Shown here: positions 1 to 64,000 of the stretch, in pieces | How positions within the stretch are numbered: position 1 is the first letter of the stretch | Layout: every line of letters starts with the position of its first letter | From: Parcubacteria group bacterium Gr01-1014_13 | Lineage (GTDB): Bacteria; Patescibacteriota; Patescibacteriia; Magasanikbacterales; GWA2-37-8 | DNA length: 64,000 nt | Assembly: GCA_007376295.1 (NCBI GenBank) | Contig: VMGB01000002.1 | Coordinates: 66,844-130,843, forward strand | Reading direction: 5' to 3' | Program-made: the position numbers and the translations under genes | Notes under the pieces: generated by a model | The model's database searches: none | Told to the model about the DNA's origin: nothing | The model's input: only the letters and a program-made list of their open reading frames with translations

Positions 1-89
1 TTTCAAGTAGCGCCGTCTAGAGTGGTAATAAAAAAGGGATTTACGTCAAAACAAAAAACAGTTGAAATTATTTAAAATACTAAGTACTT

Positions 90-1229
90 ATGGACAAGGT
101 ATATTCAGATTCGTTGAAACTGCATAAAAAATTTCATGGTAAATTGGAAATAAAAAGTAAGGTGCCAATTCGGAATAAAAAATATTTATCGCTTGCTTAT
201 ACTCCCGGTGTGGCCGAGGTTTGCCGAATAATTGCGAAAGATAAAAATTTAACTCGTGAATATACTTTAAAAAGAAATACGGTAGCGGTGGTGACGGATG
301 GTTCGGCCATTTTAGGTCTGGGAAATCTGGGGCCAGAGGCAGCTATCCCGGTAATGGAAGGGAAAGCGATATTATTCAAAGAATTTGCCAATATAGACGC
401 TTTTCCCATTTGTTTAGACACTCAAGATACGGAAGAAATAATTAAAACAATAAAACATTTGGCGCCGGTTTTTGGCGGTATAAATTTGGAAGATATTTCC
501 GCGCCCCGTTGTTTTGAGATAGAAGCCAGATTAAAAAAAGAATTATCTATTCCGGTGATGCACGACGACCAGCATGGCACGGCGACGGTGGTTTTGGCAG
601 CTATGATTAATGCTTTGAAGTTAAAGAAAATTGATAAGTCGGCAGCAAAAGTAGTAATAAGCGGAGCGGGCGCCGCTGGTACAGCTGTGGCCAAGATGTT
701 GGTTAAATACGGATTTAAAAATGTTTCTGTTTGTGATAGTAAAGGTTTGCTCTATGAAAAAAGAGGTGATTTAAGTGGTTCTAAATTAGCTTTGGCCGTA
801 CTGACGGATCCACAAGTATCAGCAGATACCAGCCTAAAAGGAGTATTAAAAAAAGCCGATATATTTGTTGGTATAAGCGGGCCAAATATTATTGGCCGTG
901 CCGAAGTAAAAAGTATGAATGCCAAGCCGGTTATCTTGGCCTTAGCCAATCCAGTGCCGGAAATTATGCCAAAAGAAGCTAAGGCAGGTGGCGCCTTTAT
1001 AGTTGCCAGCGGCCGATCGGATTTTCCAAATCAAATAAATAATGTTTTGGCATTCCCTGGAATATTCAGAGGGTTATTGGATAATCAGGTAACGCAAATT
1101 ACCGACGAGATGTTGATCAAGGCCGCAGAAAGTTTGGCCGGGTATGTTAAAAAATTAAGTCCGGATAGTATTTTACCTAATCCCTTGGATAAGGGTATCG
1201 TAAAGGTGATTGCTAGAGCGATAAAATAA
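90..1229 (+). CDS. NAD(P)-dependent malic enzyme (malate dehydrogenase, oxaloacetate-decarboxylating), short form without PTA domain
   Basis: 379-aa ORF with malic-enzyme NAD-binding and catalytic-domain features (AYTPGVA, GAGAAG Rossmann motif, [10 protein letters not shown]). Confidence 0.8.
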
Positions 1230-1231
1230 AT

Positions 1232-1720
1232 TTATAAGGAAGAACTCTGTTTGTTGCGAGCAGAGTTCTTTTGTTTTTGCCAAAATATTAGGCTAAGAAC
1301 AAAAAGAAGGGTTGAAGTGACGGCAGAGCCCATGCAATACAAACAAATGGCTTTAATGACAAAAATTTGTAAATAGACCAGATATGCAGATGCCAAAAAT
1401 CCGAGCGGAGTAATTTTGGCGAGTAAGTTTAAAGCTTTAATTTTTTTTGTATCAAGATAAATTACCCCAAGGATAAGGACAGTGAGATAATAAAGAGAGC
1501 CTAAAAGTGAAATTGGGACAGGGCCGATCGTGGAGTAGCGACTGGTAGTAACTTCTTCACATCCTTTAAGGATAGAGCAGGCGATAGGTGTTCCTAAAAA
1601 ATGTTGAGTCGTAAGATAAGTCGCGTCGATAAAGCCAATAGCACTTAATATGAGAAAAGATATTGGAAGCCAATTAGAGAGTGCCACCAGCTTGTTGGAT
1701 GATGTTTCTGAATTCGGCAT
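1232..1720 (-). CDS. Vitamin K epoxide reductase (VKOR) family membrane protein
   Basis: 4-TM protein with loop cysteine pair (CSILKGC) and a CLYC (CXXC) motif in the last TM. Overlaps the downstream DsbA-like gene by 47 nt. Confidence 0.6.
   Translation of the reverse strand: MPNSETSSNKLVALSNWLPISFLILSAIGFIDATYLTTQHFLGTPIACSILKGCEEVTTSRYSTIGPVPISLLGSLYYLTVLILGVIYLDTKKIKALNLLAKITPLGFLASAYLVYLQIFVIKAICLYCMGSAVTSTLLFVLSLIFWQKQKNSARNKQSSSL
1238..1279. terminator. Bidirectional rho-independent terminator between maeB-like (+) and VKOR (-)
   Basis: 12-bp inverted repeat GGAAGAACTCTG...CAGAGTTCTT followed by TTGTTTTT. Confidence 0.5.
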
Positions 1721-2414
1721 AATTTTGTGGGTTTTGAATTTTTTTATTGTTTAAGAAGAAGGTGGGCGTGCCGTCGACTTCACTAGATCCGCTTTCGTAG
1801 TCGGCAGAAATTTTTGTTTTAGTTTTTTCGGAATTAAAGTCTGCTTTAAATTTATCTATGTCCAGTCCCAGTGTTTGGGCATAGGCATTAAAAGTTTCTA
1901 CAGCAAAATTAGAGCTCGACCATGTATTCTGGTTATCAAATAGCATGTTATGCATTTCCCAGAATTTTCCTTGTTGGCCTGCAGCTTCAGCTGCTTGTGC
2001 GGCTATTTTGGCATTACCATGCTGTGGCAGAGGGAAATGGCGATAAACAATAGTTAAATTTTTGAATTCCTGGCCAAGCTGTTTGACCATCGGGTAGTAA
2101 GCGCCACAAGCCGGACATTGGAAATCGCTGTATTCTATCAAAGTAACCTTCGCTTCTTTTAAGGGCGCGCCCTTTATCCAGTCGCTTTCATCAGACGCTT
2201 TTACAGTACCGCCGATAAATTTGGCTGCAGGTCCTTTGGAGGATTGCATTATTATAAGTCCTATTGTGCCAGCTACAAAAACCACAATAAAAGACCAGAG
2301 TAAAATGCGGGTAGTTTTTGTTTTCTTTTCATTGGATTCACGCGCGGCCAATTTTTCTTGGCGACGAAGTTCGTGGCGTTCTTTTTTGCTTAGGTTTTGA
2401 TCAGTTGGTTCCAT
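1674..2414 (-). CDS. DsbA-family thiol:disulfide oxidoreductase (thioredoxin fold), membrane-anchored
   Basis: N-terminal TM segment followed by a thioredoxin-like domain with CPAC active site (FQCPACGAYYP). Paired with the VKOR gene. Confidence 0.75.
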   Translation of the reverse strand: MEPTDQNLSKKERHELRRQEKLAARESNEKKTKTTRILLWSFIVVFVAGTIGLIIMQSSKGPAAKFIGGTVKASDESDWIKGAPLKEAKVTLIEYSDFQCPACGAYYPMVKQLGQEFKNLTIVYRHFPLPQHGNAKIAAQAAEAAGQQGKFWEMHNMLFDNQNTWSSSNFAVETFNAYAQTLGLDIDKFKADFNSEKTKTKISADYESGSSEVDGTPTFFLNNKKIQNPQNYAEFRNIIQQAGGTL

Positions 2415-2541
2415 AAATTAAAAGTTAAGCTTTATAAGGGGATTTTAGAACAAGTTTTATTAAAAGTCAAAGATTAAAAAACAACCCAGTATGAGTTGCT
2501 TTTGTAATAGGCGAACTTTGTAGTGTGTTCGCCGGGCACTT

Positions 2542-2934
2542 TTATCCTGCTTGTTGGGATGGCTCTTCTTCAAGACTCCATTCATATTTTTCTCCCAATT
2601 CTAATAGGGAGATGCTTTTATCAATGGAATTGAATCGGTACCTTTCACTATATCTATAGTTGATTATTTTTAGATCAAGACGAAAGGCTTTGACTGACCG
2701 AGGGTCTAGTTTTCTATAATTTTGACTCATCTGGGATAGGTTTTTGTTCCACCTTTGCCAAGCTTGTTTGGCCAGCTTTAACTCTTCTTTGTAAGCCGCC
2801 TGCTTTTTAGCATGTTCCGCCGCCAGTTTTTTGTTTTTTCTTCTGGTGCTGATTTCGTCGATAGTCAAAAGTATTAGTGCCAAAAAAATCAAAATGTGAA
2901 GAACGATACCACTATAAAACAGATATGTGTTCAT
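2542..2934 (-). CDS. Hypothetical membrane-anchored protein
   Basis: 130-aa ORF with N-terminal hydrophobic helix and a charged coiled C-terminal part; no recognisable family. Confidence 0.4.
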   Translation of the reverse strand: MNTYLFYSGIVLHILIFLALILLTIDEISTRRKNKKLAAEHAKKQAAYKEELKLAKQAWQRWNKNLSQMSQNYRKLDPRSVKAFRLDLKIINYRYSERYRFNSIDKSISLLELGEKYEWSLEEEPSQQAG

Positions 2935-3045
2935 TTCAATCTCCTTTTTGGGCGGTTTGTTCCGATTTGCAGTATATAATTTTTAGGAAATTTTTTCAAG
3001 GAGGATAAACAAAAACAACTCATTATTTGAGTTGTTTTTAACGTG

Positions 3046-3119
3046 TCGGGCTAGTGGGACTTGAACCCACAGTCCCCTGGTCCCAAACCAGGTGCTCTAG
3101 CCAATTGAGCCATAGCCCG
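3046..3119 (-). tRNA. tRNA-Pro (anticodon TGG)
   Basis: Reverse complement folds as a cloverleaf: acceptor CGGGCTA/TAGCCCG, anticodon stem CCTGG/CCAGG with loop TTTGGGA, T-loop GGTTCAAGTCC. No encoded CCA. Confidence 0.85.
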
Positions 3120-3133
3120 TTTATTTGACTCTG

Positions 3134-3205
3134 TGCCGCGGGTCAGAGTCGAACTGACCACGCCAGCCTCTTCAGGGCTGCGCTCTACCGATGAGCTACC
3201 GCGGC
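3134..3205 (-). tRNA. tRNA-Phe (anticodon GAA)
   Basis: Reverse complement GCCGCGGTAGCTCA...CAGCC CTGAAGA GGCTG...GGTTCGACTC...CCGCGGCA; anticodon loop carries GAA. Confidence 0.85.
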
Positions 3206-3209
3206 ATTG

Positions 3210-3282
3210 TGGACCCTATCGGGCTTGAACCGATCACCCCCGCGTTGCAAACGCGGTGCTCTACCAAATGAGCTAAGGGCCC
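3210..3282 (-). tRNA. tRNA-Ala (anticodon TGC)
   Basis: Reverse complement GGGCCCTTAGCTCA...CCGCG TTTGCAA CGCGG...GGTTCAAGCCC...GGGTCCA; anticodon TGC and G3:U70-type acceptor stem. Confidence 0.85.
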
Positions 3283-3384
3283 TAAAAAGTAGACATAATA
3301 TATCAGCAATTAACAAAGAAGTCAACCAATGATATAATAATTAAAGCTAAGCCTGTTTAATTTACGTTTTTAATAAATAATCAT

Positions 3385-3810
3385 ATGGTTGAGTTGACGT
3401 TGGTAATCCGTGTGGTAATAGCAATGCTTTTGGGCTGTGTGTTGGGTTGGCAGAGACAGCAAAGAGGTAAGTGGGCAGGACTTCGAACTTATGCCTTAGT
3501 TAGTGGGGGTTCGGCTCTGTTTACGGTTATTTCGTTAACAGCCTTTGGTGGAGATCCGGCCAGGATCGCTTCCAATATAGTGACAGGCATTGGTTTCCTT
3601 GGCGCTGGAACTATTTTACACAAACAAGACAGAGTGGAAGGCCTTACCACTGCTGCCGGGCTTTGGATGGTGGCCGCGGTAGGAATGACTGTAGCTTTGG
3701 AACTATATATATTAGCTGCAACAGTAAGTTTGTTGTCACTGTTAATATTTAGCATTAATGGTAGAAAAATAGGACTGAAAATGAATGATGGCAAGAGCGA
3801 AGATGATTAA
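3385..3810 (+). CDS. mgtC: MgtC/SapB family membrane protein
   Basis: 141-aa polytopic membrane protein with the MgtC signature region (GWQRQ...GLRT..LV..GSALF...GIGFLGAG.I). Confidence 0.7.
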   Translation: MVELTLVIRVVIAMLLGCVLGWQRQQRGKWAGLRTYALVSGGSALFTVISLTAFGGDPARIASNIVTGIGFLGAGTILHKQDRVEGLTTAAGLWMVAAVGMTVALELYILAATVSLLSLLIFSINGRKIGLKMNDGKSEDD

Positions 3811-3824
3811 AATATTAATCAAAA

Positions 3825-3853
3825 AACACCTCGCGGTTGCGAGGTATTTTTTA
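3825..3853. terminator. Bidirectional rho-independent terminator between mgtC (+) and recA (-)
   Basis: Hairpin CACCTCGC-GGTT-GCGAGGT followed by TATTTTTT. Confidence 0.6.
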
Positions 3854-3856
3854 ATT

Positions 3857-4933
3857 CTATTCTTCTGTTGGCGGTGGCACTTCATCCTCAGCTGATTCTT
3901 CTTCCGGATCTTCGCCTCTTTCCACCACTTCCCAAATTGCTTTGGTAATTGCTTTTATAGTTTTTGGATTATCTTTTAGGAATTTCTTGGCTGTTTCTCT
4001 GCCCACACCAAGTTTTTCTTCGCCATAGGAATAGGAATTGCCTGATTTGTTAATTACTTTGTAGAGAACACCATTATCAAGCGTGTCTCCAGAAACAGAG
4101 ATACCTTCGTTGTACATAATATCAAATTCACAAGTGCGAAAAGGTGCGGCTACTTTGTTTTTTACAACTTTGGCTTTTACACGGTTGCCAATAATTTTAT
4201 CACCTTGTTTAATTTGTGCCGCGCGGCGGACTTCAATTCTTACTGAAGAATAAAATTTCAAGGCTGTACCGCCAGTGGTAGTTTCTGGATTCCCAAAAAC
4301 GATACCGATTTTCATTCTGATTTGGTTGATGAAGATAACTACTGTTTTTGATTTACTAATGATACCTGTTAATTTGCGTAGAGCTTGACTCATCAGTCTG
4401 GCTTGAAGACCCATATGCGAATCACCCATGTCACCTTCAATTTCGGCTTTTGGTACAAGAGCAGCCACTGAGTCTACCACAATTACATCCACTGCGTTGG
4501 AACGAACCAATGTTTCCACTATTTCCAGAGCTTGTTCGCCGGTATCTGGTTGAGAAATTAATAATTCGTCTACTTTTACACCAATTTTTTTGGCATAGTC
4601 TGGATCTAAAGCATGTTCGGCATCCACAAAGGCAGCGATACCACCAAGTTTTTGTACTTCACAAACAATGTGTTGGGCTAGAGTGGTTTTACCACTGGCT
4701 TCTGGGCCGTAAATCTCTATTACGCGGCCGCGCGGTACTCCGCCTACGCCCAAAGCAACATCAAGCGACAAACAACCGGTAGGAACAGCATCAACCTGCA
4801 TTTTTTTTGCTTCCCCAAACTTCATTATAGCTCCGTCTCCGAATCTGCTTTTAATCTGTTCTATCGCGCTTTCCGCGGCTTTCAATTTCTCCTTTACCTC
4901 CTCCGAAATTTGTTTGGGCATAATATGTTGCAA
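3857..4933 (-). CDS. recA: Recombinase RecA
   Basis: 358 aa; Walker [10 protein letters not shown]; classic RecA core ([30 protein letters not shown]...IFINQIR). Confidence 0.97.
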
Positions 4934-5027
4934 CGCTTTATCAGGCGAAAGATGCTTGCAAGACTATTTTTTTAGTCTTCCCTCCAAGCATTGTTGCTTC
5001 TTTGTCTCTTTAAGCTTTGATTAAAAT

Positions 5028-5729
5028 TTAAAAATTAGTTTTTATTTGTTCTACAGAAACGGATCCGAATTTTACAATCACGTGTCTGGTGATAGTAGTG
5101 ATTTTTCCATGCTTTTTTATTGCAGATATAGTAATAGTATTTACTCCGTTTGACAAGTCCACTGGAATTTCAAACTTTCCTTTGTCGTTAGGCATGATGT
5201 CTTTACCATTTACAGTGAGACGCACTTCTTTTTCGGTTTCACCTTGTACTAGTGTCACCAATTTGCTGGAAATGTATCCGTCAGCCGGGGTAAAGACGGC
5301 CAATTTTGGCGGTTGCAGAATGCCGCTTACTTGCCAACTTAGATAACCAAGAAATCCTATGAGTAAAATTGCTACCGCTAATTTTCTAAAAATATTTGAT
5401 AGGGAGTTTAGCGCCCATAGTTTGTGAGCATGGCGTGGATGGCTTTGTGCTTCATTTACAAGGTCTGCTTCTTGGGAAAATTGATAGAGAAAACTGGCGG
5501 GATTTAGATTTAATGCTTCGGCATATTCTCGGATATATGCCAAACGATGGGCTTTGGCTTGAGGAAGTTCTTTGAAACGGCCAAGTTCAATAGATTCTAA
5601 ATACTTGTTTGGTATTCTAGTTTTTTTACTAAGATCATCCAAACTCAGCCGTTGTTCTTCGCGCGCTTTTTTTAGGCGTTCGCCCACTCTTCGCGCAGGT
5701 TCTAAATTTTTTAGGCAAAAAACAGCCAT
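5028..5729 (-). CDS. XRE-type helix-turn-helix protein, RodZ-like (HTH, TM segment, C-terminal beta domain)
   Basis: N-terminal HTH (GERLKKAREEQRLSLDDLSKKTRIPNKYLESIE), central TM helix, extracytoplasmic C-terminal domain. Confidence 0.55.
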   Translation of the reverse strand: MAVFCLKNLEPARRVGERLKKAREEQRLSLDDLSKKTRIPNKYLESIELGRFKELPQAKAHRLAYIREYAEALNLNPASFLYQFSQEADLVNEAQSHPRHAHKLWALNSLSNIFRKLAVAILLIGFLGYLSWQVSGILQPPKLAVFTPADGYISSKLVTLVQGETEKEVRLTVNGKDIMPNDKGKFEIPVDLSNGVNTITISAIKKHGKITTITRHVIVKFGSVSVEQIKTNF

Positions 5730-5732
5730 ACT

Positions 5733-8057
5733 TTATTCTTTATTTTGCTCTTCGGTTGGTTCCTCAAAAACTGGTGCGCCACCCGCATCCATACTTTGTT
5801 CGTCTTCGGGAATTTCATCCGGTTCAGTTGGGCGCATGTGTTGACCAAGCGGATTGATATGTTCGGTAAATAGTTCGCGCGGTTTGGCGCCATCAGCTGG
5901 TCCTACTATACCAGCTTCTTCCATTTCGTCCAACAATCTGGCGGCGCGGGCATAGCCAACTTTCATGCGGCGTTGTAAAAGGGAAGCGCTAGCTTTTCCA
6001 GATTCCATTACTATCTTCTTGGCTTCATCAAACAGAGGATCATTGTCGCTGTTGGCTCCGCCAAACATGTTTACAGTTCCACCACCACCGCTATTATTTC
6101 TCGACACGATAGATTCATCATAGACTGGCGGTTCGTCACCTTTCAAATGATCTATTACTCGTTTCATTTCTTCTTCGGAAACAAATGCGCCTTGCAGACG
6201 TTTTGGTTTGGACATTTCGGCGCTTAAAAATAACATATCACCGCGGCCTAATAATTTTTCTGCGCCTGAAGTATCTAAAATTGTGCGTGAATCAATTAAA
6301 GATGGTACAGAAAAGGCGATACGAGCCGGAATGTTGGCTTTCATCAGACCGGTAATTACTTCCATGCTTGGTCGTTGGGTAGCAACAATTAAATGTATAC
6401 CGACAGCACGGGCCATTTGTGCCAGACGAATAATACCGGCTTCAACTTCGCTCGCTGCCATAGCCATTAGGTCGGCTAATTCATCGATGACAAATACTAT
6501 ATATGGAAGAGGTTCAGCTGCGGATTTATTATATGAACCAATATCTCTTTTGCCAGCATCTGCTAAAAGAGTAAAACGGCGGTCCATTTCGCCGATTGTC
6601 CATTTCAATGCGTTTACAGTTTTAGCCGCATCAGTAATTACCGGAGTAAGTAAATGGGGTATGCCATTGTACATAGTAAGTTCCACGCGTTTTGGATCAA
6701 CCATTATCATGCGCAATGTTTCGGCTGTATTTTGGTAGAGCAAACTTAATAAAACTGTATTTATACAAACTGTTTTACCAGAATTGGTAGCGCCGGCGAT
6801 AAGTAAGTGTGGCATTTTTGGTAAATCGGCAAACCAAACTTTTCCAGCCACATCTTTGCCCAAGGCGATCATCATGTTGTGGTTGTCGCTATTTTTAAAC
6901 TCAGGACTCTCGAGTAATTCGCGCAAAGTAACCATGGCCACTTTTTGGTTTGGTACTTCGATACCAACCAAAGATTGGCCGGGGATTGGCGCTTCTATGC
7001 GTATGGGGTGAGCGGCTAGAGCCAAAGCCAAATCATTGCCCAGATTGGTAATGCGAGTAAGTTTTACACCTTTGGCAGGTTTGAGAGAGTATTGGGTAAC
7101 AGTTGGGCCGACACGAACTTCGCCCATATCTACTTCAATGCCAAAATTATGCAAAGTATCGCGAATAACTTCGGCGTTGCTTTTTATATCACCGGAAGTT
7201 GGTTTACTTTTGGAGGTGAATAATAAATCGATTGGCGGCAAGTCGCGGATAATTGGTTTGGGTATACCTCTTTCTTTTGGTTCTTCATTCATTTCTTCCA
7301 CAACAGTTTCTTCAGAGTCCGGTTCTTCGTGATTTTTGTTTTCTTCATTGGCGCTCAAAGTTCTTTTTTGGAAAACTCGCTGTTCTTCTTCTGTTTCAGC
7401 TTCACCATCTTCATCAGTCGTAACATCTGTGGTGCCCGTCTCGTAATCTCCTTTTATTTTAAACTCAACTTTTTCATTTTTAAATGAAGCAAAAAAAGCG
7501 ACAATTTTTTGTCCGAACCAACCTAACAGTAAAAAGAATTTTTTGTGCAGGTCGACAATTTGAGCCAAAGAAGTGTTGAAGATAAATATGACTCCGGCCA
7601 GCAGTAATCCGCAGAGCAACATAAATGCGCCCCAGTAACCAATATATGTATATAGGAACCAAGCGGGCAAAAAACCAACCAAACCGCCGCCATATCCTTG
7701 GGTAGCTAGGTCGTACATCTGTTCAACCGGTTTTTGGAGATGGATTAGGCCATTAAAGCTGAGGATAAATAAAATAGAGCCAATAAAATGAGTTGGCCGG
7801 TATTCATATTCCATGTCTTTTACCATGAGAATAGCAACCAGAATCAAAACGATCGGAACAACATAGCGTACTTGCCCAAAAGTAATGGCCAAAAGAGAGT
7901 CAATAAATTGACCGGCTACTCCGGCTAGAGAAAAAAAACTGAGAGCGGATAATCCGCCTAAAATAAACAAAAATAAAGCCAAAAGTCCTCGGCTGAGGTC
8001 TGGATTTAAATTTACTCTCTCAGAGAGTGTTAATTTTCGTTGTCTGTGTCTTCCCAT
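5733..8057 (-). CDS. ftsK: DNA translocase FtsK/SpoIIIE
   Basis: 774 aa; N-terminal multi-TM domain, acidic linker, motor domain with Walker A GATNSGKT, C-terminal gamma (winged-helix) domain. Confidence 0.95.
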   Translation of the reverse strand: MGRHRQRKLTLSERVNLNPDLSRGLLALFLFILGGLSALSFFSLAGVAGQFIDSLLAITFGQVRYVVPIVLILVAILMVKDMEYEYRPTHFIGSILFILSFNGLIHLQKPVEQMYDLATQGYGGGLVGFLPAWFLYTYIGYWGAFMLLCGLLLAGVIFIFNTSLAQIVDLHKKFFLLLGWFGQKIVAFFASFKNEKVEFKIKGDYETGTTDVTTDEDGEAETEEEQRVFQKRTLSANEENKNHEEPDSEETVVEEMNEEPKERGIPKPIIRDLPPIDLLFTSKSKPTSGDIKSNAEVIRDTLHNFGIEVDMGEVRVGPTVTQYSLKPAKGVKLTRITNLGNDLALALAAHPIRIEAPIPGQSLVGIEVPNQKVAMVTLRELLESPEFKNSDNHNMMIALGKDVAGKVWFADLPKMPHLLIAGATNSGKTVCINTVLLSLLYQNTAETLRMIMVDPKRVELTMYNGIPHLLTPVITDAAKTVNALKWTIGEMDRRFTLLADAGKRDIGSYNKSAAEPLPYIVFVIDELADLMAMAASEVEAGIIRLAQMARAVGIHLIVATQRPSMEVITGLMKANIPARIAFSVPSLIDSRTILDTSGAEKLLGRGDMLFLSAEMSKPKRLQGAFVSEEEMKRVIDHLKGDEPPVYDESIVSRNNSGGGGTVNMFGGANSDNDPLFDEAKKIVMESGKASASLLQRRMKVGYARAARLLDEMEEAGIVGPADGAKPRELFTEHINPLGQHMRPTEPDEIPEDEQSMDAGGAPVFEEPTEEQNKE

Positions 8058-8131
8058 GTTGAATATTATATCATGAAGCGATTGTTGACACTAGGTAGTT
8101 CGCATGCTAGGCTGGGGAAAGTTTTGGTTCG

Positions 8132-9184
8132 TTGACAATTCACAAAGAAAAGAGAGAAAACATGAAGGCAAAACGTAAAGATTGGTATCAGGTGGTGGTT
8201 CCAGAATCATATGAACACCTGTGCCAATTAGCGGCCAAAGGCAAAGGCATGAGAAAAGATGCCTGTAGTTGTGAAGATTCTCATCTCCATCTTAGCAGGG
8301 GCGGTAAACTCGTTCTTGGATTTTGTGCTGGTAGCTTCGCTCTTTGGATACTGTCATTTGTATGCATTTTTCTTGATACCGGGCATCGTCCTTTGTTTGC
8401 TCTTTCTGCCGTTGTTCTGCTTGTTATAATTTGTATTTTGATGTTCATTCTTCTTCGTTTGTTTGATCGAGGTTGGGCGAAAGAACATCCCGACAAAGTT
8501 ATTACAGATCTAATTCCGACTTATCTTCATACCCAGATCAATTACATGAGCACTTCTTTGTTGGGCTTTGGTAGCCGCCTTGAATTGGCAGGACTAAAAG
8601 TGCGGAAAGTGGCAGCTAAAGGAGAGTATACAGAAAAATTTGTTCGGCAGTTTTCTTCCGTGCTAGGTCCAGATGAAGAGCTGCCTCCTTATTTGGCCAG
8701 GATTGCAAAAGAAGGCCAGTATCATTTATTGTTTAATGAGGTACATGATCTGTTCGAGAAGAGCAAAAATTTGGTTGTGGCTTTTTTGGAGATCAAGCGG
8801 GGGGAAGTTAGTCGGTTTCAAAAGTCTTTACGCGCCAGTGTTGAACAACTCAAAGATTATTCGTCCGCGCGGGAGCTTTGTTTAGTGCATGCCAAAGAAG
8901 TTTGTGACAGCATAAACAAGTTAAGCATAAGATTTAATCGGATCCTTGATGAAAGCGGTGTCTCTACGCTTGGTTCGGCAGAGGAGCTCTCGGAAGACGC
9001 AAGTACAAACGTAAACAACGCCCAGTACGCAGCACATAATTTGTTGCTAAAACTCACCGAAATTCTTGCTATTACCAAGCTAGAGGAGAAAAAGCCCGAA
9101 ACTCCAGTCACAGAAGGTGGTGTTTTGACCGAGGCTGATCTCAAAGAACTTGAAGAGTTGGATTTATCCAGCTTAGACAAGTAA
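8132..9184 (+). CDS. Hypothetical membrane protein
   Basis: 350-aa ORF with two N-terminal TM helices and a C-terminal coiled/acidic region. Divergent from ftsK. No family recognised. Confidence 0.4.
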   Translation: MTIHKEKRENMKAKRKDWYQVVVPESYEHLCQLAAKGKGMRKDACSCEDSHLHLSRGGKLVLGFCAGSFALWILSFVCIFLDTGHRPLFALSAVVLLVIICILMFILLRLFDRGWAKEHPDKVITDLIPTYLHTQINYMSTSLLGFGSRLELAGLKVRKVAAKGEYTEKFVRQFSSVLGPDEELPPYLARIAKEGQYHLLFNEVHDLFEKSKNLVVAFLEIKRGEVSRFQKSLRASVEQLKDYSSARELCLVHAKEVCDSINKLSIRFNRILDESGVSTLGSAEELSEDASTNVNNAQYAAHNLLLKLTEILAITKLEEKKPETPVTEGGVLTEADLKELEELDLSSLDK

Positions 9185-9208
9185 ATTAGGTAAAACAAAA
9201 AATCTTTG

Positions 9209-9240
9209 CCCTCGATAGAAATATCGAGGGTTATTTATTT
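9209..9240 (+). terminator. Rho-independent terminator after the 8132-9184 gene
   Basis: CCCTCGATA-GAAA-TATCGAGGG followed by TTATTTATTT. Confidence 0.55.
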
Positions 9241-9504
9241 AAGAAGCTTTTTCTTCATTAAGCTGCGGCAAGAGATGCATGTTTTAACTAACGGATCAAA
9301 GTTAGAAAACTTTTTCTGAACAAAAAAATGTTCGAGAAAAAAGAGAGAGATTGTTTAAAAATTTCGATCCGGTTGAGACATCAACTTTTGCGCAGCTTGA
9401 TAAAGAAAAAATATTTTTCAAAATCATTGATGATATTTTAGAAGTGAAAAAATTTATTGTCAAGAAAATGTTATGCACAGTTTTTTGTTTTTTTATTTTT
9501 GTTA

Positions 9505-9512
9505 TGTATAAT
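9505..9512 (+). promoter_or_regulatory. Putative extended -10 element (TG-TATAAT) upstream of the small-paralog array
   Basis: TGTATAAT about 20 nt upstream of the first paralog's ribosome-binding site; -35 not evident in the AT-rich context. Confidence 0.3.
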
Positions 9513-9533
9513 TAAAATGAAAGGGTGGTATAT

Positions 9534-9746
9534 ATGGATAATAATCCTTATCGCTCCGGACCAAAACCGGAGCAGATTATTAGATTTTTCAATTCTTTTA
9601 AAGATGGTGAGGGTACATGTATTGATAGTGCAAATAAATGGCTGAAAGATATGGTAGGGAAGGTAAAGGTGCTAAAGCGCGATGTTGCCAAAAATAGGGA
9701 TGGACATTACCGGGAGATTCTTATCTGGTATCTCGAGTTGGTGTAG
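9534..9746 (+). CDS. Small protein, paralog 1 of a tandem family (unknown function)
   Basis: 70 aa from the ATG at 9534 (the ORF track used a GTG at 9525). Shares N-terminal PYR[SG]GPKPEQ and C-terminal IWY motifs with the next two genes. Confidence 0.55.
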   Translation: MDNNPYRSGPKPEQIIRFFNSFKDGEGTCIDSANKWLKDMVGKVKVLKRDVAKNRDGHYREILIWYLELV

Positions 9747-9878
9747 GGGGAAGGTTAATTTTTTCAGGCCTGAAGAGCTAAAATAGCATTTCGGGCTTTT
9801 TATTTATCCATTATTGACTTCTTAGCTTATTTGTGTTATTGTATGCGGTCCTTTAACAAACAACAGGAGGCAAGGACA

Positions 9879-10118
9879 ATGGGTGCAGAAGGTCACATGC
9901 CATTTCGTGGTGGTCCTAAATCAGAACAAGTGAAGATTTTTGCATATCACAATGCATACAATAGCAGTGGAGCTCTAGAAAAAGAAGTTGGTAAATGGTT
10001 GGAAGAAAATGAAGCAAGTATAACCATTACTAACCGCACCGTGTCTTTGGCGCGCAGCAGCGAGAGCGAAAGGAATATTTTTCTGGTAATTACCATCTGG
10101 TACCGTCCAAAGGAATAG
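9879..10118 (+). CDS. Small protein, paralog 2 of a tandem family (unknown function)
   Basis: ATG at 9879 lies 7 nt after the RBS AGGAGGCAAGGAC. The track's longer ORF from 9831 has no RBS. Product MGAEGHMPFRGGPKSEQ...IWYRPKE. Confidence 0.6.
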   Translation: MGAEGHMPFRGGPKSEQVKIFAYHNAYNSSGALEKEVGKWLEENEASITITNRTVSLARSSESERNIFLVITIWYRPKE

Positions 10119-10166
10119 GATGGTTCGTTTTTCGAAGGTCCAACAAAACAATAGGAGGCAAGGACT

Positions 10167-10394
10167 ATGGTTGAAACTGAAAAAAAGGATCCTTATCGTG
10201 GCGGACCGAAGCCGGAGCAAGTCAAGGAGTTTTCCTCTGTAAGTGCCTTAAATGATTGGCTGGCGAAGGATGGGGTTATGATGGAAATTATCCAACGTAC
10301 TGTTGCTATCTGTGGGGCAACGGGCCCTGAAAGTCATTTCTCTGCTTTGAAAACCAAGACTATCTATGTCATTTGGTACCGTCCAAAAGAGTAG
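10167..10394 (+). CDS. Small protein, paralog 3 of a tandem family (unknown function)
   Basis: Identical RBS AGGAGGCAAGGAC. Product MVETEKKDPYRGGPKPEQ...IWYRPKE. Confidence 0.6.
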   Translation: MVETEKKDPYRGGPKPEQVKEFSSVSALNDWLAKDGVMMEIIQRTVAICGATGPESHFSALKTKTIYVIWYRPKE

Positions 10395-10420
10395 GTAGTA
10401 GTCCTCAAATTCATCTTCAA

Positions 10421-10462
10421 GGCTCAAAGCGTGTTTAATACCGTTTTGAGCCTTTATATTTT
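10421..10462 (+). terminator. Rho-independent terminator after the small-paralog array
   Basis: GGCTCAAAGCG...CGTTTTGAGCC inverted repeat followed by TTTATATTTT. Confidence 0.55.
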
Positions 10463-10580
10463 AGTTTTAGTGTACAACCTGTGGATAAAATTTTGGAGAA
10501 ATTATTTTTTCACCTAATTTTCTTTAAAATTAGCCAAAAAGGCTCTTTCCCTTGACAAACCAAAAATTTCTGTTTTTTAC

Positions 10581-10609
10581 TTGACAATAGTATATATATG
10601 GAGTAATAT
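10581..10609 (+). promoter_or_regulatory. Sigma-70-type promoter upstream of rpoB (TTGACA-17-TAATAT)
   Basis: Consensus -35 TTGACA, exact 17-nt spacer, -10 TAATAT, about 290 nt upstream of the rpoB start. Confidence 0.5.
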
Positions 10610-10898
10610 GTAAATACTTTACACTTCTCTAAAGAGAGAGAACATAATTTTGCCTAAGATTAGCAGAAATTTTGAAGCCTTAAATTAAAAAGGTTGCAAA
10701 ATCGTGCAAGGATTAAATTAAGCCCAGCCATTCGGTACGCCGGTGGGAGGGGCTCTAATAAATATCATGTTGGCCTTGCGATTACTAGCGAAATTTTAAA
10801 GAAGAATACTCCTACGCCCTGAAAGCGTGAGTTTTTTTGTTTTCTACCAATAAATTTTTAATTAATTTTAATAAAAATCATTTTTTAAACAGAAAGTT

Positions 10899-13800
10899 AT
10901 GCCAATTTTTAAACGCCAAGCCCTGAAGACATTGGAAAGAAAATTTTTTACCAATGTTCGCGATGCCATGCCAGTACCCGATCTTATCGAGGTACAAAAA
11001 AGTTCTTACGACTGGTTTTTGAAATTCGGAGTCAAAGAATTATTTGACGAAGTTTCTCCAATGACCGATTTTACCGGACGCGACTTGGAACTTTACATGG
11101 ATGACTATTATTTGGACGAACCAAAGTTTGACGAAGTAGTTTGTCGCGAAAGAAATTTAACTTTTGAAGCTCCTCTCCGCGTTACTGCTCGATTACTCAA
11201 CAAACGCACTAGCCAATCTAAATCTCAAGAAATTTATTTAGGCGATATTCCGCTAATGACTCAGCGCGGTACTTTTATTATCAACGGAATTGAACGTGTA
11301 GTTGTTTCTCAGCTTATCCGCAGCGCTGGCGCCTTCTTCACTGCTGAAAATATTCGCGGCCGCAGATATTATGGAGCTAAAATTATTCCAAATCGTGGTG
11401 CTTGGATAGAAATTGAAACTGACATGAATAATGTCGTTTGGATTAAGGTAGATCGCAAAAGAAAAGTGGCCGCCACTTCACTTCTGCGCGCTTTTGGTTA
11501 TGAAACCGATGAAAAATTAATTGAACTTTTTAAAGATGTAAATACTCACCCAAGCATCGATTATATCGATGCCACTATCAAAAAAGATTTGGCAAAAAAT
11601 CCTGACGAAGGTTTGATTGAAGTTTACAAGAGAATTCGTCCAGGTGATTTAGCTACTGCTGACAATGCCAAGAGTTTGATTTACGCCATGTTCTTCAACT
11701 TCGAACGTTATGATTTAGGACGCGTCGGTGTTTACAAATTCAATACTAAATTTGATTTGGGATATAACAGTGACGATTACGACAAAAAAGAAAACAGAGT
11801 TTTATCTCCAGAAAAATTATTGGCGGTAATTCAAGAAGTTGTCCGGTTAAACGTCACTCAAGACGAACCAGATGATATCGATCACTTGGGCAACAGACGT
11901 ATTCGCGCTGTTGGTGAATTAGCCCAAAATCGTTTCCGCGTTGGTTTGGCCCGCATGGAACGTATTGTTAAAGACCGCATGAGTACTCAAGAACTGGAAG
12001 CGTTGTCTCCAAACAAATTAATCAATGCTAGACCAGTGATTTCTGCCATCCGTGAATTCTTCATGAGTTCGCAGTTGTCTCAATTCATGGATCAAACCAA
12101 TCCGCTTTCCGAATTAGAACATAAACGCCGCGTGAGCGCTTTGGGTCCAGGAGGTTTATCTCGTGATCGCGCTGGCTTCGAAGTTCGCGACGTACACACT
12201 ACTCACTATGGCCGTATCTGTCCGATTGCTACTCCAGAAGGACCAAACATCGGTTTGGTAAACCACCTTTCCAGTTTTGCCCGCGTAAATGAATTTGGTT
12301 TTATTGAAACTCCATACAGAAAAGTTTTGAAAGAAGTTTCTAATGATCCTAAATTTACTGAAGGTGAAATTTTGTCTGAAGAAGTTGGCGGAGTAAAGGA
12401 AGGTACAAAAATTACCAAAGATATTGCTGCTAAGTTGGCTAAGGCTAAAAACAAAACTATTCCGGTACGTTCTCGCGTTACCAATGAAATTGTTTATTTA
12501 AACGCTTTTAAAGAAGAAAAAGTAAACACTGCCGCCGCTACTACCAGAGTAGATGCCGATGGGTATTTCTTGGACGAAACAGTGCCTACTCGTATTCATG
12601 GTAATCCAGGTGTAGGCAGAACTAGCGAACTCGATTATATAGATGTCGCTTCCAATCAAATTATTTCTATCGCTACTTCCTGTATTCCTTTCTTGGAACA
12701 CGACGACGCCACCCGCGCGCTCATGGGTACGAACATGCAAAGACAGGCTGTGCCTTGTATTCGACCACAGCCGCCGCTAGTTGGTACTGGTATGGAAGAA
12801 AAAGCCGCTTACTATTCCGGCTATGTTATTCTTTCCGAAACAGATGGTGAAGTTACTGAAGTAGATGGTAATCATATTGTGGTAACCGATAAAAAAGGTG
12901 CTAAGCACACTTATCATTTAGCTAAATTTGTTCGCTCCAATCATTCTACTTGTGTTAACCAAACTCCAACCGTAAATTTGGGAGACAAAGTGAAAAAGGG
13001 TCAAGGTTTGACTGATGGTCCTGGTATAAAAAATGGTGAATTATCTTTGGGTCAAAACATGTTGGTAGCCTATATGGTTTGGGATGGCTATAACTATGAA
13101 GACGCGATTATCGTTTCTGAACGCGTAGTGCAAAGAGATAATTTCACTTCTATCCATATTGAAGATTATCCAATTGATGTTCGCGAAACAAAACTTGGTC
13201 CGGAAATTATTACTTCTGACATTCCAAACGTTAGTGAAGAAAAATTAAAGAATTTGGACAGCGAAGGTATTGTCCGTATCGGCGCCGAAGCAAAATCCGG
13301 CGATATTTTAGTAGGTAAAATTACTCCAAAAGGTGAAACTGAATTAAGTGCTGAAGAAAGATTGCTTAGAGCTATCTTTGGTGAAAAAGCCCGTGATGTT
13401 CGCGACTCCTCTCTGTATTTAGAACACGGCGAACACGGCCGCGTTACTGGAATCAAAGTTTTCTCTGCTGAAAACGGCGACAAATTACAACCTGGTGTTA
13501 TTAAACAAGTACAGGTTCGTGTGGCTGACATGAGAAAAGTTCAAGTTGGTGACAAGATGGCTGGTCGTCATGGTAACAAAGGTGTTATCTCCAAAGTTGT
13601 TCCAGCTGAAGACATGCCTTTCTTAGAAGATGGTACTCCGGTAGATATTATTCTTTCTCCGCTCGGTGTTATTTCCCGTATGAACTTGGGTCAGATTTTG
13701 GAAACCCACTTAGGGTTGGCAGTAAATGCTTTGGGTTACAAAGTAGCTACTCCAGTTCTAAATGGTATTAACGAAGCGCAAATCAAACAAGAATTAGAAA

Positions 13801-14336
13801 AAGCCGGCTTGCCAACCAGCGGTCAAGTTACCTTATATGATGGCCGTACCGGTGAACCGTATGATCACAAAGTGACTGTGGGTTACAACTACATGTTGAA
13901 ATTGAACCACATGGTTGAAGACAAGATTCACCAGAGATCTATTGGTCCATACAGCTTGATTACCCAACAGCCTTTGGGTGGTAAGGCTCAATTCGGTGGT
14001 CAGAGATTCGGTGAAATGGAAGTCTGGGCCCTGGAAGCTTACGGCGCTGCTCATACTTTGCAAGAAATTTTAACAATTAAATCCGACGATGTTACTGGCC
14101 GCTCCAAAGCCTATGAAGCTATCATTAAGGGTGAGCCTATTACTCGTGTGAACTTGCCAGAATCATTCAATGTTTTGGTCCGAGAACTTAAAGGTCTCTG
14201 TTTAGATGTGGAATTATTACAAAGGTCAGAATCAGGAGAATACACCCCGGTCGAAGAGGTGAAGCAACAGAAAGAAAGAGAAGCTAGAGAAGCGGGTGTA
14301 GAGAATGCTCCGGCTGCAGCGAGAAAAAGCGAATAA
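10899..14336 (+). CDS. rpoB: DNA-directed RNA polymerase subunit beta
   Basis: 1145 aa with conserved RpoB blocks throughout (e.g. rifampicin cluster region [25 protein letters not shown]; [13 protein letters not shown]). Confidence 0.98.
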
Positions 14337-14367
14337 TAATTTCCATAAACTTCTTATCTAAAATTAT

Positions 14368-17300
14368 ATGACCGATAATCTTTACCCAGCGGACTTCGAT
14401 GCCATTCGCCTCAAACTAGCTTCTCCGGAAGTTGTTAAAGGATGGTCTTATGGTGAAGTCCATAAACCAGAAACAATTAATTACCGCACCCAAAAACCGG
14501 AAAAAGGTGGTTTGTTTGCCGAAGAAATTTTTGGCCCAACAAAAGATTGGGAATGTTATTGTGGAAAATATAAAAAAATCCGCTACAAAGGAATCGTCTG
14601 TGATAAATGTTCCGTAGAAGTTACTCACTCTTCCGTTCGCCGCGAACGCATGGGCCACATTGAACTTTCTGCTCCAGTAGCCCATATTTGGTTCTTGCGC
14701 TCTGTGCCTTCTAAGATTGGTTTGGTGTTGGATCTATCCGCCCAAGCTTTAGAAAAAGTTGTTTACTTTGCTTCTTTTGTTATTACACACGTAAATGAAG
14801 AAGAAAAGAAAAAAACAAGCGACATGTTGCGCCAGGAATACAAGACTAAGAAAAAACAGATTGAAAAAGAAGCGAGTGATAAAGTAAAAAGCGCTAATGA
14901 TAAAAAATTGGGCGCTGAAATGTTGGAAAAAATCCAAGAAGATGCAGAAAGAAAATATAAATCCCTGGATGAAGATTTCCAACAGGCTGATAAAGAATTA
15001 AAAGAACTGCAAGTGATGAAGATTGTTTCTGAAAATAAATATCAGGAATTATCTTTGCGTTACGGTCATTTATTCGAAGCCGCTATTGGTGCCGATGGTA
15101 TCAGAAATCTTTTGGCCAGAATTAATTTGGATGAAACTATTAAAAAATTAGCCGAAGAACAACCAAAAGTTAAAGGTTCAAAATTAGAACGCATTATCCG
15201 CCGCAAAAAAGTTTTGAAGAGTTTTTTCTCAAACAAAATTCGTCCGGAATGGATGGTTCTTCAATCAATTCCAGTTATTCCTCCTGATTTACGCCCAATG
15301 GTAGCTTTGGATGGCGGACGTTTTGCTACTTCAGATTTAAATGATTTATACAGACGCGTTATTAACCGCAACAATCGTTTGCGCCGGCTTTTGGAATTAG
15401 ATGCTCCAGAAGTTATCTGCCGCAATGAAAAACGCATGTTGCAAGAAGCTGTTGATGCTTTAATTGACAACAACGCTCGTCATGCCAAGACTGTGACCGC
15501 TTCTACTGGTCAAAAGAGACAATTACGCTCTTTGGCTGATATTTTGAAAGGTAAACAGGGTCGTTTCCGTCAGAATTTGCTTGGTAAACGCGTGGACTAC
15601 TCAGGTCGTTCCGTAATTGTGGTTGGTCCAAACTTAAATATTGATGAATGTGGTCTGCCAAAGAGAATGGCTTTGGAATTATTCAAACCATTTATCATGA
15701 GTGAAGTTATCAAGCGTGAATTGGCTCACAATGTCCGCAGTGCTTCTAGATATATAGAAGCGGAACATGATGAAGTTTGGGATATTTTGGAAGAATTGAC
15801 CAAGAAAACCCGCGTATTACTTAACCGCGCTCCGACTTTGCACCGTTTAGGTATCCAAGCTTTTCACCCCCGCTTAATTGAAGGTAAAGCTATCCAGTTG
15901 CACCCACTCGTTTGTACCGCTTTCAACGCCGACTTCGACGGTGACCAGATGGCTGTTCACTTACCTCTTACTGCTGAAGCACGTTTTGAAGCTGACACCT
16001 TGATGGCCGCTGAAAAAAATATTTTAAAGCCTGCTACTGGCAGTCCGGTAATTACTCCTAAGCAAGATATTGCTTTGGGCTGTTACTACTTAACCAGATA
16101 CGAAACAGGTGATACTGCTGAAGTAAAGAAATATTTTAGTTCCGAGAAAGAAGCTATCCTGGCTTATCGTTCTCGTGTTATAACTTTGCAAGACAGAATT
16201 AAGGTTCGCTTCCAAGATATGAGCCGATTTGAAGAAGGCACAAAACCATTAATCGAAACTTCTGTAGGCAGAATATTCTTTAACAGAATTTTGCCGCCAC
16301 AACTTCCATATATTAATGAAACTATTACTGCCAAAAAATCAGGCCAGATTATCCGTATGTGTTTGGAGTTAACAAATGATGACCAGCAACAAGTTGCATT
16401 CTTTTTGGATGAATTAAAGAACTTGGGTTATCGTTATGTTACCAAATCTGGATATTCTCTGGGCATGGACGACTTCCCAACTATCGTAGAAAAGCCGGGA
16501 ATGTTAGCCGAGTCCGACAAAATGGTGGCACAAGTAGAAGAACAATACCAAGAAGGTTTGCTTACCAATTCCGAACGTCACGTTAAGATTTTGGAAATTT
16601 GGGCTGATACCAAAGAAAGAATCGTTGCCAATAACCAAAAAGCTTTGCGCAAAGACGGTCCGGTATTCGCGATGATTGATTCTGGTGCCCGCGGAAGCTG
16701 GGGCCAGTTGGGTCAGGTTATCGGTATGAAAGGTTTGGTGGCCTCACCATCTGGTGACACCATCGAATTGCCGGTAAAAGGCAACTTTAAAGAAGGTTTC
16801 GATGTACTTGAATTCTTTATCTCTTCTCACGGTACTAGAAAAGGTTTGACTGATACGGCTTTACGTACTGCTAACGCTGGTTACTTAACCCGCCGTTTAG
16901 TAGATGTAGCGCAAGATGTGATTGTATTTGAAGATGATTGTGGCGATACTTCAGGAGAAGTATTTACTGCCCACCAATCTCAAGAAATGGGTGAAAAACT
17001 ATCTGACCGTATTTGGAGCCGCTATTCTTTAGAGACTATAAAAGTTGGTAATAAAGTTATTATCAAAGAAGGAGAAATCATTGACGACAAGACTGCTCGC
17101 TACATTGATGAACACAAGATTGATTCAGTTAAAGTACGCAGTGTTCTGCAATGCAGAATGCAAAAAGGAATTTGCCGCAAATGTTATGGCTTTGATTTGT
17201 CCAAGAATAAACCAGTAGAATTTGGTGTAGCCGTAGGTATTATCTCTGCTCAATCCATCGGTGAGCCTGGTACTCAGCTAACCATGAGAACCTTCCATAC

Positions 17301-18246
17301 TGGTGGTGTGGCAGGTGGTGCCGATATTACCCAAGGTTTGCCTCGTGTAGATGAATTGTTTGAAGCTCGTGCTCCAAAGAAACAAGCTATGTTGGCAGAA
17401 GTATCTGGTGAAATTGAAATTGAAAAAGCTGACGGTAAAATTATTACTTCTCCAAGCGGCAAGAAAATTTTTGAAGGCCGACGCGGACAAGAAATTATCC
17501 ATATTCATTTCTCCGGTATGGATGAAATGAAGATAAAGAGTAAGTCCGAAGACGAAGTGATGGTAAAAGACGGTGGAACTGTAAAACAAGACGAAGTAAT
17601 TTTGGTACGCGGATCATCTGGTGAAGAAGTAGTTGCCAAATATGCCGGCAATATCAAAATTGAAAAGAATACTATTACCCTCACTTACGAAGGCCCTCAT
17701 GTACGTGAGTACATTGTACCGTTAGGTTACAAAGTCTTGGTAAAGACAGGTGACAAGGTAGAAAAAGGTGATATTCTTACAGATGGCAGTATCAATCCGC
17801 ACCAATTGTTTGAACTAAAAGGCAAAGAAGCTGTACAGAGATATATTTTGCAAGAAGTACAGGGAATTTACTCTTCTCAAGGTCAGAAAGTGAACGACAA
17901 GCACGTAGAATTGGTAATTCGTCAGATGTTTAGTCGTGTTTACGTAGAAGACGCCGGCGACACCGATCTATTGCCAGGTGAAGTGGTAGAAAAATCACAA
18001 CTTGATTTTGCTAACCGCCAAGCAAAGAAAGATGGTGGCAAGAATGCTGTCGGCAGAGAATTGTTCTTGGGTATCAGTAAGATTGCGCTTTCCACCCAGA
18101 GCTTCTTATCGGCCGCATCGTTTCAAGAAACCGCCAGAGTGTTGATCAATACTGCCATCACCGGCAAGATCGACCACTTGGAAGGTTTGAAAGAAAATGT
18201 GATTATCGGACGTTTGATTCCGGCTGGAACTGGGTTTAAACAGTAA
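14368..18246 (+). CDS. rpoC: DNA-directed RNA polymerase subunit beta'
   Basis: 1292 aa; zinc-finger CYCGKYKK...CDKC, catalytic NADFDGD motif, trigger-loop and clamp regions. Confidence 0.98.
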   Translation: MTDNLYPADFDAIRLKLASPEVVKGWSYGEVHKPETINYRTQKPEKGGLFAEEIFGPTKDWECYCGKYKKIRYKGIVCDKCSVEVTHSSVRRERMGHIELSAPVAHIWFLRSVPSKIGLVLDLSAQALEKVVYFASFVITHVNEEEKKKTSDMLRQEYKTKKKQIEKEASDKVKSANDKKLGAEMLEKIQEDAERKYKSLDEDFQQADKELKELQVMKIVSENKYQELSLRYGHLFEAAIGADGIRNLLARINLDETIKKLAEEQPKVKGSKLERIIRRKKVLKSFFSNKIRPEWMVLQSIPVIPPDLRPMVALDGGRFATSDLNDLYRRVINRNNRLRRLLELDAPEVICRNEKRMLQEAVDALIDNNARHAKTVTASTGQKRQLRSLADILKGKQGRFRQNLLGKRVDYSGRSVIVVGPNLNIDECGLPKRMALELFKPFIMSEVIKRELAHNVRSASRYIEAEHDEVWDILEELTKKTRVLLNRAPTLHRLGIQAFHPRLIEGKAIQLHPLVCTAFNADFDGDQMAVHLPLTAEARFEADTLMAAEKNILKPATGSPVITPKQDIALGCYYLTRYETGDTAEVKKYFSSEKEAILAYRSRVITLQDRIKVRFQDMSRFEEGTKPLIETSVGRIFFNRILPPQLPYINETITAKKSGQIIRMCLELTNDDQQQVAFFLDELKNLGYRYVTKSGYSLGMDDFPTIVEKPGMLAESDKMVAQVEEQYQEGLLTNSERHVKILEIWADTKERIVANNQKALRKDGPVFAMIDSGARGSWGQLGQVIGMKGLVASPSGDTIELPVKGNFKEGFDVLEFFISSHGTRKGLTDTALRTANAGYLTRRLVDVAQDVIVFEDDCGDTSGEVFTAHQSQEMGEKLSDRIWSRYSLETIKVGNKVIIKEGEIIDDKTARYIDEHKIDSVKVRSVLQCRMQKGICRKCYGFDLSKNKPVEFGVAVGIISAQSIGEPGTQLTMRTFHTGGVAGGADITQGLPRVDELFEARAPKKQAMLAEVSGEIEIEKADGKIITSPSGKKIFEGRRGQEIIHIHFSGMDEMKIKSKSEDEVMVKDGGTVKQDEVILVRGSSGEEVVAKYAGNIKIEKNTITLTYEGPHVREYIVPLGYKVLVKTGDKVEKGDILTDGSINPHQLFELKGKEAVQRYILQEVQGIYSSQGQKVNDKHVELVIRQMFSRVYVEDAGDTDLLPGEVVEKSQLDFANRQAKKDGGKNAVGRELFLGISKIALSTQSFLSAASFQETARVLINTAITGKIDHLEGLKENVIIGRLIPAGTGFKQ

Positions 18247-18251
18247 AAAAC
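18211..18251 (+). repeat. Direct repeat copy 1 (native rpoC 3' end, CGTTTGATTCCGGCTGGAACTGGGTTTAAACAGTAAAAAAC)
   Basis: 39/41 identical to 19226-19266. Encodes RLIPAGTGFKQ* in the rpoC frame. Confidence 0.85.
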
Positions 18252-18267
18252 TATTAAAAAGAAACAA

Positions 18268-18297
18268 AAACACTCCAAATAGGGGTGTTTTTGTTTG
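18268..18297 (+). terminator. rpoC terminator (degenerate homolog of the 19277-19303 hairpin)
   Basis: AACACTCC-AAATA-GGGGTGTT followed by TTTGTTT. Confidence 0.6.
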
Positions 18298-18362
18298 GGT
18301 TGATTTTATTGTAAGTTTGGGATAAGATTTGTGTATGGTTAAATTTTAATTCTTCGTACAAT

Positions 18363-19232
18363 ATGACAATGGAACATGGTTATCCGGGCAGACAACCGGA
18401 AGAAGATAAAACCAGAGAACTATTTGATTCATTAGGTGAGGATTTTAAAGTATGTTGGGACGCCTTAAATATATCACCAGACAAGGAGCAAAAATTTTTT
18501 GAAATATTAAAAAGATTAGAGAATAAAAAACAGGCAGAAAAACCTGTTTATTTGGATTATATAAAAAGATTATTTAAGGAGGAATTTGAAGAGTTTAAGC
18601 CAGATATTAAGCAATCAAACTTAGACTCTACAAAACATCTAGCCGGTTTAGCTGCAAGTTTTATCGAAAGAGTAGAATTTTTTGATAAAATTATTTCTGT
18701 CCCCGACCGTATTACCAACGGAGGCAGATCTGTGGGTGAATTGGAAGTAGCTTTGCGTGAAGCGGATGTTCTTACGGACGGTGAGAGTGAGATTGATATG
18801 ATACGTAGTGAAGATTTTAAAAGTTCAATTTTAAAAAATTCAGAACAGGAAAGAATTAGCTTGGTCAGGGTAATGCCCTTCTACCTTTTTAATGATAGAG
18901 AATATCGTTCATTAGAAGAAGTTAACAAAAAAGCAAAAGAGTTTGGATTGGAGTTATGTCCGCCAGAAGTCGGGCCAATCTATCGTTTGGCGTATCGACG
19001 AGAAGGAGAGTTAAAAAAAGACCAGCAAAATGATGAGGGATTAACTATAGCCATGAAACCCATTGTCTCTTCAAATGGTTTTTTAAAAACTTTTTATTTA
19101 GGATTTAGTGATAACGGACCATTTATTTGTGATGATAATGTTGATAATATAAATCCTGTTGCTACCCTTGTCTTCCGTCTCCGTCCAGAAAAACCTACTT
19201 CAAAATCAGAAGCTACTGAGTCGGTCGTTTGA
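18363..19232 (+). CDS. Hypothetical protein (289 aa) carried on the insert at the rpoC 3' end
   Basis: Long ORF with no recognisable domain. Its last codons lie inside the second copy of the rpoC-end repeat. Confidence 0.5.
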   Translation: MTMEHGYPGRQPEEDKTRELFDSLGEDFKVCWDALNISPDKEQKFFEILKRLENKKQAEKPVYLDYIKRLFKEEFEEFKPDIKQSNLDSTKHLAGLAASFIERVEFFDKIISVPDRITNGGRSVGELEVALREADVLTDGESEIDMIRSEDFKSSILKNSEQERISLVRVMPFYLFNDREYRSLEEVNKKAKEFGLELCPPEVGPIYRLAYRREGELKKDQQNDEGLTIAMKPIVSSNGFLKTFYLGFSDNGPFICDDNVDNINPVATLVFRLRPEKPTSKSEATESVV

Positions 19233-19266
19233 TTCCAGCGGGAACTGGGTTTAAACAGTAAAAAAC
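19226..19266 (+). repeat. Direct repeat copy 2 (duplicate of rpoC 3' end)
   Basis: CGTTTGATTCCAGCGGGAACTGGGTTTAAACAGTAAAAAAC. Both mismatches to copy 1 are synonymous in the rpoC reading frame. Confidence 0.85.
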
Positions 19267-19276
19267 TTCAAACAAA

Positions 19277-19303
19277 AAGACACCCGAACGGGTGTCTTTT
19301 TGT
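19277..19303 (+). terminator. Rho-independent terminator after repeat copy 2
   Basis: AGACACCC-GAAC-GGGTGTCT followed by TTTTGT. Confidence 0.65.
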
Positions 19304-19354
19304 ATTGACAAAAATTATAATTTATTGTATGTTTTCTCCACAAGGAGATTAAGG

Positions 19355-19780
19355 ATGAGCAATCAGACGTTCCCTTCGACAGCTTTAGATAGCGAGCTAA
19401 TACCAAGTGGATGGAAGATAGTGGAGGATGTTGAACCTTCACAACTCGATGGCATGATGATTAAGACTGTATCCTTTCTTTTCGAGGGAGAAGAAAATAT
19501 CCCTGGCGAAGTGATGCTTGAACGCGCTGAGGAAATGAAAGCTAACCTCGGATTTGCAGATGCTAAGTATTTAGCGAACCATCAGGATAAAATTTCGATT
19601 GAATTTCGATACAATTGCCTCGTGTTTAGCGGTACAGTTTTTGAGGACTTGAGGGGTTGTTTACACCTAGCGTACTTAGCTTTTGGTGAGGGTAACCGTT
19701 GGCATTTGCTCTTCGTTCAGATTGACGGCGTCTATTGGACAGATGATTTTCGTCTTCTGTGTTGTAAAGATTTTTCTTAG
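19355..19780 (+). CDS. Hypothetical protein, family A paralog 1 (homolog of 41121-41564)
   Basis: ATG at 19355 lies 6 nt after the RBS AAGGAG. Shares ANLG..DAK.L..HQ.KI and LVF.GT/AYL blocks with the 41.1-kb gene. Confidence 0.55.
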   Translation: MSNQTFPSTALDSELIPSGWKIVEDVEPSQLDGMMIKTVSFLFEGEENIPGEVMLERAEEMKANLGFADAKYLANHQDKISIEFRYNCLVFSGTVFEDLRGCLHLAYLAFGEGNRWHLLFVQIDGVYWTDDFRLLCCKDFS

Positions 19781-19890
19781 ATCCTCGTTCGGAATTCGCT
19801 GTAAAAGTGAATGTTCGGCGAGGCTTTTTTATTTGATTTTAATGTAACTTTCGGTTAAAATTGGTGTATAAATATTAAGTACACTCCTTT

Positions 19891-20607
19891 ATGTCCGGTC
19901 ACTCGAAATGGCATAATATCCAAGGCAGAAAAGGCAAACAAGACGCTATTCGTAGCAGCCAATTCACTAAAATGGCTAAGCTTATTGCCGTCGCAGCCCG
20001 AAGTGGTGGCGATCCGACAATGAACTTTTCTTTGCGTCTTGCTATAGAAAAAGCCAAGGAAGTAGGCATGCCAAAAGACAATATTGAGCGCGCTATAAAA
20101 CGCGGTACCGGCGAGCTTGAAGGCGCCCAAATAGAAGAAGTAGTTTACGAAGGTTATGGCCCTGGTGGAGTAGCCGTACTTGTAAAATGTCTGACAGACA
20201 ACAAAAACCGAACAGTTTCCGATATCAAACACATTTTTTCTATACACGGCGGCTCTATGGCCGGCGCTGGTAGTGTAATGTGGATGTTTGCACAAATGGG
20301 AGTGATTGTCGTAGAAAAAGATAAAATCGAAACAAAGAGAGATGATTTTGATTTAAAAATGATTGAAGCTGGAGCTGAAGATATTAGCGAAGATGGCAAT
20401 TTGGAAATAAAAACAAAAATAGAAAATTTCCAAAAAGTTTTGTCGGCGGTAAAAGAAATGGGTATAGAGCCAACCGAATCCGGTTTGCAATGGGTTGCCA
20501 AAGATAAAGTGTCTGTAAGCGATGAGGTGGGCCAGCAATTAGGAAAATTATTTGAAGAGTTTGATGAGAACGATGATGTAGAAGATTATTTTACTAATGC
20601 CGAGTAA
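19891..20607 (+). CDS. yebC: YebC/PmpR family DNA-binding transcriptional regulator
   Basis: MSGHSKWHNIQ...RGTGELEG...YEGYGPGGVA, a near-canonical YebC sequence. Confidence 0.92.
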   Translation: MSGHSKWHNIQGRKGKQDAIRSSQFTKMAKLIAVAARSGGDPTMNFSLRLAIEKAKEVGMPKDNIERAIKRGTGELEGAQIEEVVYEGYGPGGVAVLVKCLTDNKNRTVSDIKHIFSIHGGSMAGAGSVMWMFAQMGVIVVEKDKIETKRDDFDLKMIEAGAEDISEDGNLEIKTKIENFQKVLSAVKEMGIEPTESGLQWVAKDKVSVSDEVGQQLGKLFEEFDENDDVEDYFTNAE

Positions 20608-21109
20608 TATGCCAAAAGAAGAAATTATTCTCGGCATAGACCCGGGTTTTGGTCGGGTAGGTTGGGGTGTAATAAAAAAAGATGCCAAAGGTGAGTGGAG
20701 AGAATTAGGTTTTGGCTGTATAGAAACCTCTGCGAAAAAATCTTTTGTCGAAAGAATTTCTCAGATTCACGAAGAGTTAATAAATTTGATAAAAAAATAT
20801 AAGCCAACACGGATGGCTGTGGAAGAATTGTTCTTTTTTTCTAATGTAAAGACGGCTATAGAAGTGGGGCAGGCACGGGGAGTAATTCTGCTTACGGGCG
20901 TAGAAAATAATTTGCCTATAGATGAATTTACACCGTTGCAAGTCAAACAAGCTATAACTGGTTATGGCCGGGCGGAAAAAGACCAGATGCAAAAAATGGT
21001 AGTCGTAGTTCTGGGCATGAAAGTAAAAATAAAATCAGATGATGCAGCCGATGCGTTAGCAGTTGCCCTTTGTGCAGGACAGAGTCTGTGGGTTAAAAAA
21101 ATAAAATAA
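20597..21109 (+). CDS. ruvC: Crossover junction endodeoxyribonuclease RuvC
   Basis: ILGIDPGFGRVGWGVI...; RNase H-fold resolvase with conserved acidic residues; typical yebC-ruvC linkage. Confidence 0.9.
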   Translation: MPSNMPKEEIILGIDPGFGRVGWGVIKKDAKGEWRELGFGCIETSAKKSFVERISQIHEELINLIKKYKPTRMAVEELFFFSNVKTAIEVGQARGVILLTGVENNLPIDEFTPLQVKQAITGYGRAEKDQMQKMVVVVLGMKVKIKSDDAADALAVALCAGQSLWVKKIK

Positions 21110-21114
21110 TTAGT

Positions 21115-22707
21115 ATGAAAAAATTATTATTCCGCTCAGCTCTAATCGCAGTACTTGGTTTGGCTTTAACTTCTGGCTCAGCCTCCGTCGTAAATTCTGC
21201 AACATCTGGCGGAAGTATAGGCTATCCGGCATTTAACCCAAATGATCCCGCTGATGCTCCGCTGATGAAGTTTGCCGAAACTTGGGCAAGAAATTGGAAT
21301 TTTGAAGGACACAATGTTAGTCCTAGTTTTAGTTCTGATAGCGGAAATTGGGATTATACGGAAAAAACTTATGAGCCATGGCTTTTTGATCGAGCGTCAG
21401 TTGGATATTATTTATATAAACGCGTAACATCAACTACAGATAAAGCTCGTTGGTACCAACAGTTCTTAACTGATTTTGCATATTATCGAAACCATATAGA
21501 TGCTAATGGATATTTTCTTCCAAAAGTATTAGGAGGCGAGCAGGATACAAAGTATGGTTATGTAACTCCTTTTCTTCTCTATGAAAAAGAAACTGGTGAT
21601 GCACAGTATCGTCCAATTGCGGAAAGGGTCTATAAAACATGGTTAAAAGATTTTAGCAGCACTTACAAACCGCAAGCTAGTTTTTGGACAGAACGTGAAA
21701 TTGCCTTTGCGCTTGAAGCCGCTGTTTCTTGGTACGAATTGACTGGAGATGCGGCCGCACTTACTCGCGCTAACGAACTAATAAGTCAATGGACTGTTAT
21801 GGCCGATGCCGGAAATGGAGTTCCTCTGGTTACAATTGATAAACATGAAGGTGGCGGAGGATCACAACTAGTTACCAGTCCCTGGATGAGTGCCTTTTAT
21901 TTCCAAGCGTCTCGAAGACTTTATTCTCTTACCGGAAACACCGAAATATTACAGCAAGTAATTCGTTATGCTGACTGGATGGAAACATACGGTTATTTTG
22001 ACGGCAGTGTTTTAGATAACGATTATGCCGGAATGAAAGCACCGTATTATCTCGTTGGACCAACAGGCCCATACACTTCAGATACACCAACCGAATCAGA
22101 TTTTAACCATTGTTTGGATGTTGCGGGATTGGTTGGATTTGCTATTGAAGCAAAACAAAAACTTGGTCAATCCACTGCCGCCCTTACCAGTCGCAATTCT
22201 CAGTTGAAAGCTTGCGCTGTATATATGTTAAACGATGCCACTCGATCGACCGCTACTTTGCCAAAATATCGCTTAACACCACCACGTAAATTTAACTGGT
22301 GGATGCGTTCAACGCTTGGAACTGGGTCTGGAGCAACACTTCCATTACCTACTCCAACTCCAACACCGACTCCCATTCCTACTCCAGCACCTGTACCAAC
22401 CCCAATTCCGGTTCCAACACCTGCGCCTACACCTGTCCCTATTCCTGCACCGGTACCGGCACCTGCTCCCGCTCCTAAACCAGCTTCAGGCAAGTTCATA
22501 GTTGGTCAGCGTGTCAAAACCACAGCCAACTTAAATGTTAGAACTTCTGCTAGAATTTCAGGAAGATTATTAGGTAGACAAAAAAGAGGCTCATTGGGCA
22601 GAATAGTATCTGGTCCAATAAAAGCAAATGGGTATACCTGGTGGAAAATAAATTATGATAATGGTGCAGATGGTTATTCTGTAGAAAATTTTCTAGTTAA
22701 AAAATAA
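21115..22707 (+). CDS. Secreted protein: signal peptide, ~380-aa alpha-helical domain, Pro/Thr-rich linker, C-terminal SH3b domain
   Basis: N-terminal signal peptide ([23 protein letters not shown]). PT linker [18 protein letters not shown].... C-terminal SH3_3-like segment ([16 protein letters not shown]...[16 protein letters not shown]). Confidence 0.6.
22340..22480 (+). repeat. Low-complexity Pro/Thr/Ala/Val codon repeat encoding the PT linker
   Basis: Reiterated CCAACTCCAACACCGACTCCCATTCCTACTCCAGCACCTGTACCA.... Also produces a spurious antisense Gly/Ala ORF. Confidence 0.8.
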
Positions 22708-22721
22708 CTAGCATAGTTTAT

Positions 22722-23213
22722 ATGAAACTTCTTAGAGGAGAAGAAGGGATAGGGGAGGCGTTCGTTCTCGTCCTCCCCAATATCCGTAGCGGCCACAATG
22801 TGGGCGCTATTTTTCGTACAGCCGACGGCGCTGGCGTAGATAAGTTATATCTCACTGGCTACACTCCTTGCCCGCCGCATACGCAAATAGACAAGGTTTC
22901 TTTGGGGGCGGAAAAATGGATGCCTTGGGAATATAACAAACAAGCTGGGACTTTGCTTAAAAAATTAAAGAAAATGGGGTATAATATAGTAGCTTTGGAA
23001 CAAACAAAAACAAGTCAAAATATTTTTGACTGGCAACCAAAATTTCCCACTGCTTTAATTTTGGGAAATGAAAAAACTGGCGTGCCAAAATCTCTGCTCA
23101 AATATTGCGACGAGTCAGTGGAAATTCCAATGCAGGGCAAGAAAAACAGTTTAAATGTTAGCGTGGCCGCAGGTATTGCTATGTATCGTATTAGTCTATG
23201 CAATCAACAATAA
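22722..23213 (+). CDS. SpoU/TrmH-family RNA 2'-O-methyltransferase (TrmL-like)
   Basis: 163 aa; SPOUT motifs (HNVGAIFRTADGAGV; LILGNEKTGV; VEIPM.G...SLNVSVAAGIAMY). Confidence 0.8.
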   Translation: MKLLRGEEGIGEAFVLVLPNIRSGHNVGAIFRTADGAGVDKLYLTGYTPCPPHTQIDKVSLGAEKWMPWEYNKQAGTLLKKLKKMGYNIVALEQTKTSQNIFDWQPKFPTALILGNEKTGVPKSLLKYCDESVEIPMQGKKNSLNVSVAAGIAMYRISLCNQQ

Positions 23214-23917
23214 AACTATTTTGGCATCTATATGACCATTTACCGCCTCTATTTCCAGAGGAGGTAGCTTTGGAAATGAAAAATGAATTAGAAAATTTGG
23301 ATCAGTCTGGCCTAAGTTTGGAAAAGATAGAAAATAAAATGATAAAATTTGGTTATGAAATTTGGCCATGGAATCAGGCCTATAAACATTTTTTAGATAT
23401 TGCCAGAGACCAAGTAGGGGAACATTTTTTGTTGCCACAGATGAGTCCGGGTCTGCATAAAAAATATCTAGATTTTAAAGTTTATGGCGGTGGGCTAAAA
23501 GATTTGGAAACCGGCAGAGCAGCTATTTTTTTTACACCTGAAGAAAGAGCGGAGTTATGCACAGAGTTGGTAAATATGCGGGTGCAATTAACAGATTATG
23601 TCAGCCGGGATTTAATCGGGGTTAACAAAAATAAATATTTTGAAAAAATAGAGGAGTATGAAAAATTATTGCAGAAAATAAAATCAAATTTGGATTCCTT
23701 GCGTAGTATGGTGGTAAAGGAAGAAGCTGGCTCGGTTTTGGCAGGAGAAATCAATTCTAAAATACGAGATTTTGAACACGGTTTATGCTTGCTGGGTACA
23801 GAGCTGGACTATGAAGCAGTCTGCCAAGCCCCGGATTTTTTTGCTGGCAGAAAAGTCGAATTAAGCCGTTTGCGCGGCATACATATACCAATGCAGATAG
23901 ATTTTTTCAACAGCTAG
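23198..23917 (+). CDS. Hypothetical protein
   Basis: 239-aa ORF, helical, no recognisable family. Confidence 0.4.
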   Translation: MQSTIKLFWHLYDHLPPLFPEEVALEMKNELENLDQSGLSLEKIENKMIKFGYEIWPWNQAYKHFLDIARDQVGEHFLLPQMSPGLHKKYLDFKVYGGGLKDLETGRAAIFFTPEERAELCTELVNMRVQLTDYVSRDLIGVNKNKYFEKIEEYEKLLQKIKSNLDSLRSMVVKEEAGSVLAGEINSKIRDFEHGLCLLGTELDYEAVCQAPDFFAGRKVELSRLRGIHIPMQIDFFNS

Positions 23918-24912
23918 ATTGCTTTTGGTTTTATTGAAGAGAATTTAGAAATGGTTTCGGCCATCTCTTTTTTGTTTAGAAGATTTTTTTCTGGGCCAGA
24001 AGACGAAATCGCGGTGCAGCTGTTGGCAATTCCCCAATTTAAGGCAGTGCTGGTGTCATGGTTGTATAAGCGAGCAGCCAGATAACCAGAAGAAAATGCA
24101 TCTCCAGCGCCGGTTTTGGAAACTACTTCCACAGGAAAGCTGTCACAGTGCCATACGCCGTTTTCGTTTCCGGCTGAAGCGCCTTGGCCGCCATTGGTAA
24201 TCACGACTTCTTTAGCGCCTAGTGCCAAAAGTTTTTGGATCAAAACGCGATCATCATTTAAATCCGCACCCAATATTTTTTTTGCTTCTTCTAAATTAAC
24301 AATTAAAATATCTGTGCGAGGCAAAATTTCTTTGACTAAATTTAAATTTTTTATTTGGATTGAACCAGGGTTATAAGCCAGATGGATTCCTTTGTTTTTA
24401 TTTAGAAAATTAAGTAGATTATTTTGCAGATTTTCGTATCCCTCACTAAGACTAGTGTAATAAATCCAGTCTGCTTTTGGTAAGTTTTTTGGGAAGTCGT
24501 AAGTTCTTTCCTGGTGGTAGGATAAAATGGTTCTCTCTTTTTTAAAATGCAACACTACGGAGTATCGGGTTTTTATTTTCTTATCCATGGACAGAAGACG
24601 GGTATCCACTTTGTGTTTTTTTAGGTTTTCTTTAATCATTTCTCCATTGGCATCCTTGCCTATCGATGTTAAAATTGTGGTTTTTAGACCCAATTTGGTA
24701 GCACCTATAGCCATATTAGCCGCATTGCCGCCTATTGCTTGGAAACTATCGGTTAGAGGAATTTTGCTGGCATAATTTAGGCAAACTTGGCAGTTTTGTT
24801 TATTTACATCACACTCCAAAGTGGCGTCATCTATAAAGACATTAGTGTCGATGACTGCGTCGCCAATAGTGATAAGGTTGTACATATTAATTAATATGTT
24901 TATGTTTGCCAA
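23914..24912 (-). CDS. PfkB-family carbohydrate/nucleoside kinase (ribokinase-like)
   Basis: N-terminal GG motif region (IGGNAANMA) and C-terminal TGAGDAF anion-hole motif. Confidence 0.8.
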   Translation of the reverse strand: MANINILINMYNLITIGDAVIDTNVFIDDATLECDVNKQNCQVCLNYASKIPLTDSFQAIGGNAANMAIGATKLGLKTTILTSIGKDANGEMIKENLKKHKVDTRLLSMDKKIKTRYSVVLHFKKERTILSYHQERTYDFPKNLPKADWIYYTSLSEGYENLQNNLLNFLNKNKGIHLAYNPGSIQIKNLNLVKEILPRTDILIVNLEEAKKILGADLNDDRVLIQKLLALGAKEVVITNGGQGASAGNENGVWHCDSFPVEVVSKTGAGDAFSSGYLAARLYNHDTSTALNWGIANSCTAISSSGPEKNLLNKKEMAETISKFSSIKPKAI

Positions 24913-25183
24913 TCAAAATTTCGATTAGTTCTATCAAACTTCCGATAAATAGTCCAACCATAGCCAGAGAAAAAATTTTATTGCCAATCCATAGGGAGTA
25001 AACTAAAAGGCAGGCTGAACCAACCATAAATACCGCATCTTGGCGTCGTTCAGCTTCCAAAAAGACGCCGTAAGTTAATAGTATCGCACCTAACAGAGCC
25101 ACAATATTGATAATCGTTTCTAATAACGACATGTTGGGTAAAAAGTTTAAGAATGCAGGCATAAAAAATTTTATTCTTTCCAC
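24887..25183 (-). CDS. Small hydrophobic membrane protein
   Basis: 98 aa, three predicted TM helices, compactly placed between the trxB and pfkB-like genes. Confidence 0.4.
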   Translation of the reverse strand: MERIKFFMPAFLNFLPNMSLLETIINIVALLGAILLTYGVFLEAERRQDAVFMVGSACLLVYSLWIGNKIFSLAMVGLFIGSLIELIEILIGKHKHIN

Positions 25184-26118
25184 AAGTTAATATACTCTAT
25201 AGCCGCTAAACCGGCAATGATACCTTGGCCGGCAGCAATGCCGATTTGTTTGTAGGCCACATCAGTCACGTCTCCAGCCGCAAAAATTCCGCGCATGCTG
25301 GTGCGGCATTTTTCATCTACCATAATTTCACCGATTTTATTCTTTTTTACTTTTTCGACAAACTGCGAGTTTGGTATTGTGCCGACATGCACCATTATAC
25401 CCTCAACTGCCAGTTCATGATCTTTGCCGTTTTTGTCTTTATATTTTATGCCTGCCACTCTATCGGTACCCATTACAGCTGTAGTATTGGCTTCATAAAT
25501 AATCTCTATATTGGGCGTAGCTTTTGCTTTTTCAATCAGAATGTTTTCGCCCTTAGGGAAACCGCCATTGGTTTCTGGTGTATCAGGAAATTTGCTTAGC
25601 AAGTAAACATGCTTGGCAAAGGTGGCCATCATTAAAACTGACTCTAAAGCGGAATTGCCCGAGCCGACGGTAACGGTCGTTTTATTTTTAAATAGTGGTC
25701 CGTCGCAAACTGTGCAGTAGGTGATACCTTTTCGGTCGAGTTCATTTTCTCCGGGGACATTTAAACGACGCGGATGAATACCCGTAGCAATAATGACAGA
25801 TTTTGTCTCAATTTCCTTGGTTTCGCCAGCGCCATTTGCGGCTGTCAGGCGATAATGTTTTTTTACCGGAGTAATTTTCTCTATTTTCCAGCCTTCGTCT
25901 ATCTCTACGCCGTAAGATCTTACATGTTCATTAAATTTTTTTGCCAATTCAAATCCTTGGATACTGATAATTCCCGGCCAATTGCCGACTTCACCAGACA
26001 AAGCTACCTCTCCGCCGGTATCAAGGGTTACTATTTTAAAATTTAATTTTCTACGTGCGCAATAAATGGCTGCGCTAGAAGCTGCCGCTGATCCACCGAT
26101 GATAATAAGATCGTACAT
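25171..26118 (-). CDS. trxB: Thioredoxin-disulfide reductase
   Basis: FAD motif DLIIIGGSAAASSAA, redox-active CTVCDG, NADPH-binding GGGNSA-like motif. Confidence 0.9.
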   Translation of the reverse strand: MYDLIIIGGSAAASSAAIYCARRKLNFKIVTLDTGGEVALSGEVGNWPGIISIQGFELAKKFNEHVRSYGVEIDEGWKIEKITPVKKHYRLTAANGAGETKEIETKSVIIATGIHPRRLNVPGENELDRKGITYCTVCDGPLFKNKTTVTVGSGNSALESVLMMATFAKHVYLLSKFPDTPETNGGFPKGENILIEKAKATPNIEIIYEANTTAVMGTDRVAGIKYKDKNGKDHELAVEGIMVHVGTIPNSQFVEKVKKNKIGEIMVDEKCRTSMRGIFAAGDVTDVAYKQIGIAAGQGIIAGLAAIEYINLWKE

Positions 26119-26120
26119 AG

Positions 26121-26756
26121 TTAAATATTAGTGAGTTCTTCGTGTGCTTTTTCTACGTCGTCGGCTTGGGTAATAGCTCCGCCGATGTATAATTTTTCCG
26201 CTCCAGCGTCTACTACACTTTTTATGGTATGTTTGTTTATTCCACCATCGGCCGCGATAGTTACATTTAGTCCCAATTTTTTAAATTCTTTTATTTTTTC
26301 CAAAACTTCTGGCAGAAATGGCGCTCCTTGCTGGCCAGGGTGAACAGTCATAAACAGTATTTCGTCCACCATATCTATGTAAGGCATGATTTTCTCTATT
26401 TTTGTTTCCGGGTTAAGAGCTATACCTGCTTTCCAGCCATTTTCTTTGATGATTTTTATACATTGTTCAGCGTTAACATCGGCTTCAATATGAAAAACTG
26501 CGTTGGTTACACTGTTGTTTTCTTTCCATTTGGCTATTTCGGCAACAGGGTCTTTTACCATCAGGTGCAATTCGAAATATGCTTCGGAATTTATATCATT
26601 TAGCTCTTCTCTTTCTGAAAAAGTTTTGTTGGGTAAAAAAATTCCATCGATAACATCTATTTGAACAGAAGAAAAATCTTTGTGGACTTTTGTTAGATGA
26701 TCTTTGAAAGTTGTAAAGCTATCCGTAAGTATGGCCGGTACGATAAGAGGAATCAT
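26121..26756 (-). CDS. rpe: Ribulose-phosphate 3-epimerase
   Basis: TIM-barrel Rpe pattern (PAILT.DF......VH.D..DG.F.PN.TF; HLMV; ADGGIN). Confidence 0.8.
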   Translation of the reverse strand: MIPLIVPAILTDSFTTFKDHLTKVHKDFSSVQIDVIDGIFLPNKTFSEREELNDINSEAYFELHLMVKDPVAEIAKWKENNSVTNAVFHIEADVNAEQCIKIIKENGWKAGIALNPETKIEKIMPYIDMVDEILFMTVHPGQQGAPFLPEVLEKIKEFKKLGLNVTIAADGGINKHTIKSVVDAGAEKLYIGGAITQADDVEKAHEELTNI

Positions 26757-26757
26757 A

Positions 26758-27201
26758 TCATTTTTCTAAATCTTCTATTTTTTGATTTCTTCTAACAAAC
26801 CTTTCATCACCATCAAATTTTGTTTCCAGGAATTTTTTTACAATCGCATTAGCAAAATCCAGAGAAGCGGGAGTGCCAGGCATACAAAGAATGTTGGCAT
26901 TATTGTGTTTGCGGCCGAGCTCGGTCGCTGAAATGTTATAGCCCATTATAGCATAGGCCCCCTTTATTTTATTAGCCGCGATACACATGCCTTGGCCAGT
27001 GCCGCAGATTAAAATACCAAGACTATCTTTGTCTTTGGCCACAGCTTTGGCCAGAGGTATGGCATAGTCCGGAAAATCGTCGTTTTCTACAAAGGCAGTC
27101 GGGCCTAGGTCCTCTACCTCTTTATTTAGTTTGTCTTTGATGTATTTTATGGTTTCTTTTTTGAGTTGGAAACCGGCATGATCAGAAGCTATGTATATCA
27201 T
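26758..27201 (-). CDS. rpiB: Ribose-5-phosphate isomerase B
   Basis: IASDHAGF...ILICGTGQGMCIAANK, the RpiB/LacAB signature. Confidence 0.88.
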   Translation of the reverse strand: MIYIASDHAGFQLKKETIKYIKDKLNKEVEDLGPTAFVENDDFPDYAIPLAKAVAKDKDSLGILICGTGQGMCIAANKIKGAYAIMGYNISATELGRKHNNANILCMPGTPASLDFANAIVKKFLETKFDGDERFVRRNQKIEDLEK

Positions 27202-27383
27202 ATTGAGTGAAATTTAAGGTTTGTATGCATACAATTATAGCGACTTTAGTAAACATTGACAAGAACGGTTTTTTGTGGTATTGTTGGCTATTCTTTAAAC
27301 AATTTAACTTTTTAGGTGGGATTCTCACTTGTTGCCAGGCAATTTTGCTTTGGCGAGGGTGGGATCAAAAATGGAGGTTTGCG

Positions 27384-27662
27384 ATGGCGAGTTGCCCCTA
27401 TTGCAGTTATGGCGAGCCTGGGCATGATAAGGCTTGTCCGGAGTCGATGTCTGGACAGGCCAAGGTTTTGGCCCAGAAGAGCTGTCAAGCCGGGTATCGA
27501 CAAGGCCGGTCTGGCAAGCCAGAGCCGACTGATGCCAGCGCTAGCTATAGCCTCGGCTACGGCCGCGGAATCGTGGCGCTGGAGGAGGCGGAGAATGGGT
27601 ATGACCCGCGCTTCGACGACATGAGCGCTGACCCGGCGTACTACGATTCAGACGACTACTAG
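27384..27662 (+). CDS. Small Cys-containing acidic protein on a GC-rich islet (unknown function)
   Basis: ATG 6 nt after a GGAGG RBS. 92 aa: MASCPYCSYGEPGHDKACPES...DPAYYDSDDY. Local G+C is far above flanking DNA. Followed by two hairpin terminators. Confidence 0.45.
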   Translation: MASCPYCSYGEPGHDKACPESMSGQAKVLAQKSCQAGYRQGRSGKPEPTDASASYSLGYGRGIVALEEAENGYDPRFDDMSADPAYYDSDDY

Positions 27663-27732
27663 CTTAAATCATCATCCACCAACAACCCCCGATTTGTCGG
27701 GGGATTCTACTTAAGAAGTTAAACATCAGCTA

Positions 27733-27762
27733 AAAAGACCTTGTAATAGAGGTCTTTTTGTT
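27733..27762 (+). terminator. Rho-independent terminator after the GC-rich small gene
   Basis: AAAAGACC-TTGTAATAGA-GGTCTTTT followed by TG; a second hairpin CCCCCGA-TTTG-TCGGGGG lies at 27686-27703. Confidence 0.55.
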
Positions 27763-27826
27763 GCCAAAAATCTTTGACTGTTAAGCGGTTTTTTGTTAGT
27801 ATATTTCTATTGAGTAAGCTAAAATT

Positions 27827-30814
27827 ATGTATAATTCCAATCAAGAAGAGCAAGATATTTTACGGTATTGGGACGAACATCAGTGCTTCGAAAAATCAAT
27901 CGCCAACCGTTCTACCAAAAAACCCTATCATTTCTATGATGGGCCGCCTTTTGCTACCGGTTTGCCTCATTATGGCCATATTGTGGCTTCACTCATGAAA
28001 GACGTGGTACCACGATATTTCACCATGCGTGGATACAGGGTAGAACGCAAATGGGGTTGGGATTGCCATGGACTTCCAATCGAAAACATTATTGAAAAAG
28101 AACTTAATTTATCTACTAAAAAAGAAATTGAGGCCTATGGCGTTGCTAAATTTAACGAAGCTTGCCGCGCCACAGTTTTGAAATACGCGCACGAATGGGA
28201 AAAAACCATAAAACGCATGGGTCGTTGGGTAGACATGAAAAACGATTACAAAACCATGGATATTGGTTTTATGGAAAGTGTTTGGTGGGTATTCAAACAG
28301 CTTTGGGATCGCGATTTGATTTACAAAGATTACAAAGCCATGCACATATGTCCGCGTTGTGCCACAACGCTATCTAATTTTGAAGTTACCCAGGGCTATA
28401 AAGATATCAAAGATATTTCAGTAGTGGCGAAGTTTAAAATAAAAGAAGGCTATCAAAGTAAATTTGATTTTTTAAATATCAAAGGCCCAATTTATATTTT
28501 AGCTTGGACTACAACACCATGGACATTGCCAGGCAATGTATTGTTGGCGCTAGGATCTGACATAGAATACTTGCTTGTTACAATCGAAGGCGAAGAGGGC
28601 GCTTTTGTGGTGGCCAGGGAGCGCGCTGAAGCGGTATTTAAGGATAAAACTTGGAAAGAAATTGGTCGTTTCAAAGGTAAAGAATTGGCCGGGTTGGAAT
28701 ACGAGCCACTGTTCCCATATTTCAAAGATACACCCAAGGCCTTTCGTTTAGTAACGGCAAAATTTGTTACCACTACAGATGGTACTGGTATTGTGCATAT
28801 TTCCCCGGCCTTTGGTGAGGAAGACTTTAAGGTTGGAAAAGCGGAAGGATTGCCTCTGGTTCAGCATGTGGGAATGGATGGGAAATTTGTATCGGCTGTG
28901 ACTGATTTTGCTGGTATGGATGTTAAGCCAATAGATGATGTAACTAAAGCTGACGTAGAAATTATTAAATGGCTCGCCCACAATGGCAAATTATTTAGTA
29001 AAGAAAAAATAGAACATAGTTATCCGCACTGTTGGCGTTGTGATACTCCGTTATTAAATTATGCTACTACCAGCTGGTTTGTGCGGGTTACTTTATTAAA
29101 AGATCAGTTATTAAAAAATAACGAAGAGATCAGTTGGGTGCCAGAACATATTAAAAAAGGACGTTTTGGCGTGTGGCTGGAAGGCGCGCGCGACTGGGCG
29201 ATTAGCCGCAGTCGTTATTGGGGCACGCCTTTGCCGATTTGGGAAGGAAGCAATGGTGAAGTTGTTTGTATTGGCAGTATTGAAGAGTTGGAAAAATTAT
29301 CTGGCGAAAAAGTTACAGATCTTCATAAACATTTTATTGATGGCATGATTATTACCAAAGACGGCCAGGAGTATAGACGTATTCCGGAAGTTTTAGATTG
29401 CTGGTTTGAATCCGGCAGCATGCCTTATGGCCAAATGCATTATCCGTTTGAAAACAAGAAAAAATTTGAAAGCAGTTTCCCAGCCGAGTTTATTGCCGAA
29501 GGCCAAGACCAAACTCGCGGTTGGTTTTATACCCTTCATGTTTTGGCCGTGGCTCTAACAAGCAAGGTCCGTTTGATGAGTAAAAAACCAGCAATTCCAG
29601 TATCTGGTTTTCCATCACTACGCTACGGCGAGCCGGCTTTTAAGAATGTAATTGTTAACGGGATTGTGTTGGCTGAAGATGGTAAGAAAATGAGCAAGCG
29701 TTTAAAAAATTATCCGGAGCCGGAAATAATTTTAGAAAAATATGGCGCCGATGCCATGCGATATTATCTGGCTACTTCACCGGTAATGGCCGCTGAATCT
29801 TTGAATTTTTCCGAAGTAGGTGTAAGAGAAATGTATAATAAATTAATTAATACAGTATATAATGTTCTGGAATTTTATCTGATGTATACAGATCAGAAGT
29901 CGAATGGTAAAAAACAGAAATCAGACCATGTATTAGATAAATGGATTTTGGCAAAATTACAGATTTTAGTAAAAGATGTCACCGAAGGTATGGAAGCATA
30001 TAAATTAGTAGACGCCAGCCGGCCAATAGCAGATTTTGTCACTGAACTTTCGCAATGGTATGTGCGCCGCTCGCGCGATAGGTTCAAGGGTGATAATGAT
30101 AAAGACAAACAGCTTGCCTTGGCTACTCTTCACGAAGTTTTGTTTACTTTAGCCAAAGTAATGGCACCGTTTACACCGTTTATGGCCGAAAAAATTTATT
30201 TATCTTTAAAGGGTGAGAAAGAAAGTGTGCATTTAGAAGATTGGCCTGAGGCTGATAAAAAATTAATGGATGAGAAAGTTTTGGAACAGATGAGTTTGGC
30301 TAGAAAAATCGTAGAAATGGGTCTGGCATTGCGAGCGGAAAAAAGTATTAAAGTAAGACAGCCACTCAATAAATTGTTGGTTAATGAAAAGTTTTCCGTA
30401 GATTTATCTACAACTATCGCTGCAGAATTAAATATAAAAAAAGTAGAAACACTGTCTAAATTAATGGGTGTTGGAGTTGGTGGGTTAATACCAGATAATT
30501 TTGTCACAAAAGAAGAGGGGAAATTAAGCGTGTTGTTAGACATAGCCATTACTGACGAACTAAAAGCCGAAGGCCTGGTCCGAGAAATTATCCGTACCAT
30601 AAATCAAATTCGCAAAGAACAAAAATTGACGATTTCGGATAGGGTGATAGTTAGATATAGTGCTAGTGATGCATCATTAAGATTTATTTTTGAAAAATAT
30701 GTTGAGGAAATAAAAAAATCAGTATTGGCTTTTGCAGTCGAAGAGGGTGATACAGAACAAGAAATTGAAATTGAAGGCTTGAAATTAAAAATTGGAGTGC
30801 ATAGAATGCAATAA
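27827..30814 (+). CDS. ileS: Isoleucyl-tRNA synthetase, type 2 (eukaryote/archaeal-like)
   Basis: PPFATGLPHYGH (the type-2 IleRS HIGH variant), KMSKR (KMSKS) motif, CWRC zinc knuckle; 995 aa. Confidence 0.9.
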   Translation: MYNSNQEEQDILRYWDEHQCFEKSIANRSTKKPYHFYDGPPFATGLPHYGHIVASLMKDVVPRYFTMRGYRVERKWGWDCHGLPIENIIEKELNLSTKKEIEAYGVAKFNEACRATVLKYAHEWEKTIKRMGRWVDMKNDYKTMDIGFMESVWWVFKQLWDRDLIYKDYKAMHICPRCATTLSNFEVTQGYKDIKDISVVAKFKIKEGYQSKFDFLNIKGPIYILAWTTTPWTLPGNVLLALGSDIEYLLVTIEGEEGAFVVARERAEAVFKDKTWKEIGRFKGKELAGLEYEPLFPYFKDTPKAFRLVTAKFVTTTDGTGIVHISPAFGEEDFKVGKAEGLPLVQHVGMDGKFVSAVTDFAGMDVKPIDDVTKADVEIIKWLAHNGKLFSKEKIEHSYPHCWRCDTPLLNYATTSWFVRVTLLKDQLLKNNEEISWVPEHIKKGRFGVWLEGARDWAISRSRYWGTPLPIWEGSNGEVVCIGSIEELEKLSGEKVTDLHKHFIDGMIITKDGQEYRRIPEVLDCWFESGSMPYGQMHYPFENKKKFESSFPAEFIAEGQDQTRGWFYTLHVLAVALTSKVRLMSKKPAIPVSGFPSLRYGEPAFKNVIVNGIVLAEDGKKMSKRLKNYPEPEIILEKYGADAMRYYLATSPVMAAESLNFSEVGVREMYNKLINTVYNVLEFYLMYTDQKSNGKKQKSDHVLDKWILAKLQILVKDVTEGMEAYKLVDASRPIADFVTELSQWYVRRSRDRFKGDNDKDKQLALATLHEVLFTLAKVMAPFTPFMAEKIYLSLKGEKESVHLEDWPEADKKLMDEKVLEQMSLARKIVEMGLALRAEKSIKVRQPLNKLLVNEKFSVDLSTTIAAELNIKKVETLSKLMGVGVGGLIPDNFVTKEEGKLSVLLDIAITDELKAEGLVREIIRTINQIRKEQKLTISDRVIVRYSASDASLRFIFEKYVEEIKKSVLAFAVEEGDTEQEIEIEGLKLKIGVHRMQ

Positions 30815-30834
30815 TTAAATTTAATATAATCTGT

Positions 30835-31800
30835 ATGTTAACACTGAAGCAAGTTTACGATCTGGGAATTAAGTTGGGAATAGCGGCTGATCCTCGCGGA
30901 CAAAAAAGCGTGGCCAAGTATTTGGAACGCACAAAAAGAGAATATAATGAACTAAAGCCGGATGACAAAAAATATTTTAACGAAGAAAGATTGGTAAATC
31001 CTTATGAAGATTGCGGAATCCATTGTGGCGATTTAAAGGCGCCGCTAAAAAGAGTTTTGGCAGGTATAGATGTAGGGCCAGCAGAAATTTTGTTGGCCAC
31101 TCAGCTAAATGAACGTGGTAAAAAAATAGATGCAGTAATCGCTCATCATCCGATTGGCGGAGCTTTGGCGAGTCTACACGGCGTAATGGATATGATAGCC
31201 GAAATGTACGAAAATTTGGGTATGCCAGTGCATACAGCGGAGCGTTTGATGGCAGAGAGGATTGGAGAAGTTGGTCGTGGCGTACACCCCGCCAATCATT
31301 ACCAAATTGTAGACACAGCCAAATTGTTGGGAGTAAATGTTATGAACATGCATACCCCAACCGATAATATGGTAACCAAATTCTTGGAAGATTTTTTGGC
31401 TAAGAAAAAACCAGAAATAGTAGGTGATATTATGAAGGCTTTGATGGAACTACCGGAATATCAGGAAGCGAAAAAACGGGGAGCTGGTCCAAATTTGGTT
31501 GCTGGAAATCCAAGAAATAAAGTGGGTAAACTTTTTGTCGAAATGACTGGTGGTACCAATCCGTCCAGTAAAGTTTATCAGGAGCTTTCCCGAGCCGGTG
31601 TCAGCACTTTGGTAGGTATGCATATGCGCGATGATTCACGAGAAAAAGCTAATGAATACCATATGAACGTACTTATTGCTGGACATATGTCTTCCGATTC
31701 TTTGGGTATGAACCTTTATTTGGACGAACTCGAAAAGAAGGGAATTGAAGTGGTGCCATGCGGCGGATTGATCAGAGTAAGCAGAGTCAAGAGAAAATAA
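30835..31800 (+). CDS. Nif3-family dinuclear metal centre protein (YqfO/YbgI-like)
   Basis: Histidine motifs at Nif3-like positions: DAVIAHHP, VMNMHTPTD, LIAGHMSSD. Confidence 0.6.
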   Translation: MLTLKQVYDLGIKLGIAADPRGQKSVAKYLERTKREYNELKPDDKKYFNEERLVNPYEDCGIHCGDLKAPLKRVLAGIDVGPAEILLATQLNERGKKIDAVIAHHPIGGALASLHGVMDMIAEMYENLGMPVHTAERLMAERIGEVGRGVHPANHYQIVDTAKLLGVNVMNMHTPTDNMVTKFLEDFLAKKKPEIVGDIMKALMELPEYQEAKKRGAGPNLVAGNPRNKVGKLFVEMTGGTNPSSKVYQELSRAGVSTLVGMHMRDDSREKANEYHMNVLIAGHMSSDSLGMNLYLDELEKKGIEVVPCGGLIRVSRVKRK

Positions 31801-31802
31801 TT

Positions 31803-32372
31803 ATGATCTCCATTATTCAAGGCAAAGTCCTCTCCAACTTTGGCGGCAAGCTGGTAGTTTTAACTGCTGGCGGAGTTGGTTATGAAATAATGGTAAGTGC
31901 TAATTCTGTCAAAAATTGGTTGGTGGGCGCTGAAGCACAAATTTTGACTTATCTGGCTGTGCGGGAAAGTTCTTTGGATCTATACGGATTTGTCAGCGAA
32001 AGTGAAAAAGAATTATTTGAAAAATTTTTATTAGTCAGCGGTATTGGTCCCAAGACTGCTTTACATCTTTTATCTTTAGGTAGTGTGCAAGAGATTTCTT
32101 CTGCGATTGGCCGAGAGGATCTCTCTTATCTTACCAACGTAAGCGGTATCGGCAAAAAAACCGCCGAGAGAATTTTGGTGGAATTAAAAAACAAAGTCGG
32201 GGCAGGGGCAACGGGTATAGAAGATATGGAAGGGGCTTTGGGAGATGTAGTAGAAGGTTTGGCAGCTCTGGGTTATTCATTTGTGGAAGCCAGAGATGCG
32301 GTAAAAAATTTGGATGTGAAAGGAAAAACCAGTGAACAGTTACTTAAGGAAGCTTTGCAAAGAATTAAATAG
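31803..32372 (+). CDS. ruvA: Holliday junction branch-migration protein RuvA
   Basis: Starts at the ATG at 31803 (MISIIQGKV...GGVGYEI...YGF; HhH motifs GIGPKTA / GIGKKTAERI). The track ORF starting at 31758 is an upstream in-frame extension. Confidence 0.88.
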   Translation: MISIIQGKVLSNFGGKLVVLTAGGVGYEIMVSANSVKNWLVGAEAQILTYLAVRESSLDLYGFVSESEKELFEKFLLVSGIGPKTALHLLSLGSVQEISSAIGREDLSYLTNVSGIGKKTAERILVELKNKVGAGATGIEDMEGALGDVVEGLAALGYSFVEARDAVKNLDVKGKTSEQLLKEALQRIK

Positions 32373-32377
32373 TTATT

Positions 32378-33664
32378 TTAGAGAGGTTTGTCGATTTTAT
32401 AATATTGCAACCCAAGATTACCGGGACCGCCCAAGGAAATTACTTCTTTTATAGCCGCCACCGGATCATGAACGGTGAGCTTGTCTAAGTTATTTTTTAT
32501 ATGTTGGTAGGCATCTCTAAATGTCATACCTTCTTTTACCAATTTATTTGCCTCAAAAGCGGCAAATAGTTCCGGAGAAAGAGATTTCATTAAAATTTCT
32601 TTGTTTGGTTTAATTTTTGACATGGCCAGAGCCATAATTTCCAAGCTGCGTCTGGCTATGCCGAGGCCCTTTATGAGCGGTTCTTTTGTCAGCTGGGTAT
32701 CGCGATTATAGCCGCTGATTAAATTTTTAGAAATGTCTTTTACTTGTGTCTGTAAAGCCACAATGACACCGACATTGCTTCTTACTATTTCAAACACATC
32801 AGGGTTTCTTTTTTGCGGCATTATGGAAGATCCGGTGGTAAATTCTCCAGGAAGATGGAAAAAATTAAATTCAGGCGTGGTAAACCAGATCATTTCGTTT
32901 GCTAATCTGCCGAGAGTCATCATTATTTGGGTAAGAACAGAGAGGATATAGCTCTCAGTAGAGCCGCGGCTGTTTACGCAATATAGTGAATTTATTTGGG
33001 TTCTTTTAAATTTCAAAATTTTGGTTGTTAAGCGTCTGTCGAGGTTAAAATTTATACCATAGCCGGCAGCTGCTCCCAAAGGATTTTGATCGTTTAGTTT
33101 ATAAGCAGATTCCAAAAGCATGTGGTTATTTATCAATTCTTCCAAATAAGCGGCGGCAAAGTGGCCGATGCTCGATGGCATGGCGCGGCGGGTGTGAGTA
33201 TAACCCGGCATGGGCATAAATTCATATTTTTTGGCCATGGCCAAAAAAACTTTTTCTAAACCAATAAGCTCGCGGCTTATCTGCTTTATTTTTTTTCTGG
33301 TATATAGTCTGGTCGCTACCAAAACTTGATCGTTGCGTGAGCGGCAAGTATGAATTTTTTTTCCCAAGTCTCCCAGTTTTTTTACCAAATAATTTTCAAT
33401 AGCCGTGTGGCAATCTTCATCAGCTTGGGTAATGGTGAACTCGCCTTTGGCGTGCAATGTTCGGATTTCCTCTAGACCAGCCAGTAATTTTTTTAGTTCA
33501 TCTTGATTTAAAATGCCCAGTTTTTTTAGCGCCTGTGCATGAGCGGCAGAAGCATCAAGATCAAATGGCAACAGCTTTTGGTCTAAAATATAGTCATTGC
33601 CCACCGTATATTTTTCGGCGAGCGGATGCAGTTTGGTCGATTTTGTTTGCCAAAGTTTTGCCAT
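32378..33664 (-). CDS. argH: Fumarate-lyase superfamily enzyme, most similar to argininosuccinate lyase
   Basis: Superfamily signature GSSIMPQKRNPD. N-terminal LW...K pattern and length (428 aa) resemble ArgH more than PurB. Confidence 0.6.
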   Translation of the reverse strand: MAKLWQTKSTKLHPLAEKYTVGNDYILDQKLLPFDLDASAAHAQALKKLGILNQDELKKLLAGLEEIRTLHAKGEFTITQADEDCHTAIENYLVKKLGDLGKKIHTCRSRNDQVLVATRLYTRKKIKQISRELIGLEKVFLAMAKKYEFMPMPGYTHTRRAMPSSIGHFAAAYLEELINNHMLLESAYKLNDQNPLGAAAGYGINFNLDRRLTTKILKFKRTQINSLYCVNSRGSTESYILSVLTQIMMTLGRLANEMIWFTTPEFNFFHLPGEFTTGSSIMPQKRNPDVFEIVRSNVGVIVALQTQVKDISKNLISGYNRDTQLTKEPLIKGLGIARRSLEIMALAMSKIKPNKEILMKSLSPELFAAFEANKLVKEGMTFRDAYQHIKNNLDKLTVHDPVAAIKEVISLGGPGNLGLQYYKIDKPL

Positions 33665-33665
33665 A

Positions 33666-34640
33666 TTATTTTGTGTTTAAAATTTTATGACCATTTGTGG
33701 TAGCTATATTTACCAATTCGTCAAAATCATAATATCGGCAAGCTTCTTGAAGCATGCGCATTTCGGTCCACATATCTCCATCAACAAACGGCTCATAGAA
33801 ATCACAAATATTATCCACGCCCATACCAACTAGCACTCCCGCTTCAATCATTTCGGGGACATTGGCAATGGAGTTGTGGGTAGGAGAGGTGTATTGATCC
33901 AATTGCCGCATTGATAATGCGGCCGAAGGGCAGACCACCACGCTAATGCCGGCATCAACCATTTTTTTGTAAATTTCTTGACGGTATTCTTTTGGCTGAG
34001 CCGCGACAGATAAAGCGTGTATAGCCACAACTCTGCCCTGATAATTATGTTTTATAGTGTGGCGGATTAATTTTTCCATATCCTGTTCATGAGGATTATT
34101 TTCCTGATCTATGTGTACATGGACTGGCTTATTTAGATTTTTGGCAATACTAAACAAAGCGTCTAAATTTTCTTCATCATTGGGTCGGTCTTTACTCGGC
34201 AGGCCGCCAGCAATATCCGCCTTAGCGGTTATTTCTTCATATAGCTTTCTGGCATCTGCGTTTACCAGTCCTCCTAGTGGTTGAGTAATTGTGATAAATT
34301 TTATTTTGTCCTTATATTCCTCCTTAACCTGGTTGGCGGCATCTATAGCTTTGTGGCCGACAGCTTCGTAGGCATCTATAAAACTGCAAGTAGCGCTTAC
34401 ACCCTGATTAACCATCAAATCCAGTGATCTTCGTAGTCTTTGAGCAATTTCTTCTTGGCTTGAGGCTCGTTTGATATTGTCGCTCATAAGCCATTTTTGT
34501 TCCATATCCACCATGCTCTTATCCAGACCTTCTTTTGTAATATAAAAAGCTTTATCAAAATGAGCGTGGCAATTTGCCCAGCCGCCTTGATTTTTTATTT
34601 CTGCAAGCATCGCTGTCTTGAGATCCCATGGGTTAAACAT
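33666..34640 (-). CDS. Amidohydrolase-superfamily metal-dependent hydrolase (cytosine-deaminase-like)
   Basis: N-terminal HAH metal-binding motif (NCHAHFD), further His/Asp metal ligands (HVHID, HAL), C-terminal Asp (GVDNICD). Confidence 0.55.
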   Translation of the reverse strand: MFNPWDLKTAMLAEIKNQGGWANCHAHFDKAFYITKEGLDKSMVDMEQKWLMSDNIKRASSQEEIAQRLRRSLDLMVNQGVSATCSFIDAYEAVGHKAIDAANQVKEEYKDKIKFITITQPLGGLVNADARKLYEEITAKADIAGGLPSKDRPNDEENLDALFSIAKNLNKPVHVHIDQENNPHEQDMEKLIRHTIKHNYQGRVVAIHALSVAAQPKEYRQEIYKKMVDAGISVVVCPSAALSMRQLDQYTSPTHNSIANVPEMIEAGVLVGMGVDNICDFYEPFVDGDMWTEMRMLQEACRYYDFDELVNIATTNGHKILNTK

Positions 34641-34784
34641 AATTTTCTATCATTTTTCAAAAAAATACCACCTTTCGGGTGGCCGTTTATTAAAAGTTTT
34701 TTATTTTGTAGTAACTGGTTCTTTGCATATATTTTTAATAGTTTAGCAGGTTGTAAGACGCCAGTCAAGGCTGACTGTCCACAG

Positions 34785-36320
34785 TTATTTCATTTTTTCT
34801 CGCAGTAATTTTTCCGCCACTACTGGATCGGCGCTACCCTCGGTAGCTTTCATCACCATGCCTTTAAGAAATTGAAGGATAGGTTCTTTACCGGCTTTAA
34901 ATTGTTCAACTTGTTTTGGATAATTTTTAATTATTTCCTCTACAACTTCAGACAATTTACCTTCATCACTAATTTGGCCATAACCTTTTTCTTCCATAAT
35001 ATGAGTCGGGTCCATATCAACGCCCGAATCCAGCATTTCGTTTAGAATTTTTTGAGCATTAGTTGAGTTTAGTTTGTTGGCATAAATTAAGGCCACCAAT
35101 TCGGCAAAATTTTCCGGTTTTAATTTTAACACTCGGATATCTATTTTTCGTTCAGCCATAGCGCCCATTAGCTTGCTGGTAATCCAGCCGCCGGCTAAAT
35201 GCGCTAGTTGTTTGGATACATAAGCGTCATTTCTTTCAGCTTTAAAATCATGAAGCCAATGAGCGAGTTCGCTCATGACTTGTTCGGTAAATTTAGACCA
35301 AGCCAGGTCGGAAGATAAAATTTCTGCATCAGCGTATGAAAACCCATATTCATCTCGGAAACGAGCGCGTTTAGCTTGGGGTAATTCTGGCAAATTTAAA
35401 TCACCAGCAATTACTTCTGGATGAAACGGAGGGATATCTGGTTCGGGGAAGTAGCGGTAGTCCGCAGCAGTTTCCTTTTCTCTTTGCATAACCGTGCCGC
35501 CGGAATTTTCATCCCAGCCTCGGGTTTGTTGTTTCCATGATTCGCCATTTTCGATCATGGCAGTTTGTCTTTGGATTTCAAACTCAATAGCTTTTTCTAC
35601 GGCTCGGAAAGAGTTTATGTTTTTTACCTCCACTTTATGGTTTAGGGTATAGCCGGCCACAGGAGTAATTACACCATTGTTGTTTGTAAACTTCCCTTCT
35701 TCCTGAAGAGAGATATTTACTTCGCAGCGCATATGCCCTTTTTCCATGTCCGCATCACTTACACCTAAATAACGAAAAATCATCTGTAATTCTTGGCAGT
35801 AAGCTTTGGCTTCGGCAGCGCTGGCAATATCTGGTTCGGAGACGATTTCTACCAGCGGTACACCGGCGCGATTAAAATCTACCAGCGTGGTATTAGAAGA
35901 ACTGTGAGTTGATTTAGCCGTATCTTCTTCCAGGTGTACGCGCGTTACGCCAATTTTGGCAGTATCACGGATATTTTTTCCGGGTAAGAATTCTAAATTC
36001 ATGTAGCCATGTTCGCCAATAGGTTGATCGTATTGAGAAATTTGGTAGGCTTTGGGAAGATCTGGATAAAAATAATGTTTACGGTCAAATTTACTGTTGG
36101 TATTAATGCGGCAGTTTAAAGCTTTAGCGATTTTGGCAGCCCATTCGATAGCAGTTTTGTTTGGTACCGGCAATGTACCTGGGTGGGCGAGACAAATTTC
36201 GCAGACATTGCTATTAGGAGCCGAACGGTCGGGATCATTTTTGCATGCGCAAAACATCTTGCTTTTGGTTTTAAGCTCGACGTGCACCTCCATGCCGATA
36301 ATCACCTGAAGTTTTGGCAT
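34785..36320 (-). CDS. gatB: Asp-tRNA(Asn)/Glu-tRNA(Gln) amidotransferase subunit B
   Basis: IGMEVHVEL.T.SK.FC.C start, GatB catalytic domain plus C-terminal YqeY-like domain; 511 aa. Confidence 0.92.
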   Translation of the reverse strand: MPKLQVIIGMEVHVELKTKSKMFCACKNDPDRSAPNSNVCEICLAHPGTLPVPNKTAIEWAAKIAKALNCRINTNSKFDRKHYFYPDLPKAYQISQYDQPIGEHGYMNLEFLPGKNIRDTAKIGVTRVHLEEDTAKSTHSSSNTTLVDFNRAGVPLVEIVSEPDIASAAEAKAYCQELQMIFRYLGVSDADMEKGHMRCEVNISLQEEGKFTNNNGVITPVAGYTLNHKVEVKNINSFRAVEKAIEFEIQRQTAMIENGESWKQQTRGWDENSGGTVMQREKETAADYRYFPEPDIPPFHPEVIAGDLNLPELPQAKRARFRDEYGFSYADAEILSSDLAWSKFTEQVMSELAHWLHDFKAERNDAYVSKQLAHLAGGWITSKLMGAMAERKIDIRVLKLKPENFAELVALIYANKLNSTNAQKILNEMLDSGVDMDPTHIMEEKGYGQISDEGKLSEVVEEIIKNYPKQVEQFKAGKEPILQFLKGMVMKATEGSADPVVAEKLLREKMK

Positions 36321-36327
36321 AGATTTA

Positions 36328-37080
36328 TTATACTTTTGGAGGCAGAGCTGGTTGGGTTACCGGATTTTGTTTAGCGCTTAGATATAAAATTAAAGTGGCA
36401 GCCGCAGAAAGCGGTGCGATAACAGAGCTAGACAGAGATGACAAAACACTGACAGAGGCGGATTCTATAAACATTGGTAATGGTAAGAGTTCGATCAGGT
36501 AGGTAAGAGCAAAAGAAACCATGTAATTTAATAGTCCGAAAATAAGAGCGGCAATGGCCAGTCTCCAAGCTATAGGCCACCAGCGGCCCACCACTAAAGC
36601 TTTGCTAGCACGCATAGCGCTTAGTCCTTTGGCTCCCTCAAAAATTACTGCGTAAGAAGCAAAGCTATACCAAACAGCAAATATTATACCTGGAAGAATG
36701 AATAGTAATGTTCCGCCAATTACGCTTAAGCTGACCAAGAAAGAAGTAAATACAACTGGCCAAATCAAAGTGCTGGAAGTAAGGAAAGTTTCTTTCCAGT
36801 TAGTTGGTTTGGCCAAAAGAGAATCAGAGATAGCTCTTGCCAAGGCTATCGTAACCCAAATAGCAAATACGATGCTGGCGGCAAAAACAATCAGGATAAT
36901 TATATTGCTGGCTAGTGAAGATGATGGCAGATAGACAGATAAATACAGAGAAATTGTGCCCAAAGCCGATAAAATGAGGGTGGGCAAGAACAGCATTATT
37001 ATAAATGGCAGGAATTTACGCCAGTTTTTGACATATAAATCCCAACTGTCGACGACTAGTTCGGTGGCTGTTTTAAGCAT
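36328..37080 (-). CDS. Hypothetical polytopic membrane protein
   Basis: 250 aa with about 6 TM helices; no family recognised. Confidence 0.4.
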   Translation of the reverse strand: MLKTATELVVDSWDLYVKNWRKFLPFIIMLFLPTLILSALGTISLYLSVYLPSSSLASNIIILIVFAASIVFAIWVTIALARAISDSLLAKPTNWKETFLTSSTLIWPVVFTSFLVSLSVIGGTLLFILPGIIFAVWYSFASYAVIFEGAKGLSAMRASKALVVGRWWPIAWRLAIAALIFGLLNYMVSFALTYLIELLPLPMFIESASVSVLSSLSSSVIAPLSAAATLILYLSAKQNPVTQPALPPKV

Positions 37081-37081
37081 A

Positions 37082-37789
37082 TTAGGCTGAAATTAGTTGT
37101 TTAAGGAGGTTTGTGGCCTCTTGTTTCATTATATCAATTTCAGCCCCAGCATTCAAGCGGTGAATTTGGGTGCCTCGGTCAGTAAATATTTTCTGGAATT
37201 CGGAGGAAGAAAAGTTTTCAGCCGCTTTTTTTAGAAAATCCAATTTTTCAAAGATAGCATTGTCATTTTTATCAAAACGAGCGCCTATTCTGGCCGCAGC
37301 CTGCTCGGCAGAAATTTGGGCAATAATCAAATGGTCCGGTCTGTTTTCTAAAGCTAATTTGTTGCCGGGGAATTCAGCGATTTTGGCAAAATCAAATTCT
37401 TTATCTTGTAGGCTTTGGTAAGCTAGCGAGGTGCTGACACCGCGATCCTGAATAACAATCTTGCCGCTGGCTAGTAGTGGGATTGTTATTTTATTGTACA
37501 AAACCAAACGATCTAAAGAAAACGCTTCAATAATGGCCCGGTGAGGGTAATTTGTGCCGATTTTAACCAGCTCTTCGCGAATAACTTTGCCCACGCCAAC
37601 ATACGTAGGTTCGCAGCTAAAAACAAAATCATAAGATTTAATTTCATCCAATTCCGGATATTTACCGGTGGTTTGCCAGTATTGCTTTAGATCAAAAACA
37701 GCGTTCCCCTGGGCAGTGAGGTATTCTTTCCAAGTCTGAACAACAGTGCTTTTGCCACTACCATCAATGCCATCGATCATGATAAGCAT
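37082..37789 (-). CDS. tmk: Thymidylate kinase-like dNMP kinase
   Basis: P-loop IDGIDGSGKST, and a DRGVSTSLAYQ segment that matches the Tmk DR[YF] box; sits in a folA/thyA cluster. Confidence 0.65.
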   Translation of the reverse strand: MLIMIDGIDGSGKSTVVQTWKEYLTAQGNAVFDLKQYWQTTGKYPELDEIKSYDFVFSCEPTYVGVGKVIREELVKIGTNYPHRAIIEAFSLDRLVLYNKITIPLLASGKIVIQDRGVSTSLAYQSLQDKEFDFAKIAEFPGNKLALENRPDHLIIAQISAEQAAARIGARFDKNDNAIFEKLDFLKKAAENFSSSEFQKIFTDRGTQIHRLNAGAEIDIMKQEATNLLKQLISA

Positions 37790-37793
37790 AGCA

Positions 37794-38297
37794 TTAAAAA
37801 TTTTTAATATATTTTACAAACGAATATCCGTCGTGATCTTCGCGCCATGATTCTTTCCAGATATTTTTGTCTATTTCCGGAAAGAACACGTCGCCATCCG
37901 GTTCCTGATCAACTATTGTAATGTACAAAACATCAGCGCGGTTTATAGTTTGACGATAAATACTTGCTCCGCCACAGATAAAAACATCTTCATCTTTTAA
38001 TTTTTCCCAAGCTTCATCGAGAGAATAAAAAATACGCACGCCTTCCGGTGCTTTAAAATTTTTATCCAGAGTTACGACTACATTTTGGCGACCGGGTAAG
38101 GGCTTGCCTAGGTAACCAAGAATAGATTCAAATGTTGCCTGGCCCATTAAGCAAGTTTTACCAAGAGTAGTTTTTTTAAAATACTGAAAATCCTCGGGAA
38201 TGTTCCAGGGGATTTTGTTATTTTTTCCAATACAGTTATTTTTGGCCACGGCGGCGATAAGAGAAAATGGCATATTAAACTGCAATTGCAAATTCAA
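37794..38297 (-). CDS. folA: Dihydrofolate reductase
   Basis: IAAVAKNNCIGKNNKIPW...; 167 aa with DHFR fold motifs. Confidence 0.85.
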   Translation of the reverse strand: MNLQLQFNMPFSLIAAVAKNNCIGKNNKIPWNIPEDFQYFKKTTLGKTCLMGQATFESILGYLGKPLPGRQNVVVTLDKNFKAPEGVRIFYSLDEAWEKLKDEDVFICGGASIYRQTINRADVLYITIVDQEPDGDVFFPEIDKNIWKESWREDHDGYSFVKYIKNF

Positions 38298-39147
38298 TTT
38301 TGGGGAAGCTTTGATAATTTAAAACTTTGCTATCTTCGCATTTCCAATCGAAGATAGAAGTGAAGTTGTCGGTTTGTATAGTAGGTAAGGGGTAAACATT
38401 GGAATCTCTGGAGAGTTGTTCTTTAGCGCCATCAATATGATTTACATATATATGAGTATCAGCCAAAAAACCAACTAGTTTTCCTTCTTGTAGTCCAGAT
38501 TCTTTGGCTAGTAAGTGAAGCATTAGAGCATAGCTGGCAATGTTAAATGGCAAGCCAAGCATTGTATCTACCGAGCGTTGGTTCCAAAGCAAATTTAATT
38601 TGCCATTTATTACCGTAACCTGAAAAGCATAATGACAAGGAGGCAAACCCATCTGGCTCATCATTGACGGGTTCCAGGCGCTGACAATCATTCTTCTGTC
38701 ATTTGGATTTGTTTTTAAAGTTTCGACCACTTTTTTTAATTGATCTACACCTTGACCAGTATAGTCGTTGTCATAATTATTGTACGGCGCATTAAAATGT
38801 CGCCACTGGAATCCATAAATCGCGCCAAGATCTCTTTCGTTTTTCATTTTTTCTTTGGCTGCTTCGTCGTGGCCATATGGGGCTTTTTGGGGATTAGCCC
38901 ATTCATCCCAAATATGGTTATTGTGATCCTGGAGCCATTGTTTATCGGTCAGGCCTTTGATAAAAAATTCCAATTCCGAAGCTACGGCTTTGAAAGGAAC
39001 TTTTTTGGTGGTTAACATAGGGAAGCCGGTACTCATGTCATGCTCAAACATAGCGCCAGCAATGGCGATAGTATCTGTCCCAGTCCGATTTTCTTTGCGT
39101 TCACCGTGTTCTAAAATACGGCGAACTATATCCAAATACGCGCGCAT
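38275..39147 (-). CDS. thyA: Thymidylate synthase (ThyA type)
   Basis: LPPCHYAFQ (catalytic Cys), GLPFNIASYALL and other ThyA blocks. Confidence 0.93.
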   Translation of the reverse strand: MRAYLDIVRRILEHGERKENRTGTDTIAIAGAMFEHDMSTGFPMLTTKKVPFKAVASELEFFIKGLTDKQWLQDHNNHIWDEWANPQKAPYGHDEAAKEKMKNERDLGAIYGFQWRHFNAPYNNYDNDYTGQGVDQLKKVVETLKTNPNDRRMIVSAWNPSMMSQMGLPPCHYAFQVTVINGKLNLLWNQRSVDTMLGLPFNIASYALMLHLLAKESGLQEGKLVGFLADTHIYVNHIDGAKEQLSRDSNVYPLPTIQTDNFTSIFDWKCEDSKVLNYQSFPKIEFAIAV

Positions 39148-39164
39148 GTTGTTTTTATGAAGAA

Positions 39165-39488
39165 TTAGTTTGTCTCTTCTGCTTCATGAGTAAGATCTTC
39201 CGGTTCAACTTCTTCCAAATCTTCTTCGCTAAGCTCTACCTCTCCCGTTCCTTCGGCTAGTTGAATTTTTTTTCTGGCTTCGGCAAGTTTTTGTTGGTCC
39301 AAAAGTATGCCAGCACTACTTAATTCCTGGATATTTTTTGTTGTTTTTATTTCCGGTTTAGAGCCACGACCCAGCTTTTCTTTGATTCTGGCCATAAGGC
39401 CAACAGCTTCGGGTTGCTTTTTTTTGGCTTTCATCTCGGCTTCAACATCTGAAACGTCGAATTTTTTATGGAGATTCTCTGGCATATT
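39165..39488 (-). CDS. Hypothetical highly charged protein
   Basis: Probably starts at the internal Met (MPENLHKK...). The longer 138-aa version would overlap dut by 64 nt. Confidence 0.35.
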   Translation of the reverse strand, partial: NMPENLHKKFDVSDVEAEMKAKKKQPEAVGLMARIKEKLGRGSKPEIKTTKNIQELSSAGILLDQQKLAEARKKIQLAEGTGEVELSEEDLEEVEPEDLTHEAEETN

Positions 39489-39517
39489 TTTGTGTTTAAA
39501 AATAAATAAATATATTT

Positions 39518-39949
39518 TTATGATCCCGTACTCCCAAATCCACCTCGGCTCGTTTCTTTCATCTCGTTTACTTCTTGCCACTCGCCGCGGTCTACCCGGA
39601 CAAAAGCTGCTTGGCCTACGCGTTCGCCGCGGGTAATTAGCACTTCTTGGTCGGTAAAGTTGTACACTTGCAGCATTATCTCATCTTTTTCACCATGGTA
39701 ATCTTGGTCAATTATACCAATTCCATGTGGCACCAGCAACCCCTTTTTTTTGGGAGTACTGGAGCGGGTAACCACGGTAAGCATGTATCCAACAGGTGTT
39801 TCTACAATTAAATTTGTAGGAATAAGAGCGATTGTTTTTGGGGCAATCGTCAAATCCTGCCGGCTATACAAATCAAAAGCTACCGCGCCGGAAGTTTGGT
39901 ATTCCGGCAGGGGTAGAGAAGTGTCAATGCGTTTTATTTTAACTTGCAT
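39518..39949 (-). CDS. dut: dUTP diphosphatase (dUTPase)
   Basis: Trimeric dUTPase motifs (TSGAVAFDL; RSS; GIIDQDYHGE; GERVGQAAF). Confidence 0.85.
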   Translation of the reverse strand: MQVKIKRIDTSLPLPEYQTSGAVAFDLYSRQDLTIAPKTIALIPTNLIVETPVGYMLTVVTRSSTPKKKGLLVPHGIGIIDQDYHGEKDEIMLQVYNFTDQEVLITRGERVGQAAFVRVDRGEWQEVNEMKETSRGGFGSTGS

Positions 39950-40547
39950 GTTTAATTTTATTTAAAATTTCCTCCATGTTTACATGAAATTCGTCCACAC
40001 TTCCATTATTTACTATAGTATATTCGGCTTGCTTGCCTAAATCCTTGATTAGCATGTCGGCCTCGGCTTGTTCATCTTTTAAAAATTGTTCAAAAGTTTT
40101 TGTAGCTTCGTCGGGATTTTCTTTGCGCAAAACCATTCTTTGCCAGCGTATTTTTGGGTCGGCAGTAATGTAAATTAAATGAAATCCGGCCAGTTCTTGT
40201 AGATAAGTAATGTCGGTCGGCCGTCTGATGCCCTCTACCGCCACTATTGGATTAGGATCATTTTGGACATCTTTGGCAATCACTTTGCTCATTATGTCTT
40301 GACCATAGCGGCCACGCAGAAAAGTAGACAAATCTTGGAGGTTTTCTCTGGTTTTTTCCACATAAATCCTGTCTAGAATGTCGCGTAACATAGTAGAAAA
40401 TCTGTAAGAGGTTACAGATTGTTTTTCTTTTAGATATTGGCAAATTGTGCCTTTGCCACTGGCCAGATCCCCGACAAATCCTAAAATTAATTTATTGTTT
40501 GTTGGCATAATCACAAATATATTGTCGGTATTTAATGCCCGCGGCAT
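39939..40547 (-). CDS. P-loop nucleoside monophosphate kinase-like protein
   Basis: Walker A GDLASGKGT near the N-terminus; about 200 aa; sits between dut and dCMP deaminase. Confidence 0.5.
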   Translation of the reverse strand: MPRALNTDNIFVIMPTNNKLILGFVGDLASGKGTICQYLKEKQSVTSYRFSTMLRDILDRIYVEKTRENLQDLSTFLRGRYGQDIMSKVIAKDVQNDPNPIVAVEGIRRPTDITYLQELAGFHLIYITADPKIRWQRMVLRKENPDEATKTFEQFLKDEQAEADMLIKDLGKQAEYTIVNNGSVDEFHVNMEEILNKIKHAS

Positions 40548-40965
40548 CTAAAAGTTTTCGAGAGGCGATAAACATATCAGCGCCATGGTATTTGTCGCTT
40601 TCAAAAATAACTTCAGTAATTCCGTTTTGAATTAAAGTTTTGGCGCATTCATTGCAGGGAAAAAGAGTGCAATAGGTCTTGCTTCCTTTTACTGCCGCAT
40701 TGGCGTTATAGATCGCGTTTTCTTCGGCATGACAGACATAGGCATATTTGGTTTCTAAAAAGTTTCCTTCTCTGTCCCAAGGAAATTTGTCGCTATCTAT
40801 TCCCCGGGGAAATCCGTTGTAGCCAATGCCGACAACGACGTTGTTTTGATTGGCAATGACAGCTCCGGCTTGAGTGGACGGATCTTTGGAGCGCTCGGCA
40901 ATCACGTTAGCCATGCGCATAAAACATTCATCCCAAGATATATAATTGTTTCTGGCTGTTTGCAT
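40492..40965 (-). CDS. Deoxycytidylate (dCMP) deaminase
   Basis: Zinc-binding CDA-fold motifs VCHAEENAI and PCNECAK. Confidence 0.85.
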   Translation of the reverse strand: MQTARNNYISWDECFMRMANVIAERSKDPSTQAGAVIANQNNVVVGIGYNGFPRGIDSDKFPWDREGNFLETKYAYVCHAEENAIYNANAAVKGSKTYCTLFPCNECAKTLIQNGITEVIFESDKYHGADMFIASRKLLDAAGIKYRQYICDYANKQ

Positions 40966-41120
40966 ATGAGTTTATTTGCTTAATTATGCTGTCAGTGTAA
41001 CAAAAAAGGTTGGTTATTGCAACTTATTTTTCACTAAAACTCTGCCGGTATAAGCTATTGACAGAATCTTTGTTTTTTGCTAAATTATCCCAGTTCTAAA
41101 ATCAATCAAGGAGGTGTGCA

Positions 41121-41564
41121 ATGGAGCTAACGGTAGCGGAAATTTCGGCCCCGTCGGCGCAGATCGCCAGGCAGTACGGTTGTAAGGTTGCGGACCATCA
41201 AGATGTCCAGCAGACAGTGTTCGAGGAACAGGTAGGTCTTATTGAGATAGTTTCTTTCGTGGAACCTAACGATTTCTACATCCACGGCAAGGCTATGCGT
41301 CTGCGGGCAGTCGGGCTCAGAGCAAATCTTGGATTGTTAGACGCCAAGTGTTTGCTCGATCATCAGGAAAAGATCACTGAGGATTTCCGGAAAAGGCGTC
41401 TCGTGTTCACCGGCACGCTTATGCGAGGCCCGGACAACGCTCTCAGTTTCGCGTATCTTTTCTACGACCGTAGTTGGCAGCTGAAGGTCCAGTGGCTCGA
41501 TTGGAATTGGTGCGGTAACTATTATCTGGTTCGCAACAGAAATAATTCTGTTTCTGACCGCTAA
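41121..41564 (+). CDS. Hypothetical protein, family A paralog 2 (homolog of 19355-19780)
   Basis: RBS AAGGAGG before the ATG. Higher-GC gene. Alignable blocks with the 19.3-kb paralog (ANLGLLDAKCLLDHQEKIT; LVFTGTL; FAYLFYDRSWQL). Confidence 0.55.
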   Translation: MELTVAEISAPSAQIARQYGCKVADHQDVQQTVFEEQVGLIEIVSFVEPNDFYIHGKAMRLRAVGLRANLGLLDAKCLLDHQEKITEDFRKRRLVFTGTLMRGPDNALSFAYLFYDRSWQLKVQWLDWNWCGNYYLVRNRNNSVSDR

Positions 41565-41670
41565 TAGACCGCAATACCTGCAGAAGTATAGGGTAGAGGC
41601 GAATCCTCGTTTGGAATTTACTCAAAGTAAATATCTGAACGAGGATATTTTTTTTAAATTTTTTAATACA

Positions 41671-42687
41671 CTAGGCTTTGAAGGGTCTGTACTTTTCCGC
41701 TTCCAAGATTATTTTTTTAGCTACCGAGAGAGTGTAGGCTGGCCGTGAACCAAGGGCCGTTTCGTTGCACAACATGATGCCATCGGCTCCGTCCAAGACT
41801 ATGTTAGTAAGATCCAAAATATCCGAACGCAGAGGGATATAGTTATGAATAGTTCCTTCTAAAATTTGGGAGGAAATAATTGCTTGTTTTTTATATTTTT
41901 TAACCGTATTAATCGCTTCTTTTTGAAAAATGCCCAGACGCTCAAAAGGCATATCTAAACCTAATTTACCACGATTTAGTAGTATCAGATCGTAAAAATC
42001 ATCCTGACAAATTTTCTCTAAGTTTTCCATGGCCACGCGGCTTTCAATGCGGCAGATCATTTTTGGCTGCCAGCTAAAATCCGACAGCTGTTTGATTTTT
42101 TCGTTTACAGTAGGGGATATAAATGGTATGGCCAGATATTCCGGGGTTATTTCTTCCAGTCGAGTCAGGATGTTGCGCAACTTGTTGAAGTATTCTTCAT
42201 TTTCGGTATTTTGAGCAATGTGTATACTAAGAGTGGATTGTAAAACGCCTTCGTTTAGAGCGCGAACTTTTACAGTTTCTTTGTTTATTATTTCAGTTAT
42301 TTGTAAGGCAATTTTGCCGTGATCAATAGTGGTAATTTGATTGATATAAACTTGGTTGCCCAGTTCGGCAATATGAACATAGATATTATCATCAGTCATA
42401 GGTTGGTCATGCGAAGCTGACTTTAGAATAATTTCTTCGTTTTCTGATACTTTACGCGGGGTATGCGGGCCAGCAAGGCGAATTTGATTGGAAGGCAGGT
42501 TAACGATAATTTTGGCGGAAGAATTTAGTTCATCAATAACTTTCATACCAACCTTTATACGGTCAATGGTATTTTCGATTGGTCCATAAGAAAAACTGTA
42601 GCGTAGAGCATCGGCTCCAGCGAGGATGATTCTTCTTATCTTATCTTCGGAGAAGTTGTTTAGACCGACCGAGGCAATAATGAACAT
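41671..42687 (-). CDS. Pyruvate kinase-like protein, catalytic barrel only (no C-terminal regulatory domain)
   Basis: Pyruvate-kinase-like blocks LNRGKLGLDMP...QKE.I (like MVARGDLGVEIP...QK.MI) and GADGIMLCNETALG (like DGTDAVMLSGETAKG); 338 aa. Confidence 0.55.
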   Translation of the reverse strand: MFIIASVGLNNFSEDKIRRIILAGADALRYSFSYGPIENTIDRIKVGMKVIDELNSSAKIIVNLPSNQIRLAGPHTPRKVSENEEIILKSASHDQPMTDDNIYVHIAELGNQVYINQITTIDHGKIALQITEIINKETVKVRALNEGVLQSTLSIHIAQNTENEEYFNKLRNILTRLEEITPEYLAIPFISPTVNEKIKQLSDFSWQPKMICRIESRVAMENLEKICQDDFYDLILLNRGKLGLDMPFERLGIFQKEAINTVKKYKKQAIISSQILEGTIHNYIPLRSDILDLTNIVLDGADGIMLCNETALGSRPAYTLSVAKKIILEAEKYRPFKA

Positions 42688-42735
42688 ATTAATGTAATTA
42701 TATAAACAAAATACCCCTTGCGGGGTGATTTTGGT

Positions 42736-43410
42736 TTAAGCATTAATTTTTATAGCCGGACCCATAGCTGAGCAAAGGATAACATTTTTTAGGAATGTGC
42801 CTTTGGCTGTGGCTGGCTTAGCCTTTTTCAAAGTTTCCAAGAAGGCGGTAATATTTTCTTTCAGCTTTTCTTCACCAAAGCTTAATTTTCCTACAGCTTG
42901 ATGAACATTGCCGGTATCGTCATTTTTGAAAGTTACTTTACCTTTTTTCAATTCTTCAATCATTTTTTTGATATTTGGTCCGACCGTATCTGTCTTTGGG
43001 TTAGGCATTAAACCTTTTGGTCCCAAAACTTTTGCAATAGAGGCCAGTTTAGGCATCATATCAGGAGTAGTGATGGCAACTTCAAAAGGAATTTTACCAG
43101 TATCTTTAATTTTTTTAATTTCTTCTTCACCGTAAACAAAGTCTGCGCCGGCTTCTTTGGCCTCTTTTTCTTTTTCAGGAGAGACGAAAGCGGCTACGGT
43201 TTTGGTTTTGCCAGTTCCGTGCGGTAATACCACAGTGGCGCGGATTTGCTGTTCAGTCTTTTTGGTGTTAATACCCAAGTTGGCATGAACTTCCACGGTA
43301 GCGTCAAATTTTACGCCAGCTGTTTCGTTTAAAAGTTTTACTGCTTCTTCCAGAGAGTAGGACTTATTTTTGTCTACCTTGGCGCGAAGCGCGTCCATTC
43401 TTTTTGACAT
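42736..43410 (-). CDS. rplA: 50S ribosomal protein L1
   Basis: MSKRMDALRAKVDKNKSY...VLPHGTGKT...GPKGLMPNPK. ATG at 43410 chosen by alignment with L1 N-termini; the track used a TTG at 43434. Confidence 0.9.
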   Translation of the reverse strand: MSKRMDALRAKVDKNKSYSLEEAVKLLNETAGVKFDATVEVHANLGINTKKTEQQIRATVVLPHGTGKTKTVAAFVSPEKEKEAKEAGADFVYGEEEIKKIKDTGKIPFEVAITTPDMMPKLASIAKVLGPKGLMPNPKTDTVGPNIKKMIEELKKGKVTFKNDDTGNVHQAVGKLSFGEEKLKENITAFLETLKKAKPATAKGTFLKNVILCSAMGPAIKINA

Positions 43411-43567
43411 ATTTTTTAAAATTATGTGGTGCAAACCCTAGGGATGGCCTAGGTCCCACTTATGCTAAGAGTGTAGCTTAAATAGGGGTTTTTGTCAATA
43501 TCGAGGCTAGACAAATTATATTCAAGTATCTATCCTTAATTATAGGTATAATGTAGAAAGGTAAAAA

Positions 43568-43810
43568 ATGCGCGAAATCAGCCTTGTCCTTGGTATTTTG
43601 GTCGCAAGCGTATCTTTCGTTATTATTTACTCCGCAGAGGAAATAGGAATGTTTTTTCTTCTGCCAGTCGCCGGTTCTATATTTACTCTAATAATACTTA
43701 CAACAGTAGGTGATGTGAAAGTTAGTTGGGAAAAGGCTTTTTTTCTTAGTTTTATTGTAATACCTATATTTTTTGCCCTCCTCGTTATAATTGCTCCTTA
43801 TTTTGCATAA
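43568..43810 (+). CDS. Small membrane protein
   Basis: 80 aa with three hydrophobic helices. Confidence 0.35.
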   Translation: MREISLVLGILVASVSFVIIYSAEEIGMFFLLPVAGSIFTLIILTTVGDVKVSWEKAFFLSFIVIPIFFALLVIIAPYFA

Positions 43811-43930
43811 GCCTGCCACAGACTCGAGATTGCGTCATAATTGTATGATGGCCTCGGGTATTTTTTTTAAATAAAAAACCATACTTCTGACATCATTTTT
43901 ACACGAAGTCATTATAGTATGGTAGTAGTG

Positions 43931-44938
43931 TTAATTATCCAAGTCAGCTTTGTTAGTTTTTCTTAGTATTCTCCATAAGATTCTACGATCTATCTTGAGC
44001 AGTTTTGCGGCATGGGTTTTGTTGCCATCGGTTAATTTAATGGCCTTAGCGATGAGATGCCGCTTGTATTGCGCTACCGCATCTTTTAGAGACATGCCGT
44101 CTTCAGGTATTTGCATTTGCGTAAGTTTTTCGGTCAATTTAGCTTTGGTGGATGACTCTTTGATAGACGACGGGATATCCATTACGCCGATTTCTTCGCT
44201 CATACTGAGAACCACCATTTGTTCTATGGTATTGCGTAACTCTCGGATATTGCCCGGCCAAGGGTACTCCTTAAGAATCGCAAGCGCATCGTCGCTGATG
44301 CTTTTTGTATAGCAAGCGTTTTCTGCGTTAGCCACCTGTCGGAAATGATCAGCTAAAACGGAAATATCTTCCACCCGTTCCCGCAGAGGCGGCAGGTTTA
44401 GTTCTATCGTGTTGATGCGATAGTACAAATCTTGACGGAATTTTTTTGCTGCTACCAAATGTTTGATATCAGCATTTGTGGCGGAAAGCACGCGAACATC
44501 AATTTTGATGCTTGTGTTTCCTCCCACTCGACGGACTTCTTTATTCTCAATTACTCGTAGGAGCTTTGCTTGTACAGCAGGTGATATTTCTCCAATTTCA
44601 TCGAGGAAGATCGTTCCGCCTTCAGCTTGTTCAAATACACCACGATGCTTAGAGATTGCGCTGGTAAATGAACCTTTTTCGTGGCCAAACAGTTCGCTTT
44701 CGGGGAGTGATGCGGTTAGCGCACCACAGTTAATGGGGATAAAAGGACCCTCAGAGCGTCGGCTTGCAAGATGAATCTTGCGCGCCAGAAGCTCTTTGCC
44801 AGTACCAGTTTCTCCGGTTATAAGGACAGTACATTGGCTTTTGGCTGCTCTGTCGACCTTTTCGTCAAGAGCCGCAATGGCTGGGGAAGTTCCTAGTATT
44901 TCTTTATCCATATTTCCCTCCGCCTTAAGTTTAACCAC
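43931..44938 (-). CDS. Sigma-54-activator-like AAA+ transcriptional regulator (no receiver domain; C-terminal Fis-type HTH)
   Basis: Walker A GETGTGKE, ESELFGHEKGSFTSA (GAFTGA position reads GSFTSA), Walker B IFLDEIGE, R-finger region, C-terminal HTH (THAAKLLKIDRRILWRILRK). Confidence 0.75.
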   Translation of the reverse strand: MVKLKAEGNMDKEILGTSPAIAALDEKVDRAAKSQCTVLITGETGTGKELLARKIHLASRRSEGPFIPINCGALTASLPESELFGHEKGSFTSAISKHRGVFEQAEGGTIFLDEIGEISPAVQAKLLRVIENKEVRRVGGNTSIKIDVRVLSATNADIKHLVAAKKFRQDLYYRINTIELNLPPLRERVEDISVLADHFRQVANAENACYTKSISDDALAILKEYPWPGNIRELRNTIEQMVVLSMSEEIGVMDIPSSIKESSTKAKLTEKLTQMQIPEDGMSLKDAVAQYKRHLIAKAIKLTDGNKTHAAKLLKIDRRILWRILRKTNKADLDN

Positions 44939-44943
44939 GAATT

Positions 44944-45882
44944 TTACTTTTTGTCAATCCTACAAAGAGTCTTTAAGGCGGTCAGATCAGTAGCCGAAAG
45001 TTTTTCGTTTGTACCCTGGTTAAGACGGTACATTATAGCTTTTGGATCATCTACATGTTCTAGGCCTAGCGCATGGCCAAATTCGTGGGCCAGAACGCGT
45101 ATCAATTTGTCAGTGCTATCAAATTGGTAAATATCGATTTCTTGTCCATATAGGTCGCTTTTGTATAACCCTTCTTCAAATTCATCGCCGCGCTCTTTAT
45201 TGGTTTGATTAAATTCTCCGGCATCAATATTCAAAGATTCTGCCAGACGATTCAAAACAGTGATCATGGCATTGATGTTATCTACATCGGCATTAAGACT
45301 GTCTTGCAATTGGTTTATTTGCGCTAATTCAGCGTTGAGCGCCTCTTTTTCTTCATTTAGCTCTGCATATGCTTTGGGGGTGGCGCCACCACGCTTATTC
45401 CAGTAAGTCACTTTGGCCTCATATTCATCTTTATGTTTTTCAAATATGGCAACTTGTGATTTAAATGAAGCCATTTTTTGGCTGTAGGCCAATTGCATGA
45501 CTTTGAGTTTGGACTTTAATGCGTCATAGGAGGCTCGGTCGTCATTTATAGTTAAACCAAGTTTGCGCATTTTTATTGTCGCCTCCTGACGATAATCATA
45601 AATCAAATTTATTTTTAAATTACCATCGGGTTTATTGGTAAATAATTCTTTGCCGATAGGTTTTTCCCAAACTTGTTCAGCTTTGGCCAGAGCATTTGTA
45701 AATTGGTCTTTTGATATACCAAACTTGGTATCAAAAGAGCCGAGGCTGTAGCCGATAGGTTGCGTACAGGGAAGGTAAGAGTTATATAGCTGATTCCACA
45801 AATTTAAAAGCGGGGTACGAAAAAAATAAGCTGTGGCGCCCAGGATTATAAAAGAAAGAAGTATTTTAAAGGCCTTATACAT
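44944..45882 (-). CDS. Membrane-anchored zinc metalloprotease, matrixin (M10)-like
   Basis: N-terminal TM helix, coiled-coil region, C-terminal HEFGHALGLEH zincin motif. Confidence 0.75.
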   Translation of the reverse strand: MYKAFKILLSFIILGATAYFFRTPLLNLWNQLYNSYLPCTQPIGYSLGSFDTKFGISKDQFTNALAKAEQVWEKPIGKELFTNKPDGNLKINLIYDYRQEATIKMRKLGLTINDDRASYDALKSKLKVMQLAYSQKMASFKSQVAIFEKHKDEYEAKVTYWNKRGGATPKAYAELNEEKEALNAELAQINQLQDSLNADVDNINAMITVLNRLAESLNIDAGEFNQTNKERGDEFEEGLYKSDLYGQEIDIYQFDSTDKLIRVLAHEFGHALGLEHVDDPKAIMYRLNQGTNEKLSATDLTALKTLCRIDKK

Positions 45883-45899
45883 AGCCCTTAGTTTTTAAA

Positions 45900-46022
45900 T
45901 TATTTCCTTTTTTTGGGAGCTCTTGTTTCAAGCATGCGTCTTTTAATTTCTAGTCGTTTCTTGGTTTTAGGCGAATGCTTTGATTTAGTTTTTTTACGAA
46001 GGCCGGTTCGTCTTTTTGCCAT
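45900..46022 (-). CDS. Candidate 40-aa very basic small protein (ORF below the track's 60-aa cutoff)
   Basis: MAKRRTGLRKKTKSKHSPKTKKRLEIKRRMLETRAPKKRK, immediately upstream of and co-directional with the metalloprotease gene; preceded by a hairpin terminator at 46109-46142. Confidence 0.3.
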   Translation of the reverse strand: MAKRRTGLRKKTKSKHSPKTKKRLEIKRRMLETRAPKKRK

Positions 46023-46161
46023 ATACTATGTAGTTAAGATTAAGTTAAATATATTTTATCACACATTGTTTAATCTAACCTAATATAATTTCATGAAATT
46101 ATCAAAGCCCAAACAAACAAGACGCCCGCCTCTTTTTTGGCGGGCGTCTCTGGTAGCTTAT

Positions 46162-46371
46162 TTAAAGAGTAGGAGCAGGAGAAGGTTGTGGGGTAGGGAC
46201 ATTGTTGATATCAATGGTAGTACCTTGCTCTGCTGGGGTAATCTCGCTGGTTTGCAGCATTGGTAGAGCGTAAACAAAGAAAGCGATAGCTAATCCGACC
46301 AAAATTATGATAGCCACAATCGCCACAACGTTTCCGTCATCTGTAGTTTCGTGTGCAATATTAGTTGCCAT
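46162..46371 (-). CDS. Small membrane protein
   Basis: 69 aa with one TM helix and a Pro-rich tail. Confidence 0.35.
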   Translation of the reverse strand: MATNIAHETTDDGNVVAIVAIIILVGLAIAFFVYALPMLQTSEITPAEQGTTIDINNVPTPQPSPAPTL

Positions 46372-46413
46372 ATGAATAAATATTAATCGTGAATAAATTC
46401 TATCCTTTTCAAT

Positions 46414-46566
46414 TTATAATACCGGTTTTTCACCTTTAATTATTCTTACTAGTACTATGATAATAGCAATTACCAAGAGTATATGAATGAATCCTCCCAG
46501 TGTATAAGAAGTTACTAGTCCAAGTAGCCAGAGTACGATTAAGATCACTGCAATTGTCCATAACAT
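46414..46566 (-). CDS. lmo0937-family small membrane protein (50 aa)
   Basis: MLWTIAVILIVLWLLGLVTSYTLGGFIHILLVIAIIIVLVRIIKGEKPVL matches the widespread MLWTI...GGxIHILLVIA small-protein family; missed by the ORF track. Confidence 0.6.
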   Translation of the reverse strand: MLWTIAVILIVLWLLGLVTSYTLGGFIHILLVIAIIIVLVRIIKGEKPVL

Positions 46567-46804
46567 ATGTTTTCTATTAGTAGATTAAATTCAGTACAAG
46601 CAGTTTTATTTTTTTGTTTTACTAACTAAGAAGAGATCTCTTCTTCCTCTTCGTCTTCTTCCATTGCTTCTTTGGCCGCTTCACGCCCTTTTTGTTCAGC
46701 CATCTCTTTTGTGTCTTCTGTGCCTTCATCTAAATTTTCATCATCTTGATTAGGGTCTGTTATTTTCATATAGATATTTTAAATGAATAAACTTACTTAA
46801 AAAT

Positions 46805-47149
46805 TTATCTATTTTTTTCTTTTTCCTCTTCTTTAGCGGCCAAGTATTCTCTTTCCATCTCATACCACTTGGCTTGCAATGTGGTTATAAGTTTTCTTTT
46901 AGCATCACTAGCTAATTTTTTTTGTTCAGCGTATTTGTCTACTATAGTAGTAACTAAATTATCAAAAGTTTCTTTAGTTACATCCTGTAGGTTGTTGAGT
47001 TCTTTTTTTAAGTTTTTGACGAGAGTCTTAAGATCTTTTTGTAATTCGTCGGTCAATTCTCTTCCTCCTTTCGTCATGGCAAATCCCAGTGTTGCCATAG
47101 CTGCCAGAAGTCCACCCAGTATAAGTCCTTTTTTGAATGTATTTTCCAT
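46805..47149 (-). CDS. Hypothetical exported coiled-coil protein
   Basis: 114 aa, N-terminal hydrophobic signal-like segment, rest predicted helical. Confidence 0.4.
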   Translation of the reverse strand: MENTFKKGLILGGLLAAMATLGFAMTKGGRELTDELQKDLKTLVKNLKKELNNLQDVTKETFDNLVTTIVDKYAEQKKLASDAKRKLITTLQAKWYEMEREYLAAKEEEKEKNR

Positions 47150-47267
47150 ATACAGAAGTTAATAATAAATAGCTTGTTAGGGAAGAAGTGGCAGTAAGTG
47201 TATCCCTCCTCGCATATTTATTTTCTTACATATGGTTAGGGTTAAAAATTATTAAGCAACGTTTGCT

Positions 47268-47816
47268 TTAACTTTGTTCAAGCATTCTTTTTATGGCTTC
47301 TTTTTTTTCTTCCGGAACAACATAAGGTTTCAGGCCTTGCGATGTCTGATTAAGATCAATGTATTGTAATTCGCTTCCAAGCCAGAGCTTGTATTCCCAG
47401 TTAGGAGCCAGTTCAGCAGTCGAAGAGTTTGTCTGCCAAAGTATTAATTTTGATCCGTCTAAAAAGCTAAAGATATAAATAGAGGGTCGGCCGCTAGGGT
47501 TATCTATAGTTTTTTTGCCAGCGGGAAATGTATAAATAACCCTGTTGTCTTTTATTGATTTTAATTCACCAGTGTTTATGTCGTAGTCATAATCATAGGC
47601 CATCACCGGGGTGCCTGTTTCCATATAAGCCCCAGCCGGCATAGATGCGGAGGATGGAGTGTTGAAATCGGAATTTTTTGATGGATCGTAGGAATTCTGT
47701 ATTACATAAACTGCGCCTAGAACTAATAAAGAAACACCCAACACAACAGAGGCCGACAAGAGCAGAGCGTGTTTGGTGATATGGTGCTGGTGATGTTGAG
47801 GCAAAATTAATTGCAT
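47268..47816 (-). CDS. Hypothetical membrane-anchored protein
   Basis: 182 aa with a His-rich N-terminus, one TM helix and an extracytoplasmic domain. Confidence 0.4.
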   Translation of the reverse strand: MQLILPQHHQHHITKHALLLSASVVLGVSLLVLGAVYVIQNSYDPSKNSDFNTPSSASMPAGAYMETGTPVMAYDYDYDINTGELKSIKDNRVIYTFPAGKKTIDNPSGRPSIYIFSFLDGSKLILWQTNSSTAELAPNWEYKLWLGSELQYIDLNQTSQGLKPYVVPEEKKEAIKRMLEQS

Positions 47817-47895
47817 ATGTTTATAATTACTAGGGGTGAATTAAATCAGAAACTTGTTTCTGATTTATGAGGCCTGACTTAATTTCAAGCTTCGC

Positions 47896-48225
47896 TTATT
47901 TAATTTTTTTATAGATTCCAATTGTCTTGATAACCGATTGAGCGAAAGAGCCGGTATGTTTAAGTTTGCAATAGATTCTTTTTCCGTCTCGTTCTTTGTG
48001 TACGAGATGGGTATGTTCCAAAATTTTAATATGTCGCGACATTAATGGTATGGAAATGTCTAGAATTTTCGCTAAGGTGCTAACCGAGATTTTGTGGTGC
48101 TCGGTAAGAATACGAAAGATTCTATAACGGGTAACATCACCCAGCGCTTTAAATGTCGCGGCCACGTGTTTGTCTACTTCGCTAAGCCGTTTACGGTTTC
48201 GCAGAACCTCCTTGTTGCTAAGCAT
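47896..48225 (-). CDS. ArsR/SmtB-family transcriptional regulator
   Basis: Winged HTH: LGDVTRYRIFRIL...ISVSTLAKILDISIPLMSRHIKILE. Confidence 0.8.
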   Translation of the reverse strand: MLSNKEVLRNRKRLSEVDKHVAATFKALGDVTRYRIFRILTEHHKISVSTLAKILDISIPLMSRHIKILEHTHLVHKERDGKRIYCKLKHTGSFAQSVIKTIGIYKKIK

Positions 48226-48421
48226 ATAATTGTAAGTATAGTTAGTTAATTAAATGTTTAATTGTTTAATCATTTAAGTATATACCCATCTAGAAAAATT
48301 TGTCAATAGGGCAAAGGGGGAGTAGCTACTTAAGTAAAGTGTAAGCTTGACAAATTAATTATGTTAGGAATAGTATATGTTAAACAGTTAAACAAATATT
48401 AAATTAACATCATAACTCCTT

Positions 48422-49084
48422 ATGAAAATACTTGTTGTTGAGGATGAAAAAAAATTAAATAAAGGACTGGTAGAAGGTTTGCAAAAACAAGGTTATGCGG
48501 TCGATTTTGCGTTTGACGGTGAAGAAGGGGAAAGGTTGGCGCTGTGGAATGAGTACGATTTTATTGTTTTAGATATCATGCTGCCCAAGAAAGATGGGCT
48601 AGAGGTGTGTAGTAACTTACGCAATAAGGGAAAAACAACCCCGATTTTGTTTTTAACGGCTAAAGATACGACAGAAGATACGGTAAATGGTTTAAATCAT
48701 GGAGCAGACGATTATCTAATTAAGCCTTTTTCTTTTGAAGAATTAACCGCGCGTATTCGCGCGTTGTTGCGCCGACCCCCACTTTTGGTAAGTGATTTGT
48801 TAGAGGTAGATGGTTTGCGCCTGGATACTCGTTCTCAAGTGCTTACTGCTAATAATCAAGTAGTAGAACTAACGCTGCATGAATATGGCCTTTTGGAATA
48901 TTTGTTACGTAATAAGGGGGCGGTAAAAACTCGTGATGAAATTTTGGAGCATGTATGGGACCGTTTCTTTGATTCATTTAGCAATGTGGTTGATGTGCAT
49001 GTAAAAAATTTACGTAAAAAATTGCCTAAGGTATATGCAAAACGTATTCAAACAGTTTGGGGAAAGGGCTATAGGCTCGTTTAA
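48422..49084 (+). CDS. OmpR-family two-component response regulator
   Basis: Receiver domain (ILVVEDE...DFIVLDIMLP) plus winged-helix output domain (...VWGKGYRLV). Confidence 0.9.
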   Translation: MKILVVEDEKKLNKGLVEGLQKQGYAVDFAFDGEEGERLALWNEYDFIVLDIMLPKKDGLEVCSNLRNKGKTTPILFLTAKDTTEDTVNGLNHGADDYLIKPFSFEELTARIRALLRRPPLLVSDLLEVDGLRLDTRSQVLTANNQVVELTLHEYGLLEYLLRNKGAVKTRDEILEHVWDRFFDSFSNVVDVHVKNLRKKLPKVYAKRIQTVWGKGYRLV

Positions 49085-50072
49085 CTCCAGATTTAAATTT
49101 TCTTTGTGGGAGTTAACTGCTTTATACGCGGCCATATTAATAGTCATTCTTTTTTTATCTAGCAGTATCATTTACGGTGCCTTTTCTAACCGATTAGAGT
49201 ATAGGTTTAATCAGGCGACTTCGCCTTCCTTTTCAAATTTTCTTCCGTTTCCTCCAACGGTTCAAGATGTACAGGGTGATTTGGTTAGGTCGCTAGTGTG
49301 GGTAAATATTATTCTGCTCGTTGCGGCTGGTGTGGCTAGTTACTGGTTGGCTAGAGCAACATTTAAGCCGCTACAGGAGATGCATGAAGGGCAAAGAAAG
49401 TTTTTTGGGGATGCGTCACACGAATTGCGCACACCTCTTAGTATATTGCGTCTTGATTTAGAAAATCAGTTAGCTGATAAAACTTTAAGCGCCCCCATAC
49501 GTGAACGTATTGTCAGTAATCTGGAAGAGGTAGACCGTATGGGGAAATTAGTAAATGGCTTGCTTGCGCTGGCTCGATTTGATGAGCTGTATAGTGCAAA
49601 ACAGAAAAATTTTATTCCAGTCAGCCTAATACCTCTTACACAGCACGCCGTAGAGCGTCTGCAGGTGCTAGCAAAAGAACAGCAAGTAGATTTAGTTTTT
49701 AATTTGCTTACCAAAGAAAAATTAATAATTTTATCTAACGAAGAAGTATTGCTGCAAACTATTACGAATATAATTAAAAATGGCATTATGTATAACCGAC
49801 CTGGCGGAAAAGTGATTGTTACTATACATAACGACAAGCGTCACGCGTTTATTACCATTGTTGATACGGGTGTAGGTATATCTAAACAGGACTTGGACAA
49901 AATATTTGACAGATTTTATCGGGCGGACAAAAGCCGCTCCAGTGAAACAGGGGGTAGCGGTTTAGGTCTTGCTATTGTCCGGTCTTCTATGAATTATTTG
50001 GATGGTACCGTAAAAATTGAAAGTGAAGTTGAGAAAGGTACGAGTATAGTCCTGGAATTTTCTTTGAAATAA
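49035..50072 (+). CDS. Two-component sensor histidine kinase
   Basis: Two TM helices, H-box ASHELRTPLS, HATPase_c N/G boxes (GGSGLGLAIV). Overlaps the regulator gene by 50 nt, so the true start may be further downstream. Confidence 0.85.
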   Translation: MQNVFKQFGERAIGSFNSRFKFSLWELTALYAAILIVILFLSSSIIYGAFSNRLEYRFNQATSPSFSNFLPFPPTVQDVQGDLVRSLVWVNIILLVAAGVASYWLARATFKPLQEMHEGQRKFFGDASHELRTPLSILRLDLENQLADKTLSAPIRERIVSNLEEVDRMGKLVNGLLALARFDELYSAKQKNFIPVSLIPLTQHAVERLQVLAKEQQVDLVFNLLTKEKLIILSNEEVLLQTITNIIKNGIMYNRPGGKVIVTIHNDKRHAFITIVDTGVGISKQDLDKIFDRFYRADKSRSSETGGSGLGLAIVRSSMNYLDGTVKIESEVEKGTSIVLEFSLK

Positions 50073-50628
50073 TCTTCATAATTTCTTCACCGTGCTTCTG
50101 TTAACATAAAACTACGATCATCAGAGTTTTGTCGTTGCATACGAGGAACGCGGAACGGTAATATGCCTCAAAAAGTTTCTCAGGAAAATATTTCCAGGAG
50201 CTTCATATCCGTTCACAGAACCTGTGGTCAACGATGGAAAAATATAAGGCATCGGCTGGAGTTACTCTGGCCTCTACTGTTCTAGCTTATCGGTTAACAA
50301 CAACAAGCTTGGTCCGTAAGTTAGAACGACTGTAACGATGCCATCTATATTTTCCATATCGTACTTACTTTTAATATTAGCAATATGTAAAAATGTCATA
50401 AAAATTTATGGACTCGTTGAAGAAGTGCGTAAGTGAAAATGATATTTTGTGCAGTTTTTGTTCTTTAGCTCTTTAAAGGCGATCCAGACAGGAAAAAGAG
50501 GAGATTTGTGGTTATGAGGCAAAGCTGCCTGGATTCATCGGTTTAAGATGGAAATAAAAGCTGTAGTTCTTTCGCCGGGACTATGAATAGCTAATTCATT
50601 TTAAACCCACAATTCAAAAATAATTTAA

Positions 50629-50659
50629 GACCGGCCTGGAGCCGGTTTTAAATTTTGCT
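50629..50659 (+). terminator. Strong rho-independent terminator within a 600-bp ORF-free region
   Basis: GACCGGC-CTGGA-GCCGGTT followed by TTAAATTTT. Confidence 0.6.
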
Positions 50660-50704
50660 CGAAAAAATTAAACCCCGCAGTGTGAGTGCGAGGTGGCGTT
50701 GGGC

Positions 50705-51079
50705 TTAGTCTTTAGGTTGATCTGGTTTTTGATCTTGGATCAACATTACGTCACGACCATCCGGGTCGGTGATGTATACATGAACAAAATTTTTAGCTTC
50801 CTTTACTTCTGTCTTTGGCTCAATACCAAAATCCCTGGCCATTGCCAGTGCTTTGGGGATTGAATCCACATAAAGCATAATGGCATCTTTGGCATATTGG
50901 CTCGATAAGTTATAGAGCTCAACCACCAGTTCAGTTTCTTTGTCAGCGAGCGGCTCTAGTTGAAAGTGCAGAGGTCCGCCATGTTCATGTTTGACTGCGT
51001 TCAGGCCTAATTTTGTATAGAAATCCGCGGTAATTTTTTTGTCCGCGCAACGAAGGACAAATCCGGCGATTTTTGCCAT
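50705..51079 (-). CDS. VOC-family (glyoxalase/bleomycin-resistance-like) protein
   Basis: 124 aa with a beta-alpha-beta-beta-beta pattern and His/Glu ligand positions typical of glyoxalase-like folds. Confidence 0.55.
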   Translation of the reverse strand: MAKIAGFVLRCADKKITADFYTKLGLNAVKHEHGGPLHFQLEPLADKETELVVELYNLSSQYAKDAIMLYVDSIPKALAMARDFGIEPKTEVKEAKNFVHVYITDPDGRDVMLIQDQKPDQPKD

Positions 51080-51081
51080 CG

Positions 51082-51456
51082 CTACACCACCTTTTGTTTG
51101 CAGTGTGAGCAGATTCTTTTATTTACCGAACAGTTGTAGCAAAGTTTACAAGGCGCTTTGTGCGTTTGGCAACCCTCGCAAACATGCCAGTTATCAGAGT
51201 GTTCTTCTTTGCGGCAACAATCTGCTGTATGGCCATTTTTGTCCATGATATGTTTTTCCAGAGAAGGACCGTCTGGATCCATATCTACCGCTATATCTAT
51301 TTTGCAATTAGGACAGTGGAATATGACAACTCTAAATTCATGTTCTGGGAATTTATCATATAAGTCGGGGTGTTCCCATTGTTCATCGTCTTTTAGAGGT
51401 GGTACAAATGGGCTGTCTTTTGTGCAAATTTTCTTGATTGATTGTTTGTTACCCAT
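51082..51456 (-). CDS. Cys-rich small protein (12 Cys in CxxC-type pairs), unknown function
   Basis: CPNC, CC, CEGC, CKLC, CSHC pairs suggest multiple Zn-ribbon/knuckle sites. N-terminus reads MGNKQS. Confidence 0.45.
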   Translation of the reverse strand: MGNKQSIKKICTKDSPFVPPLKDDEQWEHPDLYDKFPEHEFRVVIFHCPNCKIDIAVDMDPDGPSLEKHIMDKNGHTADCCRKEEHSDNWHVCEGCQTHKAPCKLCYNCSVNKRICSHCKQKVV

Positions 51457-51558
51457 TGTTTTCCTCCTACAGGAAATGGCTAAAAAATAATACCACTAAA
51501 GGGGTATTATTACAAAAATTTTTGGTTCCCGGGTCTGGATTCATAAGGGGGCTCAAAC

Positions 51559-52599
51559 TTAACTGCCGGTGAATTTTAAACCGCTGATTGAAACGTCGTC
51601 ACATCCGCAGGTTGAATCTACACAGGTTGCGATTAAACTTTCAACCTCTGCGGACACAAAGGTCTGCGCTGTTGCCATAGAACCGGGCCCCTTTGCCTTT
51701 ACCTTGACGGCGGATACGGAATCGATGATAATTTTGAAAAAATCTTGATTGCAAGTAAACCCTTTTCTTTTTGGTTCGGTGTCAAAACTCGCGTGTTCTG
51801 CCTCCACGATTTTGATACTGGGAAGCGATATATCGGGAATTTTTAAATTCGGATCTAATTGTTTAACTTTATTGATGATACCGCCCATCTGCTGGAGCCA
51901 GCTTAAAATCTCTTCATCTTTTACGCCAGCCCCTACGCTAGTCCCTACTTCATATTCATAGCCGCAATCTTTGGGGAGAAATTCATGTCTCAAGCCGGCG
52001 GATGCGACCGCTTCTGGATTTCGTCCAAACGGCAGTTTTTTTGAGAGCGGGAAAAACCACCGCGAGTTTCGGAGTCGCGTTTTTGCCTCGCCCCAGGCGC
52101 GCAAAACTACCCAGCCATTAACATGCGGCCTGCATTCACAACCGGACGGACGGTGGAATTTTCCATCAATAATTAAAGTCCCATCAACTTTGGATTTCGC
52201 CTCAACCGTTCCGGAAAGTTTTCGCGACCATACTCTTGCTTTTCCTCTAACGGTATTAATCCCCGGGCCGTAAGATTCAAGTTGGGCTTCGGCATACCCC
52301 GCGTTCCAGTTGTTTACTTTTCCATCCGTATTGGGATCCGTGCGAGGCGGGGAAAATTGCACTGTAACCTCCCAACCGCAACGACCTTCGTGCGGAAGCT
52401 TTCGGTAAGCAATGAGTTCCGGTCGATCTTCCGATGTGATTCTTTTAAAATCTCGTCCCAATACATAGCGAAGAAACGGGGAACGCGTCCGCACTCTTCT
52501 TCTAACAACAGCGGCGATGATAATAAATACTACAATGGCCACAACTATCACCACCACACTATTTGTGGCATATGTTGGCGTCGAAACGAAATCCTCCAT
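51559..52599 (-). CDS. Hypothetical membrane-anchored protein (346 aa)
   Basis: N-terminal TM helix followed by an RRRVR stop-transfer sequence, then a large Cys-containing extracytoplasmic domain; elevated G+C. Confidence 0.45.
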   Translation of the reverse strand: MEDFVSTPTYATNSVVVIVVAIVVFIIIAAVVRRRVRTRSPFLRYVLGRDFKRITSEDRPELIAYRKLPHEGRCGWEVTVQFSPPRTDPNTDGKVNNWNAGYAEAQLESYGPGINTVRGKARVWSRKLSGTVEAKSKVDGTLIIDGKFHRPSGCECRPHVNGWVVLRAWGEAKTRLRNSRWFFPLSKKLPFGRNPEAVASAGLRHEFLPKDCGYEYEVGTSVGAGVKDEEILSWLQQMGGIINKVKQLDPNLKIPDISLPSIKIVEAEHASFDTEPKRKGFTCNQDFFKIIIDSVSAVKVKAKGPGSMATAQTFVSAEVESLIATCVDSTCGCDDVSISGLKFTGS

Positions 52600-52687
52600 A
52601 CTATTTAATAGTAGGTTAATTAGCTATTTTATTATATCACAACTGGTAACAAACAAAAAACGTCGTTTTTGGCGACGTTATTCGAAC

Positions 52688-52762
52688 TGGCTCCCAGGCC
52701 TGGACTCGAACCAGGGAAATCCACGTTAACAGCGTGGCGTTGTACCGCTCAACTACCTGGGA
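52688..52762 (-). tRNA. tRNA-Asn (anticodon GTT), CCA encoded
   Basis: Reverse complement TCCCAGGTAGTTGAGCGGTACAAC G CCACG CTGTTAA CGTGG ATTTC CCTGG TTCGAGT CCAGG CCTGGGA G CCA. Confidence 0.85.
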
Positions 52763-52897
52763 ATAATATTTGTTCAAGTAAATTTAAGAATATAATAATT
52801 TTTGACCAATGTCAATCAAATATTAAGAGCTTGAAACATATCCGGCTTCATGCTACGCTTTTTCTGGCTCTAAACCCTACCAAAGGAGGGTAAAGAA

Positions 52898-53197
52898 TTG
52901 GCGAAAAGGCCTGAAAAAGCGCTGGACGAGTCCATGCAACAAGTAATGGCTGAAGTCGAGCGGAAGGTCAACGACAAGTTGATGGATCCGCACCAAAGGG
53001 GTGATGAAGAGGAAAAGCCGGTCCCTTTTGAATGCCCGATGCCATGGTGCGGCAATAGTGAGTATATCAAACTCACCCAATCCAACGGCGTTCGTGGTCC
53101 CAATGGCGGCAGCACTATCATTGGTTATGAGTGTTGTGGGTGTTCTGTAAGATTTGGCGATCCTGCCAAATTTTCCAATATAAAAGGCGGGGGCTAA
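52898..53197 (+). CDS. Cys-rich small protein (99 aa), TTG start
   Basis: Strong RBS AAGGAGGG 7 nt before the TTG. Motifs CPMPWCGN...YECCGCS. Confidence 0.45.
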   Translation: MAKRPEKALDESMQQVMAEVERKVNDKLMDPHQRGDEEEKPVPFECPMPWCGNSEYIKLTQSNGVRGPNGGSTIIGYECCGCSVRFGDPAKFSNIKGGG

Positions 53198-53346
53198 TGG
53201 ATGACATTCTCCTGTGTATCTTTGTTGCTATAGTACTAGTCGCAGCAACGAGGCATGTGTTCTATATCATTTATAGCCAACGCCGTGAACGTGACTTTGT
53301 CAGAGACATAACGATGGCCAGTAAAAAGAAAGACAAAGCTCTTTAA
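53197..53346 (+). CDS. Small membrane protein (49 aa), translationally coupled to the preceding gene
   Basis: TAATG stop/start overlap: MDDILLCIFVAIVLVAATRHVFYIIYSQRRERDF... Confidence 0.35.
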   Translation: MDDILLCIFVAIVLVAATRHVFYIIYSQRRERDFVRDITMASKKKDKAL

Positions 53347-53443
53347 TTGTCGGGCGAGGTGTACATATATAATATGGCCTCGCTTTTTTAAATAAATAAG
53401 CAACCCATTGTAGGGGTTGCTTTGAAAAAAGATCGGAGTGCTT

Positions 53444-53779
53444 TTACCAAAACCAGTGCCAAAATTGCCACCAGGGATAAGTTTGTTTTTTCTTACCCCA
53501 TTCTTCGGGGATGCCTTTTATGACAACCCCACTGCCTTTTTCGGAAGCATCATGGAATTCTTGGGATGTGGCCCTTTTTTTCGGTATATCTTTTTTATCG
53601 GCACACTCCCGGCAGTGACCATAAAACAATTCATAGTCGGCCTTGGCGCAATACCGGCATTTTAATCTGGGCGGGGCTCCGAATAGCCCTCCCATGTCAG
53701 CGAGATAAATAGGGTGTTTTTCCCATTCAGCCTTGAGCGGCTCTTTCGGATCTTCTCGAAATGGACCGTCTTTTCCCAT
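53444..53779 (-). CDS. Cys/Trp-rich small protein (111 aa), unknown function
   Basis: CRYC...C..C cluster and C-terminal WWQFWHWFW. Confidence 0.4.
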   Translation of the reverse strand: MGKDGPFREDPKEPLKAEWEKHPIYLADMGGLFGAPPRLKCRYCAKADYELFYGHCRECADKKDIPKKRATSQEFHDASEKGSGVVIKGIPEEWGKKKQTYPWWQFWHWFW

Positions 53780-53863
53780 AAGACCACCTCCTCAAGATTT
53801 GGATTTTATTGTAAAAATAGAAAAAAGTCAAGCATAAACAGCTGTTGCCAACGAAATTAACGC

Positions 53864-55141
53864 ATGGTAGAATTAAACAAGTTTAAATTTTCTATGAAAT
53901 ACTCTCAACTTTTCGGAAAAACCAGTAAAAGTATCCAGGCCGATGCTGACAGTGCCAATGCTAAACTGCTCACGCAGGGCGGATTTGTGGCTAAACAGAT
54001 GGCCGGTGTATATAATTATCTGCCTTTAGGATTGCGCGTTCTCACCAAAATTCAAAATATTGTTCGTGAAGAAATGAATGCGGTAGGCGGCAATGAAATT
54101 TTAATGCCAGCCATGACCCAAGAAGCCAGTTATGTACAAACTGGCCGAGACAATATGGATGTTTTGTTTCATTTACAAGGCAGAGACGAAAGTGAATTGG
54201 TTTTGAACCCTACCCACGAAGAAGTGGTGACGCCTTTGGCGCAAAAATATATTTTTTCTTATCGCGATTTGCCAATGGCTGTATATCAAATCCAAAATAA
54301 ATTCCGCAACGAACCGCGCGCTAAATCCGGACTTTTGCGTGGCAGGGAATTTAATATGAAAGATATGTATTCTTTTCATGTTTCCCAAGAAGATCTGGAT
54401 GCTTTCTATAACGAAAAAATGATTCCTGCTTACGAAAAAATTTATCAAAGATTGGGTATTGGCAATGAAACTATTTTGACTTCCGCTTCTGGTGGAGCGT
54501 TCTCACGATATTCGCATGAATTTCAGACGCTTTGCGATATTGGCGAGGATACAGTGTACTTGTGTGAAAAATGCGGACAAGCCATAAACAAAGAAATAAT
54601 GGAAGAAGTGACTGGATGCCTTAATGACAAATGTCTGAACCCAAAAGATAATTTAGTAGAAAGAAAAGCTATTGAAGTCGGAAACATTTTTAAATTAGCC
54701 GCCCGTTTTAGCGAAGCCTTTGATTTTAAATATGCTGATTCCGAGGGTAAAGAACAATTAGTGCAGATGGGTTGCTATGGTATTGGGCCATCTCGTCTTA
54801 TGGGCGCGCTGGTAGAAGTTTTTCATGATGACAAAGGTATTATCTGGCCAAAGTCTGTGGCGCCATATGCAGTGCATTTAGTATCACTTGGAGCAGACGA
54901 CAATGTAAATGAAGAAGCGGCGAAATTGTACGAAAAATTGACTGGTAAAGGTATTGAAGTTTTGTGGGATGACCGTGACGCTAGCGCCGGAGCAAAATTG
55001 GCCGATGCGGATTTAATCGGTATTCCTACCAGACTCGTGCTTTCCAAAAAGACATTAGCCGAAGACTCGGTGGAAGTAAAAGAAAGAAATGAAAAAGATG
55101 CGGAGATGGTGAAGTTGTCTGATATTCTAAAAAAGATTTAA
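53864..55141 (+). CDS. proS: Prolyl-tRNA synthetase (short form without editing insertion)
   Basis: Class II motifs and ProRS-specific blocks (LRVLTKIQNIVREEMN; PTHEEVVT; QIQNKFRNEPR; REFNMKDMYSFH); C-terminal anticodon-binding domain. Confidence 0.88.
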   Translation: MVELNKFKFSMKYSQLFGKTSKSIQADADSANAKLLTQGGFVAKQMAGVYNYLPLGLRVLTKIQNIVREEMNAVGGNEILMPAMTQEASYVQTGRDNMDVLFHLQGRDESELVLNPTHEEVVTPLAQKYIFSYRDLPMAVYQIQNKFRNEPRAKSGLLRGREFNMKDMYSFHVSQEDLDAFYNEKMIPAYEKIYQRLGIGNETILTSASGGAFSRYSHEFQTLCDIGEDTVYLCEKCGQAINKEIMEEVTGCLNDKCLNPKDNLVERKAIEVGNIFKLAARFSEAFDFKYADSEGKEQLVQMGCYGIGPSRLMGALVEVFHDDKGIIWPKSVAPYAVHLVSLGADDNVNEEAAKLYEKLTGKGIEVLWDDRDASAGAKLADADLIGIPTRLVLSKKTLAEDSVEVKERNEKDAEMVKLSDILKKI

Positions 55142-55154
55142 ATTAAAATTAAAA

Positions 55155-55182
55155 AAGCCCCGTGACGGGGCTTTTTTGTTTT
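55155..55182. terminator. Bidirectional rho-independent terminator after proS
   Basis: AGCCCCG-TGA-CGGGGCT followed by TTTTTGTTTT. Confidence 0.65.
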
Positions 55183-55188
55183 AAATTT

Positions 55189-55584
55189 TTACAAATTTTC
55201 TTCCTTGCTGCGTAGTATTCTCCAGTGAATCAGGAATAGGGGGATACCAACCACTATCATAGAAATATCTCGGACAACATCTCGTTGTTTCTGGGCTAGA
55301 CGGCTAGCTTCCTGTTGTTTGATATTTTCTTCGTTTGATTTTTCACATTCTGCTTTGGTTGGGGCTGGTACTGCTTTTGGATCTGTTGTTGGTGGTACTT
55401 CGCAGACAGCTCTGGGATAGGCATACATATCTTTGTCTGCGGCGGTAAACACCCAAGTTCTTAGAGCGATGTTTATCAGGTCAGCAGCTGAAAATACCAC
55501 CATCATTAAAGCCACAAAAGATACGAGGTAGAAATACAGGCTTTTTATAACCCTACCTTTATGTGTCGGAGTATGATTTTCCAT
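55189..55584 (-). CDS. Hypothetical membrane protein
   Basis: 131 aa, two TM helices with a Cys-containing loop. Confidence 0.4.
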   Translation of the reverse strand: MENHTPTHKGRVIKSLYFYLVSFVALMMVVFSAADLINIALRTWVFTAADKDMYAYPRAVCEVPPTTDPKAVPAPTKAECEKSNEENIKQQEASRLAQKQRDVVRDISMIVVGIPLFLIHWRILRSKEENL

Positions 55585-55597
55585 AGTTTTTAAATTA

Positions 55598-56572
55598 TTA
55601 AATTAAACCCATTTTTGTTTTGACATCTACCATTTTTTTCTCGGCAATCGCGCGCGCTTTTTTGTTCCCTTCTTCCAATATAGATTTTACTTCATTGTCA
55701 TCGAGTGCATTAAATTTAGCTTGGAAATCAGAGAGGAATTCTGTGACCGTGGCGGTAAGTCCTTTTTTAAAATCCGCGTATCCTTTGCCTGTATATTCTT
55801 TTTCAATTTCTTTTATAGTTTTACCAGAAAGTAATGAATAGATAGTAAGTAAATTGGTGAGAGCTGGTTTATCCTTGCCAGATTCTATGGTACTGCCGGA
55901 ATCGGTAACTGCTTTAGAGATTTTTTTGGCTGCAACTTCTGGGCTGTCGAGCAGAGCGATGTAGTTATTAGCGCTGGTAGCACTTTTACTCATTTTTTTG
56001 CTTGGGTCGTCTAGGCCCATAATGCGCGCGCCTTCTTTTTTAATTAAAGGTTCTGGCACTAAAAAAGTTTTGCTATAAGCAGAGTTAAAACGCTCGGCCA
56101 AATCTCTCGTTAATTCCACATGTTGTTTTTGGTCTTCGCCCACAGGCACAATTTCGGGGTCGTATAATAGGATGTCGGCGGACATCAGTACTGGATAATC
56201 AAACAGACCCATGTTGATATTTTCCTTATGCTGGCTGGCTTTATCTTTAAATTGGGTCATTCGTTCTAGCTCTCCCAACTTTGCAATCGTATTTAAAACC
56301 CAAGCCAATTCAGCATGCTGTGGCACCTGTGATTGTACAAAAATTGTCGATTTATTTGGATCTATACCCAAAGCCAAATATGTTTTGGCTACATTTAAAA
56401 CATTTTGTCGTAAAACTTTTGGATCTTGTTTAATCGTAATTGCGTGCAAATCGACAATGCAATAAAAAGAATCATATTGATCTTGTAATTCAACCCAGTT
56501 TTTTATCGCGCCTAAGTAGTTGCCAAGGTGTAAATTGTTTGTCGGCTGAACGCCGGAGACAGCACGCTTCAT
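55598..56572 (-). CDS. trpS: Tryptophanyl-tRNA synthetase
   Basis: Class I HIGH-like GNYLGA and KMSKS; 324 aa. Confidence 0.92.
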   Translation of the reverse strand: MKRAVSGVQPTNNLHLGNYLGAIKNWVELQDQYDSFYCIVDLHAITIKQDPKVLRQNVLNVAKTYLALGIDPNKSTIFVQSQVPQHAELAWVLNTIAKLGELERMTQFKDKASQHKENINMGLFDYPVLMSADILLYDPEIVPVGEDQKQHVELTRDLAERFNSAYSKTFLVPEPLIKKEGARIMGLDDPSKKMSKSATSANNYIALLDSPEVAAKKISKAVTDSGSTIESGKDKPALTNLLTIYSLLSGKTIKEIEKEYTGKGYADFKKGLTATVTEFLSDFQAKFNALDDNEVKSILEEGNKKARAIAEKKMVDVKTKMGLI

Positions 56573-56685
56573 AACATATTTAAATAGTAATGCTGATAGT
56601 TTACAGAATTTATCCTAGGTTGTAAACCCTGTATTAAAAAAATTTACCCTCCGATGTTATGTAATCGGAGGGCGAGGCGGTTGGA

Positions 56686-56862
56686 TTAGAAAATAGGGTA
56701 AGAGCGGAAGCTGCCAGGAAAATACGGTTTGTATTCCCGATATTCTTGGGGCATAACATGATACGGATAGTACATTTGCGGACAGCGCGGGTAACCGGCG
56801 TTTTCCGCCACCCAACTTAATGCCAAATACCAAATTTTGTCCCACCAACTATATTCTGTCAT
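56686..56862 (-). CDS. Candidate small aromatic-rich protein (58 aa)
   Basis: AAAGGAG RBS 7 nt before the ATG. MTEYSWWDKIWYLALSWVAENAGYPRCPQMYYPYHVMPQEYREYKPYFPGSFRSYPIF. Different frame from the track's 56657-56848 ORF. Confidence 0.35.
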   Translation of the reverse strand: MTEYSWWDKIWYLALSWVAENAGYPRCPQMYYPYHVMPQEYREYKPYFPGSFRSYPIF

Positions 56863-57095
56863 CAGCAGACTCCTTTAGGTTTTTGCTAGAGGGATAGTAG
56901 CTTTGATGAAGCAAAAAGTCAATGTCAAAAAGTTATTAACAGGCTGGGGAAAACTATTGTTTTTAGTTGTTGGAAACTATGTTACGCTTAAAACAGAATT
57001 TGTGCTTTGGTAACAAGGCATAGAATGCTCTCTGACAATTTAATACGGTACTAACAACAACAAAACAACAACTACAACAAAGGTAGGGTGGAATC

Positions 57096-59846
57096 ATGTC
57101 GAACAAGAAGTTGACTCCTGAAGAGGAGTTGCGTGATCTCTGTGATATTTCTGTCGTGGATGCCGTTGCTTATATCGGCGAATTGTCCCCGGGTACGGAA
57201 TATTTCGAACCCGATGTGGCAGATACGCTAATCAAGTTTCTTCAGCAGACGCCGGATCTTACCGGTGTGCTCCTGGACGGCCTGACCAGTGTGCATCGCC
57301 CGGGTATCCTTTCTGATGAGGTTGTGTTTTACAACCGTACGGAAAAAGAACTGTTGGCCCACCTGAAAAAGGTTGAGCGGCACGAGCATGTTCACTGGAT
57401 GTTCAACGAATTGATGAAGATGGAAGATGAGTGGTTGGGCAAGCTCCGTGCGGCGCTTCCTGAAACCAGAATTCCTGAATCAAACTTTGTTTATTCCATT
57501 GACGGCGCTGATTTTCATGGCATGTCCGAACGCATGCTGCGGGTCATTGTCCAGTCCGGCAAAGTCAAGGTGGCGCAGTCCAAGAAAGCCTTGGAAAAGA
57601 GCAGTAGAGATTTGCAACGCAAGCTTGATGGTGTGGGTACTCTCAAAGAGAGCGATCTGCAAGCCAGACTCGGTGAATTGGAAGAGAAGCGTCGCAAGCA
57701 GGTAAAGGATCGCGCGCAAAAGCGTGTGGCCGAAACCGACAAGCAGATTGCAGAAGTCAAAAACGATATCGCTAACCTGAAAAGGTATAGGGAGCTCGAG
57801 GCTTTGCGCAAAGCTTGGAAGGATAAAGATAAAACGGATGATATCGAAAAAAGTGACGAAGAATGGTTCGAGGTAAAGAGCGCTGTTGATATTAAACAGC
57901 AGGGTCTGGTAAAGACCCTGGTTACTTTGACTGCTGAGCGGGCTGCTTTAAATAAAGTTGCCCGCAAGAAAACGGCGCGAGAGACTCTCGATGCCAAGAT
58001 TAAGAAGCTCAAAGAAGAGATCGCCGTTATCGAGGAACAAGTTAAAAACATCGCTGATGATATTGCGGGTCTTGAAGACGAATTCAAGGATTTGCGCGAA
58101 CCAGAAACCAGCGGTGTGTATCATCGTCGTGTCGATGATCACGTGAACCAGTTGTATAAGCGGTTTCAAGAGCTTGGCGAAAAGCACGGTATTCGTATTG
58201 TGACCAAGCGCGGTGTGCTGGCCTTTGGCACACTTGGGATTGATTATGCTTATAACCGCGGACGCACTTTTTTGCCCATGCGGCGTGTGCGTCGGTTGGC
58301 AGAAGAGCATCACGGAATCATGACTGATTACCGTGAAAATATCGCGACTGTTTTGGAAGAATTGAAAGCTTCAGTCAACGATATTGATGTGGTATTGGAA
58401 GGCGGTACTCATGGAGAGTTCTTTGCCCGGTGGCAGAGGCTCCACATTACTACCGAAGAAATTCGCATGCAGCATGTGAACACTTTTTATACTGGCAACA
58501 GTGATGGAGTGAAGCACGTGCTTTTCCTTGCGGGTATGCCTTTTGAACCACAGCATAAAATTGCTAAATACTTGAAGACGGAGAAACCGAGTCGAACGCG
58601 CGGTGGTAAGCCTATTAACAGCGCTTCCCACCATTCATTTATTCGGAACTCCAGAAGATCTGTGTCTGGTACACAGATTATGCGCAAACATCGACATGAG
58701 CTTATGTCTGTCGAAGCGATCATGTATCGGCTTTTCGAAAATAAACAGGTGCTGGAGACGTTCAAGGCAGTAATGAGCCAGGACGATTCAGACAACCACT
58801 TGAACTCGCCGGAAATGGATCCGATGGGTACGATTGGTACTTTTGCTTTGGTAAAACAGCTCATGAAGAATCCTTTGGAGCTGTACGGGCAGAAGGTGCA
58901 TGTTGGCGGCACCCTGAACTTGGGTGATTTGGCCGAAGCTAATTCTAAGGCTTGGAAAGAGGCAACAAAGTTTCGTCGTCAGTGGATGGAGCAGGCCAAG
59001 GAAATTTCCGACCGCCTCGTAGCCACAGACACGACGGACTACAATGCTGTATTGAAAACTTCTCTTTTCTTCCTTAATGATTTGATGGGAGGAGCAAACG
59101 AGAATCTGTGGCTTACCATGGAAGCCGTTAAGCTGTTCCTCAAAGAGAAATTTTTGACGATTCTTAATGAAAGCCCTGCTCGGCTTTTGGACATTTTGGC
59201 TGTGTTGCAAGGCAATCACTTTGCCAACGCGGTGCGAGACGTCACTATTACCGAGTATGGACAATTTGAGGTTTATCTCAAGACGTTAAAAGACGCGCAT
59301 AAAGATTTCCCGACGGAATGGCGTAAACCATTTCCTCTGGAGATCCAGCTTGGCGGTGAACCGCGGTATTTCCAGTCAGATGCAATAAAGCCAGAAATGG
59401 TGGTGCACTTGGGTGGTTATAGCGTTGGCCGTCAAGGAGTTATTGAAAATTATGGCGTGGGGCATAATGGTAAGCTCTTGGTGCAGAAAACGTACCGAGT
59501 CGGTCTAACTCACGAGCCCAACGCTATCCTAAATAAGGCGCGTAATCAAAACGCTGACGTCATTAAGTCTGGGCATACGCATGAGTCGTTTCTGATGATC
59601 GATCAGAGCGGCTATAACATGGGTCGGTTTATTGATCAAAAGCCGTGCACGCAGAGAGTTTCGGCAACGGAACTTTCGTATGGCGGTCTGCCGCGTACGG
59701 CCGGTGTAGACCTTTGTGTCTATTCTCAGCCGGGACGGTATTTCAAGATGACCATTCCCATGGAACACATGCGTAAAATTGGCTTGGCCCAGATGAAAGT
59801 TGAAGCCAAGGAAGCTGTCGAAAAGAAGCTTCCTAAGAAGAAGTAA
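57096..59846 (+). CDS. Large hypothetical protein (916 aa) with a central coiled-coil; compositionally foreign
   Basis: G+C and codon usage (frequent CTG, CGT, GCG, GGC) are clearly above the rest of the window. CAA-repeat leader. Coiled-coil about aa 150-330. No confidently recognised catalytic domain. Confidence 0.7.
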   Translation: MSNKKLTPEEELRDLCDISVVDAVAYIGELSPGTEYFEPDVADTLIKFLQQTPDLTGVLLDGLTSVHRPGILSDEVVFYNRTEKELLAHLKKVERHEHVHWMFNELMKMEDEWLGKLRAALPETRIPESNFVYSIDGADFHGMSERMLRVIVQSGKVKVAQSKKALEKSSRDLQRKLDGVGTLKESDLQARLGELEEKRRKQVKDRAQKRVAETDKQIAEVKNDIANLKRYRELEALRKAWKDKDKTDDIEKSDEEWFEVKSAVDIKQQGLVKTLVTLTAERAALNKVARKKTARETLDAKIKKLKEEIAVIEEQVKNIADDIAGLEDEFKDLREPETSGVYHRRVDDHVNQLYKRFQELGEKHGIRIVTKRGVLAFGTLGIDYAYNRGRTFLPMRRVRRLAEEHHGIMTDYRENIATVLEELKASVNDIDVVLEGGTHGEFFARWQRLHITTEEIRMQHVNTFYTGNSDGVKHVLFLAGMPFEPQHKIAKYLKTEKPSRTRGGKPINSASHHSFIRNSRRSVSGTQIMRKHRHELMSVEAIMYRLFENKQVLETFKAVMSQDDSDNHLNSPEMDPMGTIGTFALVKQLMKNPLELYGQKVHVGGTLNLGDLAEANSKAWKEATKFRRQWMEQAKEISDRLVATDTTDYNAVLKTSLFFLNDLMGGANENLWLTMEAVKLFLKEKFLTILNESPARLLDILAVLQGNHFANAVRDVTITEYGQFEVYLKTLKDAHKDFPTEWRKPFPLEIQLGGEPRYFQSDAIKPEMVVHLGGYSVGRQGVIENYGVGHNGKLLVQKTYRVGLTHEPNAILNKARNQNADVIKSGHTHESFLMIDQSGYNMGRFIDQKPCTQRVSATELSYGGLPRTAGVDLCVYSQPGRYFKMTIPMEHMRKIGLAQMKVEAKEAVEKKLPKKK

Positions 59847-59880
59847 AGTAATGCTTGTCCTTTAGTTTTATAAATTACCG

Positions 59881-59910
59881 GAGCCTCGAAATGTTCGAGG
59901 CTCTTTTTTT
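59881..59910. terminator. Bidirectional rho-independent terminator between the large gene (+) and tgt (-)
   Basis: GAGCCTCG-AAATGT-TCGAGGCTC followed by TTTTTTT. Confidence 0.65.
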
Positions 59911-61066
59911 AAACCCATTTTTTTAGAAGTTCTGTGAATTTATCTTCCAAAATCGCTTCACGAGCTTGGCGAGTTAAATCCAGCATGAAATGTAGATTGT
60001 GAATGCTGGCCAAACGCATGGCGGAAAGTTCTTGGGTGTTAAAAAGATGATGCAAGTAAGCGCGGGAATAATTTTTACATGTTGAACAAGTACAATCTTT
60101 ATCAATCGGCGCAGAATCTTTGGTAAATTTAGCATTAGTGATATTTATTCGCAGTTTTTTGTCTTCTGTGGGACCAACAAACAACATGCCGTGTCTGGCG
60201 AGTCTAGTTGGTGCCACACAATCAAACATATCTACGCCATGTTCTATAGCAATAAGTAAATCTGCTGGTGATAAGCCAACACCCATAGCATAATGTGGTT
60301 TGTTTTCCGGGATAAGCGGATATACCCAGTCCAAAATATCTTTAGTCGCTTCCATATTATACCCAATCGATTCTCCGCCAATCGCAATGCCGTCAAAATC
60401 TAAACTGGAAATATATTTTGCGCTCTCTTCGCGTAAATTTTTGCGATTTGAACCTTGAATAATACCAAAAATAAATTGGCGATAGCCGTGATGGCTTGTA
60501 TTTTTTTGGTGTTCAGCCAAAGACCGCTCTGCCCAGCGGTGAGTGCGTTCCATAGCTTCGCGCACATATTTTTCTTCAGCGCTATCAGGTGTGCACTCAT
60601 CAAAAGCCATAATAATATCCGCGCCAAGTTTGTGTTGGGTGTCTATGGCCGATTCAGCAGTAAATCTATGTTCGCTGCCATCTATATGAGAACGAAAAGT
60701 AACGCCGTCTTCATCAATACTGACCAATTTTTTGTTATCTAGTTCGGCATTTTTTTGTAAACCTAAACTAAATACCTGAAATCCGCCACTATCGGTAAGA
60801 ATTGGTTTAGGCCAGTTCATAAATTTGTGCAATCCGCCAAAATTGTTTATCAAATCTTCACCAGGGCGAAGGTGTAAATGGTAGGTGTTGCTTAAAATAA
60901 TTTGCGCAGACAAATTAGCCAGATCAGTTTGATCCAGAGTTTTGACTGTTGCTTGCGTGCCCACGGGCATAAAAATAGGGGTAGCAATATCGCCGTGATC
61001 CGTATGGATTATACCGGCGCGCGCGTTGGAATTTTTGTCTTTATGTTGCAGCTCAAAAAATGACAT
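59909..61066 (-). CDS. tgt: Queuine tRNA-ribosyltransferase (tRNA-guanine transglycosylase)
   Basis: TIM-barrel Tgt blocks (TPIFMPVGT; DSGGFQ) and a C-terminal zinc site CxCxxC...H (CTCSTCKNYSRAYLHH). Confidence 0.92.
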   Translation of the reverse strand: MSFFELQHKDKNSNARAGIIHTDHGDIATPIFMPVGTQATVKTLDQTDLANLSAQIILSNTYHLHLRPGEDLINNFGGLHKFMNWPKPILTDSGGFQVFSLGLQKNAELDNKKLVSIDEDGVTFRSHIDGSEHRFTAESAIDTQHKLGADIIMAFDECTPDSAEEKYVREAMERTHRWAERSLAEHQKNTSHHGYRQFIFGIIQGSNRKNLREESAKYISSLDFDGIAIGGESIGYNMEATKDILDWVYPLIPENKPHYAMGVGLSPADLLIAIEHGVDMFDCVAPTRLARHGMLFVGPTEDKKLRINITNAKFTKDSAPIDKDCTCSTCKNYSRAYLHHLFNTQELSAMRLASIHNLHFMLDLTRQAREAILEDKFTELLKKWV

Positions 61067-61104
61067 ATGCCAGCATCATAGCTGATTTTGTATAAAAAAT
61101 CAAG

Positions 61105-63156
61105 GTGTGCTATTATCTTCGTATGATTGATTTTCCTAAAGAATTAAATTCAGAACAATTGGAAGTAGTTTTGCACGGCGATGGGCCGTGTTTAGTTTTG
61201 GCTGGCGCGGGTAGCGGCAAAACCAGAGTTATTACTTATCGGGTAGCATATCTTTTAGAACAGGGAATTAGTCCAGAAAATATATTATTAGTTACTTTTA
61301 CCAATAAAGCAGCCGACGAAATGATTCGCCGTATGCAATCCCTTACCGGCATACAAGAAAAATTACCTTGGGCCGGGACATTTCATCATATTGCTTATCG
61401 AATTTTGCGTCAGTATGCTCCGCTATTAGGGTATAAAAATAATTTTTCCGTATTAGATAGCGACGACAGCGAAGCGTTGTTAAAACTTTGTGCCAAGCCA
61501 TTTAAATCATCAGATGGTGACAAAAGAAAATTTCCTTCAGCTTCTATTTTACAAAATATTATTAGTTTTAGCCGTAATTCGGAAACAACAGTGGCCGATG
61601 TTTTGGATTTAAAATATCCGCAGTGGCTGGTGGTGGAAGATCAGATAAAAAGTATTGCCGATGAGTATTATATAAAGAAGAAAGAGGCCAACGCCATGGA
61701 TTTTGATGATCTGCTGACTAATTTTTTGTTATTGCTAAACAGCGACCAGGTTTTGCAAAAATATTCCCAACAATTTAAATATATTTTGGTAGATGAGTAT
61801 CAGGATACAAACAAAATTCAGGCTTCGATAATAAAAAAACTGGCTTCGGCCCATAATAACTTGTTGGTGGTGGGGGACGACGCCCAAAGTATTTATTCTT
61901 TCCGCGCAGCGGATGTGCAAAACATTTTACAATTTGAAAAAGATTATCCGAGCGCAAAAATTTTTAAACTAGAAACAAACTATCGTTCCAGCCAAGAAAT
62001 TTTACAATTGGCCAATGAAGTTATTTCCAATAACGTTAAACAATATAAAAAAGAATTAAAAACTGTTTTGCAAAGCGGTCTCAAACCGAGCTTGCATCCG
62101 CAAATGGATCAAGCGGGGGAGGCTGAATTTGTGGCCGGTAAAATTTTGGAGCTGATTGAAAACAATACTCCGGAAAACGAAATTGCCGTATTGTTTCGCG
62201 CTGCCTATCATTCGCAGATGTTGGAATTGGAACTGGTAAAAGCCGGTATTGCCTATGATTATCGCGGGGGTCTAAGATTTTTTGAGCGCGCACATGTTAA
62301 AGATGTTTTGGCATATTTACGAATATTAAATAATTTTGCCGACACAGCCGCCTGGATGCGGGTGCTGATGCACGAAGAGGGTATTGGTCCAGCTGCAGCA
62401 CAAAAAATTGTCGAAGCGCTCAAGAGTGCAACAAATGTAGAAGATGTAAAGGTTATTGGCCAACAAGTTTTGGGAGAAAAAGCCAAAAATGGTTGGTATA
62501 ATTTTGTCCGTATTTGGGAAGCAATGCTCGGCACCAGCCGTACGGATACCGCGGCACTCATTGATTCTATTATAAACTCACCTTATAAGGACTATTTGGA
62601 AGGGGAGTTTATAGACAGCAAAGACAGATTGGAAGATATATCCCAGCTGCAAGTTTTTGCGAATAAATATAATGAACTGGAACAATTTTTGGCTGAGGCA
62701 AGTTTGCAGGAATCTTTTAATATTAGAGGTGGTGGAAAAAGCGCAGATCAAAGCGGGCCGAAAGTAGTTTTGTCTACAATTCATCAAGCCAAAGGTTTGG
62801 AATGGTCGGCTGTATTTATTATAAATTTATCTAGCGGCGCTTTTCCAAGTGACCGCGCTTTTCGTGAGCCAAATGGATTGGAAGAAGAACGCCGTTTATT
62901 TTATGTGGCCATTACTCGCGCCAAAAAACATTTACACCTTACATATCCTATGGCTGGCGGGGGATTTGGCGATTCTATGTCCGGACCCAGCCTGTTTTTA
63001 GGAGAAATAAGTTCGGATTTGCTTGATGACCATTCTTTATTATCCGGTAACGGCCTAGTATTAAATGATGAAGAGGCGGGAGTAACTTACGAATCCGAAG
63101 ACAAGCCTTTGCGTATTACTCCAGGCAGTTTTTTGCGGAGTATAGATGATTTGTAA
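61105..63156 (+). CDS. uvrD: UvrD/PcrA/Rep-family ATP-dependent DNA helicase
   Basis: SF1 motifs: Walker A AGAGSGKT, motif II (VDEYQDTN), later SF1 blocks (TNYRS; VLFRAAYHSQ); 2B domain. True start may be the MIDFPKEL Met at 61123. Confidence 0.9.
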   Translation: MCYYLRMIDFPKELNSEQLEVVLHGDGPCLVLAGAGSGKTRVITYRVAYLLEQGISPENILLVTFTNKAADEMIRRMQSLTGIQEKLPWAGTFHHIAYRILRQYAPLLGYKNNFSVLDSDDSEALLKLCAKPFKSSDGDKRKFPSASILQNIISFSRNSETTVADVLDLKYPQWLVVEDQIKSIADEYYIKKKEANAMDFDDLLTNFLLLLNSDQVLQKYSQQFKYILVDEYQDTNKIQASIIKKLASAHNNLLVVGDDAQSIYSFRAADVQNILQFEKDYPSAKIFKLETNYRSSQEILQLANEVISNNVKQYKKELKTVLQSGLKPSLHPQMDQAGEAEFVAGKILELIENNTPENEIAVLFRAAYHSQMLELELVKAGIAYDYRGGLRFFERAHVKDVLAYLRILNNFADTAAWMRVLMHEEGIGPAAAQKIVEALKSATNVEDVKVIGQQVLGEKAKNGWYNFVRIWEAMLGTSRTDTAALIDSIINSPYKDYLEGEFIDSKDRLEDISQLQVFANKYNELEQFLAEASLQESFNIRGGGKSADQSGPKVVLSTIHQAKGLEWSAVFIINLSSGAFPSDRAFREPNGLEEERRLFYVAITRAKKHLHLTYPMAGGGFGDSMSGPSLFLGEISSDLLDDHSLLSGNGLVLNDEEAGVTYESEDKPLRITPGSFLRSIDDL

Positions 63157-63220
63157 GGATCTTGACATTGTATTACAGTTGTATTACAATATATCTGTAA
63201 TCTAATTTTAATATATATTT

Positions 63221-63448
63221 ATGCGACAAGTTCTTAGCTTATCTTTGCCTATCACTGATGTCCGACAGATCAAAACTTTTGCTAAAAAACGCGGCTATAG
63301 TTCGGTGAGTTCTTATGTAAAATATTTACTTAAGGCTGACGAAGATTTAATTTCTGAAACTGAGTTATTAAAAACAGTAAAACACGCGCGCAAAGAGTAT
63401 CGCGCCGGTAAATCAATCAAAGCCAAATCGCTAGCTGATTTGGTATGA
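63221..63448 (+). CDS. Putative type II antitoxin
   Basis: 75-aa ORF overlapping the downstream RelE/ParE-like toxin gene by 4 nt (ATGA). Confidence 0.5.
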   Translation: MRQVLSLSLPITDVRQIKTFAKKRGYSSVSSYVKYLLKADEDLISETELLKTVKHARKEYRAGKSIKAKSLADLV

Positions 63449-63717
63449 TGGTAAAAGCAATTTTGTATTCTTCTGAATTTGTAGCTGAATTACGCAAATT
63501 GCCAAAGACGTTGTTGGCGTTGGCTATAAAAAAAGAAAAAATCTTCAAAGACAACCCCTTGCATCCATCGCTACGGCTTCATGCTTTGCAAGGAAAATTA
63601 AAGGGATTGTGGTCAATTTCGATAACCGGCAGTTATCGTATTATTTTTGAACGCCAAGCCAATGGTGATATTTTGTTTATCTCCATCGGTAAACACGATA
63701 TTTATCGGAGTTTGTAG
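63445..63717 (+). CDS. RelE/ParE-family type II toxin
   Basis: 90 aa; LKG.W..SITGSYRIIF......I.FI.IGKH... pattern typical of RelE/ParE toxins. Confidence 0.7.
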   Translation: MMVKAILYSSEFVAELRKLPKTLLALAIKKEKIFKDNPLHPSLRLHALQGKLKGLWSISITGSYRIIFERQANGDILFISIGKHDIYRSL

Positions 63718-63720
63718 CCC

Positions 63721-63749
63721 TTGACTTTTTCTGGTCCTTACTATATAAT
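63721..63749 (+). promoter_or_regulatory. Consensus sigma-70 promoter upstream of rpsL (TTGACT-17-TATAAT)
   Basis: TTGACT, 17-nt spacer, TATAAT, located about 135 nt before the rpsL start. Confidence 0.55.
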
Positions 63750-63882
63750 CTTTCTAGAACGCAGTAAGTCTCGTGGCTGAGCAATAAAACGTTCAGTTTT
63801 TTATTTATCACGGATTGCACGGGTTAATAAAAAATTTTACCAATTTAATCAAAATTTTCAAATTAGTTAAATCAATGACATT

Positions 63883-64000
63883 ATGCCTACAATAAATCAA
63901 CTTATCCGCAAAGGTAGAACTAGCAAGGTACGCAAAAGCAAAGTGCCTGCTTTGCAATTTACAGTAGATAACTTGCACAGACGCAAAACATATTTTGCTA
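63883..64000 (+). CDS. rpsL: 30S ribosomal protein S12 (5' partial; continues beyond the window)
   Basis: MPTINQLIRKGRTSKVRKSKVPAL... matches the highly conserved S12 N-terminus. Confidence 0.75.
   Translation, partial: MPTINQLIRKGRTSKVRKSKVPALQFTVDNLHRRKTYFA

What the first reader, a model, noticed from the sequence alone, without database searches (positions are those of the whole stretch)
18211..19303. About 1 kb insert at the 3' end of rpoC, bracketed by a 41-bp direct repeat that re-encodes the rpoC C-terminus synonymously
The last 11 codons of rpoC plus the stop and the following A-run (18211-18251) recur at 19226-19266 with only two mismatches. Both mismatches are synonymous in the rpoC frame (RLIPAGTGFKQ* preserved). 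Each copy is followed by a related terminator hairpin (18268-18297 degenerate; 19277-19303 perfect). Between the copies lies a single 289-aa ORF of unknown function. This layout resembles site-specific insertion of an element into the 3' end of an essential gene, where the element carries a replacement 3' end, as seen for tRNA/tmRNA-targeting islands and some protein-gene targets. No integrase is present, so it may be a decayed remnant or a cargo gene captured by duplication.
Basis: seen in the sequence. Interest (0 to 1): 0.65.

Follow-up and report, generated by a model that had tools for sequence, protein, structure and literature searches.

The report
Foreign gene spliced into rpoC's tail
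In an uncultured groundwater bacterium, about 1 kb of DNA from a related lineage carrying one surface-lectin-type gene was recombined into the last 50 bases of the essential RNA polymerase gene rpoC, bringing its own copy of the gene's end and pushing the original end downstream; this is a clean but one-off case of ordinary gene gain, not a new mobile element.

Summary
The rpoC tail 18206-18263 recurs at 19221-19278 (58 nt at 86% identity; 47-nt core at 93.6%; 27 nt exact), and all three core differences are synonymous. Two further assemblies reproduce it.

The closest relatives (L089, L090-92, L173, L174/175, L009) have an empty site: rpoC, an 84-110 nt spacer, then yebC. None of about 87 relatives has a second rpoC tail.

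Copy 2 and its terminator are of the resident type (40/41 to L173's working tail). Copy 1's terminator, promoter and 5'UTR are a diverged homologue (71-80%) of the whole rpoC-yebC spacer, so the tail now in use arrived with the insert.

The cargo ORF289 belongs to a large unnamed C-type-lectin family of DGR variable proteins, but the window holds no template repeat or reverse transcriptase. It has lost its own stop codon and ends at a TGA inside the displaced rpoC tail.

The 64 kb encode no integrase or transposase, but do encode RecA, RuvA and RuvC. ORF141 is a separate ORFan insertion.

Best reading: a one-off recombinational import that displaced the resident 3' end. A site-specific element is not supported. 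Interest is modest.

The parts
14368..18246 (+). rpoC (1292 aa). The body is resident, and the last 50 nt or fewer may be of incoming origin.
   Evidence: ORF and Pfam RNA_pol_Rpb1 domains. It is 91% nt identical to L089, and no diverged tract is visible up to the tail.
18206..18263 (+). Repeat copy 1 (A1): the working rpoC tail (G R L I P A G T G F K Q *) plus an A-rich stretch.
18262..18296 (+). Terminator hairpin 1, of the incoming type (GGGG.GTTTTTGTTT signature shared with L174 and L009).
18300..18336 (+). B1: a yebC-type promoter copy (TTGATT, 17 nt, TAAGAT) now in front of ORF289. With the terminator and 5'UTR (18247-18351) it is collinear with the whole rpoC-yebC spacer of relatives at 71-80% identity.
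   Evidence: Promoter function is inferred from position and conservation only.
18363..19232 (+). ORF289, the cargo. It has a unique helical N-terminal part and a C-terminal C-type-lectin domain of a DGR variable-protein family (about residues 105-277; the part equivalent to the variable region is about nt 19059-19193).
19194..19220 (+). 27-nt linker of unknown origin. ORF289 reads through it because its own stop codon is missing. The right junction of the insert lies at 19220/19221.
   Evidence: Family members end at ...P(R)K*, whereas ORF289 continues PTSKSEATESVV*.
19221..19278 (+). Repeat copy 2 (A2): the displaced resident rpoC tail (pseudo-tail 19221-19261, TAA at 19259-19261). It supplies ORF289's TGA stop (19230-19232) in another frame.
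   Evidence: It is 40/41 identical to the working rpoC tail of L173.
19272..19303 (+). Terminator hairpin 2, the resident rpoC terminator (41/46 to L090, L173-like). It now terminates the ORF289 transcript.
19305..19333 (+). Promoter-like site B' (TTGACA, 17 nt, TATGTT) in front of ORF141. It contains a 14-mer similar to B1.
   Evidence: (D3).
19355..19780 (+). ORF141, an ORFan and a separate insertion between the resident terminator and the yebC promoter. It is flanked only by an imperfect 13-nt repeat (CTTTTTGTATTGA / CTTTTTTATTTGA).
19783..19830 (+). Terminator 3 (hairpin 19783-19823 plus U-run) after ORF141.
19833..19869 (+). B2: the resident yebC promoter (36/38 to L089, 35/38 to L090), followed by the orthologous 5'UTR and yebC (19891-20607).

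Best explanation
This is a one-off recombinational gene import at a variable spot between two conserved genes, not an integrase-driven element.

The ancestral layout in this Magasanikbacteria lineage is rpoC, terminator, yebC promoter, yebC.

A DNA segment of about 1.0 kb came from a related lineage. There, a DGR-type variable-protein gene sat directly behind the rpoC-yebC spacer, at the position of yebC. This segment became joined into the resident rpoC tail. It comprised that lineage's last ~50 nt of rpoC, its terminator, its yebC-type promoter and 5'UTR, ORF289 without its stop codon, and a 27-nt linker.

The left join used the near-identical rpoC tail as homology. The genome encodes RecA, RuvA and RuvC. 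The right join, at 19220/19221 (51 nt before the end of the stop codon), was either the closure point of a circular intermediate (Campbell-type single crossover) or an illegitimate join at the microhomology TCGG (homology-facilitated illegitimate recombination).

Result: the incoming tail now completes rpoC. The resident tail and terminator were displaced 1015 nt downstream as an orphan 3' end, where they provide ORF289's stop codon and terminator. ORF289 is driven by the imported yebC-type promoter.

ORF141 entered separately between the resident terminator and the yebC promoter.

Shown: the repeat, the empty sites, the resident versus foreign assignment of the flanks, the cargo's family, and the absence of recombinase genes in the window. 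Inferred: the recombination pathway, the donor arrangement, and promoter function.
For: 1. Empty sites occur in all the closest relatives except one: L089 (99-nt spacer), L090-92 (109 nt), L173 (103 nt), L174/175 (84 nt) and L009 (110 nt).

2. Copy 2's tail is 40/41 identical to L173's working tail. Its terminator is 41/46 to L090, and B2 is 36/38 to L089. By contrast 18247-18351 aligns collinearly with the entire spacer of L090 (105 nt at 71%), L174 (81 nt at 80%) and L009 (90 nt at 74%).

3. The non-functional copy-2 tail has only about 3 differences in 47 nt, all synonymous (P about 0.017), while the two spacers differ by about 20%. The spacer divergence therefore predates the event, and both tails evolved as working rpoC ends.

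4. No diverged donor tract is visible in rpoC upstream of the repeat: window-private differences stay at 3-5 per 150 nt right to the end. The left exchange is therefore in or next to the repeat.

5. ORF289 lacks the family's stop codon and runs 12 codons into the displaced tail, which looks like an accidental junction.

6. There is no integrase, transposase or RT among ORFs of 150 aa or more in 64 kb, but RecA (3857-4933), RuvA, RuvC, FtsK and UvrD are present.

7. The rpoC-yebC gap is a variable spot: 84 nt to 5.9 kb across relatives with unrelated contents. L088 carries a different two-gene insert and shows rpoC/yebC identity discordance.

8. ORF289 has the lowest GC3 of the long ORFs in the window (25.9% vs 36.6 +/- 5.2).

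9. The same displacement logic is described for orphan 3' ends at Rhs, CDI and T6SS loci (PMC5361080).
Against: - No donor genome or intermediate haplotype was found. ORF289 has no close homologue and ORF141 none at all in 5.8 billion clustered proteins, and the repeat core is absent from JGI metagenomes.
- The resident versus foreign assignment rests on short segments (38-105 nt) and is only moderately significant.
- A 47-nt homology is short for efficient RecA crossover.
- If the event was homology-anchored with the crossover upstream, a donor tract would be expected and was not seen.
- An integrase acting in trans from elsewhere in the genome cannot be excluded, because only 64 kb of a 160-kb contig was visible.
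Confidence: 0.55

Rival explanations
1. Site-specific integration by a tyrosine or serine recombinase. The insert is a decayed or cis-mobilizable (integrase-less) element whose attP carries the rpoC 3' end, and the two repeat copies are attL and attR.
For: Direct repeats of 47-58 nt overlap the 3' end of a conserved gene. The gene is restored by an element-borne tail. Relatives have empty sites. Integrase-less att-flanked derivatives of integrative elements are known (my own knowledge, CIMEs in streptococci).
Against: - No recombinase in the insert or among ORFs of 150 aa or more in the 64-kb window.
- Homology to the host continues about 105 nt past the stop codon through terminator, promoter and UTR, instead of ending at a core.
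- The cargo gene's stop codon was lost at the right junction.
- 0 of about 87 relatives has an rpoC-tail duplication, although the site is often occupied.
- There are no inverted repeats at the ends.
Confidence: 0.2
2. In-situ tandem duplication of the rpoC-tail-plus-spacer segment (slippage or unequal crossing-over), followed by independent gain of ORF289 and ORF141 between the copies and divergence of one copy.
For: The tail-terminator-promoter unit occurs 2-3 times in the same order: A1-B1, A2-B', B2.
Against: The neutral pseudo-tail has diverged only about 6%, all synonymous. The adjacent spacers differ by about 20%. This model also needs extra gene insertions exactly at the duplication joints. 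B1 is unlike the well-conserved promoter of the immediate clade (30-31/38 vs 35-37/38).
Confidence: 0.1
3. Assembly chimera of two co-occurring strains joined through the shared rpoC tail.
For: It is a metagenome-assembled genome, and the two tails look like two natural alleles.
Against: Two further assemblies (ENA contig k139_..., Logan) give the identical join, and L002 spans both copies with 0 mismatches. The exact shared run is only 27 nt, shorter than the k-mer sizes likely used. Copy-2-specific variants lie within 20 nt of unique ORF289 sequence, so single reads must span that junction.
Confidence: 0.05
4. Reverse-transcriptase-mediated event. Because the cargo is a DGR variable-protein gene and the junction lies just after its variable-region equivalent, a DGR RT could have copied the rpoC mRNA 3' end and joined it there.
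For: The right junction is 27 nt or less after the end of the family's variable region. The copied piece includes the rpoC terminator, which would be an mRNA 3' end.
Against: Mismatches between the copies are not adenine-specific (A/T, G/A, T/G). There is no RT or template repeat in the window. Copy 2 continues without a break into resident-type sequence (terminator, then ATTGA), so nothing needs to have been copied.
Confidence: 0.03

Closest known systems
Displacement of resident 3' ends at Rhs / CDI / T6SS effector loci (homology-facilitated illegitimate recombination model; PMC5361080)
   Same: Incoming DNA shares a conserved upstream part with the resident gene and brings a new downstream part. 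The resident 3' end is pushed downstream and kept as an orphan that still carries a piece of the conserved sequence. No integrase is involved.
   Different: Here the gene is the essential housekeeping gene rpoC, and the two 3' ends encode the same peptide. The variable cargo is a separate downstream gene, not a toxin tip. Only one displaced end is present, not an array. No donor tract upstream of the junction could be shown.
Integrative elements inserted in the 3' end of tRNA, tmRNA or protein genes (prophages, ICEs, IMEs) and their integrase-less derivatives
   Same: Direct repeats overlap the 3' end of the target gene. The gene is restored by a tail brought by the insert. Relatives have empty sites.
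   Different: There is no integrase. The arm next to the repeat is a homologue of the host's own spacer. The cargo is a single gene truncated at its stop codon. The event does not recur at this site in relatives.
Gene-gain hotspots flanked by core genes, filled by homologous recombination in the flanks (my own knowledge of comparative genomics of HGT hotspots)
   Same: The rpoC-yebC interval varies from 84 nt to 5.9 kb with unrelated contents between conserved flanks, and L088 is mosaic across it.
   Different: Ordinary flank-to-flank replacement leaves no duplication. Here one end of the exchange fell inside the flank gene's last 50 nt and left a visible duplicate.
Diversity-generating retroelement (DGR) variable proteins with a C-type-lectin fold (Mtd, TvpA)
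   Same: ORF289's C-terminal domain is homologous to a family in which 26 loci show variable/template repeat pairs with adenine-specific mismatches, and 21 loci carry an RT. Fold matches include TvpA and Mtd.
   Different: ORF289 has no template repeat or RT within 64 kb. Its variable-region equivalent has lost the nearly invariant W-L positions. Pfam, NCBIfam and PHROGs do not name the family.

Membership tests
Integrase-mediated integrative element at a gene 3' end | Direct repeats (attL/attR) bracketing the insert and overlapping the target gene's 3' end | tested here: met
   18206-18263 vs 19221-19278; the 47-nt core is 93.6% identical.
Integrase-mediated integrative element at a gene 3' end | Target gene completed by an element-borne 3' end, with the resident end displaced | tested here: met
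   Copy 2 plus its terminator match relatives (40/41 to L173; 41/46 to L090). The flank of copy 1 is only 71-80% identical to any relative.
Integrase-mediated integrative element at a gene 3' end | Tyrosine or serine recombinase gene inside the element next to an att site | tested here: not met
   The insert holds only ORF289. No recombinase domain was found among ORFs of 150 aa or more in the window.
Integrase-mediated integrative element at a gene 3' end | Homology between element and host limited to the core or gene end, with element-specific arms beyond it | tested here: not met
   Collinear homology continues about 105 nt past the stop codon through terminator, promoter and 5'UTR.
Integrase-mediated integrative element at a gene 3' end | Same site used repeatedly in other genomes | tested here: not met
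   0 of 80 species-level relatives and 0 of 7 closer contigs have a second rpoC tail.
Integrase-mediated integrative element at a gene 3' end | Excision to a circle and a restored empty site within the population | not testable with these tools
   No read data were available, and the repeat core is absent from the JGI metagenome contigs.
Homology-anchored displacement (HFIR-type) leaving an orphan 3' end | Conserved sequence shared by incoming and resident DNA on one side | tested here: met
   The rpoC tail is nearly invariant across the clade.
Homology-anchored displacement (HFIR-type) leaving an orphan 3' end | Resident 3' end retained downstream as a non-functional fragment | tested here: met
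   Pseudo-tail 19221-19261 preceded by an in-frame TGA at 19217-19219.
Homology-anchored displacement (HFIR-type) leaving an orphan 3' end | Non-homologous far junction, usually at a few bases of microhomology | tested here: inconclusive
   The junction at 19220/19221 lies next to TCGG, which both partners share. The cargo's stop codon is lost, but the donor sequence is unknown.
Homology-anchored displacement (HFIR-type) leaving an orphan 3' end | Donor-derived tract between the homologous crossover and the duplicated point | tested here: not met
   Window-private differences in rpoC do not rise towards the 3' end. A tract under about 50 nt would escape detection. This favours a crossover inside the repeat, as in a Campbell-type circle.
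DGR variable protein (applies to ORF289) | C-terminal C-type-lectin fold domain | tested here: met
DGR variable protein (applies to ORF289) | Family members carry a 3' variable repeat paired with a template repeat that differs at template adenines, with an RT nearby | tested here: met
   26 variable/template pairs; the template base at mismatches is A in 461 of 508 cases; 21 of 82 loci have an RT.
DGR variable protein (applies to ORF289) | Cognate template repeat and RT for this particular gene | tested here: not met
   No template-like copy of 18900-19232 and no RT in the 64-kb window. The rest of the genome was not visible.
DGR variable/template repeat pair (applies to the rpoC-tail repeat itself) | Mismatches confined to adenines of one copy | tested here: not met
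   The differences are A/T, G/A and T/G.
Transposon with target-site duplication | Short duplication (2-15 bp), terminal inverted repeats, transposase | tested here: not met
   The duplication is 47-58 nt. There are no terminal inverted repeats at 18264 or 19220 and no transposase.

The most novel reading that the evidence does not exclude
The insert is one copy of an integrase-less, homology-guided cassette. In this reading, variable-protein genes in these tiny-genome bacteria travel between lineages attached to a portable rpoC-tail-plus-spacer arm. They excise as circles by recombination between the two tails and re-enter other genomes by RecA crossover in the near-invariant last 50 nt of rpoC. 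The conserved end of an essential gene would then serve as a universal landing pad without any dedicated recombinase.
Probability: 0.08. Interest if true: 0.6.

Novelty: new member of a known kind. Interest (0 to 1): 0.3.

Why it matters
It gives a cleanly resolved example of how an uncultured, small-genome (CPR) bacterium gains a gene. Homologous DNA from a related lineage was spliced into the last 50 bases of an essential gene, leaving the old end behind as a datable scar.

It shows that the rpoC-yebC junction is a variable, recombining spot in Magasanikbacteria. It also shows that a DGR-type lectin gene can be separated from its retroelement and moved on its own.

It links a large, unnamed protein family (about 6,500 clusters at 50% identity) to DGR variable proteins.

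It does not reveal a new kind of mobile element.

Tried and rejected
1. ORF289 and ORF141 as paralogues: no similarity.
2. Pfam, NCBIfam and PHROGs names for ORF289, ORF141 or family members: none. The PDB sequence search found nothing.
3. The exact repeat core in JGI metagenomes, to find near-identical strains: 0 hits.
4. Homologues of ORF141: none but itself.
5. rpoC-tail or yebC-promoter duplications at other occupied sites: none.
6. Gap ORFs of relatives belonging to the ORF289 family: none.
7. A template repeat or RT for ORF289 in the window: none.
8. Bracketing direct repeats as a general trait of the family. L003 looked promising, but the rate is 7/64, five of them from one tandem array, against 6/135 for control genes.
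9. A diverged donor tract inside rpoC: not seen.
10. A donor lineage among all fetched spacers: the best match is only 80% over 81 nt, in L174.
11. L088's 147-aa ORF as a relative of ORF141: no.
12. Rfam families in 17500-20500: only sub-threshold hairpin noise.
13. Literature on insertions at the rpoC 3' end: nothing relevant retrieved.
14. The afdb50 fold library was unavailable.
Full report
**1. What is in the sequence**

rpoC occupies 14368-18246. Its last codons plus the stop and an A-rich stretch (18206-18263) recur at 19221-19278. The match is 58 nt at 86%, with a 47-nt core at 93.6% (local E = 5e-16) and a longest exact run of 27 nt.

The three core differences (GGA/GGT, CCG/CCA, GCT/GCG) are all synonymous in the rpoC frame. 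About 26% of single-base changes in this tail are synonymous, so three out of three has P of about 0.017.

Each copy is followed by a strong hairpin and U-run: 18262-18296 and 19272-19303.

A single ORF (18363-19232, 289 aa) lies between the copies, and its TGA stop is inside copy 2 in a different frame.

Two further assemblies of the organism (Parcubacteria group bacterium Gr01-1014_13) give the same structure. The Logan contig L002 spans both copies with no mismatch. The ENA contig differs only at three rpoB positions.

**2. It is an insertion**

I fetched 80 species-level relatives through the rpoC C-terminus. They are Magasanikbacteria-type Patescibacteria.

- The conserved order is rpoC, a short spacer, yebC, ruvC, spoU.
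- Of the 55 loci where yebC was located, 17 have a gap under 300 nt and 33 have 0.6-5.9 kb of extra DNA.
- The extra genes are unrelated to one another (superoxide dismutase-like, peroxiredoxin-like, large secreted proteins, many singletons). None belongs to ORF289's family.
- Closer relatives found through YebC settle the point. L089 (rpoC 91% nt identity), L090-L092, L173 and L174/L175 all have rpoC followed by yebC after 84-109 nt, as does L009.
- L088 carries a different pair of genes (a 147-aa ORF and a RhuM-family gene) at the same place. It is the only relative whose yebC is more similar to the window than its rpoC is, so this junction has a history of recombination.
- Neither ORF289 nor ORF141 occurs in any relative. 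No relative has a second rpoC tail or a duplicated yebC promoter.

**3. Anatomy of the junctions**

The empty site reads: tail, terminator, promoter (TTGATTTT...TAAAAT), 5'UTR, yebC.

The window reads: A1 tail, terminator 1, promoter copy B1, ORF289, 27-nt linker, A2 tail, terminator 2, a TTGACA-type promoter B', ORF141, terminator 3, promoter B2, 5'UTR, yebC.

- B2 is 36/38 and 35/38 identical to the promoters of L089 and L090, and it continues into the orthologous UTR.
- Terminator 2 is 41/46 to L090 and of the L173 type.
- The A2 tail is 40/41 identical to the working rpoC tail of L173. These are the resident sequences.
- By contrast, 18247-18351 (terminator 1, B1, UTR) aligns collinearly with the whole spacer of L090 (105 nt), L174 (81 nt) and L009 (90 nt), but only at 71-80% identity. 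It shares a GGGG.GTTTTTTGTTT...TTTGGGATAA signature with L174 and L009, which are the more distant lineages.
- The homology ends 11 nt before ORF289's ATG, just as it ends 5 nt before yebC's ATG in L090. In the source of this segment, ORF289 therefore stood where yebC stands.

The orphan A2 tail is under no selection, yet it differs from working tails by only 1-3 synonymous bases, while the two spacers differ by about 20%. The spacer divergence must therefore be older than the event. Both tails evolved as working rpoC ends in separate genomes.

So the tail now in use, with its terminator, promoter and ORF289, came in from a related lineage, and the resident tail and terminator were displaced.

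ORF141 is a separate insertion between the resident terminator and B2. It has only an imperfect 13-nt repeat at its ends and no homologue anywhere.

**4. The cargo**

- ORF289 has no Pfam, NCBIfam or PHROGs match.
- Its C-terminal 170 residues belong to a family with an invariant EFGLELCPPEVGP motif. The family has 6,463 cluster representatives at E of 0.001 or better.
- In L007 the 3' end of a family gene is repeated 489 nt downstream, with mismatches at template adenines and an RT gene beyond it.
- Across 82 family loci, 21 have an RT. Twenty-six have such a repeat pair, and in those the template base at mismatches is A in 461 of 508 cases.
- A family member modelled at pLDDT 86 matches C-type-lectin-fold proteins almost exclusively, including the DGR variable proteins TvpA and Mtd. 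The weaker ORF289 model agrees.
- ORF289 is thus a DGR-type variable protein gene, but the window has neither a template repeat nor an RT for it.
- It also lacks the family's stop codon and reads 12 further codons (PTSKSEATESVV) into the displaced rpoC tail. The right junction is therefore an accidental cut within 27 nt of the gene's natural end.
- Its GC3 (25.9%) is the lowest among long ORFs in the window.

**5. Mechanism**

The window has no integrase, transposase or RT among ORFs of 150 aa or more. It does have RecA, RuvA, RuvC, FtsK and UvrD.

rpoC shows no diverged tract upstream of the repeat, so the left exchange lies in or right next to the 47-nt tail.

Bracketing repeats are not a property of the cargo family: 7/64, five of them from one tandem array, against 6/135 controls.

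The best-supported account is a single recombinational import. One route is a Campbell-type single crossover of a circularised fragment whose homology began 51 nt before the end of the rpoC stop codon. The other is a homology-anchored exchange with an illegitimate far join at TCGG.

The outcome, an incoming conserved end plus cargo with the resident end left behind as an orphan, parallels the displacement model for Rhs, CDI and T6SS loci (PMC5361080). I cannot separate the two routes with the data at hand. The absence of a donor tract leans towards the circle.

**6. Rivals**

- **A site-specific element with its integrase lost or acting in trans.** This explains the repeat, the restored gene and the empty sites. 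It does not explain the 105 nt of host-like spacer beyond the stop codon, the truncated cargo, or the lack of any recurrence.
- **In-situ tandem duplication.** This is contradicted by the mismatch between tail divergence and spacer divergence.
- **A strain chimera.** This is contradicted by three concordant assemblies and a shared run of only 27 nt.
- **An RT-mediated join.** This is contradicted by the mismatch pattern and by the unbroken continuity of copy 2 with resident sequence.

**7. Verdict**

It is a new, well-resolved instance of a known process, namely gene gain by recombination at a variable spot with a displaced 3' end. Interest is modest (0.3).

The most novel reading still open is a homology-guided, recombinase-free cassette that uses the rpoC tail as a landing pad. 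It has low probability because no second instance was found.

Noticed in passing
window 19355-19780 (flanks 19290-19310 and 19818-19838): ORF141 is an ORFan: its only hit among 5.8 billion clustered proteins is itself. It has a strong Shine-Dalgarno sequence (AAGGAG), its own TTGACA-type promoter and its own terminator. It is inserted between the resident rpoC terminator and the yebC promoter, with only an imperfect 13-nt repeat at the ends.
   Followed up: partly
L008-L092, L173-L175: interval between rpoC and yebC: The rpoC-yebC interval is a variable spot across Magasanikbacteria. It ranges from 84 nt to 5.9 kb and holds unrelated genes (SOD-like, peroxiredoxin-like, paired ~600-aa secreted proteins, aquaporin-like, RhuM, many singletons).
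   Followed up: partly
window 21115-22707; compare L009 8432-8446, L090 9297-12500, L088 9678-10052: The ruvC-spoU junction is also variable. The window has a 530-aa protein (weak GH127-like match, Pro/Thr-rich linker, SH3-like end). L009 and L010 have nothing there, L090 has a 1067-aa ORF and L088 has a PDDEXK_3 gene.
   Followed up: no
L008 5036-5729 and L010 6769-6871: Two close relatives (rpoC C-terminus 94% aa identity) lack yebC altogether, so rpoC is followed by ruvC. L008 has about 0.7 kb of unrelated DNA with small ORFs in between.
   Followed up: no
L088 (whole locus): L088 is mosaic. Its yebC is 88.6% nt identical to the window's but its rpoC only 84.3%, the reverse of every other relative. 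A B-type promoter sits between its two inserted genes, and the RhuM gene ends 11 nt before yebC's ATG.
   Followed up: partly
L140 285-4627: A tandem array of five paralogous family (C-type-lectin) genes separated by 150-230-nt repeats at 89-98% identity.
   Followed up: no
L003 1641-1682 and 2782-2823 (same locus as L120): A family gene is flanked by a 42-nt promoter-like direct repeat (81% identity), with a weaker family paralogue directly upstream. This resembles the B1/B2 situation, but the pattern did not generalise.
   Followed up: yes
L007 about 4800-5774: The DGR reverse-transcriptase reading frame is interrupted by one in-frame stop (…HHAVY*VLYPYF…). This could be a pseudogene, a sequencing error or recoding.
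   Followed up: no
protein family of ORF289 (P0002-P0166): A very large DGR variable-protein family (6,463 representatives at 50% identity) with an invariant EFGLELCPPEVGP motif has no Pfam, NCBIfam or PHROGs model. Many members are 600-730 aa with the lectin domain at the C-terminus, and some have two tandem domains.
   Followed up: partly
window 14222, 14225, 14242 (3' end of rpoB): The only three differences between the window and the ENA contig L001 over 20.9 kb cluster within 21 nt at the end of rpoB. This suggests local strain variation or a small recombination patch.
   Followed up: no
record titles of L008, L009, L011-L015 and others: Many public records whose rpoC is clearly Patescibacteria/Magasanikbacteria-like are titled 'uncultured Gammaproteobacteria bacterium' or 'Candidatus Udaeobacter sp.'. 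These are probably mislabelled bins.
   Followed up: no

Follow-up and report, generated by a model that had tools for sequence, protein, structure and literature searches.

Parcubacteria group bacterium Gr01-1014_13 carries, in the 64,000-nucleotide stretch analyzed here (the window), two ORFs that are each recorded once in the databases, as hypothetical proteins of a 159,610-bp contig (ORF1, G01um101413_597; ORF2, G01um101413_623). Are the two related, to what family do they belong, and could they derive from proteins that a DGR once diversified? A first-pass annotation of the same DNA had read them as a diverged paralog pair of an unknown family, both with strong RBSs and both in higher-GC stretches consistent with horizontal acquisition.

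Results

ORF1 and ORF2 Are Homologous but Not a Recent Duplication

Both ORFs are present where they had been placed (Table 1), and their relationship is real: BLASTP aligned them at 40% identity over 84 aa (E 1e-16; about 90 residues had been proposed), and their Smith–Waterman score of 142 stands against 27.4 ± 4.5 for 2000 shuffles (z 25.6; best shuffle 54). A tblastn search of the window showed that they are the sole copies, with no third. The strong RBSs are there as described (Table 1). The start given earlier for ORF1, 19292, is a GTG that falls among the terminator and promoter sequences preceding the gene, which in fact starts with the ATG at 19355.

The term "paralog pair" holds for the homology but not for a duplication within the Gr01-1014_13 genome, since each protein is closer to more than 100 proteins of other organisms than to its partner. 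When about 150 family proteins were compared, ORF2 ranked only 145th of 155 alignments as a relative of ORF1, and ORF1 ranked 103rd of 150 as a relative of ORF2. These results indicate that the pair is not a recent within-genome duplication. The best match of ORF1 is P0004 (53% identity), a protein of another organism and the DGR target of locus L008 described below, and the best match of ORF2 is P0007 (46% identity).

Table 1. Positions of the features discussed, in window numbering unless a locus is named.
Feature	Position	Strand	Description
tRNA genes	3046-3282	-	cluster of three
rpoC end, copy 1	18213-18296		last ~12 codons, stop, terminator hairpin
289-aa ORF	18363-19232		single ORF of the ~1-kb insert
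rpoC end, copy 2	19228-19303		same elements; terminator hairpin 19272-19303
ORF1 promoter-like site	19305-19333	+	TTGACA, 17 nt, TATGTT; 10/12 matches
ORF1 RBS	19342-19347	+	AAGGAG, 7 nt before ATG; read from the sequence
ORF1	19355-19780	+	141 aa; member of the CPR DGR-target family, likely C-type-lectin-like fold
ORF1 variable-repeat equivalent	19658-19768	+	37 codons, CLHLAYLAFGEGNRWHLLFVQIDGVYWTDDFRLLCCK; non-canonical
ORF1 intrinsic terminator	19779-19833	+	hairpin then T-run; -19.6 kcal/mol, z -3.6
ORF2 promoter-like site	41058-41086	+	TTGACA, 17 nt, TAAATT; TG before the -10 hexamer; 10/12 matches
ORF2 RBS	41108-41114	+	AAGGAGG, 6 nt before ATG; read from the sequence
ORF2	41121-41564	+	147 aa; distant second member of the ORF1 family
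ORF2 variable-repeat equivalent	41430-41540	+	37 codons, PDNALSFAYLFYDRSWQLKVQWLDWNWCGNYYLVRNR; looks decayed
ORF2 terminator	41603-41656	+	hairpin and T-run; -31.3 kcal/mol, z -4.9
tRNA gene	52691-52762	-	single
916-aa ORF	57096-59846	+	
CTYGG-motif stretch, L008	L008 2441-2530		cassette at L008 2438-4340
CTYGG-motif stretch, L010	L010 1959-2030		cassette at L010 1956-3462
CTYGG-motif stretch, L012	L012 3149-3205		cassette at L012 3146-5084
CTYGG-motif stretch, L018	L018 276-365		cassette at L018 273-2173

Family Size, Architecture, and Predicted Fold

An exhaustive search with a HMMER profile of the two sequences retrieved 882 cluster representatives at E ≤ 1e-3, of which 303 also passed E ≤ 1e-10. 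Neither ORF matched a model in Pfam, NCBIfam, PHROGs, or PADLOC. The family is "unknown" in that no curated family was matched; its function is not blank, as the canonical members are DGR targets (see below). The Pfam models Lectin_C, FGE-sulfatase, and DUF1566 gave no hmmscan match at E ≤ 1 for ORF1 or ORF2. They were also absent at E ≤ 0.01 when 140 family members were compared with Pfam, a search that returned nothing meaningful, and PDB sequences gave nothing meaningful for either ORF or for the family.

Word-indexed homologue searches with ORF1 and ORF2 each retrieved the query itself only, and the same kind of search with a 140-sequence profile retrieved four proteins only. Patterns drawn from the two-sequence alignment had no match in genome and viral contigs, and tblastn found no family match in phage and plasmid records. 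The phage, plasmid, or defense-island context that had been considered was thus not found in PHROGs, PADLOC, the phage and plasmid records, or the viral contigs. Pattern scans recovered 3 genome and 14 metagenome loci related to the pair. Two of the genome loci come from one Candidatus Magasanikbacteria MAG and one from a MAG labelled Gammaproteobacteria; the family loci with a readable organism are mostly CPR (Patescibacteria).

A typical family member is ~190 aa long, with an N-terminal extension of ~55 residues that is absent in ORF1 and ORF2; some members have lipoprotein-like leaders, and a few form tandem arrays of 2–4 domains. ORF1 has no hydrophobic leader, and inspection showed no signal peptide or membrane segment in either ORF1 or ORF2, for which reason both proteins are probably cytoplasmic. 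Outside the repeat, the ORF1 and ORF2 cores keep 28 and 29 of 38 conserved columns, respectively, the family median being 29.

AlphaFold2, given the 140-sequence alignment, produced a model with a pLDDT of 94.4 and a pTM of 0.87 (pLDDT 44 with the two-sequence input), in which two short N-terminal strands are followed by three helices and four long C-terminal strands. Foldseek of this model against PDB and BFVD returned no significant match. [quoted passage not shown] Because the AlphaFold2 model agrees with that expectation, the family fold likely resembles a C-type lectin.

Relatives of ORF1 and ORF2 Are DGR Targets

What do the relatives do? In four related metagenome loci (L008, L010, L012, and L018), a 123–124-nt direct repeat of the 3' end of the family gene lies ~480–500 nt downstream, and the mismatches between the two copies fall at template adenines in 22/23, 20/21, 11/11, and 15/16 cases, respectively (68/71 in total). 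Since adenine-confined differences are the DGR hallmark, the downstream copy can be identified as the template and the last ~124 nt of the gene as its variable repeat. The RTs adjoining these four targets match RVT_1 (E 1e-22 to 1e-27) and carry LGNLTSQ in all four cases and YADD in three, with YAAD in L008; a bAvd-like gene (PF22296; E 1e-9 to 1e-12) also adjoins each target. Furthermore, the L018 template also matches the gene of a fifth locus, L017, and 15/16 of the differences fall at adenines. This copy is free-standing, with a terminator behind it and no retroelement within 8 kb; it is a remote target and shows that such targets occur in the family. ORF1 and ORF2, a real homologous pair, are assignable to this family of CPR DGR targets.

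The four cassettes have a common layout: target, terminator, a TTTGATATACT-type promoter (TATGCTATGCT in L012), leader, template repeat, hairpin, avd on the opposite strand, and RT. The leader, roughly 200–250 nt long with conserved blocks, may be part of the DGR RNA. CTYGG-type motifs recur in the 60–90 nt 3' of the DGR-linked target stops (Table 1), and weaker versions precede the terminators of ORF1 and ORF2. In 6 of the 17 related loci (L006, L015, L017, L018, L019, and L021), the family gene is cut by the contig end, a pattern suggestive of assemblies broken by heterogeneous variable repeats or near-identical paralogues; L017 and L018 have their 5' parts in common.

A further family gene, in Candidatus Magasanikbacteria (L005 7839-9802; JACROI010000043), adjoins bAvd and a DGR-type RT. 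We found no separate template repeat there, and the gene runs from ...RCQ, a template-type ending, into FLHTPP, as after the L010 template repeat; L005 was accordingly dropped as a lead to an intact DGR. Judged by its sequence, it looks as if it were a fused, degenerate cassette in which the variable and template repeats recombined and the spacer was deleted.

The Variable Repeat Divides the Family Genes into Two Classes

In the last ~37 residues of the 140 members, conserved scaffold columns (G, L, V, A, L, W, R, W, L, F, W, L, W, R, L) take turns with hypervariable ones, whose entropy is 3.3–3.7 bits; each of the eight Asn (AAC) codons in the L008 template falls on one of these high-entropy columns. 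Residues unreachable from AAY codons if adenines alone change (K, Q, E, M, and W) account for 3.9% at the hypervariable columns compared with 23.8% at variable columns outside the repeat.

Two classes of genes can be told apart. The canonical class, which takes in every locus with a verified template, has a repeat GC of 0.63–0.74, 59–73% of codons ending in C, and 0–1 K/Q/E/M residues; L007, L009, and L021 also have canonical variable repeats, with no adjacent DGR. The non-canonical class, formed by L011, L014, L016, L019, ORF1, and ORF2, has a repeat GC of 0.41–0.51, 22–41% of codons ending in C, and 2–7 K/Q/E/M residues. Its genes have a terminator at their 3' side and no DGR in the flanks, the flank being short for three of L011, L014, L016, and L019. 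The canonical 3' end, CGT CTC CTC CGC TGC AAG followed by the stop (...RCK-stop), is found in every verified target and in neither ORF1 nor ORF2, whose repeat scaffolds keep 8/13 conserved columns, within the lowest 18% of the family.

The two repeat equivalents have departed from the canonical form to different degrees. That of ORF1 (GC 0.43, 22% of codons ending in C, 2 K/Q/E/M residues) has one extra codon and a scaffold W replaced by Q, and the frame reads three codons beyond the usual CK-stop. Its 3' end, CGT CTT CTG TGT TGT AAA, differs from that of L008 by mostly synonymous changes. At the aligned hypervariable columns, ORF1 has 0/10 adenine-inaccessible residues, so that all are DGR-compatible, and the majority of its variable codons are NNT or NNC. 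The ORF2 equivalent (GC 0.51, 35% of codons ending in C, 3 K/Q/E/M residues) has a two-codon gap relative to both ORF1 and the family consensus and carries K, Q, or W in 4/10 hypervariable columns, the highest count of the set. ORF2 reads seven codons beyond the canonical ...RCK-stop, and its 3' end has diverged.

High GC Is a Trait of the Gene Family

Per-gene composition was compared with the 54 genes of the window (mean GC 0.410, mean GC3 0.372). Of the claim that both ORFs sit in higher-GC stretches, the part on ORF2 stands: with a GC of 50.9% (z 3.3) and a GC3 of 0.595 (z 4.2), it is at the top of the 54 genes, its core outside the point-mutated repeat equivalent is still GC-rich (0.526), and it is compositionally foreign. 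ORF1, on the other hand, cannot be told from the background (GC 42.5%, z 0.5; GC3 0.415, z 0.8). The second-highest GC3 of the window (0.53, z 2.9) belongs to the 916-aa ORF, a further gene of odd composition, for which no Pfam match is on record.

Does high GC mark horizontal acquisition here, as had been proposed? It proved an unreliable mark. In the intact DGR cassettes (L008, L012, L018, and L005 were measured together), the target genes have a GC of 0.57–0.63, compared with 0.35–0.38 for the RTs and 0.37–0.45 for the Avds, and the GC-richness of the targets spans the whole gene, beyond the variable repeat. Because a GC-rich target stands beside an RT and Avd that are as AT-rich as their hosts, high GC is a trait of the gene family. 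ORF1 has lost this trait; with a GC that has come down to the level of the host, it would be the copy that is older or further ameliorated.

Two Free-Standing Units in Housekeeping Surroundings

As read from the sequence, ORF1 and ORF2 are each a self-contained transcription unit with a promoter-like site, RBS, ORF, and terminator (Table 1). Both have housekeeping surroundings: rpoB-rpoC, yebC, and ruvC for ORF1, and thymidylate and dUTPase genes, dCMP deaminase, a PK-family gene, and rplA for ORF2. The neighbors named in the first-pass annotation were found as claimed, namely rpoC and a 289-aa insert ORF 5' of ORF1, and the dCMP deaminase and PK-family genes around ORF2.

Upstream of ORF1, the last ~12 codons of rpoC, with the stop and terminator hairpin, are present twice, with about 35/38 identical bases in the coding part (count from the alignment). 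The two copies bracket an insert of ~1 kb with a single ORF, whose GC3 is unusually low (0.26, z -2.1) and for which Pfam, NCBIfam, PHROGs, PADLOC, and PDB gave no match; by its layout, the insert seems to have arrived as an insertion, duplicating the rpoC end or supplying it anew. The ORF1 unit starts immediately 3' of the second copy, its promoter-like site beginning directly after the terminator hairpin.

The 3' hairpins of ORF1 and ORF2 are 78% identical and thus better kept than the coding sequences, the 5' arm of ORF2, ATCCTCGTTTGGAATT, matching that of ORF1, ATCCTCGTTCGGAATT. Two other elements are homologous to the ORF1 terminator: the hairpin of ORF2 and the terminator of the active DGR target in L008. 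Could the shared hairpin be a genome-wide repeat? This was rejected, because just these two sites in the window match with fewer than three mismatches (four more match with three). A DGR-specific element was also rejected, as the hairpin is the terminator of the target cassette, present in L008 too. Rfam returned only tRNAs over the window (Table 1).

We looked for DGR parts in the window and in extensions of 10 kb at one end and about 7 kb at the other, i.e., contig positions 56,969-137,945 (81 kb). Over the window and its extensions, tblastn with four RTs and four Avds gave nothing below E 0.08, and no RVT_1 is on record for the genes at those contig positions. As for a template repeat, a scan of the window with 50-nt pieces of ORF1 and ORF2 gave no ungapped match reaching 62%, and blastn-short found no match in the 81 kb, where no third copy of the gene turned up either. 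Independent Logan contigs from the same run span ORF1 and ORF2 unbroken, with identical sequence.

Discussion

Fixed Copies, Remote Targets, or Something Else?

In canonical members of the family, an RT with bAvd reads the template repeat close to the gene and makes errors at its adenines, and the resulting cDNA replaces the 3' end of the gene, redrawing the binding surface. ORF1 and ORF2 would descend independently from such target cassettes and now stand with no retroelement nearby. The homology of the ORF1, ORF2, and L008 hairpins suggests that the inherited unit was the target gene with its terminator, without the template, avd, or RT part. The variable-repeat equivalents would then have drifted from the DGR signature, leaving each protein with a fixed specificity. 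We consider it likely that ORF1 and ORF2 are fixed-specificity, putative ligand-binding proteins whose ancestors were DGR targets and which have ceased to be diversified. Three steps of this reading are inferred: that the proteins bind a ligand, that their repeats are frozen, and that evolution ran from the target to the fixed copy. The reading as a whole is firmer for ORF2 than for ORF1.

Could ORF1, ORF2, or both still be active remote targets of a DGR outside the 81 kb, with the shared hairpin serving as a recognition structure? Remote targeting is documented in the family by the L017 variable repeat and the L018 template, the canonical repeats of L007, L009, and L021 lack an adjacent DGR, and remote targets get missed in fragmented assemblies (PMC8144416), the area searched here being 81 kb of one contig. 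The 78% conservation of the hairpin could mark a shared recognition element, yet the same hairpin stands behind the L008 target as a plain cassette terminator. The residues of ORF1 at hypervariable columns are all within reach of adenine mutagenesis, and an AAT-codon template could still serve its NNT/NNC codons; ORF2, on the other hand, has K, Q, or W at four of the ten columns. The repeat equivalents of ORF1 and ORF2 are unlike in sequence and also in length (the extra codon of ORF1, the two-codon gap of ORF2), so that no single template could fit both. Neither ORF has the GC-rich NNC signature and ...RCK-stop of every verified target, and the Logan contigs cross both without breaks. Taken together, active remote targeting is unlikely, though more plausible for ORF1 than for ORF2. 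A particular form of it, in which one or more trans DGRs use AAT rather than AAC templates suited to the AT-rich host and recognize the hairpin, strikes us as distinctly unlikely; if diversification in trans were true, it would amount to a DGR network with several targets, all of them binders that lack a leader and are apparently cytoplasmic.

It is also conceivable that nothing was ever frozen, with ORF1 and ORF2 forming an ancestral, never-diversified branch and DGRs recruiting sister branches later. The non-canonical class does extend to L011, L014, L016, and L019, and the resemblance of L011 to L019 suggests a stable lineage. However, the nearest relative of ORF1 is an active DGR target, and ORF1 itself retains a relic of the conserved 3' end, with the same terminator, and a DGR-type residue spectrum at its hypervariable columns. 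Moreover, since ORF1 and ORF2 are not close relatives within the family, the non-canonical state arose at least twice, and we regard an ancestral branch as improbable. Decay after DGR loss, leaving remnants with no present function, would account for the eroded scaffold and the lost canonical stop of both genes, but it is hard to reconcile with intact frames, near-consensus promoters, strong RBSs and terminators, non-repeat cores as conserved as those of typical members, and the mostly synonymous 3'-end changes of ORF1; it is very improbable.

Implications

With this assignment, two hypothetical proteins gain a recognizable class, and the value is mainly one of annotation: CPR DGR targets are abundant and still have no Pfam model, and the DGR literature has yet to settle where they localize and what they do (PMC8144416). 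The split into canonical and non-canonical genes offers a sequence test, based on repeat GC, codons ending in C, and K/Q/E/M/W content, that tells diversifying from fixed copies without sight of the retroelement. Should the fixed copies prove functional, they would represent binders derived by hypermutation and hard-wired after the loss of the mutator. Nothing here is unexpected for CPR genomes.

Comparison with Known Systems

Animal C-type lectin domains and the C-terminal domains of invasin and intimin share only 7–14% sequence identity with the family, at a Foldseek similarity that is not significant; the family also lacks a Lectin_C Pfam match and any sign of calcium or sugar binding. Verified remote (trans) DGR targets keep a repeat equal to the template at non-adenines, whereas for ORF1 and ORF2 no template was found in the 81 kb searched. 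Like the remote target of the L017/L018 pair, however, each is a gene alone, with its own terminator, away from an RT.

The closest likeness is to the "clade 2" DGR targets of Patescibacteria/CPR (Roux et al. 2021, PMC8144416, and Paul et al. 2017 as cited there), a comparison based on published traits. Unlike these targets, ORF1 and ORF2 have no DGR parts in 81 kb and no variable-repeat signature. On the other hand, both groups are small proteins of uncultivated groundwater CPR with no recognizable transmembrane or Pfam domain, and the relatives of ORF1 and ORF2 carry the same cassette of target, template repeat, bAvd, and RT. Among structurally solved DGR variable proteins, the near systems are Mtd of Bordetella phage BPP-1 (1yu0), TvpA of Treponema denticola (2y3c), and AvpA of Nanoarchaeota (5ioo).

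Follow-up and report, generated by a model that had tools for sequence, protein, structure and literature searches.

The question raised by this locus is whether a GC-richer block adjoining a tRNA gene is one acquired island whose genes act together, or a collection of genes with separate histories. The block (positions 51080-53800) lies in a 64,000-nucleotide stretch of DNA, hereafter the window, from the genome of the groundwater Parcubacteria (CPR) bacterium Gr01-1014_13. A sequence-only reading had described it as an acquired tRNA-Asn island with a coherent function, encoding four Cys-rich small proteins and a membrane-anchored protein. The higher GC was confirmed, at 0.446 versus a window mean of 0.406 (sd 0.019, 2.7-kb windows), which places the block at the 96th percentile, though below the maximum of the window (0.48, at 57.1-59.8 kb). 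GC3 of the block genes is 0.38-0.51 versus 0.374 +/- 0.059 outside the block, and in three of them GC2 is also raised (0.43-0.45 versus 0.353 +/- 0.042 outside), so that part of the GC shift is due to amino-acid composition. Cys accounts for 4.1% of block residues versus 0.9% elsewhere in the window, a 4.6-fold enrichment. All five ORFs (124, 346, 99, 49 and 111 aa) were found as described, including the 12 Cys of the 124-aa protein and the WWQFWHWFW end of the 111-aa protein; three of the four small proteins (124, 99 and 111 aa) are indeed Cys-rich, but the fourth is not. Searches of the five proteins against Pfam, NCBIfam, PHROGs, PADLOC and PDB gave no significant match, in keeping with the earlier failure to recognise any family. 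The genes considered below are:

50705..51079, minus strand: VOC/glyoxalase-like protein, 124 aa, 3' partner of cys124 with a 2-nt gap
51082..51456, minus strand: cys124, 124 aa, 12 Cys and 9 His, sole homologue P0003
51559..52599, minus strand: orf346, 346 aa, strain-unique orphan with no homologue beyond itself
52688..52762, minus strand: tRNA-Asn (GTT), identified by ARAGORN and Rfam (RF00005, 65.3 bits), as had been proposed
52898..53197, plus strand: cys99, 99 aa, TTG start, L003 orthologue, dN/dS 0.20
53197..53346, plus strand: tm49, 49 aa, one TM segment between an acidic N-tip and a basic C-tail, L003 orthologue
53444..53779, minus strand: cysW111, 111 aa, CxxC-x11-CxxC knuckle pair and aromatic tail

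Comparison with relatives, which had been proposed earlier as a check for presence/absence polymorphism, showed that these genes are not core in all of them. The tRNA-Asn gene has orthologues in loci L003, L006 and L007. In the sister locus L003 (TrpRS 92%, ProRS 85-87% identical), the order is proS, a 110-aa, a 50-aa and a 122-aa gene, tRNA-Asn, 5.1 kb of other genes, a 127-aa gene with a VOC gene, and peptidase M10. In L006 (ProRS 77%) it is proS, tRNA-Asn, a sigma-like gene and peptidase M10, with the Cys genes absent; proS, starting at 9994, abuts the tRNA promoter (by blastn, L006 9982-9857 corresponds to window 52817-52690). No copy of the three genes upstream of the tRNA was found by tblastn in L006, L007 or L008. 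The cys124 operon is common to this genome and L003 only, and orf346 is missing from L003 and L006, each of which has different content at the site. The block thereby divides into three modules:

52818..53863, no strand assigned: module A, three genes between proS and the tRNA promoter, in sister L003, not in L006
51520..52687, no strand assigned: module B, strain-specific segment of about 1.17 kb with orf346 as sole gene, delimited by blastn breakpoints versus L003
50664-51519: module C, the putative cys124-VOC operon

We favour, with a probability of about 0.55, the reading that the block is the core of a plasticity hotspot between proS and the peptidase-M10 gene, a three-module mosaic with separate histories and not one island. 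On this reading the modules are of different age, lineage-restricted and gained separately around tRNA-Asn, and the arrangement is ordinary genome plasticity. It is known from one genome, and the copies of the window sequence may all stem from one sample.

That the small ORFs are genes at all might be doubted: opposite-strand ORFs of 100-110 aa are also present and no family was matched, as if the ORFs had arisen by chance in a GC-richer spacer or the region encoded an RNA. This is barely credible. The shared genes have dN/dS values of 0.14-0.20 at dS of about 1, every Cys of the three Cys proteins is conserved in the orthologues, strong SD sites occur together with conserved non-ATG starts, and an Rfam scan of the block matched the tRNA alone. 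Together these results rule out a non-coding interpretation for the four shared ORFs. Their dS (0.76-1.2) resembles that of the flanking genes (0.97-1.5), and therefore, with the low dN/dS, the shared ORFs are real genes that have been vertically inherited since the sister split; a joint recent acquisition is not borne out. As the sequence-only reading had held, the TTG start codon of cys99 follows a ribosome binding site (AAGGAGGG, 7 nt upstream). The codon aligned with it in L003 is GTG, again with a ribosome binding site (AAGGAGTG), and this favours the 99-aa TTG start over the 87-aa ATG start of the gene caller.

The indication of an integration event comes from module B and a repeat at its end, listed here with the hairpin and the promoter next to the tRNA gene:

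51523..51542, minus strand: degenerate direct repeat of the tRNA-Asn 3' end, GAATCCAGACCCGGGAACCA, 16/20 matches, on the tRNA strand
52659..52679, minus strand: terminator-like hairpin and T-run right after tRNA-Asn, within the strain-specific segment
52787..52815, minus strand: tRNA-Asn promoter-like site, TTGACA-17-TATTCT, kept in L003 and L006

Window 56574-52680 is collinear by blastn with L003 930-4831, and window 51519-50664 with L003 9938-10809. The segment between them starts no more than 8 nt from the CCA end of the tRNA; neither L003 nor L006 shares the hairpin in it. At its other limit, the search for a copy of the tRNA 3' end that had been suggested earlier was successful: L003 homology restarts at 51519, 4 nt past the repeat. 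A repeat with at most 4 mismatches in 20 is expected by chance 0.005 times per 128 kb, and no comparable tRNA-Asn 3'-end repeat was found in L003. We infer that module B may be the scar of a site-specific insertion of the tyrosine-integrase type into the 3' end of tRNA-Asn, a suggestion based on one site and on a repeat with 4 mismatches in 20. The scar would be limited by the tRNA 3' end and by the decayed 20-nt copy acting as an att-like distal boundary. No integrase, recombinase or other mobility gene was found among the genes of the 64-kb window that were scanned or had precomputed Pfam hits, the recombinase scan having left out several genes between 10.9 and 22.7 kb; the integrase of module B would have been lost, or would have acted in trans.

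The same observations can be looked at from the side of loss. If the arrangement were ancestral to a small clade and relatives had deleted parts of it, the flank-like dS, which makes the shared genes at least as old as the L003 split, would be accounted for, as would the failure to find mobility genes in the window and the indels that separate relatives at almost every junction of the proS-to-L1 interval. Differential loss is expected under CPR genome streamlining, and for modules A and C, with three genomes compared, gain and differential loss both fit. The 20-nt repeat would then have arisen by chance, or be what is left of a second, decayed tRNA. However, the repeat stands at the breakpoint and on the correct strand, against the low chance expectation; the genes are also missing from L007 and L008, which are more distant; and an old, widely lost family is unlikely when orf346 has no homologue and cys124 only one. 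We thus regard differential loss as a rather unlikely alternative to separate gains.

The sole gene of module B remains an orphan after extensive searching. A word search of 5.8 billion proteins and an exhaustive phmmer search of 1.84 billion representative proteins returned only orf346 itself; viral, phage and plasmid sequences gave no match, nor did family databases or PDB. From its N-terminus the protein has an acidic tail of 13 aa, a TM segment at residues 14-32 and an RRRVRTR stretch; these are followed by a 310-aa domain that contains 8 Cys. In the AF2 model (pLDDT 35) the TM helix alone is confident. There are no K/R and two D/E before the TM segment, versus six K/R and no D/E after it; by the positive-inside rule the large domain is therefore placed in the cytoplasm, with a predicted N-out/C-in topology, contrary to the extracytoplasmic location proposed earlier. 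Support for orf346 as a coding sequence comes solely from the length of the ORF, codon-position GC and the following element:

52631..52639, minus strand: extended -10-like element TGATATAAT 5' of orf346, read from the sequence

The consensus promoter scan made no call at TGATATAAT, where a good -35 is absent, and no Shine-Dalgarno sequence precedes the ATG. In base composition orf346 may deviate modestly from the genes outside the block (GC3 0.444 versus 0.374 +/- 0.059, z about 1.2); its GC2 z of about 2.4 reflects amino-acid composition.

These data bear directly on the idea of one acquired tRNA-Asn island whose Cys and membrane proteins would share one role, be it as secreted or redox peptides, as effectors or as a toxin/immunity set. 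The raised GC, the Cys enrichment, the adjoining tRNA with its att-like repeat and the restriction of every gene to one or two genomes all speak for it, and a variable, non-core zone next to the tRNA was indeed found. Its unity was not: the repeat-bounded unit of about 1.17 kb holds orf346 alone and leaves the Cys-rich genes outside, the modules differ in phyletic pattern and breakpoints, and the shared genes match the flanks in dS. Judged by its separate promoter-like and terminator-like sites, the block comprises four or more transcription units, on both strands; with the differing phyletic patterns and the failure to find a mobility gene, this leaves a coherent function for the whole unsupported. 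Signal peptides or hydrophobic N-terminal segments are absent from all three Cys proteins, and within 10 kb there is no radical-SAM enzyme, P450, cyclase, protease or ABC exporter, so that secreted effectors or redox peptides find no backing. PADLOC gave no match and there are no viral relatives; the sole viral locus returned, L086, shares just a 9-residue N-terminus. A single island is thus very improbable, and we retain the mosaic reading.

What the Cys proteins might do can be approached from their motifs. Since signal peptides are absent, the three are probably cytoplasmic, and probably zinc-ribbon-type metal binders. They fall outside known housekeeping zinc-ribbon families, and each of their own families is limited to between one and four metagenomic genomes. 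In cys99, an N-terminal charged, probably helical region precedes a C-terminal 4-Cys zinc-ribbon-like domain (FECPMPWCG ... YECCGCSVRFGDPAKF) with the pattern C46x4C51-x27-C79/80xC82, invariant in the orthologue. Two other CPR contigs, L049 and L088, also encode the domain, there as small stand-alone ORFs. The overlap between the cys99 stop and the tm49 start is 1 nt in this genome and 4 nt in L003, where the tm49 orthologue (4167-4319) is 54% identical; the two genes form a compact overlapping operon in an accessory region, absent from L006. Convergent with this operon is cysW111, which has its own putative signals:

53398..53422, minus strand: cysW111 terminator-like hairpin
53803..53831, minus strand: cysW111 promoter-like site, TTGACT-17-TAAAAT

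The protein is 75% identical to its L003 orthologue (dN/dS 0.14), with all Cys invariant, including the knuckles C41xxC44-x11-C56xxC59, and with a conserved tail, YPWWQFW(H/R)WF. Neither a signal peptide nor a TM segment is present, and there is no family, viral or PDB match. Module A would have arrived at its place between proS and the tRNA-Asn promoter before this genome and its sister diverged; its genes have since been inherited vertically, under purifying selection. Its products would be two cytoplasmic proteins with one zinc-ribbon-type site each, and a small membrane peptide. To judge from these motifs, the three may cooperate at the cytoplasmic face of the membrane, cys99 through its translationally coupled TM partner tm49 and cysW111 through its Trp-rich interfacial tail.

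Two overlapping genes kept as an operon in both genomes, and as an accessory module in a variable region, also bring to mind toxin-antitoxin-like or abortive-infection modules. In such a scheme tm49, a small membrane-disrupting peptide, would be restrained by its zinc-ribbon partner, possibly with the convergent 111-aa gene taking part; tm49 does have one TM segment and a basic tail, a combination common among small membrane toxins. However, no known toxin, antitoxin or defence homologue was found for the block proteins in PADLOC, Pfam, NCBIfam or PHROGs. Moreover, the zinc-ribbon ORF of L088 has no ORF of at least 40 aa directly downstream, and the ORFs that come after it in L049 look DUF5680-like (visual inspection; no TM screen). 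We consider this interpretation improbable.

The putative signals of module C are:

51487..51515, minus strand: promoter-like site (TTGTAA-17-TATTAT, upstream TG present) for the cys124-VOC operon, in the L003-aligned stretch and directly downstream of the tRNA-Asn repeat
50694-50672, minus strand: terminator-like hairpin after the VOC-like gene

The 12 Cys of cys124 (C48xxC51 ... C80C81 ... C93xxC-x6-CxxCxxC-x6-CxxC119, with five CxxC) are all invariant in P0003, its only homologue (74-76% identity), and dN/dS is 0.17. There is no signal peptide or TM segment and no significant family or PDB match. The AF2 model is poor (pLDDT 47.5), and a Foldseek search with it found nothing in PDB below E = 1. 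To judge from the motif, cys124 probably binds metal (Zn or Fe-S) at several sites. The VOC-like gene lies just beyond the block limits drawn by the sequence-only reading. Its product scores below the cut-offs for both Pfam Glyoxalase (E=0.0028, 18.5 bits versus a curated cut-off of 20.6) and TIGR00068 (E=8.6e-4, 19.2 bits versus 120); despite this a VOC fold is likely, because residues 5-111 align to Glyoxalase profile positions 3-119, the whole length. The pair is kept in L003 (VOC-like protein at 10387-10767, 77% aa identity, dN/dS 0.19). Module C would thus be an operon for a 12-Cys, 9-His protein and a VOC-fold protein. VOC enzymes are typically metal-dependent; cys124 would bind metal in the cytoplasm and may serve its VOC partner.

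A bolder version of these proposals can be framed. The 1.17-kb repeat-bounded unit may be a minimal element carrying single orphan membrane-protein genes between CPR strains, and the 111-, 99- and 49-aa proteins, perhaps with the 12-Cys/VOC pair, may constitute a so far undescribed membrane-associated system, specific to this Parcubacteria clade, whose role could be metal handling, signalling or phage exclusion. That both hold jointly, a trans-mobilised, integrase-less tRNA-Asn element beside a clade-specific membrane-associated micro-protein system, seems to us a long shot. What the locus offers is mainly descriptive, and no new mechanism or pathway is indicated on present evidence. It is a base-pair-resolved example of accessory-gene turnover at a tRNA-linked hotspot of ultra-small CPR genomes, including an apparent site-specific integration scar without a remaining integrase, and it adds three tiny Cys-rich families under purifying selection and one true orphan to the uncharacterised CPR genes.

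Several known systems invite comparison. The Yersinia high-pathogenicity island and other islands with P4-type integrases are found at asn-tRNA genes, bordered by short direct repeats of the tRNA 3' end. Like them, module B lies immediately downstream of the tRNA-Asn 3' end, is limited distally by a direct repeat of it that is oriented the same way, and is missing from close relatives; it may also deviate modestly in composition. Unlike them, it measures only about 1.17 kb with one gene, lacks integrase, excisionase and transfer genes, and combines a decayed repeat (16/20) and orphan cargo with a CPR host. For module C, the VOC superfamily offers a whole-length alignment to the Glyoxalase model but a sub-threshold score, and we know of no VOC operon with a 12-Cys partner. 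Small zinc-ribbon and zinc-finger proteins include those of the Zn beta-ribbon clan and, in haloarchaea, the CPxCG-type micro-proteins. The block proteins resemble these in being short, probably cytoplasmic and endowed with two CxxC-type knuckles 10-30 residues apart, the knuckle Cys of cys99 and cysW111 being invariant between orthologues. They differ in sequence (best Pfam E 0.042 for cys124 and 0.21 for cysW111, none for cys99; the NCBIfam model CxxC_VVA0879 is not significant at E = 0.067), in the 12 Cys of cys124, probably forming several metal sites, in the Trp-rich tail of cysW111 and in the coupling of cys99 to a TM peptide. This last feature recalls the Pfam zinc_ribbon_2-type architecture of bacterial zinc-ribbon plus TM proteins. 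Unlike in that architecture, each part has its own gene in both genomes, the two genes being translationally coupled, and there is no sequence match to it, but taken together cys99 and tm49 would present the same layout, a zinc ribbon followed by a single-pass TM segment.

The window lies within a 159.6-kb contig of a groundwater CPR metagenome-assembled genome ('Parcubacteria group bacterium Gr01-1014_13'), an origin that fits the genes found around the block at 51080-53800: DUF5671 and DUF5670 proteins, short aminoacyl-tRNA synthetases and nucleotide-salvage genes. The tRNA-Asn(GTT) gene was confirmed at 52688-52762 on the minus strand, and the five open reading frames (ORFs) of the block are present as the sequence-only reading had described them. 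A word-index search of 5.8 billion proteins with the 124-aa, 12-Cys product of one of these (cys124) returned a single homologue, P0003, at 74%. The contig carrying P0003 (L003, GCA_964360135.1) belongs to a sister genome, with TrpRS 92% and ProRS 85-87% identical. Scanning a genome collection for ProRS yielded the next relative (L006, ProRS 77%) and more distant CPR loci.

Gene order from proS to peptidase M10, and modules of the block
L006: proS, tRNA-Asn, sigma-like gene, peptidase M10
L003: proS, 110-aa, 50-aa, 122-aa, tRNA-Asn, 5.1 kb (secreted protein, MFS, HTH, DsbD-thioredoxin fusion, thioredoxin), 127-aa, VOC (glyoxalase-like gene), peptidase M10
Window: proS, 111-aa, 49-aa, 99-aa, tRNA-Asn, 346-aa, 124-aa, VOC, 4.8 kb (two-component system, MarR-like gene, small ORFs), peptidase M10
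52818-53863: module A, genes for the 111-, 49- and 99-aa proteins; common to the window genome and its sister only
51520-52687: module B, segment of the 346-aa ORF; unique to the window genome
50664-51519: module C, cys124 and VOC genes; common to the window genome and its sister only

Blastn aligned L003 930-4831 with window 56574-52680, L003 9938-10809 with 51519-50664 and L003 10873-11757 with 45847-44963. These breakpoints resolve the block into three modules with different distributions; the single island with a coherent shared function that had been proposed is not supported. With L006, alignment between proS and peptidase M10 was limited to the tRNA and its promoter (52817-52690). We regard the region, with moderate confidence, as a hotspot of plasticity where tRNA-Asn has come to be surrounded by separate insertions and deletions. 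For modules A and C, confined to the two sister genomes, pure differential loss is a live alternative.

Within the same hotspot, the 4.8-kb stretch at 45848-50663, missing from both L003 and L006, represents a second strain-specific insertion; it contains a histidine kinase/response regulator pair, a MarR/HTH_20 regulator and six ORFs of 40-182 aa, including a DUF5670 protein, and no repeats or mobility genes were seen in it. An AAA+ sigma-54-activator-like gene at 43931-44938 (-), between peptidase M10 and rplA, is also window-specific, its position being occupied by a glycosyltransferase in L003 and a ZIP transporter in L006. Thus, the plastic zone runs from proS to rplA.

Module B is bounded by a partial direct repeat of the tRNA-Asn 3′ end, a search for which had been advised in the sequence-only reading. 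Read on the tRNA strand, positions 51523-51542 have GAATCCAGACCCGGGAACCA versus GAGTCCAGGCCTGGGAGCCA in the tRNA (16/20 match), and first-order Markov simulations give a chance expectation for such a repeat of 0.005 per 128 kb. Homology with L003 resumes 4 nt past the repeat end. The repeat-bounded unit, of about 1.17 kb, holds the tRNA's terminator-like hairpin, an extended −10-like element (TGATATAAT) and the 346-aa ORF, and nothing else; the promoter-like site of cys124, conserved in L003, falls just outside. Such an arrangement is classically left by site-specific integration into a tRNA gene. The annotated genes of the window yielded no integrase; module B would thus be a decayed or trans-mobilised remnant, and we consider it, with moderate confidence, an integration scar. 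Neither L003 nor L006 showed an att-like repeat, and the block was not bounded by any other meaningful direct or inverted repeats. Together, the tRNA-linked variable region and the repeat make the earlier notion of an acquired island right in spirit; its extension to the whole block, and the coherence ascribed to it, did not survive.

In the Logan assembly of SRR8863434, two contigs (L091 and L002) overlap by about 30 nt inside tRNA-Asn, at window ~52728-52757. This break implies an assembly-graph branch at the proposed integration site, which could be due to strain heterogeneity or only to tRNA sequence common to other organisms. The 8 nt following the tRNA CCA end (GTTCGAAT) are common to window 52680-52687 and L003 4824-4831 and are identical to the T-loop string in tRNA-Asn of the relatives; they may derive from an older att-type duplication, but are too short to evaluate.

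The age of the shared genes was assessed against L003. The dN/dS ratios were 0.17 for the 124-aa gene, 0.19 for the VOC gene, 0.14 for the 111-aa gene and 0.20 for the 99-aa gene, values that exclude a non-coding region; the 49-aa transmembrane (TM) peptide, tm49, is 54% identical to its counterpart, with synonymous sites saturated. At 0.76-1.2, dS of the shared small genes is similar to that of ProRS, TrpRS and DUF5671 (0.97-1.5). Low dN/dS together with flank-like dS shows the small ORFs to be real, constrained genes that were in place when the two lineages split and were not acquired together recently. Their evolution is faster than that of the housekeeping flanks (60-77% versus 83-92% identity).

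The higher GC attributed to the block is real but modest, at 0.446 versus a window mean of 0.406 (sd 0.019 in 2.7-kb windows; 96th percentile), and is exceeded by the window maximum of 0.48 at 57.1-59.8 kb. By gene, GC3 is 0.38-0.51 in the block versus 0.374 ± 0.059 outside it, and GC2 of three block genes is 0.43-0.45 versus 0.353 ± 0.042, so part of the shift reflects amino-acid composition as opposed to foreign mutational bias. Cys makes up 4.1% of residues in the five ORFs versus 0.9% elsewhere in the window. The window's highest-GC stretch corresponds to a 916-aa ORF at 57096-59846 (+) (GC 0.479, GC3 0.529), with no Pfam family and only weak coiled-coil-type matches around residues 160-340; with 74% conservation in L006 and a counterpart in L003, it has the look of a large protein specific to the clade. 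Two further GC3 outliers have no Pfam match: 27207-27662 (+), at 0.58, encoding a small Cys-containing protein whose likely true start is at MASCPYCSYGEPGH, and 41121-41564 (+), at 0.60.

None of the block proteins had a significant match in Pfam, PHROGs, NCBIfam, PADLOC or the PDB (the last searched with single proteins and profiles), and nothing relevant to the block was found in the literature. Neither the word-index search nor an exhaustive phmmer run against 1.84 billion representatives returned anything but the 346-aa protein itself, and IMG/VR, INPHARED phages and PLSDB plasmids yielded no match; the protein is a true orphan. The length of its ORF, GC by codon position and the promoter-like element are the indications that it is coding. 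Its 13-residue N-tail is acidic (0 K/R, 2 D/E) and precedes TM 14-32, which is followed by RRRVRTR (6 K/R, 0 D/E). By the positive-inside rule, these flank charges predict a cytoplasmic large domain, so the 'extracytoplasmic' descriptor is probably wrong. Structure prediction (AF2) gave pLDDT 35 for this protein and 47.5 for cys124, too few homologues being available; no fold was inferred, and Foldseek with the cys124 model found no match below E = 1.

The TTG start assigned to the 99-aa protein (cys99) is preceded by AAGGAGGG. In L003, GTG and AAGGAGTG align with it, which favours this start over the ATG of an 87-aa product chosen by the gene caller. Overlap between the genes for cys99 and tm49 is 1 nt in the window genome and 4 nt in L003. 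A toxin-antitoxin-like reading of this pair is possible, although homology lends it no support. The C-terminal 4-Cys domain of cys99 (FECPxxxCG ... YECxGCSVRFGDPxKF) also makes up small ORFs of its own on two other CPR contigs, where the surroundings are unrelated. The word-index search returned only cys99 itself; a metagenome scan with its alignment, nothing beyond the sister species and a single stand-alone zinc-ribbon ORF on another CPR contig; and an HMM of the domain, no further members among all fetched loci. On a CPR contig (L049 11717-12318), a distant stand-alone homologue of the domain adjoins a 97-aa Cys-rich ORF (CKSC ... CDEC) among consecutive short hypothetical genes; clusters of small Cys proteins may be a recurrent feature of CPR genomes.

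The 12 Cys of cys124 are invariant; the protein also has 9 His, a C-terminal CxxC-x6-CxxCxxC-x6-CxxC array and no hydrophobic segment. The 111-aa protein (cysW111) has one CxxC-x11-CxxC pair and a conserved tail, YPWWQFW(H/R)WF; relatedness of the two was not detectable. The secreted effectors or redox peptides previously envisaged do not fit, as the Cys proteins lack export signals; secreted or disulfide-rich peptides were rejected on this ground, and RiPP precursors because tailoring enzymes are not present. The simplest reading of Cys in proteins that lack signal peptides is that they are putative cytoplasmic zinc-ribbon-type metal ligands; alternatively, the CxxCxxC stretch could form an Fe-S site, and disulfides are unlikely. 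The organism can form extracytoplasmic disulfides, since its genome encodes VKOR and a DsbA-like protein outside the block (overlapping genes, window 1232-2414 (-)). In the L003 cargo at the same tRNA-Asn site (7597-9817), a DsbD-TM/thioredoxin fusion and a thioredoxin-like lipoprotein are encoded divergently from the 12-Cys gene; as they fall inside the L003-specific segment, this adjacency is probably coincidental.

IMG/VR scans with four queries found no relatives. A match to a giant-virus-like protein (L086) proved a search-pattern artefact, limited to the N-terminal string MGNKQSIKK, and a eukaryote-like reading was dropped because the orthologue does not keep the myristoylation-like MGxxxS start. 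A zinc-anti-sigma (ZAS) motif in cysW111 was likewise rejected, as by inspection the protein has HCxxC in place of HxxxCxxC.

Tentatively, the module A products would form a small complex at the cytoplasmic membrane face, made of a zinc-ribbon protein coupled to the TM peptide and a zinc-ribbon protein with an interfacial Trp tail. With similarly low confidence, cys124 would be a metal-binding partner of the VOC enzyme, whose gene starts 2 nt downstream and whose match to the VOC family is full-length but sub-threshold. Hypothetical small proteins restricted to a lineage, and indels next to tRNA genes, are common in CPR genomes; measured against these, the feature is an ordinary one, now well resolved, with a few uncharacterised micro-protein families.
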